DNA from: Candidatus Electrothrix sp. GW3-4
Lineage (GTDB): Bacteria > Desulfobacterota > Desulfobulbia > Desulfobulbales > Desulfobulbaceae
Assembly (NCBI RefSeq): GCF_037902255.1
Contig: NZ_CP147990.1
Coordinates: forward strand, 4,050,001 to 4,082,000
Reading direction: 5' to 3'
Length of the DNA stretch: 32,000 nucleotides
Shown: one piece after another, positions 1 to 32,000 of the stretch
How the letters are laid out: each line of letters begins with the position of its first letter
Position numbering within the stretch: position 1 is the first letter of the stretch
Made by a program: the position numbers and the translations under genes
The notes under the pieces: model-generated
Told to the model about the DNA's origin: nothing
Database searches by the model: none
The model's input: the letters and a program-made list of their open reading frames with translations, nothing else

Positions 1-1948
1 AGGTGTCTGCCCCTTTTGTCGCTTGAATCTGGCCTTTGAGGTTCTCTTCAGTAAAATCAAACTCAAATTCGCCGTTATAATCTGCCGTTGCGGTATAGGC
101 CCTGCCAGACAGCACATCCCAGACCTTGATCCGAGCATTTAGCACAGGGTTTCCGTTACTCCTGTACACGACCCGGCCTTTAAGATCAGCCTCTGGTTCC
201 GGCGCTTGAAAAACCGTCTGACGATTCTGGTACTCAGGAATGTAGGGCCGGTTGAAGGTGATCCCTCCCCGCTGTGTATTACTTTTTGTTGGGTACAATG
301 AAGTATTCTTCTTATTCTGCTGACACCCACAGCTCTCCGAGCTGGCAGCATTCGACTGCTTGTTAAAGTTATGGTCAGGAGCATATCCTGGATTGTATTG
401 CGAGCTATGGACGTGCATTTTGCGTGTTGCTTTATCGCTTTGTGCGTCTTTGCTGTCAATCGTTACACAGGTAACCTCCTTATCCCCAGAGGTATAAAAG
501 GCAAGGGCGGCATTCACCGTTGATTGAGGTGCAACCCAGTCGGAAATATACGGCGCATTTCCGGTTATACTGGAATCGGTTGCTGAGCATTTTACCTTGA
601 CCTGATCTCCATCAGGATCTCCCCCGGCAGTGACCGAAATATAGGTTGTTTCTCCCGGATCTGTGGCATAGGGATAGGGATTGATCTCTGGAGAGCTGGG
701 AGCCTGGTTCGCAAAGCGAATACTCATCGTCTTTCTGGTGGAAGGACTGTCTACCCCCTGTCGGCTATGCGCGATGCAATAAATATTTTTTTCTCCAGAA
801 GAGTAAAAGGTAATTGTTCCATCGACTTCTGCTCCAGGCGGCAACCAATCTGACAGGTAAGGATCATTTACTGTTCTGTTGGAATCATCAGCAGTGCAGC
901 CTATTCTGACCAGATCTCTGTTCTGGGGATCATGTCCGGCAATGAGCTTGATACTGACAGGCTCATTGACTGAGTCCTGGCTGGGAACCTCAACGATAGG
1001 GGCCGGGGCGCTGGTGATTGTTCTTCGGGTGGACGCAGGAGGCAGAGGCGTCGGCTCAGAGGGTTCGTTCCTCGGTGCAGGATACCCTGAAACGCTCGGA
1101 CCTGGGGTAACAGTAATTGTTCGTTGGCTCAGGGAACTGGTGGCCCCGTAGTTATCCAGGCTATTACAGAAAATAACCTGCGTGCCTGTTGAATGAAAGG
1201 TTAAGGGCACATGAATGGTGTCTCCGCTATAAACCCAGCCGGAACGATAGGGAGCATTTGGGGTATTGTCTGAACTGCTGGCCGTACATTGGATCCTGAC
1301 CATATCATTGTTCTGTGTTTGGCCCGCTGTCACAACAATCTTGACAGCGGTGTTTATTGCTATCCTCTCAGGAGATTCATTAATAATGGGACGCTGCGGT
1401 CCATGAGATCCATGAGTTGGCTGTGTAACGGGCTGTGCATCATCCCAGGGAACAGGCTCGCTTGTTGCTGTTTCGTTTTTTGAGATCTGAACGGGCCCAA
1501 CCCAGGCATAGCCGATATTATTTGTTATAGTCGCAAAGAAACGCTGGGGAAAGGAAGAAACAGAATCAAGATCCAGTCGCAGTTTTGCGGCTTCGCTGCC
1601 CGAGGGGATCTTTCCTGCAACGACCACCGGGCCGTTATGGCTCCCTGATCTGATACTCACACTGTTCGTATTATAAAATGGTCCTTTCTTTGAGGTGATA
1701 CTGAATATGGCAGCGGGTCCATCGATGCGGATATTCATATTCAGGATTTCTCCCCAAGTACCTCCACCACTATCGGTCGTATTAATATCAGCTTGATATT
1801 TCGCTGAGGAATATGGACTATTGTCAGTATATTGGGCAAAGGCATTATTGCTGATGACCAGACAACAACAAGCAACGAACAAGAACAGAGAGCTCCGAGC
1901 CGTACGTATATTGTTCTGCAGCTGTTTTTTGTTTATCAAGGGATTCAT
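1..1948 (-). CDS. Secreted repeat protein (3' end outside window): N-terminal signal peptide, three tandem Ig-like repeats, carboxypeptidase-regulatory-like (transthyretin-like) domain
   Basis: My own translation gives an open minus-strand frame from the ATG at 1948..1946 (GGAGG 6 nt upstream) to the left edge. It is absent from the ORF track, apparently because no stop codon lies in the window. The N-terminus MNPLINKKQLQNNIRTARSSLFLFVACCCLVISNNAFA looks like a signal peptide. Three repeats of about 100-130 aa share D-x-V-[RK]-[IV]-x-C-[TS]-A ... PY-x-S-[GD]-W ... F-[HY]-[ST]-[ST]-G ... C. The last visible segment, GRVVYRSNGNPVLNARIKVWD...TADYNGEFEF, resembles CarboxypepD_reg. Confidence 0.75.
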   Translation of the reverse strand, partial: MNPLINKKQLQNNIRTARSSLFLFVACCCLVISNNAFAQYTDNSPYSSAKYQADINTTDSGGGTWGEILNMNIRIDGPAAIFSITSKKGPFYNTNSVSIRSGSHNGPVVVAGKIPSGSEAAKLRLDLDSVSSFPQRFFATITNNIGYAWVGPVQISKNETATSEPVPWDDAQPVTQPTHGSHGPQRPIINESPERIAINTAVKIVVTAGQTQNNDMVRIQCTASSSDNTPNAPYRSGWVYSGDTIHVPLTFHSTGTQVIFCNSLDNYGATSSLSQRTITVTPGPSVSGYPAPRNEPSEPTPLPPASTRRTITSAPAPIVEVPSQDSVNEPVSIKLIAGHDPQNRDLVRIGCTADDSNRTVNDPYLSDWLPPGAEVDGTITFYSSGEKNIYCIAHSRQGVDSPSTRKTMSIRFANQAPSSPEINPYPYATDPGETTYISVTAGGDPDGDQVKVKCSATDSSITGNAPYISDWVAPQSTVNAALAFYTSGDKEVTCVTIDSKDAQSDKATRKMHVHSSQYNPGYAPDHNFNKQSNAASSESCGCQQNKKNTSLYPTKSNTQRGGITFNRPYIPEYQNRQTVFQAPEPEADLKGRVVYRSNGNPVLNARIKVWDVLSGRAYTATADYNGEFEFDFTEENLKGQIQATKGADT

Positions 1949-2264
1949 GATCGGCCTCCGAGAATCAATTCTATAACGTTCGGTATCGCACGAACTGTCA
2001 TCAGTTAAACTGTCATAACTTGGTTTCTTGCCCGCTGAACAGTACGAAAAAATGCGGACAGCGAAAAGACACATGTATAGTGGTTGTAAACTATAAGAAG
2101 ATTTCTGTCAAAAAGAAATATATGTCAGCCCGTTGCAGACAAGAGAGAGAGAACAACAGGAAGAGTGCTGAAAAAAGCTTTTCTTTGGAGTATAAACCGA
2201 TTAGCAAAGCAGAAATCGTGTTCTTTTTAAACGTTTTTTTGCTTCAAGATGGGAGCAGTGTACT

Positions 2265-2933
2265 GTGATTGCATTGATGACAGCGGCAACGGATATGGAG
2301 ATGCAGGCATTTTTAGATGCCAAAGGCGATCAGGAGGATATCTACTCCCTTGTTACAGGGATTGGGCCGGTGGAGACGACACTTTCTCTGGCAGGCATCC
2401 TCCATAAGCAACCAGAGATAGATTGGGTGCTGAATTTCGGTATTGCCGGGGCATATCTGGAAAATGACACGCCGCTTCAGGCCAGCTTGCTCGAGCTCTG
2501 CCTTGCTGAACAGGAGGTCCTGGGGGATCTCGGGATTCAGTTGGCAGATACGATGGAAAGGTTTGGCGGCGATCTGCCGGTACGGGATCGTTTTGTCCTG
2601 GATTCCGGCTTGCTGTCAGCAGCGGGCCAGATTCTGGAGCATGAGGATATTTCCTATAAGCTTGGGACCTTTGTGACAGTGAATTGCGCCAGCGGTACCC
2701 TGCATCGGGGGAATCAGCTCGGGCGTCAGTTTCGTGGGTTGTGCGAAAATATGGAAGGGGCAGCTGTGGCTCGGGTTTGTGAGGAATTTTCCCTGCCCTG
2801 CCTGGAGGTCCGTTGTATCAGTAATATGGTTGAGGATCGAAACCGGGAGAACTGGCGGATTCAGGAGGCCTGCGCTAAAGTGGGAAGGGCTGCCGCTGTT
2901 CTTGCGGCGGGGCTTGTTTCAGGCCGGTTCTGA
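2265..2933 (+). CDS. mqnB: Futalosine hydrolase (PNP/UDP-1 nucleosidase family, menaquinone futalosine pathway)
   Basis: 222 aa with a GTG start. The protein shows the nucleosidase fold motifs TGIGPVETT and ENMEGAAVARVC, and the C-terminal ISNMVEDRNRENW pattern typical of MqnB rather than Pfs. Confidence 0.65.
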   Translation: MIALMTAATDMEMQAFLDAKGDQEDIYSLVTGIGPVETTLSLAGILHKQPEIDWVLNFGIAGAYLENDTPLQASLLELCLAEQEVLGDLGIQLADTMERFGGDLPVRDRFVLDSGLLSAAGQILEHEDISYKLGTFVTVNCASGTLHRGNQLGRQFRGLCENMEGAAVARVCEEFSLPCLEVRCISNMVEDRNRENWRIQEACAKVGRAAAVLAAGLVSGRF

Positions 2934-2935
2934 TC

Positions 2936-4111
2936 TCATGCAGAGAGATTATTACGACCGCGATGCTCATTGACATAGATCCTGGGCACCCGCGCACTGA
3001 TATTGGTCAGGACCTCATAGCTGATCGTGCCGAGCTGCGCAGCGAGATCATCGGCGGTGATGACTTCCCCGCCCTGTCTGCCGATGAGCTGCACCTCTTC
3101 CCCGATATAGGCCTCTCCAGCACCGATACCGATCATGGTTTGATCCATGCAGACACTGCCGCGCACAGGATATCTCTGACCGCGCAGCAGAACCTGCCCT
3201 TTATTGGAGAGAGCACGAGGATAGCCGTCGCCGTATCCAACGGGAATGGTCACGACCCGGCAGTTCTGAGGAGCTGTCCAGGTCCTGCCGTAGCCGACAG
3301 AATTCCCGGCCAACACGACCTTAAAGTACATAATCTTTGCCCTGAGGGAAAGGGCAGGCTGGAGACTGGCTTGGGACTCGGTGGCTGGCGAAGGATGATA
3401 GCCGTACAGCATGATCCCCGGCCTGATCATATCAAGCTGGCTTTCTTCCATCCTCAGGATGGCCGCTGAATTGGCGATCTGGAGTAATGGAGAGGGGCGA
3501 TGTTCATGGGCAAAAAAACGGGTTGCTTCAAGAAATCGCTCCAGCTGGAGCTGGGCAAATCCCAGGTCTTGGTTATCTGAGTTGGCGAAATGGGAAAAGA
3601 TGGAGACCAGATTGAGGTATTTTTCTCCCTCTAAGGCTGCAGCAAAGAGTTTACGAGCGTTTGTATACCGTATCCCGATCCGCATCATGCCGGTATCGAC
3701 CTTCAGATGGATGTTGACCCGTTTTTTATAAAACTCAGCCGCTTCTCGGATATATTGCAACGCATCCACTGAAGCAATGGTCAGGTCAATATTATTTTCT
3801 ATAAAGAGGCCAATCTGAAATCGTGAAAACGGACCCGAGGTGATAATGGGAATGGTTATACCTGCCCTTCTCAGCTCCAGGGCTTCTTCAACAAAGGCGG
3901 TGCCCAGATAATCCACACCTTCTGAGGCCAGATGCTCCGCAACCCGTACCAGACCGTGGCCGTAGGCATTGGCCTTGACCATAGCGATGATCTTCCGACC
4001 AGGGGCCTTTTCCCGGACAACCTGGAGATTATGACTGATGCAGGCCAGGTCGACCACTGCTGCGGAACGATGATAGAGATCAGCAATATTTTCTCCTGTT
4101 ATGCAGTTCAA
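2936..4111 (-). CDS. alr: Alanine racemase
   Basis: 391 aa. It carries the canonical PLP-lysine motif MVKANAYGHG and overall Alr-like N-terminal barrel and C-terminal beta-domain sequence (GYGDGYPR, VCMDQ). It uses a TTG start with AGAGGA upstream. Confidence 0.9.
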   Translation of the reverse strand: MNCITGENIADLYHRSAAVVDLACISHNLQVVREKAPGRKIIAMVKANAYGHGLVRVAEHLASEGVDYLGTAFVEEALELRRAGITIPIITSGPFSRFQIGLFIENNIDLTIASVDALQYIREAAEFYKKRVNIHLKVDTGMMRIGIRYTNARKLFAAALEGEKYLNLVSIFSHFANSDNQDLGFAQLQLERFLEATRFFAHEHRPSPLLQIANSAAILRMEESQLDMIRPGIMLYGYHPSPATESQASLQPALSLRAKIMYFKVVLAGNSVGYGRTWTAPQNCRVVTIPVGYGDGYPRALSNKGQVLLRGQRYPVRGSVCMDQTMIGIGAGEAYIGEEVQLIGRQGGEVITADDLAAQLGTISYEVLTNISARVPRIYVNEHRGRNNLSA

Positions 4112-4244
4112 TTCCGTTTATCCTCTTTATGCGTTATCTTGATTGAGATAAAAAAAAGCTGAAGGAGCAGAGGAGGAGCTGAATGCGCGAAAACGCCTTT
4201 CGTTCAGATTCCTTTTGTCAGAGAAAATCATTCTCTCTGGGGGG

Positions 4245-4781
4245 TCATTTTCTCCGCACCCGACGCAGCCACTGCTCCCAGCCGTGCCGACTTGACAGCA
4301 GGAGGCCCCATCCCACGGCAAAATAGACCGTGCCAAGGAACAGGCCAGGCTCGGTCATACTGCGCAGGGCTATTCCCGAGGCCATCATCAGGATAACAAA
4401 GAGCCAGGTCTTCCAGGGATAGACCGCGCCGATGCAGCTCTTTTCATTAAGCGTCATGATGCGAGTCAGGGTCTTTTTCGCTGATCGATCTAAGATCATC
4501 AGGGACTTGATGGTGCCGAACAAGAGGGCGACTATAAACAGTTTACAGGTCAGACTGAAACCGATCCAGCTGAGCCCGCGTACCATGAGCATGATGCCCA
4601 CAGCTGTCCAGATAAAGGGGGCAACAAAAAGATGCGCAGATCTGCTGACACTAGGTCGGAATCGTGCTATGGCGTTTTTTTTGGGCGTATCGATTGACAC
4701 CGGAAAACCCCTTGTATGCTCAATGGATTGAGATGATTCCGTATAGTACGCAGAGCGCCTTATACAGCCTTTCCTGTGCAT
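4245..4781 (-). CDS. Hypothetical integral membrane protein (about 4 TM segments)
   Basis: The ORF is 4245..4811. Four hydrophobic segments are visible (AHLFVAPFIWTAVGIMLMV, LFIVALLFGTI, WLFVILMMASGIAL, LFLGTVYFAVGWGLLL). I could not recognise a family. The start is uncertain: TTG at 4811 or ATG at 4781. Confidence 0.5.
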   Translation of the reverse strand: MHRKGCIRRSAYYTESSQSIEHTRGFPVSIDTPKKNAIARFRPSVSRSAHLFVAPFIWTAVGIMLMVRGLSWIGFSLTCKLFIVALLFGTIKSLMILDRSAKKTLTRIMTLNEKSCIGAVYPWKTWLFVILMMASGIALRSMTEPGLFLGTVYFAVGWGLLLSSRHGWEQWLRRVRRK

Positions 4782-5020
4782 CCCTCTACAGAACCGGCCT
4801 TGGTTTGTCAAGGAGAAATGAGGGTCAGTCCATGAGAGGAATGCTCAGTATAGGCAGGACATTAAGGAGGGAACATGCTATCGTTTCCGCAGAAACGCCG
4901 CAAACCAGTCAGCTCCCCCTTGCCCCCTAATGATAATCCGTGTTAACTATTAGTAGAGACGAGAGAAGGCCAATACCCGGTAACCAACCGGTTCAATCAT
5001 AATACAACGAGGACTGGAAG

Positions 5021-5335
5021 ATGAAAAAAAAATTAAACTGCTGGGAAGCAAAAAAATGCGGGCGCGAGCCAGGCGGAGACAAGGTCTCTGAGCTTGGAGT
5101 CTGTCCTGTTGCCGAAGAAGGAAGAGCAGAAGGTATTCATGACGGAGAAAAGGGAGGTCGCTGTTGCTGGGCCATAGCAGGTTCTCTCTGCAAGGGAGAG
5201 CAACAGGGCAATTATGCAGAAAAATTCGGAGATTGCCGCAGCTGTGATTTCTATGAGATGGTAAAAAAAGAGGAGATGCCCCAGTTTAAACTTGGCCTTA
5301 CCATTTTAAAAGAAATAAAAGAGAAAGGCTCCTGA
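5021..5335 (+). CDS. Standalone two-CW domain protein (cysteine-rich)
   Basis: 104 aa. It contains NCWEAKKCGREPGG ... GVCPV ... GGRCCWAIAGSLCKGEQQG ... CRSCDFY. That is the two CW motifs plus the Cys pattern of the two-CW domain, which is normally the N-terminal module of deltaproteobacterial and archaeal signalling proteins. Confidence 0.65.
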   Translation: MKKKLNCWEAKKCGREPGGDKVSELGVCPVAEEGRAEGIHDGEKGGRCCWAIAGSLCKGEQQGNYAEKFGDCRSCDFYEMVKKEEMPQFKLGLTILKEIKEKGS

Positions 5336-5515
5336 GCGACAGGTCCTGCTTGCCGTAGCTGATCAACATCTGAGCGGCATCTGAGCAACAGGCAAAACCG
5401 GGACCTGATTCGATTCCGGCGCGAGACTGTACAGCCGGACGGGGGTTTCCTCCGGTCTGTGATAACTATTGAGGAGGCTTGCCTCCTCTGGGTGGAACTC
5501 CCGGCCTCCTTGACC

Positions 5516-8500
5516 ATGAGTAATTTGACACAGAATAGCGCAGAAAAGTTCGTTCGGCTTGTTCGATACCTCCGTGCATTATCGGCAATTAATGCAAAAA
5601 CTATCCGCACCCTGGAACAGTACCAAAAAAAGGTGCTCTGGTTGCCCCTTGACGCCGGTGTTGCCAACGTTGAACAGGATAAAGCTGATGATTCTCTCTG
5701 GATTGCGGTCAAACGGGGGGAAAAACCGCCGTTGCCCCCCCCTCCTGAGCGATGCAGGAAGTGGATTGACAAGGAGGCGTTGCAAAACCTTGATGCGACC
5801 CCTGAGCTCCGTCTTCCGCTTGACTTTATGCACACAACCCCAACGGCGGTCAACGCCCAGAGAGAGGAGACCCTTTATCCAGAGGCCTTTGCCCGAAGAG
5901 AACAGCAATGGCAGAACTATATCGAACAGCAATGGAAACCCTGGCGGGACCGTTGCCGACGCGTCCTCTCTCATGAGAAGATCTACACGGATCTGTTTCG
6001 TCTTTACCAGGAGCAGCAAAAGCTTGGTGAACAATATGAGCAGCTGCTTTGTTGCGGTTGCTTAACCTGGGAAACCCAGAACCGGGAAATTGTCCAACGG
6101 CATCTTATTGTGACGGAAGCTGCCATTTCCTTTGATCCAACCTCGAAAAGGCTGGCTGTTTATCAGACCTCACCGACCCCAAGAGTTGAGCTGGATATGC
6201 TTGCCCTGGAGGAACAACCACAAGATGCCCATACGCTCATCCAAGAGAATAATCAGGCATTAGAGGGAAATCTTCGCAAGAAAAAAGAGGTTGACAGGGT
6301 CCTCAACACCCTTGCCCAAACTCTGTTCACAGATCCTCCGGGGCAATATTTTCCTGACCGTCTTCAGCCCGAGCAAAATACCCCGACAGAACAGCCGGTC
6401 ATTACCTATGCCCCGGCCCTGATCATGAGAAAGCGGTCCATGCATCCTTTGGCGCATTTTCTCGATAAGATCCAGGATCAATCTCCACTCAGCACAGCTC
6501 TTCCAGAGGAATTTCGTCATCTCTGTGAAATGCACTCTGAAGAGACAAAGAGTGCTCTGAAAGAGGAACCGGCACAAGATCGGACTGAGGAGGCAATATT
6601 TTTCCCCCTTCCCTCCAACCAGGAACAACGCCGCATAGCCACAAGACTCAATAAGAACAGCGGGATACTTATCCAGGGCCCTCCAGGGACTGGCAAGTCG
6701 CATACAATTGCCAATCTCATCTGTCATCTGCTGGCTCAGGGGAAACGGGTGTTAGTGACAGCGCAAACCACGAGGGCCTTACATGTGCTCCATGACTTAC
6801 TCCCTGAGAATATTCATCCACTCTGTTTCAACGCCGCTGAGCAGGGCAGGCAAGAGCAAGCAGATCTGGAGCAAAAGATCAAGGCCATCTTGGCAGCAGA
6901 AAAGCTTCGCCAAGCAGCAGAGAACGAGCATATTCAGGAGCTGGAAGAGCGTATTCAGGCAAAACAACAGGCCCGGCAGACCACAGAGAAAAAGATCCTG
7001 GAGCTGCGTGAGCAAGAAACCCAGCAGCACAGGATGAATCAAGGGCATTATTCCGGAACCGCTGCTCAGATTGCTAAACAGGTACGCAAAGAGAAGGACG
7101 CCTTTTCTTGGTTTACAGATCGAATCACCCAGGACATGTCCCTCCCTTGGTCTCATCAACAACTTCTTTTCCTCCGCAAATATCTGCGTTCCACCGATGC
7201 AGGGGCAGAGAAAAAACTGGCTGGCAAAGAGCTCCCGCAACTGAAGAAAAAATTTCCAGTCCATAAGGTGCAAGAGGCCTTTGAAAAAGAAGAACAGGCC
7301 CGTCAGGCTGCATCTCTTGGAAGACAACGCCTCCAGAGCGGGTCGGGTAAGATGCTCTTTCAGGCAGGCAAAGCAGACCGAAAGGCAATTGAAGGAATAC
7401 GAGATCAGCTTGCTGGCTTTACCGAGACGGTGCGGGAATTGCAGCGGCGTCCTATGCCCTGGATTGCACCAGCTGTTTCTGATGTGCTCTGTGGGCGTAA
7501 CGCTGTCTGGCAAAATTTATTGCAACTCTCCCAGGAGGCTCTTCAAGATCTCCAGAAACTCATTGATCGGATTGATACCCTGGAGGTTGATATCTCCTGG
7601 GAGATCGATCGAAAAAAGCTCCTGCAGGATGCGCTGGCCCTGAAAAGGCATTTCAAGGCAGGAGGACGGGCGGGCAAATGGATTTTTAAGCCGGAAATCG
7701 TTCGAAAACATGCCACCTTACTCAGCAAGATCAGGATAGACGGTCAGCCCTGTAACACGCTGGACGCTCTGTGGAAGCTGGTCGATTACCTCCTGGTTGA
7801 TCGGAAATTATATTATGTCTGGCATCTCTGGGAGGGAAGGGCTGAACGAAGCACTGGCCATTTTTCTCTCCAATTTGCCGAAATCGAAGAACTCCTTAAA
7901 ACCCTACAACAGGTCCTTGCTCTCCATAAAAAACGAAAACTCCTGGAAGAACGACTGGGTTCGATCAATGGCCTGAACATGCCGGACTGGTCAGATGTCT
8001 CTGCTGTCCAGAGCCTGTTGGAGGACTGTCAGGCAGCGCTTGCCCGCCTTGATTTTCTCTGGCTCGGTTCTTCAATAACCCATGCCCAGAAGACACTTTC
8101 TGTCTTTGCCCAACGAAGCAATGCCCATCCGATAACGAAACTGGTTATTAAAAGTCTGCAAAAGAGAGATATCGAGACCTATCAACACCTCTTTACCGAG
8201 ATTGAAGACCTCAACCTCAAGAACAATGAACGGGTGGAGAAGAACCACCTGCTTGATGAACTGGCTGACATCGCACCTCAGCTGGCCACGCAACTGAGAA
8301 ATGGGCAGGAAAGGAGAGAGTGGGCAGATCGCCTTGGGCAGCTTGAACGGGCCTGGGCCTGGGCACAGGCCCAGGACTGGTTGCAGACCTTTCTTGCCAA
8401 TGACCTGGAAAGCCACCACCGACAGAGCCAGCGGCTTGCGCAGCAGATCAGAGAAGAACTTTCTGCCTTGACAGCTGCCAAGGCCTGGCAGCATTTTTTT

Positions 8501-9946
8501 CGTAAGATAACTCCGCAGCAACGTGGGCACATGGTGGCTTGGCAGCAGGCCATGAAAAAATTCGGCAAAGGAACAGGAAAACATGCGCAGACCCATAAAG
8601 AAAATGCCCGTCGCCATCTGAATGCCAGCCGAGCCGCTATTCCGGTCTGGATTATGCCGCTCCATCGTGTTTACGAAACCGTGCCCGCGGAACCTGGCTT
8701 CTTTGATGTCGTTATCGTTGATGAGGCCTCACAATGCGGACCTGAGTCCTTACCCCTGCTTTACCTTGGGAAACAAATCCTTGCGGCGGGAGATGATAAA
8801 CAGATCAGCCCGGAGGCTGTGGGGATAAACCGGGAGCATGTGCAGCAGCATATGCAGAACGCCCTCTTTGATTTTGAGTATGCCGATTCCTTTGATGTGG
8901 ATTCCAGCCTTTTTGACCATGGTCTCCTCCGTTTTGGCAATCGAATCGTCTTGCAGGAACATTTTCGTTGTATGCCGGAGATCATCGCGTTCAGCAATAC
9001 CCATTTTTATCAGGATGATCCTCTGGTCCCTCTTCGCCAATATCTGCCAGACCGGCTCCCCCCCCTCAAGGCAGTTTTGGTCAAAAATGGCTCCCGGCAA
9101 GGACAGGGGCAACGAACTATCAATCAGCAGGAGGCCGAGGCCTTGGTTGCGGCTGTCGTCCAATGTTGCCAGGAGAAACGTTACCAGGGAAAAACAATGG
9201 GCGTTATCGTCCTTCAGGGGATAGCCCAGGCCTATCTGATCGAAGAATTATTAATCAGGACGCTTGGGGTCGAGGAAATGGGGCGGCGCAGGCTTATCTG
9301 CGGCAACTCCTCCAGTTTCCAGGGCGGTGAACGAGATATTATCTTTCTCAGTATGGTGACTGCTCCTGAGCAGAAAATCCGAGCCCTGACCAAGGCAGCA
9401 GAACAACATAAATTTAACGTGGCTGCCAGTCGTGCCCGCGAACAGATGTGGCTCTTTCACTCTGTTCAGGAAAGGCATCTGCGCCCTGAATGTTTACGAT
9501 ATAAATTGATAAAGCATTTTCATTGTTCAGCTATACAGCATGCTGGTATGGCACCGAGTGAACAGGATGAGTTGCGGACAGCAGCGCAGCAGGCCAACAG
9601 GGCTGTGGAGACCCCGCCGGCACCGTTTCAGAGTTGGCTGGAAGTGGATATGGCCCTCCATCTCGGGGAGATGGGATACAGGATTATCCCGCAATATGCC
9701 TTTGCTGGCAGAAAGATAGATCTGGTTATTCAGGGGCAGCGGGCCCAGTTGGCTGTTGCCTGTGATAGTGATCAATGGCAGGGGGCGGAGCTGTATCTTG
9801 CTGATTTGGAACACCAAGAAAAATTGAAAAGATGTGGCTGGCAGGTGTTCAGGATTCGGGCAAGCCGTTACTATGCAGATCCAGCCAAGGCCCTGGACCC
9901 CCTTGTCCAGGGCCTTGAGCAGTTGGAAATCTTTCCAGCGCCTTGA
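5516..9946 (+). CDS. Large SF1 (Upf1/DNA2-like, AAA_11/AAA_12) helicase with a long coiled-coil insertion and a C-terminal Vsr/DUF559-like endonuclease-fold domain
   Basis: Walker A is GPPGTGKSHT (nt 6676-6699) and motif II is VIVDEASQ (nt 8711-8734), about 2 kb later. Further helicase motifs are FRCMPEIIAFSN, GGERDIIFLSMV and NVAASRAREQMWLF. The C-terminus WLEVDMALHLGEMGYRIIPQYAFAGRKIDLVIQGQRAQLAVACDSDQW...WQVFRIRASRYY matches the DUF559/Vsr-like layout. The ORF opens at GTG 5459. I chose the first ATG at 5516, so the start is uncertain. Confidence 0.8.
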   Translation: MSNLTQNSAEKFVRLVRYLRALSAINAKTIRTLEQYQKKVLWLPLDAGVANVEQDKADDSLWIAVKRGEKPPLPPPPERCRKWIDKEALQNLDATPELRLPLDFMHTTPTAVNAQREETLYPEAFARREQQWQNYIEQQWKPWRDRCRRVLSHEKIYTDLFRLYQEQQKLGEQYEQLLCCGCLTWETQNREIVQRHLIVTEAAISFDPTSKRLAVYQTSPTPRVELDMLALEEQPQDAHTLIQENNQALEGNLRKKKEVDRVLNTLAQTLFTDPPGQYFPDRLQPEQNTPTEQPVITYAPALIMRKRSMHPLAHFLDKIQDQSPLSTALPEEFRHLCEMHSEETKSALKEEPAQDRTEEAIFFPLPSNQEQRRIATRLNKNSGILIQGPPGTGKSHTIANLICHLLAQGKRVLVTAQTTRALHVLHDLLPENIHPLCFNAAEQGRQEQADLEQKIKAILAAEKLRQAAENEHIQELEERIQAKQQARQTTEKKILELREQETQQHRMNQGHYSGTAAQIAKQVRKEKDAFSWFTDRITQDMSLPWSHQQLLFLRKYLRSTDAGAEKKLAGKELPQLKKKFPVHKVQEAFEKEEQARQAASLGRQRLQSGSGKMLFQAGKADRKAIEGIRDQLAGFTETVRELQRRPMPWIAPAVSDVLCGRNAVWQNLLQLSQEALQDLQKLIDRIDTLEVDISWEIDRKKLLQDALALKRHFKAGGRAGKWIFKPEIVRKHATLLSKIRIDGQPCNTLDALWKLVDYLLVDRKLYYVWHLWEGRAERSTGHFSLQFAEIEELLKTLQQVLALHKKRKLLEERLGSINGLNMPDWSDVSAVQSLLEDCQAALARLDFLWLGSSITHAQKTLSVFAQRSNAHPITKLVIKSLQKRDIETYQHLFTEIEDLNLKNNERVEKNHLLDELADIAPQLATQLRNGQERREWADRLGQLERAWAWAQAQDWLQTFLANDLESHHRQSQRLAQQIREELSALTAAKAWQHFFRKITPQQRGHMVAWQQAMKKFGKGTGKHAQTHKENARRHLNASRAAIPVWIMPLHRVYETVPAEPGFFDVVIVDEASQCGPESLPLLYLGKQILAAGDDKQISPEAVGINREHVQQHMQNALFDFEYADSFDVDSSLFDHGLLRFGNRIVLQEHFRCMPEIIAFSNTHFYQDDPLVPLRQYLPDRLPPLKAVLVKNGSRQGQGQRTINQQEAEALVAAVVQCCQEKRYQGKTMGVIVLQGIAQAYLIEELLIRTLGVEEMGRRRLICGNSSSFQGGERDIIFLSMVTAPEQKIRALTKAAEQHKFNVAASRAREQMWLFHSVQERHLRPECLRYKLIKHFHCSAIQHAGMAPSEQDELRTAAQQANRAVETPPAPFQSWLEVDMALHLGEMGYRIIPQYAFAGRKIDLVIQGQRAQLAVACDSDQWQGAELYLADLEHQEKLKRCGWQVFRIRASRYYADPAKALDPLVQGLEQLEIFPAP

Positions 9947-10104
9947 TCTGCTTTGCAGAGAAAAATCTTTCTCGACCAATCGAACCTTACGGAAAGATTA
10001 TGATTTACATTTACGCACAACCTGTTTAATTAATAATGATTAATTATAGTCTGTTCTCTAGAGCGGGAACAGCTGCGTAATGCATTTCGCAGATATACCT
10101 TCAC

Positions 10105-10182
10105 CCTGGCCCAGCAAGCCGGGACAACAAAACATGAAAGGTGGAAAGCCTGGCCAGCTTCGCCAACTACGTTCATATACAT
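10105..10182 (+). promoter_or_regulatory. Copy 1 of the repeated structured 5'-leader element (candidate cis-regulatory RNA)
   Basis: The first hairpin is CCTGGC-ccagcaa-GCCGGG. It is followed by the 20-mer ACAACAAAACATGAAAGGTG, which is identical to copy 2. Then come a small variable hairpin and the TTCATATACA box. ATGAA at 10134-10138 can pair with TTCAT at 10172-10176. The element lies 18 nt upstream of the ATG at 10200. Confidence 0.6.
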
Positions 10183-10199
10183 CAACCAAAGAGGACTGC

Positions 10200-10628
10200 A
10201 TGGACAAATTGACAAGAGAAGCCCATGAACATAGCAAAATTTTAGAGTCGATAGTTTTTTTTGAGAAATTTCTCAAGACCATTACCAGTGATGATGCTGA
10301 GAGTTATACAGCCCGCCTGCACCAATTTACCGATGAATACATTGTCCAGCACTTCAAGTTTGAGGAGCAGGAAATCTTCCCCATCATCCTCCAACAGGGC
10401 TCCCCGGCAGAAAGAAAGTTTATCGAAGAGCTCCAGGAGGATCATAAACGCATACTCGTTGCCCTGGCAGAGTTTAAGGCGGTTATATCACCGTATGATT
10501 CCCAACCAAACAAAGAGCAGGTCAAGACGATCATCAAGTCAAGTGAGGGGCTTATCAACCAGATTCTCGTTCATGCGCGCAAAGAGGATACACGTCTCTT
10601 CCCTGTCCTGAAAAAATATACGATATAG
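10200..10628 (+). CDS. Hemerythrin (HHE cation-binding) domain protein
   Basis: Two H-x3-E...FP signatures are present: HFKFEEQEIFP and HARKEDTRLFP, plus EDHKRIL. The ORF opens at 10080, but the extra 40 codons overlap the conserved leader element. I therefore prefer the ATG at 10200, which has AAGAGGA upstream. Confidence 0.75.
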   Translation: MDKLTREAHEHSKILESIVFFEKFLKTITSDDAESYTARLHQFTDEYIVQHFKFEEQEIFPIILQQGSPAERKFIEELQEDHKRILVALAEFKAVISPYDSQPNKEQVKTIIKSSEGLINQILVHARKEDTRLFPVLKKYTI

Positions 10629-10660
10629 CGTGGAATAATCACGCCAACAACGCCTATAAG

Positions 10661-11866
10661 TTACTGATCCCCTTGCTCTCCCAGTAGGGCATGCGCTTTT
10701 TCCAGCATTCTGATCAATTCTTCAGCAGGCATCCCTGCCTGCGCCGCAATCCCCTCCAGATCATATTGCCGGGCTACAGCCCCATTCAGTCCCGGCACCC
10801 AGGGCATATCCTGCCCGAGCATTCTGTAGCGACGCCGGGAGAATGCCAGCAGGTCCCAGCCACGGGCCAAATTATACAGCCATAAGATCATACCAATATT
10901 GATATAGCCCGGTGTCTGCTGCCAGGCAGGAAGGCTCGACCAGAGGGCATCAGGTCGGGAAAGGCCAGCCTCCTTCTCCATAAGTTCTTGCCACTGTTGG
11001 TAGATGCCCTGAACCATCTCATGATCATCCAGCCGAGACAAGGCATTGAGGTGATCCCCAAGTTCACTGGGCTGGGCAGCACCAATGCTGATGGTCTGCA
11101 CCTCAGGACGTTGCAGGCAGAAGAGATCATTAAACTGGATCGGGGAGAGAGGAGTGCAGATCTTTTTGAGGCATGCTGGCGGGGTGTGCAGCATCCCTCC
11201 CTTATCCGTAGGACTGATGATGAATACGCCCATGTTCTGGGCCGCTGCTGCTGCCAGGGCAGGGGTATTGCGTTGGTAGACCGTGTACCAGTGCAGGTTC
11301 ATATAATCAAAGCCGCCGTCTTCCTGGTGGGCAATGGCCTTGAGGAGGATGTCCACATCGCCATGGCCAGAGAAGCCTACCCAACCCACCTTGCCCTGGG
11401 CTTGCAGCTTACGGGCTGCGGCCAAACAACCGCCGGGCCTGCATACCTGCCAGAGACTCTGATGATTGTTCAGGCCATGCAGGGCCAGCAGGTCGACCCG
11501 TTCCTGCCCCAAGCGGTCGAGTGAGTCCAGGACATTGGCGGTAAACAGCTCCGGGTCGTCCTCTGGCCTGACCTTGGTTTGAAGGATAAAGGCGTCCCGT
11601 GGATACCGTTCCAGGATCGGGGCCAGTTGCCGTTCCGAGCTCCCATAGTTTCGGGCGGTTTCGAGATGGGTTATCCCGAGGCTAAGGGCCCTGTCCACCA
11701 GGTCAGCCAGCTCCTGTTGCCCCTGTTTCGCTATCTGATCAAGAGGGATGTCCTGGGGAGAATATCTGGAGCGCATCATTCCCAGAGAGAGGACAGGCAT
11801 CTCTAAACCGGTTCTGCCAAAGGTTCTTGTGGGGATCTTGTCTTGTGTGTGTTCTTGTTGCTTCAT
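10661..11866 (-). CDS. Aldo/keto reductase family oxidoreductase with C-terminal extension
   Basis: The N-terminal part matches the AKR pattern: TFGRTGLEMPVLSLG, LGITHLETARNYGSSE, LALHGLN. The start is uncertain: ATG at 11866 or TTG at 11923. Confidence 0.75.
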   Translation of the reverse strand: MKQQEHTQDKIPTRTFGRTGLEMPVLSLGMMRSRYSPQDIPLDQIAKQGQQELADLVDRALSLGITHLETARNYGSSERQLAPILERYPRDAFILQTKVRPEDDPELFTANVLDSLDRLGQERVDLLALHGLNNHQSLWQVCRPGGCLAAARKLQAQGKVGWVGFSGHGDVDILLKAIAHQEDGGFDYMNLHWYTVYQRNTPALAAAAAQNMGVFIISPTDKGGMLHTPPACLKKICTPLSPIQFNDLFCLQRPEVQTISIGAAQPSELGDHLNALSRLDDHEMVQGIYQQWQELMEKEAGLSRPDALWSSLPAWQQTPGYINIGMILWLYNLARGWDLLAFSRRRYRMLGQDMPWVPGLNGAVARQYDLEGIAAQAGMPAEELIRMLEKAHALLGEQGDQ

Positions 11867-12013
11867 CGGAGGAGTTTGCTGCTGAGGTGTTTTCGCACGG
11901 TAACCGAACGAGAAGTTTTGCAATGAATACGTTGCAATTTATTCGAATGATGAGGTAACCTCAAGTATTGCCCTTTACTATTGCCGATTAATGAAAAGAA
12001 ACCAAGCAAGAAT

Positions 12014-13462
12014 ATGAACACCTGTACACCGAACAGCCACATAGTTGATTCCAGATTTTACAGCGGCGGTTATACAACCATTGAGGCCCGCCGGATTTTC
12101 TGTGACCTCCGCCGCTACCAGCATTGGCTTGATGTGGAGGCGGCCTTGGCCCTGGCTCAGGCAGAACTGGGCATTATCCCCCAGGAGGCTGCTGAAAATA
12201 TCCAGCAGAATGCCCGGATCTGCCTGCTTGATCTTGATGGGATCAGACAGGGGTTACAGCTCACCAACCATTCCCTGATGCCCCTGCTTAAGGCCCTGTG
12301 CAAGGTCTGCGATGAGAAGGCAGGTCAGTTCATTCATTTTGGCGCCACGACCCAGGACATTCAGGACACGGCCCAGGTCCTGGAGCTCCGCAATGTCCTT
12401 TTGGTTGTGGAGCGTGATCTGCATACCATCATCAGCCTCCTGATGCAACGGGCAAGGCAATACCGTGATCTGGTGACCATTGGTCGAACCCACTCGCAGC
12501 ACGCCCTGCCCATGACCATAGGCCTGAAGATAGCTGGCTGGCTTGATGAGGTCTGGCGCAATGTGGAGCGATTGGAACAGGTAAAGGAGCGGCTCCTGGT
12601 CAGCCAGCTCTTTGGCGGTGTCGGTACGATGGATGCCTTTGGCGATAAGGCCTTACCCCTGCTGGACAGGTTTTCTGCCAAGTTAGGTCTGGCTGTCCCC
12701 AATGTGGCCTGGCATGCCTCCCGTGATCGTTTTGCTGAATTCCTTTCCTCATTGGCCATGATCGGTGGCTCCCTTGCCCGCATCGCCGATGAGATCCGTT
12801 GTCTGGCCCGCAATGAGATCCATGAAATGGAAGAGCCCTTCCATATGGGTAAGATCGGCAGCAGCACCATGCCCCATAAGCGAAACCCCGAGCTCTGCGA
12901 GCAGGTGGTGGTCCTCTCGAAACTGATCACCTCCAATGTCCCCTTGGGCTATGAGGGCCTGATCTGTGAACATGAGCGGGATTATCGCTCGGTGCGTCTG
13001 GAATGGGCCGCTCTCACGGACAGTTCTCTCTATACCTGTGGCCTGCTGGCCCTGATGAAGGATATCCTTGCTGATATGATGGTCCACGAGCAGAGGGTTC
13101 GCAGCAACGTGCTCAAGGCTGCTCCCTTGATCTCCACCGAGGCCCTGATGTTCTTCCTGGGAGAGACCATTGGCAAGCAGAATGCCCATACCCTGGTCTA
13201 TGAGGCATCCATGCAGGCTGTTGAGACTGGAAAGCCCGTACTGAATATCCTCATGGACGATCCAGATATAGCAGGCCATTTCAGCAGAGAGGAGATTGAA
13301 CAGGCCATTGCCCCGGAAAGGCATGTGGGCATGTCCCGGGAACTCACCGAGCAGACCATTACCTATGTGGAAACCCGGATGCAGGAGCGGGTGACACCTG
13401 CCGAGGATGCAGCAGCCTGCCCCTTATGTACAGAGCAGGAAGGGTGTCTATGTGTGATATAG
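12014..13462 (+). CDS. Adenylosuccinate lyase / 3-carboxymuconate cycloisomerase family (class II fumarate-lyase superfamily) protein
   Basis: The signature loop GSSTMPHKRNP is present, with TQDIQDT and TIGRTHSQHALP motifs. The ATG at 12014 is preferred over the TTG at 11981. Confidence 0.8.
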   Translation: MNTCTPNSHIVDSRFYSGGYTTIEARRIFCDLRRYQHWLDVEAALALAQAELGIIPQEAAENIQQNARICLLDLDGIRQGLQLTNHSLMPLLKALCKVCDEKAGQFIHFGATTQDIQDTAQVLELRNVLLVVERDLHTIISLLMQRARQYRDLVTIGRTHSQHALPMTIGLKIAGWLDEVWRNVERLEQVKERLLVSQLFGGVGTMDAFGDKALPLLDRFSAKLGLAVPNVAWHASRDRFAEFLSSLAMIGGSLARIADEIRCLARNEIHEMEEPFHMGKIGSSTMPHKRNPELCEQVVVLSKLITSNVPLGYEGLICEHERDYRSVRLEWAALTDSSLYTCGLLALMKDILADMMVHEQRVRSNVLKAAPLISTEALMFFLGETIGKQNAHTLVYEASMQAVETGKPVLNILMDDPDIAGHFSREEIEQAIAPERHVGMSRELTEQTITYVETRMQERVTPAEDAAACPLCTEQEGCLCVI

Positions 13463-13470
13463 CAGCCCCT

Positions 13471-13505
13471 CCCAACGGTGCTGTCCCCGGTTGGGTCTCC
13501 TTTTT
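13471..13505 (+). terminator. Candidate rho-independent terminator after the lyase gene
   Basis: The stem is CCCAACGG ... CCGGTTGGG (one bulge), followed by TCTCCTTTTT. Confidence 0.5.
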
Positions 13506-13529
13506 CCCGCCTGATAATCATCCTGCCTG

Positions 13530-14957
13530 CTACAGCAGAAGCAGCAGGATCGCTGGCAATACCCTGAACGTCTTTTTCTTCAGCAGCAAGGCATCATGGG
13601 CAGCAACCGAGATCTCCCCGCTTAACGTACCGGTACAGCTCAGACTCATGGCCGGTTTGGTCGCGCCGACCATGACACCGCCGCCGGAAAAGCCATACTG
13701 GCAATAGTTGCCCTCCAGGGTGTAGGCCTGCGCGGCATCTCCGGGATTGACCAGGACCAGGCCATTTGCATATTCCCGCTGATACAGGCTGTCCGTTCCC
13801 GGAACCAGCAGGGCGGAAAGCTCCTGGGTGGGCACGGCCGAATACGCACCCAGATTGATATCATATTCGGGCCACCAGGCCACGGATTGATCAGTGGCCG
13901 CATAATAGTAATACGAGGTGCTGTTCTTCAGGAGGAAGTAATTGGCTACCCACCATCTGCGCAGGGCCGTATTGCTCGTATCGTCATAATTGGGCTGGGC
14001 GATCAGGATTCTGCCGTTGCCGGTCAGATAACGCAGGATCCGGGATGCGGACAGCTCCCAATCTCCGCCCACCAGCCGGTTGTTCGCCTCTCCGCTGTCG
14101 GTCATAAATCCCTCCGACATCCCGCCGTCAATATAATCCAGATACTCCGGCACATACCACCCGGTCACCATTCGATCCACATTGGCAATGGCCAGGGCAT
14201 CGGCCTCGCCGTCATGGTAGGCCGCAGCGATATACTGCCAATAGGGCGTGGCCATGCTGTTCCACTCGTCGGCGTTCTCCCAAACATCTGCTGACCAACC
14301 CGCATTGAGCCACGGCTCATAGCCGAACCACATCGTTCCATCGCCCCCCATACCTCGGCCCGTATCATAGTCCGGCTCATAATCATACCAGGGGAAGTAG
14401 GCCACATCAAAGAAGGTGCCGTCAAAGCCCACCACTTCATTCCGATGCAGGGTTTCTTCGACCAGATAGGCCCTGAAACCGGCATGGCGGATGTCGGCAA
14501 GGTGGTATTCCAGGTTCCCGGCCCAGTAATGCTCAATCCGATGGGCCGGGTCATTAGTGGTCGTCCAGTGGAGATAATAGTCTTCCTCTGCTCCGGCCCC
14601 CGGGTACGCAGCAATATATGCCCGCATGGTTGCGATATCATCACTCCAGGTATTAGCGTCGGTGATATTGCCGCCGATGTCCACCCCGTAGGCCTTATGA
14701 TACTGGAGGACCAGGAAGTTCGGGTTATAGGCCCGGATCGAATCGATGCGATCCTTGGTCAGCTTTTGCGAGCCGACAAAGTTCTCAGCCACAAACTGAT
14801 CCTGGGCAGCACCCTCCGTTGCCAGCTGATCGGCCCAGACCAGGAGCTGACTGGTTGTGTTCGGTAAGGGGCGGGCTGCATGGCCTGTCTGCGCAGCGAC
14901 GAACAGGGCAGCGAGGGTCAGGAGGATGGATTTCATGGTGTGGGCGGATCTAGGCAT
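13530..14957 (-). CDS. Secreted protein, possibly a glycoside-hydrolase-like TIM-barrel (GHL15/GH114-like)
   Basis: The signal peptide is MPRSAHTMKSILLTLAALFVAAQTGHA, and AGGGAG lies 6 nt upstream of the ATG at 14957. The sequence is rich in Trp, Tyr and Asp. The family call comes from recollection only and is weak. Confidence 0.45.
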   Translation of the reverse strand: MPRSAHTMKSILLTLAALFVAAQTGHAARPLPNTTSQLLVWADQLATEGAAQDQFVAENFVGSQKLTKDRIDSIRAYNPNFLVLQYHKAYGVDIGGNITDANTWSDDIATMRAYIAAYPGAGAEEDYYLHWTTTNDPAHRIEHYWAGNLEYHLADIRHAGFRAYLVEETLHRNEVVGFDGTFFDVAYFPWYDYEPDYDTGRGMGGDGTMWFGYEPWLNAGWSADVWENADEWNSMATPYWQYIAAAYHDGEADALAIANVDRMVTGWYVPEYLDYIDGGMSEGFMTDSGEANNRLVGGDWELSASRILRYLTGNGRILIAQPNYDDTSNTALRRWWVANYFLLKNSTSYYYYAATDQSVAWWPEYDINLGAYSAVPTQELSALLVPGTDSLYQREYANGLVLVNPGDAAQAYTLEGNYCQYGFSGGGVMVGATKPAMSLSCTGTLSGEISVAAHDALLLKKKTFRVLPAILLLLL

Positions 14958-15442
14958 AGTGTTCTCCCTTGTCTGCACGTTATGTTCTCTGTTCTCAGGG
15001 ATGGATTTGTCCACCATACGCAGCAGGCTGTTGTTTGTCAATGAAACAACGGGCAGTTATTGGCTATTGCCTTGGAAGAGAGAGCGTCAACGTTCACATC
15101 CCGATACCTTCCCCTAGCGAACCTGCCCGGCTCTGCATTGTCAGAGGTATCACGGCAGACGCCCATCGGATATCCTTTTTCCTGCCATCCCAGCCTTTAC
15201 ATGGACCAGGGATGTGCTGTGGGACAGGTTATGCCCGGTACTCGGGCGTTCTTCCCGATAAAATGAGCTTGTCCCCCTATTGTCCGGGTCGGAATAACCA
15301 TGTTATTTATTAACAAATAAGAAAAAATCAAAAAACATAACACCAACGTGACAGATTGATCTCTGTGATGATCAGGCAGGTAAAGGGCTTGCCTCCTGTC
15401 CACCAGGCTGTTGAATTGAATGAACTGAAAATAAGGAGAAAA

Positions 15443-16633
15443 ATGAAAATTCTATTAAGCAGCATCACCCTGCTGCTGGTCATCCTTGCAGGAACGGTGC
15501 AGGCAGGACAGCAAGACATGAAAGATCTCGGTGCCGAGGTGATTCAAACGGCCTTCTCCAAGCTGCGATTCTCCAGGGTCACAGCTGCCAATATCGCCTG
15601 CCTGACCAATGCCGGTTATGTACAGCATAAAGGAAAAAACACCCTGATGTTATACGATGTACTCCAGGACCACACAGGGATCAGCCTGGGTCGGGGCAAC
15701 CTGCTCCCCATGTACAGCGGGCCATACCAGCCACTCTGGTTCGCCTTTGTCTATAAAAGAATGCCGGGAGAGCTCCTCCTTACCTATGTTGTCGTCAAGG
15801 AGGAAGGAGCAGAGGCTACCAAGCCCATCAATATCTATGTGCATAGGCACCAGTCCTTTGCGCCCTTTACAGAACTACTCGGAGAAAAAGCACTTCCTAT
15901 AATCACTATGGCGAACGGCTGGGCCGACGGAATGCCGGAAGACCTTCTCCAGGGTGCCCTGTATCATGACCAGTTCTGTAGAGGAGTCCTCACCGGATAC
16001 TTCACGGCCCGTTTTATCCAGAAGCATTTTTCCCTGATCACTATGACCAATAGCTGGGACGATGCGACGCCTGAGGACCTGCTGCAGGGTACCCTGTCGC
16101 ATGACCATTTCTGCAGCGGGGCCATTACTGGCTATCTCACGGCCCGTTTTATCCTCAATACCTTCCCTCTCCGCAAAGGAGAGCAGTATACCTATATTGG
16201 GGTTCCAGGATGGTGCCGGGATGATTATCTCCTCCATTACCTCAACTTGAGCCCAGGAGAACGCGGCTATTACCTCATGTCTTCTCCCAAGCCCTGGCTG
16301 AAGACGAAACAGAAAGAGAAGAACGACGGCATTGTCATCCGCTTCAATAGCCAGGAGAACACCGGGCAGGCCGCAGCGCTCCGTTTTGACCGGCATGAAG
16401 ATGCCTTCCGGGAGTTCATCGGTGAACCAAAACTGGAGCTGGACTGGAAGAAGGAGCCTTGGCTGCATGTCTGGTACAACCGCTTTTTCCTCAGCCATCG
16501 CGATGAACCGAAGTACTTTGTCTCGGTGGTGAAGACAAAGGACCTGGAGAGCAAAGAGGAATTTGAGGCGCTGGTCGCCCCAGGCACGAATCCGCTGGAG
16601 GTGATCATTGGAGAGAATGCCTCCAGGAACTGA
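15443..16633 (+). CDS. Periplasmic FmdE-like domain protein with an internal 45-aa tandem duplication
   Basis: AAGGAG lies upstream of the ATG at 15443. The signal peptide is MKILLSSITLLLVILAGTVQA. There are two copies of an FmdE-type H-[DG]-[QH]-F-C-x-G-x-[LI]-TGY motif: YHDQFCRGVLTGY and SHDHFCSGAITGY. Confidence 0.6.
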   Translation: MKILLSSITLLLVILAGTVQAGQQDMKDLGAEVIQTAFSKLRFSRVTAANIACLTNAGYVQHKGKNTLMLYDVLQDHTGISLGRGNLLPMYSGPYQPLWFAFVYKRMPGELLLTYVVVKEEGAEATKPINIYVHRHQSFAPFTELLGEKALPIITMANGWADGMPEDLLQGALYHDQFCRGVLTGYFTARFIQKHFSLITMTNSWDDATPEDLLQGTLSHDHFCSGAITGYLTARFILNTFPLRKGEQYTYIGVPGWCRDDYLLHYLNLSPGERGYYLMSSPKPWLKTKQKEKNDGIVIRFNSQENTGQAAALRFDRHEDAFREFIGEPKLELDWKKEPWLHVWYNRFFLSHRDEPKYFVSVVKTKDLESKEEFEALVAPGTNPLEVIIGENASRN

Positions 16634-16659
16634 TCGGTTAGCGGTAATTCTCCTGCTCT

Positions 16660-16737
16660 CCTGGCATTGCCATCATGCTCCCCGCCCTGGCCTTTAACTT
16701 GGGTGGGGATGCGCTTCAGGAGCGGTATCACCGCTAG
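16660..16737 (+). pseudogene. Remnant of the 3' end of an ABC-transporter permease (DppC/OppC/NikC type), copy A
   Basis: It translates to PGIAIMLPALAFNLGGDALQERYHR*, the hallmark C-terminus of binding-protein-dependent permeases. An in-frame TAA lies only 5 codons upstream, so no intact gene is attached. Confidence 0.6.
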
Positions 16738-16893
16738 TCCTGCAAAAAGGTGATTTCATCAGGGTTAGTCCATGATTCGGATGAAGTTTCTGTTTACTCT
16801 TTCCTGCTTCCATGTTAATCGCAAGATGAAGGAGACAATAGCGTCGAAGGCCACGAATGCATTTTTCCGAAAAAGGATTTTCAATCATTTGAA

Positions 16894-17826
16894 ATGTGGC
16901 AGCAATTCATCAATTTCATGGAAGAGTCCATGGGGATCCCGGCCTCTTTGCATGAAAGAGTCTTTTCCACAATAATCATCGTATTTCTTTATGTTCTCAT
17001 TCGGAAAGTCGGCTCTGCCATAATTGGCCGACGTACCGAAGATGCCTCCAGAGAATACATCCTTAGCAAATCACTTGCATGTTTTTCAGGGGGGCTGGTT
17101 GTTATTATCCTTATTCGTGTCTGGCTCGGCGGCATTAAGGGGATGATGGCTTATTTCGGGATACTGTCGGCCGGTCTGGCTATCGCACTTCAGGATCTTC
17201 TCACCAACCTCGCAGGATGGATATTCATTTCCAGTCGCAAGCCTTTCACTCTGGGTGACCGCATCCAAATCGGCGATCATGCGGGTGATGTGATTGATTT
17301 GCGTCTCTTCCAATTCTCCTTAATCGAAATCGGAAAATGGGTAAAGGCTGATCAAAGCACAGGCCGCATCATAAATATCCCGAACGGACTTGTTTTTAAG
17401 GAATCCGTGATAAATTATACGCAGGGCTTCAGCTTCATCTGGCATGAAATTTCCGTCACGGTGACCTTTGAAAGTAATTGGGAGAAGGCAAAGTCAATGT
17501 TAACTGAAATCGCTAATCGTCATACCGCTATTAAAAGTGAACAGGCTGCCCAGGAAGTGAGACGTACGGCCCGGAACTATCTGATTCACTATCAACATTT
17601 GACGCCCATTGTTTGGACATCAGTGACCGATTTCGGCGTGACACTGACGATTCGCTATCTCTCAGATCCTCGAAAAAGACGCTCATCTGAACAAGTCATT
17701 TGGGAGGATATTCTTCGCGCTTTTGCCCAACACAAGGATATAGACTTTTCCTATCCGACAATGCGCTATTACGATAATGTCGTTGAAGGAAAGGAGGGTG
17801 CCCGTGCTACACGACCACCCCGGTAA
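16894..17826 (+). CDS. Mechanosensitive ion channel (MscS family) protein
   Basis: 310 aa. It has N-terminal TM helices and the MscS beta-domain pattern GDRIQIGDHAGDVIDLRLFQFSLIE...GRIINIPNGLVFKESVINYT. Confidence 0.8.
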   Translation: MWQQFINFMEESMGIPASLHERVFSTIIIVFLYVLIRKVGSAIIGRRTEDASREYILSKSLACFSGGLVVIILIRVWLGGIKGMMAYFGILSAGLAIALQDLLTNLAGWIFISSRKPFTLGDRIQIGDHAGDVIDLRLFQFSLIEIGKWVKADQSTGRIINIPNGLVFKESVINYTQGFSFIWHEISVTVTFESNWEKAKSMLTEIANRHTAIKSEQAAQEVRRTARNYLIHYQHLTPIVWTSVTDFGVTLTIRYLSDPRKRRSSEQVIWEDILRAFAQHKDIDFSYPTMRYYDNVVEGKEGARATRPPR

Positions 17827-17864
17827 CCCGGTATCGTCGTCAACACACTGTCAGCAAGAGGATA

Positions 17865-18254
17865 ATGGAATCAATTAAGATCATAGCCATATTGGGTTGC
17901 ATTGAAATAATCCTCGGCTTTCTCGCATTGCGTTATACAAAACGTCATTTATGTGAAGTAAAGAGAAAATATGATTATCAGCAAAAGCTGAGGAAAGCTT
18001 CATTTATAGCAGGTGGTATTCTTGCGGCTGCTTCATGGCCATGCACATTTTTATTAGGCTATCCATATAGTTTTGGGGATGAGACAGGTCGAATTGTGGG
18101 CATTCCCTTTATGGTTGCATATTTTGATAGTGCGGGGAGAGATTATATCAGTTCTTTTATGTTGCCAGCCATGATAGGAAATGCGGCTTTCTGGTTTACA
18201 GTCCCGCACACGATATTTGCTGTTTATTTATTCCTGCACCGCAAGTGGAAATAG
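17865..18254 (+). CDS. Hypothetical small membrane protein
   Basis: 129 aa with 3-4 hydrophobic segments. By eye the region is AT-richer than its surroundings. I recognised no family. Confidence 0.45.
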   Translation: MESIKIIAILGCIEIILGFLALRYTKRHLCEVKRKYDYQQKLRKASFIAGGILAAASWPCTFLLGYPYSFGDETGRIVGIPFMVAYFDSAGRDYISSFMLPAMIGNAAFWFTVPHTIFAVYLFLHRKWK

Positions 18255-18261
18255 TAACAGA

Positions 18262-18377
18262 CAGAGCGAGTTCTCCGCAATGCTCCGCATCTCTCCCTGT
18301 ATCCCGGCATTGCCATTATGCTGACTGCCCTGGCCTTCAACCTGACCGGGGATGGGCTTTGGGACAGGTATCATTAG
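18262..18377 (+). pseudogene. Remnant of the 3' end of an ABC-transporter permease (DppC/OppC/NikC type), copy B
   Basis: It translates to ...[33 protein letters not shown]. By my hand count it shares 56 of 72 aligned nt with copy A. The similarity continues about 90 nt past the stop codon in both copies, to 16826 and 18469. Confidence 0.6.
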
Positions 18378-18521
18378 CAATCCTCCAACAAAGTGATTTT
18401 ATCAGGCTGACCATGGGGCCCAGATGAAGTTTCTATTTATTCTTTCCGAGGTCCATGTTAAGCACAAGAATAACATAGAGAGTTTCCACTTATTAACACT
18501 GCTAGGTCACGGAGTCCTCGA

Positions 18522-19040
18522 TTGAATCAAACTCTGCCCCATCGCGACAAGGATGCCGTCCTGACTCTATATGCCCACTATTTCTTGGCGAGTGAGCTAA
18601 TGCTTAAGAACTATAAGAAGCTCCTTGCCAAAAGGAACCAAAGCGATCGACTGAACCAGAACGATCGTGTTCAACTATCAATATACTTCTGCACCTGGCT
18701 CGGCTTCCTTGCTGTGACTGCCGAGGGATTCAAGAAGCTGGGGATTCGTAGAGTGGTTAAGGATGCTCGCCCTCCAGAGTTTGTCGAGTTGATTCCTAAG
18801 ACTGATGCATTGGGAAAACTTTTGAAGAAGCATGACGATGCATTGAGAAAATTCCGAAACAAAGTCTTCCATCTGCGGGAAAACACTGAGGAGATCGAAC
18901 GATTTTTTCGCGAACGACCTAATAGGGTGGAGTGGGCTGAGAACCTCCAAACTGCATTCAACGAATTCTTCTCAGCCTATAGAATTCTTTGTCAAGTTCA
19001 CTATCTGATCGAGAAACGCAAAGAGGAATTGTTTAAATAG
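18522..19040 (+). CDS. Hypothetical all-alpha protein with an R-N-x-x-x-H (HEPN-like) motif
   Basis: 172 aa with a TTG start and GGAG 7 nt upstream. The motif FRNKVFHLRE lies at nt 18855-18872. There is no signal peptide or TM segment, and the region is AT-richer. Confidence 0.5.
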   Translation: MNQTLPHRDKDAVLTLYAHYFLASELMLKNYKKLLAKRNQSDRLNQNDRVQLSIYFCTWLGFLAVTAEGFKKLGIRRVVKDARPPEFVELIPKTDALGKLLKKHDDALRKFRNKVFHLRENTEEIERFFRERPNRVEWAENLQTAFNEFFSAYRILCQVHYLIEKRKEELFK

Positions 19041-19147
19041 TCATCCGACTAACGATGGCGTTTTCAACTCGAATCTATTCGGCTGATATTACATCCAAAG
19101 TCCAGTGCACCCCCATCTCAAATCCGCACTGTTTCGCACCGTGATAT

Positions 19148-19239
19148 GTATAACGGCAAATTCATTATTAGTATAACGACGGATTCGTTATTAGTATAAC
19201 GGCAGGTTCGTTATACCTATAACGACGAAATCGCATCGG
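19148..19239. repeat. Four tandem 23-bp units, each containing an inverted repeat TAACGn-N5-nCGTTA
   Basis: The units are GTATAACGGCAAATTCATTATTA, GTATAACGACGGATTCGTTATTA, GTATAACGGCAGGTTCGTTATAC and CTATAACGACGAAATCGCATCGG. They are head to tail with no spacers, and the last unit is degenerate. Confidence 0.85.
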
Positions 19240-19394
19240 GTATCCTTTTCTCCACCGGATAATCATCCCGCCTCCACAATAAAGCCTTTGACAAGGCAAG
19301 ATCTCGGAATTACCCTAGCAAAGGGCGAGAACCACCCTGTTGGTTCAGCGCTCCCCTTCATCACCATTATCCATCCTCAGCAAGAGAGAATGAT

Positions 19395-22184
19395 ATGCCG
19401 GATAAGACGATCAACTGTGAACAGAATTCCGCAATCTCCTGGTATCAGCTGGACGAGGCTGCGGTGCTGGAGGCATTGGGCACCAGCCGTGCAGGCCTGG
19501 CCCCCGAGATAGCCAGGGAACGGCAGCAGCATTGCGGCGTGAACGAGCTCCAGTTCAAAAAGACGCCAGCATGGGTGCGCTTTCTCCGCCAGTTTCACGA
19601 TCCCATGATCATTATCCTCTTGATCACGGCAACGATCACAGCTGGCTTGACTGCGGCGGGTCAACATATGTTGCCCGATACCCTGGTGATCGCCGGAGTG
19701 GTGGTGTTTAACGCGATCCTGGGCTTTATCCAGGAGGGCAAGGCCGAAGGTGCCTTGGATGCCCTGCGCAATATGATGGTCCAGGAATGTCTGGTGGTGC
19801 GGGCAGGAGACCAACAGCAGATCGCAGCCCGTGATCTGGTGCCAGGTGATATTGTGGTCTTGGAAGGGGGGAACAAGATCCCGGCCGACGTCCGCTTTAT
19901 CGAGACCAATAATGCCCATATCGACGAGTCGTCGCTGACCGGTGAGTCCGTGCCGGTGCAGAAGTCCACTGAGGCCCTGCAGGGCGGTGCTGATCTGGTC
20001 CCTGGCGATCAACGCAATATGGGCTTCTCTGGAACCTATCTGACCCAGGGCTCAGCCCTGACCGTGGTGGTTGCCATCGGCGCCCAGACCGTGTTCGGCA
20101 AGATTGCCGACCTGGTCAAGGCTGCTGACTCCGGCACCACGCCCCTGCAGAAAAAAATGCAGGAGTTTGTGCGCGCAATCATCATCGCCATCCTGATCAT
20201 TGGTGGTCTGAATTTTCTCCTCGGGGTATATCTCGGTTATGCGGTGAGCTACAGCTTTCTCGGGGCAGTGTCCTTGATTGTGGCGGCCATTCCTGAGATG
20301 CTGCCCGCCTTGGTGACCTCGATCCTGGCCCTGTCCTGTACGGTCATGGCCCGACGCAAGGCCCTGGTCAGAAAACTGCCTGCTGCAGAGACCCTGGGCG
20401 CCACCTCGGTCATCTGTTCTGATAAAACAGGGACCCTGACAGAAAACCGGATGACTGTGACCCGTATCTTCGCTGGCGGACAGGTCTACACCGTGACCGG
20501 GAGCGGCGAAGATCTTGAAGGCGAGTTTTTGCAGGAAAACGTGGCCCAGGATATCCATGCCCATCCTGCCCTCTTGAAAACCCTCTATACCGGCTTTTAT
20601 TGCAATAATGCCTCCCTGACCGTGAAGGGGCCCGCGACCGGTGATCCCACCGAGATCGCGCTCCGTGTCTCTGGCGCCAAGGCCGAGCTAATGGTGGAGG
20701 CCGTCCACCGCTGTATGGAAATCCCCTTTGACAGCTCGACCAAGTATATGGCGGTCCTGGTCAAGGAAGGGGAGCAGCCGTATATTTTGGTCAAGGGCGC
20801 ACCAGAGGTGGTGGTGGCCATGTGTGCAACCCAACTCAACCGCAACGGTGAACAGGAACTCATTGACCAGGAGGGCGCCCTGGCCGCAGCAAAGGCCTTT
20901 GCCGGTGATGCCTTGCGCACCCTGGCCTTTGCCCTGTTGCCGGTGTCATCGAACTGTAAAGACCTCACCCATGACCAGCTGCGCGGTCTCTGCCTGGCTG
21001 GCTTACAGGGCATGATCGATCCACCCAAACAGTCTGCCATCGAAGCGGTTGGCCAATGTCGGCAGGCGGGTATCCGGACGGTGATGATTACCGGAGACCA
21101 TCCGGCGACTGCCCAGGCAGTGGCCCGGCAACTGGGGATCGCTGCCGATCGCGCCATGACCGGCAGACAGTTGGCCAGTCTCAGCGATGAGGAACTGTTT
21201 CAGGCGGTCAAGGAGATCTCCGTGTTTGCCCGGGTAGCACCGGAGCATAAAAAGCGGATTGCAGAGAGTCTGCGCAGCCACGACCTGGTGGTGGCCATGA
21301 CCGGTGACGGGGTCAATGATGCGCCAGCGCTCAAGGCGGCGGATATCGGTATCGCCATGGGTATCAGCGGCACTGAGGTGGCCAAGGAGGCCTCTGATAT
21401 GGTCTTGGCAGACGATAACTTTGCCACCATTATAGCGGCAGTGGAAGAGGGGCGTCATGCCTGGAATAACCTGCGCAAGGCAATCCTCTATACCCTGCCT
21501 ACAAATGCCGCCCAGGCCCTGTTGATCATCGGCGCTATCTTGATGGCCTCCTTTATTCCCTTGTTCTCCATACGCTTTGTCCTGGAACCGGTCCAGATCC
21601 TCTGGATCAACCTGCTGGATTCCGTCCTGCTGACCATGCCCTTGATGATGGAGGCCAAGGAGAAGGGCCTGTTGGCATCTCCCCCGCGCAGTTCTCGGGC
21701 CCGTATTATCGATGCCCTGTTTTTGCGCCGTGTTGTCTTGGTCGGGCTGGCGATTGCCGTGCCCGGAGCCCTGATCTACCACCATTTTGGCGCAGCGGCC
21801 GTGGTCGATGGCCAATTGGTTGCTCCCCTGCTCCTGACCCAGGCGCAAACCGCTGCCTTCTGGGCGATCCTGCTGGCCCATTTTGGCTATGTCCTATCCG
21901 CCCGCTCGGTGGATGCCTCGGTTTTTACCCTTAATCCCTTGGGCAATCGCTGGCTGCTGGCCGGTATTGTAATCAGTATCCTGATTCGATTGATTCCCAC
22001 CGCCATACCTGCGGCGGCATCCTTGTTCAAGACCGCCCCCTTCCCTGCCGACTGGTGGCCCTTGATCCTCGCCTGCTTTTTTCCCAGCCTGCTCATGATT
22101 GAATTAGACAAGCTCCTGGCAAGGATGGGGATCTTCCAGAGTGCTCATGAAACAAGGGAGCCATCTCCCGTTGCAGATGCGTGA
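19395..22184 (+). CDS. Type II (SERCA/PMCA-like, Ca2+/Mg2+-type) cation-transporting P-type ATPase
   Basis: The phosphorylation site is CSDKTGTLTENRM. Other motifs are the actuator LTGESVPV, the hinge MTGDGVNDAPALKAADIGIAMG and the TM4 AIPEMLPAL (IPE type). There is no CPC motif and no N-terminal CxxC, so it is not a P1B heavy-metal pump. Confidence 0.9.
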   Translation: MPDKTINCEQNSAISWYQLDEAAVLEALGTSRAGLAPEIARERQQHCGVNELQFKKTPAWVRFLRQFHDPMIIILLITATITAGLTAAGQHMLPDTLVIAGVVVFNAILGFIQEGKAEGALDALRNMMVQECLVVRAGDQQQIAARDLVPGDIVVLEGGNKIPADVRFIETNNAHIDESSLTGESVPVQKSTEALQGGADLVPGDQRNMGFSGTYLTQGSALTVVVAIGAQTVFGKIADLVKAADSGTTPLQKKMQEFVRAIIIAILIIGGLNFLLGVYLGYAVSYSFLGAVSLIVAAIPEMLPALVTSILALSCTVMARRKALVRKLPAAETLGATSVICSDKTGTLTENRMTVTRIFAGGQVYTVTGSGEDLEGEFLQENVAQDIHAHPALLKTLYTGFYCNNASLTVKGPATGDPTEIALRVSGAKAELMVEAVHRCMEIPFDSSTKYMAVLVKEGEQPYILVKGAPEVVVAMCATQLNRNGEQELIDQEGALAAAKAFAGDALRTLAFALLPVSSNCKDLTHDQLRGLCLAGLQGMIDPPKQSAIEAVGQCRQAGIRTVMITGDHPATAQAVARQLGIAADRAMTGRQLASLSDEELFQAVKEISVFARVAPEHKKRIAESLRSHDLVVAMTGDGVNDAPALKAADIGIAMGISGTEVAKEASDMVLADDNFATIIAAVEEGRHAWNNLRKAILYTLPTNAAQALLIIGAILMASFIPLFSIRFVLEPVQILWINLLDSVLLTMPLMMEAKEKGLLASPPRSSRARIIDALFLRRVVLVGLAIAVPGALIYHHFGAAAVVDGQLVAPLLLTQAQTAAFWAILLAHFGYVLSARSVDASVFTLNPLGNRWLLAGIVISILIRLIPTAIPAAASLFKTAPFPADWWPLILACFFPSLLMIELDKLLARMGIFQSAHETREPSPVADA

Positions 22185-22597
22185 TCAGGAATCGCTCCCT
22201 TCCCACCCTCGTGCAAAGGAGATACCCTTCCTGTAAAGCCCTTCTGCCTTTCCCTCTCCTTTTCCTCTTTACGCATGAATGACCGGTACCCCCGAGAAGT
22301 TTCGGGGGCTGCCCGCATACCCAGGGAGTTTTCCGTATTCCTTGGGAGAATTGCCCAGCTGTTCGGGCAGGTTTCTTCACTAAAAAGATCTTAATCGCAG
22401 ATTACATCCCTGCAAAGAAAGGCACATTACCAGTTCCCTCCCCCCTTTTCCCCTGCCTAGATCCACCCGTATGCCCTCCCGATCTCGGGAGGATTTCCTG
22501 CTAAAATGAGCCTATTACCTTATTGTCCAGGCGCTTTTTCTTTGGTAGTCATCCTACCACAAAGTTTATTTCATAAGCACGAGAGATCAAATGCAAG

Positions 22598-22632
22598 GAG
22601 CCCCCTCTTCTGCTGAGCAGAAGAGGGGGCTC
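22598..22632 (+). promoter_or_regulatory. Perfect 15-16 bp GC-rich hairpin in the TBDR 5' leader (attenuator/terminator-like)
   Basis: GAGCCCCCTCTTCTGC-tga-GCAGAAGAGGGGGCTC lies 46 nt upstream of the TBDR ATG and is followed by AGCCTTATTATAT. Confidence 0.6.
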
Positions 22633-22678
22633 AGCCTTATTATATGGATGAGCGAAAAAGAAGGAGAAGAAACAAGGC

Positions 22679-24808
22679 ATGAAGAACAACAGGAAACTTC
22701 CCTGGCTTATTCCGGTGCTGCTGTTGGCCGGAGTGACCTCTGCGACGGCAGCCGAAGAACAGGCAAAAGACGCGAAAAACGATATCAAGGAGATGGAAGA
22801 GATCGTGGTCTCAGCAGAGAGCGGTGCCCAGGGCATTGTCCTGACCCCAACCGAGACCGTGATCAACACCGAGCAATTCAACAGCATCGGTGCGGCAAGC
22901 ACGGTGGATGAGGTGCTCAAGCACCATAGTATTATTGATTCCCGGGCCCAGTCCGATCTGGTCCCGGATGACGACACCATCACCCTGCGCGGTTTCAGCA
23001 ACAACCGCTTTGTCACCGCCCTGGACGGCCTGACCATTCAGAAGACCGGGGGCCGCAAGAGTTCTCATATCGTTGACTTTGCCCTCCTCCCTACCTTCCT
23101 GATTGAGAGCATCGAGATCCTGCCCGGTCCCCACTCGGCCCTCTACGATGCCAAGGGGATCGGCGGGGTGCTCAACCTGGTGAGCAAGCGCCCGCAAAGA
23201 CGGGACAGCCTGAAGCCGGATGTCAGCCTGTCCACCGGCCTCCGTTCCTATAACACCCAACGCCATAACCTGAGCGTGGAAGGCGGGATCCAGAACTTCA
23301 CCTACGATCTTGGCTACCAAAAGGACTCCTCTGATGGCTACCTCCGTAACCATGAATCGGATATCGATACCGTTTTTACCCGCTTTAGCTATCTCCTGCC
23401 CGATGACGGCCTGATCACCCTCAGTGGCTCCTATACCTGGGCCGACAGAACTATCCCGGTGAAGAACCCAGGGACCGCCCAGGACGGCAGTGAAGACTAT
23501 GACAGCTCCTATCCGGTCTATGAGGATGCCTCCTTTGAGCCCTGGGAGGACCCGGACTGGAATAAGGACGCCTATTCCCTGCGTCTGCACGGGGACAAGG
23601 CAACCGCCATCGGTACCCTCTCCCTCAATGCCTACACCAGCAAGGAGGATCGGGACCGGGCCTACTATGTCAAGGAGGGCAAGGACATTGTCTATACCCC
23701 CTGGCTGACCGAGTGGTGGCAGCATGGCGGTAAGCTCCAGGATGAGATCCAATGGAATGAGGACCACACCACCACCATCGGGGCTGATCTGGTCCAGATG
23801 TACGATGACGGCATTGTCGATAACGAGGACACGGAGCGGATCAACAAAAAAGGCCTCTATGTCCAGCACCAATGGGCCCTCCTCCCCAGTCTGGACCTGC
23901 GTCTGGGCGCACGCTACGAGGATGTCACCATCTGGGTGAGTAACGGATCGAGCTCGCCTTACATAGCAGGCCAGGACATGGCCATTGAACGCAACTGGAG
24001 TGAGCCTATTCCCAAGTCCTTCCTGACCTGGAAGATGGACGAGCTCACTCCCTGGCTGCGGGACACCTCCCTTTCCGCCGGTGTCAGCAAGATCTGGCAT
24101 GCCCCGGATTACCACGGCGACTATAACCCCCAGGGTAAACCGGCTGGGGCCTGGCTGGAGCCTGAACACGGCATGGGCTATGACCTGGTCTTCACCCGCC
24201 GTCTCTGGCGGGATATCGCGCTCAAAGCGAACTACTCCTTTTACAGTATTGAGGATTATATTGCTTATAACCGGAGCTTTGCCAAGTACGGCAGCTCAAA
24301 GGCCGGAGCTTTGGCCTATTCCGATTATAAGATCAACCTGGAAGAGATGCAGCGGCACGGCCTGGAGCTGGAACTGGACGGGCATATCACTGATGATCTT
24401 TCCTTTTACCTCACCTATGCCTGGCAGAACTTTGAAAATCAGGGGAATGAACCCGCCGGAGAGCAGGTGCAGGACGGTCAGGCCGAAAATCGCCTTACCC
24501 TGGGACTGCGCTATGACCTGTTCGAGAACACCATGTTGATGCTCGACTACTCCTATCAGGGCGCAGAGGTTACCGAGGTGTCCGAGGAGGTCCAGCCCGA
24601 TACCTGGGTTTTCCATGAAGTGGAGAACCCTTCCTACAGTGTCTTTGATCTCGGATTCGAGCAAACCCTGCTGGAGAATGCCTATCGTATGCAGGATGTC
24701 AAACTAAATCTGTACGTCAAGAACCTCCTTGATGAAGAATACTATGAAACCAAGGGCACGCCGTCAACGGACCGGACCTTCGGGGCCATTCTGTCCATGC
24801 GCTTCTAG
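22679..24808 (+). CDS. TonB-dependent outer-membrane receptor
   Basis: The signal peptide is MKNNRKLPWLIPVLLLAGVTSATA. Plug motifs are EEIVVSA, ITLRGF and IEILPGPHSALYDAKGIGGVLNLVSK. A long beta-barrel ends in the terminal aromatic ...ILSMRF. Confidence 0.9.
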   Translation: MKNNRKLPWLIPVLLLAGVTSATAAEEQAKDAKNDIKEMEEIVVSAESGAQGIVLTPTETVINTEQFNSIGAASTVDEVLKHHSIIDSRAQSDLVPDDDTITLRGFSNNRFVTALDGLTIQKTGGRKSSHIVDFALLPTFLIESIEILPGPHSALYDAKGIGGVLNLVSKRPQRRDSLKPDVSLSTGLRSYNTQRHNLSVEGGIQNFTYDLGYQKDSSDGYLRNHESDIDTVFTRFSYLLPDDGLITLSGSYTWADRTIPVKNPGTAQDGSEDYDSSYPVYEDASFEPWEDPDWNKDAYSLRLHGDKATAIGTLSLNAYTSKEDRDRAYYVKEGKDIVYTPWLTEWWQHGGKLQDEIQWNEDHTTTIGADLVQMYDDGIVDNEDTERINKKGLYVQHQWALLPSLDLRLGARYEDVTIWVSNGSSSPYIAGQDMAIERNWSEPIPKSFLTWKMDELTPWLRDTSLSAGVSKIWHAPDYHGDYNPQGKPAGAWLEPEHGMGYDLVFTRRLWRDIALKANYSFYSIEDYIAYNRSFAKYGSSKAGALAYSDYKINLEEMQRHGLELELDGHITDDLSFYLTYAWQNFENQGNEPAGEQVQDGQAENRLTLGLRYDLFENTMLMLDYSYQGAEVTEVSEEVQPDTWVFHEVENPSYSVFDLGFEQTLLENAYRMQDVKLNLYVKNLLDEEYYETKGTPSTDRTFGAILSMRF

Positions 24809-24833
24809 TAAGCATCTTGCGATCCCCCCTCAT

Positions 24834-24911
24834 CCCTCCCCTCTGGGGAGGGACAACAAAACATGAAAGGTGGGAAGCCGGGTCGGTTTCATCGACCACT
24901 TTCATATACAA
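24834..24911 (+). promoter_or_regulatory. Copy 2 of the repeated structured 5'-leader element (candidate cis-regulatory RNA)
   Basis: The first hairpin is CCCTCCCC-tct-GGGGAGGG. It is followed by ACAACAAAACATGAAAGGTG, then the inner hairpin GAAGCCG-ggt-CGGTTTC, then CTTTCATATACAA. ATGAAAG at 24863-24869 pairs with CTTTCAT at 24899-24905. Confidence 0.6.
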
Positions 24912-24961
24912 ACATTTCCCCTTCAAAGGAGGGGAAGCATGAGACACGAAGAAAAGGAGAA

Positions 24962-26665
24962 ATGACTATGTGGAGAAGCATTCAATCACAAAGAAGCAAA
25001 AGCAGTGCCCTGTTGACGGCCCTGCTCTGGGCGTTCGCGTTCATTGCCGGTCTCAGCGGCAACGCCACGGCCGCCGAACCGCAGCAGCAGACAGGCAGTT
25101 TTAAGGTCGTGGGCGTAGGCCCTGGCGACGGTGACCTGCTGACCCTCAGGGCGGTCAAGGCCATTGAGGACGCCGAGGTGGTCTTTTGCAGCACCCGCAA
25201 GCAAGAAGGCCTGGCCTCAGCAGTGGATTTCAGCGGCAAGGAGGTCATTGACGGCTATGGGGTCCTGTTCTGGCATTACGGCAAGGAATGCAGCAAGAAT
25301 GAGGTCAAACACTTCAAGCAGCGGATGAGCTGTGAGGAGTACCATGCCAAGCAGGCAGCATTTGCCCGCATGGTGCGCAACGCGGTCGCCCAGGGCAAGG
25401 ATGTGGTGATGTTGAGCAGTGGTGATCCCACCATCTACGGCCCGGATATCTGGACCCTGCGAGAACTGAGCGAGCTGGATACCGAGCTGATTCCTGGTCT
25501 CAGTGCCTTTAATGCCGCCAATGCGGCCCTGGAGGCCAGCCTGGGTGAGGTGATTATCACCGCCCCCTTTATCAGCAAGGATGGGGAGCAGGACAGCCTG
25601 GAGCAGCTCTCCGCTCATGAAAAGGCCACCATGGTCATCTTCATGCCCTGGGATATAGGGAAGACCTTTCAGCGCTTAGCCAAGACCTATCCGGCAGAGA
25701 CCCCGGCAGCCGTGGTCAGCAATGCCGGTATGACCGGGAAAGAAAAGGCCGTTCTCGGGACCGTGGGCAGTTTTGCTGCGGACTCCTCTGGCCTGGACGG
25801 CAATCGCTCCATTATCTATGTGGGGGAGCGCTTGGAGCAGGCCCAGTTTACCAAGACCCCGGACAAGACGGCAGGAAAAGGAAAGTACTATCTGGTGGGC
25901 ATGGGGCCCGGCGACCCTGATCTGGCCAGCCTTCGGGCCATGAAAGTTATTCAAGAGGCGGATATCATTTTCAGTGGTGAAAAAATCAAGAAAAAATTTC
26001 AAGAAGTGCTCAAAGGAAAAGAGGTCATCAGCGGCTATCACCGGCTCTTCCCTTATTACGGTAAGACCTGCAGCAACAGCGAAGATGACGACAAACGCAA
26101 AAACGGGATGAACTGCCAAGAGTACCATCAGAAACAGGAAGAGTTTGCCGCCAGGGTACGCAAGGCCGTGGCTGAGGGTAAGACTGTAGCCATGCTCGAC
26201 AGCGGCGATCCCCTGGTCTATGGCCCCTGCTCCTGGTCGATCACCGAACTAAAAGACCTGGATACCGAAGTGGTGCCCGGAGTCAGTTGTTTCAATGCGG
26301 CCAATGCAGCCCTCAAGGCCGGGGTTACCGAGGGGAAAACCTCCCATTCGGTTATCCTGGCTTCAGGCTGGACCGTGGATGAAATGGCTCGCCATCAAAG
26401 CACCATGGTCCTGTTCACCATGCGCAACGAGTTCAAGAAGTTCATTGATACCCTGACGAAATATTATTCCCCGGATACTCCGGCTGCTGTTGTTGTCCGT
26501 GCTGGCTATGCCCAGAATGAACGGGTGGTCCACGGTACCCTGGGAACCATGCTCGACCAGGTGGGCAAAAAAAAACTGCCCTTTGAATACATGCTCTATG
26601 TGGGAGATTTCCTAAAAACGAGCCCGGATCGCATCCCGGCTCCGACTGTCTCGCAATCATTATAA
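24962..26665 (+). CDS. Secreted tandem tetrapyrrole-methylase-fold (CbiF/CobM-like) protein
   Basis: The Sec-type signal is M(T)MWRSIQSQRSKSSALLTALLWAFAFIAGLSGNATA-AEP. There are two TP_methylase-like halves. The first (about 25100-25860) has VVGVGPGDGDLLTLRA...SSGDPTIYGP...IPGLSAFNAA. The second (about 25886-26620) has LVGMGPGDPDLASLRA...DSGDPLVYGP...VPGVSCFNAA. The start is the ATG at 24962 or at 24968. Confidence 0.75.
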   Translation: MTMWRSIQSQRSKSSALLTALLWAFAFIAGLSGNATAAEPQQQTGSFKVVGVGPGDGDLLTLRAVKAIEDAEVVFCSTRKQEGLASAVDFSGKEVIDGYGVLFWHYGKECSKNEVKHFKQRMSCEEYHAKQAAFARMVRNAVAQGKDVVMLSSGDPTIYGPDIWTLRELSELDTELIPGLSAFNAANAALEASLGEVIITAPFISKDGEQDSLEQLSAHEKATMVIFMPWDIGKTFQRLAKTYPAETPAAVVSNAGMTGKEKAVLGTVGSFAADSSGLDGNRSIIYVGERLEQAQFTKTPDKTAGKGKYYLVGMGPGDPDLASLRAMKVIQEADIIFSGEKIKKKFQEVLKGKEVISGYHRLFPYYGKTCSNSEDDDKRKNGMNCQEYHQKQEEFAARVRKAVAEGKTVAMLDSGDPLVYGPCSWSITELKDLDTEVVPGVSCFNAANAALKAGVTEGKTSHSVILASGWTVDEMARHQSTMVLFTMRNEFKKFIDTLTKYYSPDTPAAVVVRAGYAQNERVVHGTLGTMLDQVGKKKLPFEYMLYVGDFLKTSPDRIPAPTVSQSL

Positions 26666-26674
26666 CGTCCATCT

Positions 26675-26750
26675 CGCCCCCTGGGGCGGGACAACAAAGT
26701 ATGAAAGGTGATCGGACGACTCCAAGGAGTCGTCGGTACTTTCATATAAA
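26675..26750 (+). promoter_or_regulatory. Copy 3 of the repeated structured 5'-leader element (candidate cis-regulatory RNA)
   Basis: The first hairpin is CGCCC-cctg-GGGCG, followed by GG and ACAACAAAGTATGAAAGGTG. The inner hairpin CGGACGACTCC-aa-GGAGTCGTCGG is unrelated in sequence to copies 1 and 2. CTTTCATATAAA follows. ATGAAAG at 26701-26707 pairs with CTTTCAT at 26739-26745. The SD GGAG follows immediately. Confidence 0.6.
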
Positions 26751-26762
26751 CGGAGAATCTTC

Positions 26763-27590
26763 ATGAATCTGTTTCGTTGCATATTATCTTGCGCGCTTAT
26801 CAGCGTTTTTTCCCTGCTGCTCTGCTCATCAGCAGGGGCCCATAAGATCTGGCTCAATCCTGCGGATCATTTCCCTGAGCCTGGCAGCACCGTGGAGATC
26901 GGGATCGGCTGGGGCCATAAGTACCTTGAAGACCGTACCCATGAAGAACTGAAAAAGGGGATGCCGGAGAAGATCCAGGCCCTTGATCCTGACGGCAAGA
27001 CCGTTGAACTGACCAAGCTTGCCGATGACCGCTACAGCCTAGAGGTCCCGAAACCGGGCCCTTATCTGATCAGCGTGAAGAACAAATCCGGTTTTTTCTC
27101 CACCACCCCGGAGGGGAGAAAATGGGGCAATAAGACCGAGATTGCCGACGCAGTAAAATGTACCAATTATCATCTTGGTGGCAAGACGGTGCTCATGGTT
27201 GGCAAGGGCGCGGAAGGCTTTGACAGACCCGTTGGCCAAGACCTTGAGATCATTCCGCTCACCAACCCAGACCAACTGAAAAAAGGCAATACCTTGAAAG
27301 TCAGGGTGCTCCTCAATGGAAATCCTGCCGCATTTATTCCTCTGAAGGCCGCCTATGCTGGCTTTGAAAAGGCCGAGAAAGAAGGGGAAGCCGCTCCCTC
27401 GACCATGAACAAAAAGGAGGAGAAGCCATTTCCTGCGGAAGCTATCACCGATGCTCAAGGAGAAGCCGAACTCCGACTGGATCGTCCTGGTTACTGGATG
27501 GTCTCGCTGTCCCATAAGCCCCCCTATCCTGACGCAGCGATCTGTGATCAGTACATGTACAATATGACCTTTACTTTTCAGGTACGATAA
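26763..27590 (+). CDS. DUF4198 domain periplasmic protein (NikM-like Ni/Co-uptake-associated family)
   Basis: The signal peptide is MNLFRCILSCALISVFSLLLCSSAGA. The predicted mature N-terminus is HKIWLNP...GWGHKY, the typical DUF4198 start. GGAG lies 8 nt upstream of the ATG. Confidence 0.7.
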   Translation: MNLFRCILSCALISVFSLLLCSSAGAHKIWLNPADHFPEPGSTVEIGIGWGHKYLEDRTHEELKKGMPEKIQALDPDGKTVELTKLADDRYSLEVPKPGPYLISVKNKSGFFSTTPEGRKWGNKTEIADAVKCTNYHLGGKTVLMVGKGAEGFDRPVGQDLEIIPLTNPDQLKKGNTLKVRVLLNGNPAAFIPLKAAYAGFEKAEKEGEAAPSTMNKKEEKPFPAEAITDAQGEAELRLDRPGYWMVSLSHKPPYPDAAICDQYMYNMTFTFQVR

Positions 27591-27609
27591 CCTGTTCCTT
27601 GCCATCTCC

Positions 27610-27650
27610 CTGTTCCCGACTGGGCAGTCCTGGCGGTCGGGAGCAGTTTT
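27610..27650 (+). terminator. Candidate rho-independent terminator after the DUF4198 gene
   Basis: The stem is CTGTTCCCGAC ... GTCGGGAGCAG (11 bp including one G-U pair), followed by TTTT. Confidence 0.5.
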
Positions 27651-27659
27651 CCTTGCGTT

Positions 27660-29081
27660 ATGAAAAAATCATTCAATACCAAGAACGACCTGACCCGTGA
27701 GGTCGGCCTGTCCTCGGCAACAGTCCTGGTGATCGCCAATATGGTGGGCACCGGTGTTTTTACCACCTCGGGCTTTATCCTCAAAGAACTGGGCGACCCG
27801 CGGGCCCTGCTGCTCTGCTGGCTGTTCGGTGGCCTGTTCGCCCTGTGCGGAGCCTTCTGCTTTGGAGAACTCGGAGCCCGTTTTCCCCGGGCAGGGGGAG
27901 AGTATGTCTTTCTCCGGGAAAGTTTCGGCAGGCCAGTAGCCTTTTTATCCGGTTGGATATCGCTCTTTGTCGGCTTTTCCGCTCCCATTGCCGCAGCCTC
28001 CATGGCCTTTTCCTCTTATTTCTCTCAGGCATTTGGTCTGCCAACAGACGGTGCGTTTGTCTTCAGTCCCTTCGGGGTCCCCATGATCACCCTGTCTTGG
28101 TTTAACCTGATCGCCCTGCTGGTCATCGGGACGTTCACCCTGATTCATTATCACGGTCTTCGTACAGGCACCAAAGTGCAGAACGGACTGACCCTGTTCA
28201 AAATTACCCTGATCATCGTTTTTATTATCGGTGGGTTTACCTTTGGCAAGGGGTCAATCGAGCATTTCAGTGCACGCCAAGACCTCTTCGCTACCTTTTC
28301 TTCAGAAAAATTCGCGGTCTCCCTTATCTTTGTCTCTTTTGCCTACAGCGGCTGGAACGCAGCAGCCTATCTTGGTGGAGAGATTATCAATCCCCGGCGC
28401 AATATCCCCTCTGCCCTGCTGATCGGGACTGCCGTGGTAACGGTACTCTATCTGCTCCTCAATGCGCTCTATATCTACGCTGTTCCTATTGGCCAACTGG
28501 CCGGAGAGGTGGAAGTGGGGGCAAAGGCAGCCATTGGTCTGTTCGGCACAAACATCAGTCGTTTTTTCAGCGCAGCCGTGGCCTTGGGGCTCCTCTCGGT
28601 GGTAAGTGCTATGGTCATGACCGGTCCCAGAATCTACTATGCTATGGCCCAGGACGGGGTCTTTTTTTCGGTCTTCGGAAAATTAAATCCGCTCCATCAT
28701 ACCCCGGCCTCATCAATCTTTCTCCAGGCCGGTATAGCGGTTATCATGGTGCTGTCCGCCTCCTTTGAGACCCTGCTGATCTATATCGGCTTTACCCTGT
28801 CCCTGTCCGCCATGCTGACCGTTGTCGGCCTGATGCGCATCCGTTGGCGGGAAGGAAAAGCCCCCAACCTGTACCAGACACCTGGCTATCCGCTGACGCC
28901 CCTCTTGTTTATTGCAGCGAACAGCTGGATCATCTTTTTCTCCGTACGAAGCCAGCCTGTGGCTGTCCTGTTTGCCCTGGGCACCATTGCTGTGGGCATG
29001 CTTGTCTACCTTTTGACAGGGACGAAAAAAGAGGATGACCAAGACCCGGCCCTGACAGCGGAAACAGAGCCAACCTATTAA
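27660..29081 (+). CDS. APC-superfamily amino acid permease (LAT/SteT-like)
   Basis: 473 aa with about 12 TM segments. The N-terminal motif is GTGVFTTSGF...GELGARFPRAGGEYVFLRESFG. Confidence 0.85.
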   Translation: MKKSFNTKNDLTREVGLSSATVLVIANMVGTGVFTTSGFILKELGDPRALLLCWLFGGLFALCGAFCFGELGARFPRAGGEYVFLRESFGRPVAFLSGWISLFVGFSAPIAAASMAFSSYFSQAFGLPTDGAFVFSPFGVPMITLSWFNLIALLVIGTFTLIHYHGLRTGTKVQNGLTLFKITLIIVFIIGGFTFGKGSIEHFSARQDLFATFSSEKFAVSLIFVSFAYSGWNAAAYLGGEIINPRRNIPSALLIGTAVVTVLYLLLNALYIYAVPIGQLAGEVEVGAKAAIGLFGTNISRFFSAAVALGLLSVVSAMVMTGPRIYYAMAQDGVFFSVFGKLNPLHHTPASSIFLQAGIAVIMVLSASFETLLIYIGFTLSLSAMLTVVGLMRIRWREGKAPNLYQTPGYPLTPLLFIAANSWIIFFSVRSQPVAVLFALGTIAVGMLVYLLTGTKKEDDQDPALTAETEPTY

Positions 29082-29158
29082 AAATCAAAAGGCAATCAGG
29101 TACGATCTCCTACTTATAAGCAGGATCAATATCATCAAAAACTCCCAGAGTAACTCCA

Positions 29159-29515
29159 ATGAATAATAGAACAAAAAAACAAGGTTTCTTTCTCTCACTT
29201 CTCATCCTCGGCCTCCCCCTCTTCTTTTCCGTTCAAGGACAGGCCCACGGCGTGCATGGTGATACCGGGAGCGGCAGCAAAGCCATCTGCACCTCTGCTT
29301 CCTATGAGGACGGCGAATCAATGAGCTACGCCACAGTGGAAATTATCGCCCCAAATGCCAAACTCCCGTTCCAGACCGGCCGGACTGACCGGAACGGGTA
29401 TTTCTGTTTCCGACCGGATACACCGGGTCGTTGGAAGATCACGGTCAAGGATGAGGATGGCCATTTTATCCGTCTGGGTACCAAGGTGAGCAAAGAGATG
29501 TTGAACGATGAATAA
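29159..29515 (+). CDS. Small secreted carboxypeptidase-regulatory-like (transthyretin-fold) protein with a His-rich mature N-terminus
   Basis: The signal peptide is ...LILGLPLFFSVQGQA and the mature start is HGVHGD. The core ATVEIIAPNAKLPFQTGRTDRNGYFCFRPDTPGRWKITV fits the CarboxypepD_reg pattern. Confidence 0.6.
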   Translation: MNNRTKKQGFFLSLLILGLPLFFSVQGQAHGVHGDTGSGSKAICTSASYEDGESMSYATVEIIAPNAKLPFQTGRTDRNGYFCFRPDTPGRWKITVKDEDGHFIRLGTKVSKEMLNDE

Positions 29516-29661
29516 CCTCTCTCCAAAACGAAAGGAATTTCTGATAACCTACCCCAGGATACGCACCCGAAAAAATACGCACGACCTGGTGTTGGGCCTA
29601 TCTTTCTGCTGGATTATTGGGACTAATAGCAGATAATCTGGGAGTTCACAGCAAGAGCCTG

Positions 29662-30531
29662 TCACTGGTCCAGCTCTTGCTCATCGTCGCTGAGAGTCAA
29701 TACTGGTCCTGCTATCTTCTCACAGGCCAAGATGGCATCCTGTATTCTCTCTTGAAACTCCTGGTCATCTGTGAAATCCAAGGATTCTTGTAGATTCATG
29801 AGGTGAGGGATCAAATCTGGGTCTGCTAACTCCTCAGCCGCCTCAATACTCAACATACTGACATCATGCAATGTCCATTCCTTGACCAGCTCAGGGAAGA
29901 CCCGTGCATCTTTACGCCTGGCTAAACCGATCAGGGCCTCGCTGCGAATCTCAGCCTCAGGGTCGTGCAAACCTGCGGCCAAGGCCTCTCGGATCTCTGG
30001 ACCATCCATATCAGTTTGAGAACCAAGGGCAAACATGGCCCAGTTGCGAACATCGCCATCAGCGTCCCGACTGAGCTGGATCAGGGCAGTTATCGCTTGC
30101 TCATCGTCATGACAGCTCAAGCCAAAGGTGACCCCGAATCGGACCAGCGCGTCTTCATGCAGAGCCAGCTCGACCAGCGGAGAAATGGCCCGTACATCGT
30201 TGCGATGCCCTAAACTGATTGCCGCATAATGGATGACCTGATGATCAGGATCGCTGAGCAGATTGATCAGGATCTCGACCGATTCCTCATGGAATGTCCT
30301 TTTCTCCCAGCCCAGCTGGGCAAGAATGTCAGCACCAACAGCACGATCTTCAGGGTCTTCACTCTCTGTCAGCTGCCTTCCCAGCTCAAACTCCTTCCAT
30401 CCTCCCCGAAAATGAAGAATAGCCATGGCTTCACGGGTATCCTTATCAGAATGCATCTCCTGGCGATGGGCTTCAACCAATTCCTCTGAACTTCTCGGGT
30501 CTGCTGCATACTTCCTTAATATATCTTGCAT
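29662..30531 (-). CDS. HEAT-repeat (PBS-lyase-type) protein
   Basis: 289 aa with repeated helical units containing D/E-x-x-VR-x-x-A-x-x-AL(G): DPEDRAVGADILAQLG, DPDHQVIHYAAISLG, EDALVRFGVTFGL, DGDVRNWAMFALG, DPEAEIRSEALIGLA. Confidence 0.7.
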   Translation of the reverse strand: MQDILRKYAADPRSSEELVEAHRQEMHSDKDTREAMAILHFRGGWKEFELGRQLTESEDPEDRAVGADILAQLGWEKRTFHEESVEILINLLSDPDHQVIHYAAISLGHRNDVRAISPLVELALHEDALVRFGVTFGLSCHDDEQAITALIQLSRDADGDVRNWAMFALGSQTDMDGPEIREALAAGLHDPEAEIRSEALIGLARRKDARVFPELVKEWTLHDVSMLSIEAAEELADPDLIPHLMNLQESLDFTDDQEFQERIQDAILACEKIAGPVLTLSDDEQELDQ

Positions 30532-30821
30532 TAGTACCTCACACGGAGTTTAAAAAGACGTCAAGACGTAGCGGGCCTGCAACGCGAGAAAAAGACTCTG
30601 TTCTGCCGGTAAATACTGATCTGCGTGGGAACCTGAGAGAGAGGTAAAGGACATAAAGAAGGATTTCAGGTTCCATACCAAAGCAAAGCTTAACCATGTT
30701 GGTCGCAAAAAGTAAACAGAAACAGGTTGTTTTCCTAAAAACTCCTTCCTGAAAAGGTCATGGGCAACACGAGCTTACATACAAGAGAAGGCTGGGGATG
30801 GTAAAAAGGGGAGGAGAGCAA

Positions 30822-30881
30822 CAAGAAAAGAGAGGAAAAGCGAGCAAGATGCCCAGAGGAGGAAGAGGACTCCCTGCTCGC
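30822..30881 (-). terminator. Possible terminator downstream of the carboxylase/decarboxylase gene
   Basis: On the minus strand, GCGAGCAGG ... CTTGCTCGC forms a 9-bp stem with a large loop, followed by TTTTCCTCTCTTTTCTT. The loop is atypically long. Confidence 0.3.
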
Positions 30882-30899
30882 TTAGGATACGCTGCGCTG

Positions 30900-32000
30900 T
30901 TAGTCTTCGTTGACCTCGACTTTTAAGAGCTTATCACCGACCTTGAGGGCATCGCCCACCTTAACACTGATCCTCTTCACCGTACCGCTAACCTCAGAAA
31001 GGACCGGCGTCTGCATTTTCATGGCTTCCAGTACCATAACCTGCTCGCCTTCAGCAATCTCTTGCCCTTCTTGGACATTAATCGCGCTGACATTGCCAGC
31101 AAAAGGGGCCCGGATATCGCCTGCGCTGGCCAATTCCTCAATCTCTTCCTTGGACAAGGTGACCGCTACCTGGACGCCCTGCACCACCTCTGGCTCAAAG
31201 ACATAGACCCGTTCATGGTGATCTACATTCAGGTAGACATTGGTCTCCCCCTCGTCGGTCTTCTGCACCGGTCCGACCTCCAGCAAATGCTCCTTGCCGG
31301 AATGATCCCGAAAGGTGATGCTCTCGCCCAGATCAAAGCCGCCCTGGCGAAGGAAGATGGACGGCGGCAGCACATAGGACTTACCAAAGTCTTCCTCGAA
31401 TTTAAAAAAGTTGACCGCATCATTGGGATGCTGGAGATAGAGCACCAGCTGCTGCTCTGTGGGCTCAGACCCGAGGCGCTCTGTCAGGGTCGCACGCTCC
31501 TGCTCGATATCCATGTCCTCAATATCATCAATGCCCCCTTCTTCTTCCAGGATGGTCCGCCAGTCCGGGCCAAAGACCTTTTCAAAAATCCAGTCTTCCG
31601 GCCGGTAGAAGGGGAACGGGCCGTACTTGCCCAGGAGGAGATTTTTCAGGTCCCCGGACGGTGATTCATAGCGCCCATTCTGGACATTGGAAACCGCTGT
31701 GGTCCAGAGGATCTGAGAACCAGGAGTCACGCTCCAGTAGTTGCCCAATTCCTTCTGCACCTTGGGCAGCTCCTTGTGAAGAATGTCCGGCATCTTGTCC
31801 AGGAAGCCACCCTTCACGGCCTGCTCCAGGCTGGAGCCCATGGCACCGCCAGGCAGTTTATGGATCTGCACGGTGGGCTGGAATCCCTTGATCTGGGACT
31901 CAAACTGGGCATAGTGCTGACGTTCATCCCGGATAATATCAGAGGACTGGATCACCGCCTCTTCATCAATACTCACTGCGGTCTTCCCCAGGTCCTTCAG
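30900..32000 (-). CDS. Oxaloacetate decarboxylase alpha subunit / pyruvate carboxylase subunit B (C-terminal part; 5' end outside window)
   Basis: The C-terminal biotinyl-lipoyl domain carries the EAMKM biotinylation motif (VMVLEAMKMQTPV). Upstream is a PYC_OADA-type conserved carboxylase region (WSVTPGSQILWTTAVSNV). The frame stays open to nt 32000, beyond the GTG listed in the ORF track. Confidence 0.85.
   Translation of the reverse strand: MKDLGKTAVSIDEEAVIQSSDIIRDERQHYAQFESQIKGFQPTVQIHKLPGGAMGSSLEQAVKGGFLDKMPDILHKELPKVQKELGNYWSVTPGSQILWTTAVSNVQNGRYESPSGDLKNLLLGKYGPFPFYRPEDWIFEKVFGPDWRTILEEEGGIDDIEDMDIEQERATLTERLGSEPTEQQLVLYLQHPNDAVNFFKFEEDFGKSYVLPPSIFLRQGGFDLGESITFRDHSGKEHLLEVGPVQKTDEGETNVYLNVDHHERVYVFEPEVVQGVQVAVTLSKEEIEELASAGDIRAPFAGNVSAINVQEGQEIAEGEQVMVLEAMKMQTPVLSEVSGTVKRISVKVGDALKVGDKLLKVEVNED

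Follow-up and report, generated by a model that had tools for sequence, protein, structure and literature searches.

The five co-directional genes at this locus of Candidatus Electrothrix sp. GW3-4 are a conserved operon and not a chance neighbourhood. On the + strand they encode, in this order, a TonB-dependent receptor (TBDR), a secreted protein with a double tetrapyrrole-methylase fold (TPM), a DUF4198/NikK-like protein, a LAT-type APC permease and a small secreted NikL-like protein. The most likely way to see the module is as TonB-dependent metal uptake with an undescribed set of helper proteins. We consider it probable, with moderate confidence, that it is a widely conserved trace-metal module of anaerobic Desulfobacterota whose cargo is nickel and/or cobalt, probably as a complex with some small organic molecule. 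The original prediction for this DNA had named the five genes, and all were found with the domains it gave (Pfam). It also called the combination unusual, which our results support, and not a described system; searches of the literature on this gene combination, on periplasmic tetrapyrrole methylases and on FmdE in metal uptake gave nothing relevant, and no published description of the combination was found.

The locus in GW3-4

The window is the whole stretch of 32,000 nucleotides that was analysed; its features are collected in Table 1. Signal peptides can be read in four of the five proteins, the exception being the APC permease. There are no ABC transporter genes and no TonB/ExbBD genes in the window. 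This had been taken as a trait of the system, which it is not, since a DUF3450-ExbB-ExbB-ExbD-TonB-TPR cluster is found directly upstream in orthologous loci, and such a TonB system has this position in about ten other genomes, among them those of loci L008, L011, L014, L027, L029, L045, L048, L050 and L090. The missing TonB-ExbBD and ABC transporter are a peculiarity of the gene arrangement in GW3-4. The P-type ATPase gene upstream and the HEAT-repeat gene downstream are not conserved as neighbours in related loci.

Table 1. Coordinates of genes and sequence elements in the window
Feature	Position	Strand	Remarks
Upstream motif copy AAATGAG-N8-CTYATTG	15261..15282	+	1 mismatch; ~160 nt 5' of the FmdE-like start codon
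Secreted FmdE-domain protein	15443..16633	+	Pfam FmdE 1.8e-8; RBS/ATG at 15443
Upstream motif AAATGAG-N8-CTTATTG	22504..22525	+	155 nt 5' of the TBDR start codon
Perfect 16-bp hairpin, TBDR 5' leader	22598..22632	+	z = -5.42
TBDR	22679..24808	+	Pfam Plug + barrel
Dispersed-repeat copy, TBDR-TPM gap	24823..24910	+	core GGGACAACAAAAYATGAAAGGTG ... TTCATATACA
TPM	24962 (best start)..26665	+	two TP_methylase domains, Pfam 292 bits
Second dispersed-repeat copy, TPM-DUF4198 gap	26661..26750	+	
DUF4198/NikK-like periplasmic protein	26763..27590	+	Pfam 151 bits
Hairpin 3' of DUF4198, 13-bp then UUUUCC	27610..27646	+	weak candidate attenuator, non-conserved
LAT/SLC7-type APC permease	27660..29081	+	AA_permease_2, Pfam 186 bits
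Small secreted NikL-like beta-sandwich protein	29159..29515	+	118 aa

The first three intergenic gaps had been described as structured, and all of them do fold better than shuffled sequence (z-scores of -3.35 for 24815-24915, -4.53 for 26665-26760 and -2.02 for 27588-27662). Two of them are not a regulatory RNA specific to the system; gaps 1 and 2 each hold one copy of a dispersed repeat of ~85-90 nt that is peculiar to this genome and of which a third copy (10094-10185) lies 5' of an unrelated hemerythrin gene. The repeat was found in none of 78 related loci, and 241 million metagenome records gave only 11 stray single matches. A riboswitch in the gaps was rejected because the motif they share is this repeat and because an Rfam scan of the window gave no match at the gathering threshold and nothing relevant at E<=10. 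The hairpin in front of the APC gene, which had been put forward as a candidate terminator that may separate this gene from the upstream ones, exists (-24 kcal/mol) but is weak and did not pass the terminator scan. The sequence of the hairpin in the TBDR leader is not conserved in relatives.

The motif upstream of the TBDR gene sits in a wider imperfect dyad, CC(Y)G-N2-AAAATGAG-N8-CTYATTGT-N-(Y)RGG. Its copy in front of the FmdE-like gene was aligned with eight other cable-bacterial sites, each of which lies 5' of a TBDR or TPM gene. The block conserved 5' of Electrothrix TBDRs shows no RNA covariation and was therefore treated as a DNA motif, a candidate for a shared operator or promoter element. 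The FmdE-like protein has an internal tandem duplication with two HDxFCxG motifs (DNA repeat D1) and carries an export signal, as do the TPM, DUF4198 and NikL-like proteins. A homologue is encoded 3' of the NikL-like gene in 13 other loci, and by this position and by the TBDR-type upstream motif the FmdE-like gene is a detached member of the system. The system is therefore larger than the five genes proposed.

Conservation of the gene set in related genomes

Synteny was counted in 50 Desulfobacterota loci with a double-domain TPM, the denominators being the loci with enough flanking sequence. DUF4198 is found 3' of the TPM gene in 45 of 46 loci and a TBDR 5' of it in 37/47; an APC permease gene follows downstream in 36/41, with two more having it elsewhere in the locus, and a NikL-like gene in 29/41. 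The same gene order is seen in Electrothrix, Desulfosarcina, Desulfatitalea, Desulforapulum, Desulfarculus and Syntrophobacteraceae. Three APC homologues chosen without regard to context were all found in the same module, and a simpler TPM-DUF4198 form is present in Planctomycetota. The original prediction was to be given up if its genes were not syntenic in other genomes; in Desulfobacterota the set is conserved. A TPM-DUF4198 fusion in one locus (L092) was considered as Rosetta-stone evidence and rejected; it is without the TPM end and the N-terminal part of DUF4198, and since these domain ends are missing and the adjoining TBDR is frameshifted a deletion or an assembly error is likelier.

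It could be argued that no common function unites the five genes, which would then be chance neighbours or be transcribed as separate units, and the weak hairpin 5' of the APC gene and the long structured gaps in GW3-4 would fit with this. However, the gaps are filled by a dispersed repeat, order and strand are kept across several orders and through rearrangements, and overlapping start and stop codons are frequent between the module genes of orthologous loci, where the DUF4198-APC gap is 0-10 nt or the genes overlap. We regard this explanation as extremely improbable. The APC permease is a true member of the operon.

The proteins and the nature of the cargo

The TBDR has the plug and the 22-strand beta-barrel with an aromatic end which define this class (Pfam Plug 5e-15, barrel 3e-25; plug and barrel in an AF2 model with pLDDT 78.7; C-terminal Phe as the last residue). 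A Foldseek search was uninformative as a guide to substrate class; the best TM-scores were to OprC (0.71), but all TBDRs score alike. With 765 bits against a cut-off of 825 the receptor is not a member of NF049945, the FCYXU selenoprotein TBDRs; sequence comparison places it as the non-selenocysteine sister of that family, its closest non-selenoprotein relative. A long extracellular loop carries the invariant motif W-H-A-P-D-Y-H-G-D-Y-N-P-Q-G (residues 473-486). The window TBDR reads W-HAPDYHGDYNPQG where NF049945 has Cys-x-x-Sec with an in-frame TGA, and the mature protein contains neither Cys nor Sec. Sister receptors encoded at loci of this kind have Cys-x-x-Sec or Pro-Cys-Pro-Sec in place of the His/Asp motif, and the receptors of L020 and L023 have FCEV-U and YCQV-U at this position. 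True members of NF049945 or NF049947 are found in the same operon type beside TPM in L020, L023, L037 and L075; the receptors of L020 (1021 bits to NF049945) and L037 (1287 bits to NF049947) exceed the cut-offs of these models, and both adjoin TPM genes. That the loop has either His/Asp or Cys/Sec suggests that it coordinates a metal directly.

The DUF4198 protein belongs to PF10670 (151.5 bits, cut-off 34) and has a signal peptide which ends ...SSAGA/HKIW. Two of its features are invariant, namely W-G-H52 and the His with which the mature protein begins (His27), and among solved proteins it matches NikK (9gcb) and Zcp (9mhi). The small protein, which also has an invariant His at its mature N-terminus, gave only sub-threshold matches, to CarboxypepD_reg and to the NCBIfam model of NikL (NF058648; 45.8 bits against a cut-off of 100, over profile positions 5-90 of 180). 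It ends after the beta-sandwich, and orthologues outside Electrothrix keep a C-terminal membrane anchor. A NikL proper has this anchor and is encoded with nikM/Q/O, which are not in the window. The two proteins are relatives of NikK and NikL, which serve as accessory subunits in Nik ECF transporters.

Zinc or another divalent metal might be the cargo, with DUF4198 acting as a Zcp-like capture and buffering protein and the other genes as lineage-specific accessories. The best solved match of DUF4198 is indeed Zcp of Neisseria (E = 1e-23), and in Proteobacteria some Zur and Fur regulons include TBDR-DUF4198 pairs. The zinc-binding His triad described for Zcp (positions 29-31 and 142; PMC12663993) is, however, replaced here by D-H and K, and the pattern of N-terminal His and W-G-H resembles NikK-type proteins. 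Furthermore, no palindromic operator, Zur-like or other, is common to the TBDR upstream regions across Desulfobacterota, and the regulatory and neighbourhood signals which were found are of the Ni/Co type. Zinc is therefore a quite unlikely cargo in our view.

These signals come from related loci. In L046 (Desulforapulum) the order is APC-NikL-CbiM-CbiQ-ATPase, and NikM/CbiM-CbiQ-ATPase genes continue the module in L026 and L030 as well; CbiM/ECF genes adjoin it in L026, L030, L058, L070 and L072, and a Nik/Opp-type ABC transporter lies beside it in three other loci (L005, L007 and L033). The box GTRTTAY-N13-RTAAYAC occurs 11 times, always in Planctomycetota loci, against ~0.15 expected by chance, and nine of the 11 are within ~1.2 kb upstream of [DUF1559]-TPM-DUF4198 genes. 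It matches the deltaproteobacterial NikR consensus (PMC545781), the assignment in Planctomycetota being by resemblance. In the Desulfobacterota loci there are no NikR boxes beyond chance. The TonB-TBDR-TPM clusters of L014 and L050, both Desulfobacterales, have a cobalamin riboswitch in front of them (126 and 115 bits, respectively), which is the case for only two of ~9 Desulfobacterales clusters with an upstream TonB system; in L022, L037 and L077 B12 riboswitches are found nearby. An upstream cobalamin riboswitch is the feature by which cobalt-specific TBDRs have been predicted (PMC7689651). It had been suggested to look for NikR and B12 regulatory sites at the locus itself, and neither was found in the window: there is no NikR operator (GTGTTAC-N13/14-GTAACAC or reversed) with up to three mismatches, and the cobalamin riboswitch and BtuCDF which mark a BtuB-type system are not present. 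Other cable-bacterial loci had no NikR box or B12 riboswitch either.

The TPM has the fold and the SAM-pocket motifs of class III tetrapyrrole methyltransferases (TM 0.8 to CbiF/CobM in Foldseek). Each of its domains keeps the motifs GxGPGD, GDPxxYGP and PGxS.FNAANAAL. Each also carries an inserted Cys pair, the family-specific insert being ~28 residues; the pair is missing from the TPMs of Planctomycetota, and a universal metal site at this position was rejected. The protein scores 201 bits against cobM_cbiF (cut-off 259.65) and 158.9 bits against cobI_cbiL (cut-off 163.25), and it is under the cut-off for the CobA/CysG, CbiH and CobF models. The only model exceeded is the CbiE equivalog-domain TIGR02467, with 110.5 bits, a sum of four matched stretches, against 92.9. 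By the curated cut-offs the TPM is not a member of the pathway equivalogs it most resembles. All TPM homologues have a signal peptide or a lipobox, which argues for export, and the precorrin methyltransferase names given to this exported family are likely annotation errors.

An alternative is salvage of corrinoids or other metallated tetrapyrroles. What the TBDR imports would be a tetrapyrrole with cobalt or nickel (for instance F430, the precursor of a cobamide or a Ni-porphyrin from the sediment), the TPM would be a periplasmic binder derived from CbiF/CbiL, and DUF4198 and the NikL-like protein would receive the released metal. The nearest relatives of the TPM are corrin-pathway methyltransferases which bind cobalt-precorrins, its paralogues multiply alongside TBDRs (L037, L020) as binding proteins do, and many homologues have lipoprotein signals. 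The riboswitches point the same way, ChlI/ChlD-like chelatase subunits are encoded nearby in L010 and L077, and a periplasmic paralogue of a B12 enzyme has a precedent in Desulfovibrio CbiK-P (PMC4063343). On the other hand, these loci have no BtuCDF-type importer, most of them lack a riboswitch as the window does, and the NikR-like boxes of Planctomycetota are more in keeping with a metal than with a corrinoid. The loop switch speaks for direct metal coordination, the APC permease is left unexplained, and a tetrapyrrole binder would have no need to keep the SAM-pocket motifs. We find salvage of this kind unlikely.

The APC permease belongs to the LAT/SLC7 type; its substrate motifs, G-x-G in TM1 and aromatic-G-W in TM6, are invariant in 42 orthologues. 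It scores 214 bits against TIGR00911, under the subfamily cut-off, and its best PDB matches are LAT2 and BasC. It has the canonical amino-acid-binding motifs and no invariant His/Cys/Met motif. No other TBDR system is known to include an APC permease.

One might then suppose that the cargo is no metal at all but an organic nutrient such as S-adenosylmethionine or a related amino-acid derivative, admitted by the TBDR, bound in the SAM-pocket of the TPM and imported by the APC permease. This would suit the permease motifs and the SAM-pocket motifs of both TPM domains, which are invariant across phyla, and SAM-related genes do recur near the loci (TrmO-like genes, and a spermidine-synthase-like fusion protein gene near 21 of them). 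It leaves unexplained the obligatory DUF4198, the N-terminal His of the NikL-like protein, the alternative Sec/Cys and His/Asp loops, the NikR-like boxes, the B12 riboswitches and the adjacent CbiM modules, and we give it very little weight.

In the Ni/Co explanation which we favour, the TBDR would bind the metal species at its His/Asp loop and import it by means of a TonB system encoded elsewhere in the genome. In the periplasm DUF4198 and the NikL-like protein would capture the metal through their N-terminal histidines and hand it to the inner-membrane Ni/Co importer NikM(L)QO, whose genes adjoin the module in some genomes and in cable bacteria lie at a different locus (PMC11247825). The TPM, a methylase-fold pseudo-dimer without cytoplasmic SAM, is conjectured to be the periplasmic binder of the organic part of the cargo, which may be a tetrapyrrole-like or a SAM/amino-acid-like ligand; the permease, as a further conjecture, would carry an amino-acid-like ligand over the inner membrane, in uptake or recycling, and not the bare metal. 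The original prediction had listed Ni or Co, a metal-amino-acid chelate and a corrinoid or tetrapyrrole fragment as cargo; of this a Ni/Co-type function is best supported, by indirect evidence, and the metal may enter as an ion, as a chelate with an amino acid or in a tetrapyrrole. It should be noted that the explanation does not account for a periplasmic methylase fold which retains all SAM-pocket motifs, and that the closest solved DUF4198 protein binds zinc, though with a triad not kept here.

A bolder version, possible but decidedly speculative, is a pathway for Ni/Co carried by an amino-acid-type ligand (possibly SAM-derived and nicotianamine-like) or a tetrapyrrole-type ligand in sulfidic sediments. 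The receptor would have interchangeable His/Asp and Cys/Sec loops, the TPM would strip or hold the organic part, the NikK/NikL-like proteins would take the metal, the APC permease would recycle the ligand and the spermidine-synthase/MFS fusion would make and export it. If true, this pathway might help cable bacteria to supply their conductive fibres, which need much nickel.

Outer-membrane acquisition of Ni and Co by anaerobes in sulfidic sediments is largely uncharted. The groups in which the module is conserved (complete-oxidising sulfate reducers, cable bacteria and anaerobic Planctomycetota) all rely strongly on Ni and Co enzymes, and the conductive fibres of cable bacteria create a further need for nickel. 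For the selenoprotein TBDRs, catalogued only recently, the locus supplies a genomic and functional context, and it points to a candidate metal-binding loop. A large exported "tetrapyrrole methylase" family gains a proposed role in transport; annotation pipelines now name its members precorrin methyltransferases, which could distort reconstructions of the B12 pathway. No cobalt-specific outer-membrane receptor has been confirmed (PMC7689651), and no TBDT akin to the known Ni(II) TBDTs came out of a survey of cable-bacterial nickel homeostasis (PMC11247825).

Comparison with known systems

The copper receptor OprC (CxxxM-HxM site) and the nickel receptor FrpB4/NikH of Helicobacter are likewise TBDRs with an extracellular cluster of metal-ligand residues. 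The window TBDR has only 14-17% sequence identity to them, and its candidate metal motif WHAPDYHGDYNPQG, or the Cys/Sec counterparts in its sisters, differs from their sites. The two selenoprotein families, NF049945 (FCYXU) and NF049947 (PCPU), are without assigned function.

CbiF/CobM, CbiL and CobA/NirE/CysG have the same fold and SAM-pocket motifs as the TPM, which has the fold twice and so mimics the homodimer of these enzymes. The cytoplasmic class III tetrapyrrole methyltransferases are biosynthetic, whereas the TPM is exported, without an obvious supply of SAM, and encoded in a transport operon. In the pairs BtuB-BtuG and HmuR-HmuY the gene for a ligand-binding (lipo)protein is, as here, directly beside the TBDR gene; the folds of BtuG and HmuY are unrelated to that of the TPM, which is only a putative ligand-binding protein. 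Desulfovibrio CbiK-P is another B12-pathway fold recruited to the periplasm.

Zcp of Neisseria gonorrhoeae is the only characterised DUF4198 protein (PMC12663993). TBDR and DUF4198 pairs with Zcp resemble the module in that a periplasmic DUF4198 protein is encoded or co-regulated with metal-uptake TBDRs. Zcp differs in binding zinc by a His triad that is not conserved here, in working with ZnuABC under Zur regulation and in having no TPM or APC partner.

Also close are the NikMQO (CbiMNQO-type) ECF nickel/cobalt systems, whose NikK and NikL are homologous to the DUF4198 and small proteins of the module, both being exported with a His at the mature N-terminus. The window is without the M, Q and O subunits, and its NikL-like protein lacks the membrane anchor and is under the family cut-off. 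Nik/Cbi systems have no TBDR, methylase-fold protein or APC permease; the module adds all three, and its control by either NikR-like boxes or B12 riboswitches parallels the split between Nik and Cbi.

Gene set and its wider neighbourhood

The original prediction of five co-directional genes, with the domain types it named, was confirmed by an ORF listing and by Pfam and NCBIfam scans (see the table). Readable signal peptides are found on four of the five operon proteins, the exception being the permease. The cable bacterium Candidatus Electrothrix sp. GW3-4 encodes proteins with 100% identity to the secreted double tetrapyrrole-methylase-fold protein (TPM) and to the permease. For the 118-aa protein the match to NCBIfam NikL covers the model's N-terminal half, and the one to CarboxypepD_reg is weak.

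Features of the window and of related loci from other genomes (L numbers)
Feature	Position	Strand	Remarks
TonB-dependent receptor (TBDR)	22679-24808	+	ORF listing, Pfam/NCBIfam
TPM	24962-26665	+	567 aa, two TP_methylase domains; AGGAG precedes chosen ATG
DUF4198 protein	26763-27590	+	ORF listing, Pfam/NCBIfam
APC/LAT-type permease	27660-29081	+	ORF listing, Pfam/NCBIfam
NikL-like secreted protein	29159-29515	+	118 aa; ORF listing, NCBIfam/Pfam
Dispersed repeat	10094-10185, 24823-24910, 26661-26750	same strand, three copies	core GGGACAACAAAAYATGAAAGGTG ... TTCATATACA
Upstream motif, window	15261-15282, 22504-22525		
Upstream motif, related loci	L002 7538-7559; L003 69-90 and 1681-1702; L005 9826-9847; L006 6268-6289		
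NikR-like palindrome			Planctomycetota loci L053, L054, L059, L062, L063, L065, L067, L069, L071, L072, L078

A scan of the genome collection with the TPM alignment gave 78 loci, and synteny was counted by tblastn of the window proteins and by clustering of all ORFs across the loci. The double-domain TPM occurs in 50 loci, essentially all assigned to Desulfobacterota save for a few MAGs labelled otherwise, and ranges over Electrothrix/Electronema, Desulfosarcina, Desulfatitalea, Desulforapulum, Desulfonema, Desulfarculus, Desulfocarbo and Syntrophobacteraceae. Culturable carriers include Desulforapulum autotrophicum, Desulfosarcina variabilis and Desulfonema magnum. DUF4198 lies 3' of TPM in 45 of the 46 loci having enough flank and a TBDR lies 5' in 37 of 47; downstream are the APC permease (36 of 41 loci; in two more it has another position in the locus) and the NikL-like gene (29 of 41). 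At several junctions the stop codon of one gene overlaps the start codon of the next; examples are DUF4198/APC in L050 and, in L022, both APC/NikL and FmdE/next gene. The three APC homologues which were picked blind to context all belong to this module, also in loci with a different gene order. Lack of synteny in other genomes had been named as a result that would speak against the system; the set is syntenic across Desulfobacterota loci, and the APC permease of this TBDR locus is a genuine component of the module. A chance neighbourhood of five genes is excluded.

An apparent TPM-DUF4198 fusion of 754 aa (L092, 6740-9004) was rejected. The C-terminal end of TPM and 60 N-terminal residues of DUF4198 are missing, the adjoining TBDR is frameshifted, and the fusion likely arose by deletion or through an error in long-read assembly.

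That the locus has no ABC transporter and no TonB-ExbBD is true of the window, where neither an ABC transporter nor TonB, ExbB or ExbD was found, but it does not hold for many Desulfobacterales relatives, whose loci extend beyond the five genes in both directions. A DUF3450-ExbB(long)-ExbB-ExbD-TonB-TPR cluster is located directly upstream in L008, L011, L014, L027, L029, L045, L048 and L050, and ExbB-ExbD-TonB holds this position in L090. Downstream of NikL a secreted FmdE-domain protein is encoded in 13 loci. After the FmdE-like gene, and translationally coupled to it, comes a gene for a fusion protein of ~1,090 aa that joins a membrane domain (MFS-like) to a spermidine-synthase domain and to TPR repeats, present in 21 loci including L008, L011, L014 and L022. 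In Desulfatitalea TrmO-like, DUF3842 and CxxCxxCC genes recur near the NikL/FmdE region.

Upstream motif and intergenic structures

The FmdE-like gene of the window lies 6 kb upstream of the operon, with its true start at 15443. The upstream regions of the TBDR and FmdE-like genes have in common the motif AAATGAG-N8-CTYATTG inside a wider imperfect dyad (longer form CCCGATAAAATGAG-N8-CTYATTGTnCGGGC), and the distance from motif to start codon is almost equal, ~160 nt for the FmdE-like gene and ~155 nt for the TBDR. The same motif is found 5' of TBDR or TPM genes in other cable bacteria, and no RNA covariation was found for it. It is a candidate for a shared operator or promoter element which would tie the FmdE-like gene to the operon. 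The FmdE-like gene also carries a tandem 118-nt duplication (15902-16019 and 16037-16154, 77% identity), by which an HDxFCxG segment is present twice in the protein.

The first three gaps of the operon were said to be structured, and they do fold more stably than shuffled controls (z = -3.4, -4.5 and -2.0); the TBDR leader contains a perfect 16-bp hairpin (z = -5.4). The first two gaps (TBDR-TPM and TPM-DUF4198) are, however, copies of one ~85-90-nt repeat, each copy of which ends 15-50 nt ahead of a gene start. The third copy precedes a hemerythrin gene that has nothing to do with the system, none of the 78 related loci contains the repeat, metagenomes hardly ever do, and an Rfam search of the window gave no match accounting for the gap structures. 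The structures are thus real, yet part of a genome-specific dispersed element rather than a regulatory RNA specific to the system; the element looks like a REP-/MITE-like element or a 5'-UTR module. The terminator proposed to separate the APC gene from the upstream genes was not borne out: the hairpin at 27610-27646 is weak and did not pass a terminator scan, and orthologues have no counterpart of it, their DUF4198 and APC genes being directly adjacent or overlapping.

Elsewhere in the window a 47-nt direct repeat (16780-16826 and 18423-18469, 83% identity) has one copy 5' of an MscS-like channel gene (16894-17826) and the other 5' of an unannotated ORF (18522-19040); a promoter or leader may be common to both genes. 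At 5459-9946 (+) a 1495-aa protein with superfamily-1 helicase domains AAA_11/AAA_12 and a C-terminal REase_MTES_1575 nuclease domain is encoded; this gene could be of the defence type.

Receptor, TPM and permease

Some receptors beside TPM genes in this locus type are selenoproteins. In-frame TGA codons are found in the TBDR genes of L020 (9036-9038), L023, L037 (~3144-3146) and L075, in the motifs SFCEV-U-SWGSG and RLPCP-U-DYYWW; the proteins belong to the NCBIfam families FCYXU (FCxxU receptors L020, 1021 bits, and L023) and PCPU (L037, 1287 bits, and L075), and always adjoin TPM genes. At the Cys/Sec position the window TBDR and 29 relatives have W-H-A-P-D-Y-H-G-D-Y-N-P-Q-G, in which W473, A475, P476, D477, H479, G480, Y482, N483, Q485 and G486 are strictly invariant. 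The motif lies in a 21-residue loop of the AF2 model, which strand parity counted from the C-terminus predicts to be extracellular. A direct metal site would be expected to look like this, with hard and soft ligand residues replacing one another in an external loop.

The TPM consists of two class III methyltransferase domains (model pLDDT 80.5) with a Foldseek TM of 0.8 to CbiF/CobM, NirE, CysG and CbiL, and the two domains mimic within a single chain the homodimer of these enzymes. A signal peptide or lipobox is present on all homologues, yet no variation is seen in the SAM-pocket motifs, whether in the two halves or in the single-domain forms of Planctomycetota. The Cys pair of a family-specific insert is more likely a disulfide than a functional site because it is not universal. 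In some genomes TPM paralogues expand alongside TBDRs, a pattern typical of ligand-binding partners. The LAT/SLC7 substrate motifs of the permease are canonical, and no conserved His/Cys/Met cluster was found in the protein; by its sequence it probably carries an amino-acid-like molecule, not a bare ion.

Nickel or cobalt as the probable cargo

The DUF4198 protein matches both the nickel ECF component NikK and the zinc-capture protein Zcp of Neisseria. Zinc uptake is weakened as an explanation, as the protein is without the zinc-binding His triad of Zcp. Across 42 orthologues, drawn from two phyla, a His at the mature N-terminus and a W-G-H never vary. An N-terminal His is likewise invariant in the NikL-like protein, and its orthologues outside Electrothrix keep a C-terminal membrane anchor as in true NikL. 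Import of a metal-free SAM-like nutrient would leave these metal-type partners unexplained. Further transporter genes adjoin the set in several loci: CbiM-type genes in L026 and L030 and in the Planctomycetota loci L058, L070 and L072, the order APC-NikL-CbiM-CbiQ-ATPase in L046, and a Nik/Opp-type ABC system in L005, L007 and L033.

Neither a NikR box nor a B12 riboswitch was found in the window, but both kinds of site occur in relatives. The palindrome GTRTTAY-N13-RTAAYAC resembles the NikR consensus of Deltaproteobacteria (PMC545781), the boxes here being from Planctomycetota; the 1.29 Mb of loci contain 11 copies (~0.15 expected by chance), each in a Planctomycetota locus, and nine of the boxes are at most ~1.2 kb upstream of [DUF1559]-TPM-DUF4198 genes. 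In this phylum a single-domain TPM is followed by DUF4198. A pseudopilin-like DUF1559 gene opens the operons behind these nine palindromes, which would tie its product to metal uptake. Strong cobalamin riboswitches lie 5' of the TonB-TBDR-TPM clusters of L014 and L050; a B12 riboswitch 5' of a TBDR is accepted as the mark of a predicted cobalt receptor (PMC7689651). Since the window itself has no such regulatory signal, we infer nickel or cobalt for its operon from the relatives.

The proposed cargo is a metal in complex with an organic ligand. By conjecture, TPM would bind the organic part of it, the metal would pass to the NikK/NikL-like proteins, and the ligand would be moved by the permease. 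Salvage of corrinoids or metallotetrapyrroles is a less likely reading, with the ancestry of TPM, the cobalamin riboswitches and ChlI-like genes nearby in its favour; the NikR-like boxes, the receptor loop and the permease fit it less well.

The original prediction did not recognise the combination as a described system, and a literature search agrees: it gave no account of such a gene set, nor of tetrapyrrole-methylase-fold proteins that are exported, and the locus does not appear in the nickel survey of cable bacteria (PMC11247825). Taken singly the parts are of known kinds, namely TBDR metal uptake and NikK/NikL; what is new is their combination with TPM, a LAT permease and the His/Asp or Cys/Sec receptor variants.

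What the first reader, a model, noticed from the sequence alone, without database searches (positions are those of the whole stretch)
24962..26665. Exported protein made of two CbiF/CobM-like tetrapyrrole-methylase domains next to a TonB-dependent receptor
Both halves keep the TP_methylase hallmarks (GxGPGDxDLxTLRA, SGDPxxYGP, PGxSxFNAA). The protein nevertheless has a clear Sec signal peptide ending ATA-AEP, and SAM-dependent methylation is not expected outside the cytoplasm. Each half carries an extra insert with a conserved Cys pair and the motif YGK-x-CS...M-x-C-[EQ]-EYH-x-KQ, which is compatible with periplasmic disulfides. The fold has probably been recruited as a periplasmic corrinoid- or tetrapyrrole-binding (or metal-handling) protein working with the adjacent TBDR. 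The periplasmic CbiK of Desulfovibrio is a known precedent for a tetrapyrrole-biosynthesis fold relocated to the periplasm.
Basis: partly seen in the sequence, partly recalled or inferred. Interest (0 to 1): 0.7.

Follow-up and report, generated by a model that had tools for sequence, protein, structure and literature searches.

The report
Exported tandem methylase-fold protein beside TonB receptor
A cable-bacterium gene encodes a secreted protein made of two copies of a vitamin-B12-type methyltransferase fold; it always sits next to an outer-membrane import channel and periplasmic metal-binding proteins, so it belongs to a widespread, unstudied family that probably handles imported metal cargo outside the cytoplasm.

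Summary
Window 24962-26665 (+) encodes a 567-aa protein of Ca. Electrothrix sp. GW3-4. It has a Sec-type signal peptide and two TP_methylase (CbiF/CobM-like) domains that are 45% identical. Each domain carries a ~29-aa insert with a Cys pair.

Export is a family trait: 102 of 102 usable homologs have a hydrophobic N-terminus, and about half have a lipobox.

The gene sits in a conserved block: TonB-dependent receptor, this protein, DUF4198, (single-domain paralog), LAT-type permease, NikL-like protein. The receptor belongs to a clade that includes selenocysteine-motif receptors. One metagenomic locus carries four receptor-plus-methylase-fold pairs in a row. Natural fusions to DUF4198 exist.

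The Cys pair is specific to one subgroup.

I found no riboswitch, no B12 or haem ABC transporter, and no literature on the family.

Best reading (about 0.45): a periplasmic cargo-handling partner of a TonB-dependent transition-metal or metal-chelate uptake module. Rivals are a true periplasmic SAM-dependent methylase and a corrinoid or tetrapyrrole shuttle.

The family is uncharacterised and the interest is high.

The parts
22679..24808 (+). TonB-dependent receptor (709 aa, signal peptide, Plug plus barrel, no Cys). It is related to the NCBIfam selenocysteine-motif receptor families. It carries the conserved loop WHAPDYHGDYNPQG...LEPEHG at the position where paralogs have PCPU or PUIUD.
   Evidence: Pfam Plug and TonB_dep_Rec_b-barrel. 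NF049945 TonB_dep_FCYXU scores 765 bits, below the 825 cutoff. Alignment with paralogs.
24962..26665 (+). The target gene: an exported tandem class-III-methyltransferase-fold protein (567 aa), called TPM2 here.
24962..25072 (+). Sec-type signal peptide, residues 1-37, with predicted cleavage ATA|AEP.
   Evidence: Sequence. Conserved in all usable homologs, half of them with a lipobox.
25094..25840 (+). N-terminal TP_methylase domain (about residues 45-293). SAM-contact equivalents: P54, D155, I158, S181, A182, M228, G256.
25250..25345 (+). Insert 1 (about residues 97-128) with invariant C110 and C124, which opens the long helix. The insert is absent from canonical CbiF.
25880..26620 (+). C-terminal TP_methylase domain (about residues 307-553). 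It is the more conserved half and the one closest to the single-domain relatives. SAM-contact equivalents: P316, D416, V419, S442, C443, M487, G515.
26030..26125 (+). Insert 2 (about residues 357-388) with invariant C370 and C385.
26763..27590 (+). Exported DUF4198 protein (275 aa). The mature N-terminus is predicted to begin with His (GA|HKIW). It is a homolog of the periplasmic zinc-capture protein Zcp and of NikK.
   Evidence: Pfam DUF4198, 151 bits. PDB 9MHI E 1e-23 and 9GCB NikK E 2e-4. Zcp function from PMC12663993.
27660..29081 (+). LAT/SLC7-type APC permease (473 aa) with GTG (TM1) and FAYSGW (TM6) amino-acid-binding signatures. It is the most conserved gene of the block (58-63% identity between loci).
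29159..29515 (+). Small exported NikL-like protein (118 aa) with a transthyretin-like domain. The mature N-terminus is predicted as HGVHG. Orthologs elsewhere carry a C-terminal membrane anchor that is missing here.
   Evidence: NF058648 NikL family E 6e-12. CarboxypepD_reg and DUF4198 C-terminal hits. Orthologs in L001, L003 and L006.
15443..16633 (+). Exported protein with two FmdE-like repeats (HDQFCRG, HDHFCSG), 6 kb upstream. It is a possible, non-adjacent member of the system, because exported FmdE proteins accompany the block or its relatives elsewhere.
   Evidence: Pfam FmdE. Signal peptide MKILLSSITLLLVILAGTVQA. FmdE present in L001, L008 and L092.

Best explanation
The protein is a periplasmic accessory component of a TonB-dependent uptake module for a transition metal or metal chelate. 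In many relatives it is lipid-anchored. It is a pseudo-dimer of the class III methyltransferase fold.

Proposed sequence of events:
1. The receptor admits the cargo. Its loop after the xRAP motif carries His/Asp/Glu residues here and Cys/Sec pairs in paralogs.
2. The tandem methylase-fold protein receives the organic part of the cargo. It uses its remodelled substrate cleft and its fully conserved SAM-type pocket, which is built to hold an alpha-amino-acid and/or nucleoside moiety.
3. The DUF4198 and NikL-like proteins take the metal ion.
4. The LAT-type permease moves an amino-acid-like species across the inner membrane.

Shown here: export, fold, tandem architecture, conserved pocket residues, and conserved gene linkage and fusions. 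Inferred: the nature of the cargo, the order of hand-over, and whether any chemistry is performed on the cargo.
For: - **Export.** There is a signal peptide with a good RBS. It is conserved in 102 of 102 homologs, 50 of them with a lipobox, and in most of the roughly 50 single-domain clusters at 50% identity.
- **Fold.** TP_methylase matches twice. The AF2 model has pTM 0.87. Foldseek places it next to CbiF/CobM at TM about 0.8.
- **Conserved block.** The order TBDR, TPM2, DUF4198, (TPM1), APC, NikL-like is found in the window and in L001, L003/L004, L005 and L006.
- **L092.** This locus has four TBDR-plus-TPM pairs in tandem. Two of the receptors are selenoproteins: PCPU (NF049947, 1099 bits, above cutoff) and PUIUD.
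- **L173.** This locus reads ExbBD, TonB, TBDR, TPM-SBP fusion, G3E metallochaperone GTPase.
- **DUF4198 is the universal partner.** It is adjacent in Planctomycete loci L007/L093 and in L089, where it sits next to CbiQ. It is fused to the domain in P0140, P0143 and P0182.
- **DUF4198 function.** Zcp is a periplasmic zinc-binding protein and NikK is an ECF nickel-transporter component.
- **Other partners.** The other partner domains are also extracytoplasmic: exported FmdE, Oxidored_molyb-like domains with CxxCH, and rhodanese.
- **Pocket residues.** They are invariant.
Against: - No ligand is known, and no regulator site or riboswitch identifies the metal.
- When an enzyme fold is recruited for a non-catalytic binding role, its cofactor motifs usually decay. 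Here they are fully retained, which fits an active enzyme better.
- The LAT-type permease is missing next to the Planctomycete and Acidobacteria relatives. Its place in the mechanism is therefore uncertain.
- A relative without a signal peptide exists in the same kind of receptor locus (L173). The family is not strictly periplasmic.
- I could not inspect model coordinates. Cleft geometry and Cys-Cys distances are untested.
Confidence: 0.45

Rival explanations
1. It is a genuine SAM-dependent methyltransferase working in the periplasm. The co-conserved LAT-type exchanger would supply SAM, for example by SAM/SAH or SAM/Met exchange. The two or three methylase-fold domains would methylate the imported cargo. 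One possibility is a metallo-tetrapyrrole, methylated so that its metal is freed for DUF4198 and NikL-like proteins, by analogy with anaerobic haem opening by the methyl-transferring radical-SAM enzyme ChuW (from my own knowledge).
For: - All NirE SAM-contact equivalents are invariant in both halves: Pro of GPG, Asp and +3 of GDPxI, Ser-Ala of PGxSA, Met of strand 8, Gly of AG. They are conserved at 80-90% in 48 exported clusters that are 50% identical or less to each other.
- The permease belongs to the obligate-exchanger LAT/SLC7 family, keeps the alpha-amino-acid-binding signatures, and is the best conserved gene of the block.
- Several loci add an MFS-spermidine-synthase-like-TPR fusion. 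That is another SAM/dcSAM-type domain.
- L092 encodes an exported nucleoside-hydrolase-FmdE fusion that could dispose of an adenosyl product.
- Several methylase-fold domains per locus recall the serial C-methylations of corrin synthesis.
Against: - To my knowledge, no periplasmic SAM pool or periplasmic SAM-dependent enzyme has been described.
- Sec export delivers an unfolded, cofactor-free protein.
- The LAT-type permease and the SpeE-like fusion are absent next to exported relatives in Planctomycetes and Acidobacteria, and the SpeE fusion is absent from this window.
- The NirE catalytic Arg111 and Glu114 equivalents are Pro161/Pro422 and Trp164/Trp425. CbiF also lacks that Arg.
- No acceptor substrate is identified.
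Confidence: 0.22
2. One reading: it is a non-catalytic periplasmic corrinoid or other tetrapyrrole (haem, F430-type) binding shuttle that takes the ring from the receptor. This would be analogous to the relocated chelatase CbiK(P) of Desulfovibrio.
For: - The fold is that of CbiF/CobM, which hold cobalt-precorrin-4 in the inter-domain cleft.
- The inserts lie on the loop that borders that cleft.
- Outside the Sec-motif families, the receptor clade scores best against haem/haemoglobin receptor models: TIGR01785 at 109-159 bits, below cutoff.
- The His or Cys/Sec residues sit after the xRAP motif. In haem receptors the axial His lies between the FRAP and NPNL boxes. This comparison is from memory and was not tested here.
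- Some fusion partners carry CxxCH haem-attachment motifs.
Against: - There is no cobalamin riboswitch or any other Rfam hit in the window or in four related loci.
- No BtuF/BtuCD, haem ABC or ECF-CbrT transporter lies in the block. The conserved inner-membrane protein is an amino-acid exchanger homolog, which is unlikely to carry a tetrapyrrole.
- The constant partners, DUF4198 and NikL-like, are metal-ion binders.
- This model does not explain why the SAM-contact residues are kept.
Confidence: 0.2
3. It is an ordinary cytoplasmic precorrin methylase with a mis-called start or a chance hydrophobic N-terminus.
For: JGI annotates many homologs as 'precorrin-4 methylase'. The best NCBIfam hit is cobM_cbiF.
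Against: - The score is below the equivalog cutoff (201 against 259.65, summed over two domains).
- There is no in-frame start with an RBS downstream of the hydrophobic segment and before the first domain motif.
- Signal peptides or lipoboxes are present in all homologs.
- There are no cob/cbi neighbours in any locus.
Confidence: 0.02

Closest known systems
CbiF / CobM (cobalt-)precorrin-4 C11-methyltransferase (class III SAM methyltransferases; PDB 1CBF, 3NDC, 4E16)
   Same: Both have the same two-lobed fold (TM about 0.8 per domain) and the same glycine-rich SAM-binding loops. Canonical enzymes are homodimers (from my own knowledge), and the tandem fusion plausibly mimics that dimer.
   Different: - The window protein is exported by a Sec signal peptide, or lipidated in relatives.
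- Two domains are fused in one chain.
- It has a ~29-aa insert before helix B.
- It has the signatures GDPxIYGP..W and PGxS(S/C)FNAANAAL.
- It scores below the TIGR01465 cutoff.
- It never lies in a cob/cbi operon and always lies next to receptor, DUF4198 or transporter genes.
CbiK(P), the periplasmic cobaltochelatase paralog of Desulfovibrio vulgaris (from my own knowledge)
   Same: It is a tetrapyrrole-pathway enzyme fold carrying a signal peptide in a sulfate reducer, and it lies next to transport genes. This makes it a conceptual precedent for relocation.
   Different: It has an unrelated fold (a class II chelatase). It binds haem, and its neighbours are ABC-type iron or haem transport genes. 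No homology with the window protein was found or expected.
DUF4198 proteins: Zcp of Neisseria gonorrhoeae and NikK of ECF nickel transporters
   Same: These are periplasmic, metal-binding, and linked to TonB-dependent or ECF uptake. A DUF4198 gene is the constant neighbour or fusion partner of the exported methylase-fold domain.
   Different: They are a different protein family. They define the context of the target, not the target itself.
Metal-specific TonB-dependent systems such as CntO (pseudopaline), ZnuD, OprC and FrpB4 (partly from my own knowledge; CntO and OprC appear)
   Same: They combine an outer-membrane receptor with periplasmic handling of a metal or metallophore. In OprC and ZnuD, metal-ligating residues lie in the receptor.
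   Different: None of these systems is known to include a methyltransferase-fold periplasmic partner or an APC/LAT-type inner-membrane step. The receptor here is only distantly related to them.
NCBIfam selenocysteine-motif TonB-dependent receptors (NF049944-NF049947: PUIUD, FCYXU, CU, PCPU types); TBDR selenoprotein noted in Desulfosarcina sp. BuS5 (PMC12013277)
   Same: The window receptor is the closest relative of the FCYXU type (765 bits). True PCPU and PUIUD members in L092 are each followed by an exported methylase-fold gene.
   Different: The window receptor has no Cys or Sec and scores below the family cutoff. The substrates of these receptor families are unknown.

Membership tests
Class III SAM-dependent methyltransferase superfamily (Pfam PF00590 TP_methylase) | Profile match above the gathering threshold | tested here: met
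   292 bits against a cutoff of 27.8, with two domains.
Class III SAM-dependent methyltransferase superfamily (Pfam PF00590 TP_methylase) | Two-lobed alpha/beta fold as in CbiF/CysG | tested here: met
   AF2 model with pLDDT 87.5 and pTM 0.87. Foldseek hits 1cbf, 3ndc and 4e16 at E about 1e-15, target-normalised TM about 0.8.
Class III SAM-dependent methyltransferase superfamily (Pfam PF00590 TP_methylase) | Residues that contact SAM/SAH (NirE P27, D105, I108, T133, A134, M186, G215) | tested here: met
   The equivalents are P54, D155, I158, S181, A182, M228, G256 in half 1 and P316, D416, V419, S442, C443, M487, G515 in half 2. The Pro, Asp, Ser, Met and Gly positions are invariant in 63 sequences. 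They are conserved in 48 exported clusters. The contact list comes from PMC4731766. The mapping rests on motif identity and spacing, which is an inference.
Class III SAM-dependent methyltransferase superfamily (Pfam PF00590 TP_methylase) | Binds SAM and transfers a methyl group | not testable with these tools
   Needs ITC or native MS and activity assays.
Class III SAM-dependent methyltransferase superfamily (Pfam PF00590 TP_methylase) | Cytoplasmic location with access to SAM | tested here: not met
   The signal peptide is conserved in 102 of 102 homologs, and 50 have a lipobox.
CbiF/CobM precorrin-4 C11-methyltransferase (TIGR01465 equivalog) | Score at or above the curated cutoff | tested here: not met
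   201.4 bits, summed over both domains, against 259.65. NF012017 scores 130.6 against 408.
CbiF/CobM precorrin-4 C11-methyltransferase (TIGR01465 equivalog) | Located among cobalamin biosynthesis genes or under a cobalamin riboswitch | tested here: not met
   No cob/cbi genes lie in the window or in L001-L006. There are no Rfam hits.
Periplasmic partner of a TonB-dependent uptake locus (functional class, not a homology family) | Conserved adjacency to a TonB-dependent receptor gene on the same strand | tested here: met
   Seen in the window, L001, L003/L004, L005, L006, L092 (four pairs) and L173. L002 keeps only a receptor remnant.
Periplasmic partner of a TonB-dependent uptake locus (functional class, not a homology family) | Binds the cargo imported by the receptor | not testable with these tools
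   The cargo is unknown.
Known periplasmic corrinoid or haem binders (BtuF-type cluster A SBPs, BtuG, HmuT) | Fold or sequence similarity to these binders | tested here: not met
   All significant PDB sequence and fold hits are class III methyltransferases.

The most novel reading that the evidence does not exclude
These bacteria run SAM-dependent chemistry outside the cytoplasm. A LAT-type exchanger exports SAM, and possibly retrieves SAH or Met. A set of exported class III methyltransferases then C-methylates a receptor-imported metallo-tetrapyrrole or metal chelate in the periplasm, so that the metal can be released to DUF4198 and NikL-like proteins. Selenocysteine or His loops in the paired receptors ligate the metal centre during import.
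Probability: 0.15. Interest if true: 0.95.

Novelty: new variant of a known kind. Interest (0 to 1): 0.72.

Why it matters
- If the family binds or modifies receptor cargo, it defines a new class of periplasmic component for TonB-dependent uptake. The organisms concerned are anaerobic sediment bacteria (Desulfobacterota, including cable bacteria with their unusual nickel demand), Planctomycetes and Acidobacteria.
- It gives a first functional handle on the selenocysteine-containing TonB-dependent receptors, whose substrates are unknown.
- The fully conserved SAM site in a Sec-exported protein poses a sharp, directly testable question. Either the pocket has been re-used for another amino-acid or nucleoside ligand, or SAM is available in the periplasm. 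The second answer would overturn a common assumption.
- Hundreds of database entries currently named 'precorrin-4 methylase' or 'SAM-dependent methyltransferase' are probably mis-assigned to cobalamin biosynthesis.

Tried and rejected
- **Riboswitch or leader RNA.** Rfam at the gathering threshold on the window and on L001, L003 and L005, and at the E-value threshold on the window block and on the receptor leaders of L001 and L006, found nothing credible.
- **Regulator boxes.** Consensus searches for Fur, Zur and NikR upstream of five receptor genes found nothing better than chance.
- **Broad locus scans.** The genome contigs and metagenome-contig scans used a too-generic pattern (LVGxGPGD[PAS]D). 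They mostly returned ordinary cytoplasmic CobA/CysG-type genes. Only L006-L010, L092 and L093 were relevant.
- **Literature.** Searches on tetrapyrrole methylase with periplasm or TonB, TP_methylase with signal peptide, DUF4198 with methyltransferase, NikK, and FmdE found no paper on this family. The cable-bacteria nickel paper does not cover this locus.
- **Receptor substrate from solved structures.** A profile of the clade hits many receptors through the plug domain and gives no specific assignment. The haem-receptor FRAP/NPNL analogy stays untested.
- **Sec in the window receptor.** There is none; it has no Cys at all.
- **Cys pair as a core metal site.** Rejected as a family-level feature, because it is specific to one subgroup.
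- **Short contigs.** Context look-ups for P0126, P0129 and P0163 returned contigs too short to be informative.
- **Disulfide geometry.** It could not be checked because model coordinates are not exposed.
Full report
**1. What is in the window**

The window comes from Candidatus Electrothrix sp. GW3-4, a cable bacterium; the NCBI protein P0001 is 100% identical. The ORF ends at 26665. Its most plausible start is the ATG at 24962, 5 nt downstream of AAGGAG. The first 37 residues form a classical Sec signal: a basic n-region, the hydrophobic core ALLTALLWAFAFIAGL, and ATA|AEP.

Pfam finds two TP_methylase domains (292 bits). The halves are 45% identical (E 2e-63). Both halves carry GxGPGD, SGDPxxYGP and PGxSxFNAA. 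Both carry an insert with the YGKxCS...MxC(E/Q)EYHxKQ motif.

**2. Fold and relation to known enzymes**

An AlphaFold2 model built on 63 homologs is confident (pLDDT 87.5, pTM 0.87). The inserts are mostly coil, and the second Cys of each pair opens the long helix. Foldseek and phmmer against the PDB return only class III methyltransferases. CbiF/CobM are best, with TM about 0.8 per domain.

At family level the protein is not a CbiF/CobM equivalog. TIGR01465 scores 201 bits over both domains against a cutoff of 259.65. Compared with a canonical CbiF-like sequence, the exported proteins have a ~29-residue insertion before helix B. They also have their own signatures, GDPxIYGP..W and PGxS(S/C)FNAANAAL.

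**3. Export is a family trait**

- All 120 close homologs (57-86% identity) are from Desulfosarcina, Desulfonema, Desulfocarbo, Electrothrix and other Desulfobacterota.
- All 102 with a usable N-terminus have a hydrophobic leader, and 50 have a lipobox-like motif.
- A full HMMER scan of 1.84 billion cluster representatives found 72 clusters at E ≤ 1e-30.
- Most of the best hits are 270-310-aa single-domain proteins that again start with a signal peptide.
- Tandem versions as distant as 36-44% identity exist (P0122, P0124 and L092).

A mis-called start is excluded.

**4. Genomic context**

In the window the genes run on one strand with gaps of 69-153 nt. The order is TonB-dependent receptor (22679-24808), target (24962-26665), DUF4198 (26763-27590), APC permease (27660-29081), NikL-like protein (29159-29515).

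| Locus | Source | Arrangement |
|---|---|---|
| L001 | Desulfosarcina | Same block, plus a single-domain exported paralog (TPM1) after DUF4198, an exported FmdE protein and an MFS-spermidine-synthase-like-TPR fusion |
| L003/L004 | metagenome assemblies (ENA) | Same block, preceded by ExbB-ExbD-TonB; also has TPM1 and the MFS fusion |
| L005 | JGI metagenome contig | Same block, with the MFS fusion |
| L006 | Desulforapulum | Same block |
| L002 | Desulfocarbo | Target-DUF4198 pair next to a receptor remnant |
| L092 | metagenome | Four receptor-plus-methylase-fold modules in tandem, then the same LAT-type permease (61% identical) and ExbB genes |
| L173 | Logan assembly of a sequencing run | ExbB-ExbD-TonB-receptor, followed by a methylase-fold/SBP_bac_6 fusion without signal peptide and a G3E metallochaperone GTPase |

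In L092 two of the receptors contain in-frame TGA codons at PCPU and PUIUD motifs. The PCPU receptor scores 1099 bits against NF049947, above the 800 cutoff.

In phyla without such receptors the domain still accompanies DUF4198:
- Planctomycete loci L007 and L093 have it nearby.
- L089 reads CbiQ-DUF4198-DUF1559-TPM1.
- The two domains are fused in P0140, P0143 and P0182.

Other fusion or neighbour domains are also extracytoplasmic. They include exported FmdE, Oxidored_molyb-like domains carrying CxxCH, rhodanese, a PBP_like_2 binding protein, and an exported nucleoside-hydrolase-FmdE fusion.

**5. What the partners say**

- **DUF4198.** The window protein aligns with Zcp (PDB 9MHI, E 1e-23) and with NikK (9GCB). 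Zcp is a periplasmic homodimer that binds zinc through three His residues, and in vitro it also binds Co, Ni and Cu (PMC12663993).
- **NikL-like protein.** The 118-aa protein matches the NikL family. Both it and DUF4198 are predicted to start with His after signal-peptide cleavage.
- **Permease.** It belongs to the LAT/SLC7 exchanger family (BasC, LAT1/2), keeps the amino-acid-binding signatures, and is the most conserved gene of the block.
- **Receptor.** It is closest to the NCBIfam FCYXU selenocysteine-motif family but below cutoff, and it contains no Cys. At the position where paralogs have C-P-U or U-I-U it has the conserved stretch APDYHGDYNPQG...LEPEHG. This suggests direct contact with a metal centre. 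The resemblance to the FRAP/NPNL His loop of haem receptors is recalled from memory and was not tested.

No riboswitch or recognisable Fur, Zur or NikR site was found. The metal remains unidentified.

**6. The SAM site**

The NirE structure, as summarised in PMC4731766, has SAM or SAH contacted as follows:
- the amino group by D105 and I108;
- the carboxylate by T133 and A134;
- the adenine by P27 and G215;
- M186 touching both SAM and substrate.

By motif and spacing these positions map as follows.

| NirE | P27 | D105 | I108 | T133 | A134 | M186 | G215 |
|---|---|---|---|---|---|---|---|
| Half 1 | P54 | D155 | I158 | S181 | A182 | M228 | G256 |
| Half 2 | P316 | D416 | V419 | S442 | C443 | M487 | G515 |

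The Pro, Asp, Ser, Met and Gly positions are invariant in both halves across 63 sequences. They are conserved at roughly 80-90% in 48 exported single-domain clusters that share 50% identity or less.

By contrast, the insert is variable and highly charged. Its Cys pair occurs in only 5 of 48 clusters; 39 clusters have neither Cys and 4 have only one. This pattern fits a subgroup-specific disulfide staple rather than the functional core.

So the pocket that binds SAM in the cytoplasmic enzymes is the most strongly selected part of a Sec-exported family. That is the real puzzle of this finding.

**7. Interpretation**

- **Best-supported statement.** This is a periplasmic, receptor-coupled component of a transition-metal or metal-chelate uptake module. 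It works with DUF4198 and NikL-like metal binders. Its conserved pocket holds an amino-acid or nucleoside-type moiety of the cargo (confidence about 0.45). Location, fold and linkage are shown. Cargo and hand-over order are inferred.
- **Rival 1 (about 0.22).** It is a true periplasmic SAM-dependent methyltransferase supplied by the LAT-type exchanger. This explains the intact SAM site and the SAM-related neighbours. It also requires a periplasmic SAM pool, which has never been described. The exchanger is missing beside the Planctomycete and Acidobacteria relatives.
- **Rival 2 (about 0.2).** It fits the fold and some receptor features. It does not fit the lack of a riboswitch, the lack of any tetrapyrrole-capable inner-membrane transporter, or the retained SAM site.
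- **Cytoplasmic enzyme.** This reading is excluded.

**8. Novelty**

I found no paper, NCBIfam model or specific Pfam family for exported TP_methylase proteins. Database names such as 'precorrin-4 methylase' and 'SAM-dependent methyltransferase' are automatic.

The system type, a TonB-dependent uptake locus with periplasmic partners, is known. A methyltransferase-fold partner, its pairing with selenoprotein receptors, and a LAT-type inner-membrane step are new. I rate it a new variant of a known kind with high interest. There is a minority chance (about 0.15) that it reveals periplasmic SAM chemistry, which would be categorically new.

Noticed in passing
window 22598-22632: A perfect 16-bp-stem palindromic hairpin (GAGCCCCCTCTTCTGC-TGA-GCAGAAGAGGGGGCTC) lies 47 nt upstream of the receptor start codon, inside a ~500-nt leader. 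Receptor leaders in L001, L005 and L006 also contain strong hairpins followed by T-runs. This may be attenuation or an unknown cis-regulatory RNA. There is no Rfam match.
   Followed up: partly
L092 8-1768 and 2807-4975: Two TonB-dependent receptor genes have in-frame TGA codons at PCPU and PUIUD motifs (selenocysteine types NF049947 and NF049944). Each is followed directly by an exported single-domain TP_methylase-like gene of the GTGPAGP subtype. Gene callers would split these receptors.
   Followed up: yes
L092 6083-7579: An exported fusion of an inosine-uridine nucleoside hydrolase domain and an FmdE domain sits inside the receptor/methylase-fold array. It hints at a nucleoside-containing substrate in the periplasm.
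   Followed up: partly
window 15356-16633 (likely start 15443): An exported protein carries two FmdE-like repeats (HDQFCRG and HDHFCSG). Exported FmdE proteins recur next to the methylase-fold genes in L001, L008 and L092, and FmdE-like C-terminal extensions seem to be fused in P0146 and P0157.
   Followed up: partly
L001 16819-20058; L004 15455-18688; L005 14737-17697: A ~1000-1080-aa fusion of an MFS transporter, a spermidine-synthase-like domain and TPR repeats is conserved downstream of the block in three loci. It is absent from this window. Its function is unknown.
   Followed up: no
L173 4588-7156: A relative of the methylase-fold domain without a signal peptide is fused to an SBP_bac_6-like domain. 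It lies between a TonB-dependent receptor and a G3E (CobW/HypB-type) GTPase. The family is therefore not exclusively periplasmic.
   Followed up: partly
window 29159-29515: The NikL-like protein of this genome (118 aa) lacks the C-terminal membrane anchor that its orthologs have in L001 and L003 (155-161 aa). It is presumably soluble in the periplasm here.
   Followed up: partly
L002 about 9700-9900: In Desulfocarbo indianensis only the last ~57 codons of the receptor gene remain upstream of the methylase-fold/DUF4198 pair. This is a receptor remnant.
   Followed up: partly
window 5459-9946: A 1495-aa ORF combines superfamily-1 helicase domains (AAA_11/AAA_12) with a C-terminal MTES_1575 restriction-endonuclease-like domain. 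It looks like a defence or repair protein and is unrelated to the finding.
   Followed up: no
window 19395-22184: A P-type (type II, Cation_ATPase_N/C) cation ATPase lies immediately upstream of the receptor gene. It is not conserved in the other loci.
   Followed up: no
P0201, P0210, P0237 (representative clusters): Sec-exported proteins of ~570-600 aa carry two Oxidored_molyb-like domains, some with a CxxCH haem-attachment motif, fused to the exported methylase-fold domain. This is the commonest fusion type among the representatives.
   Followed up: partly
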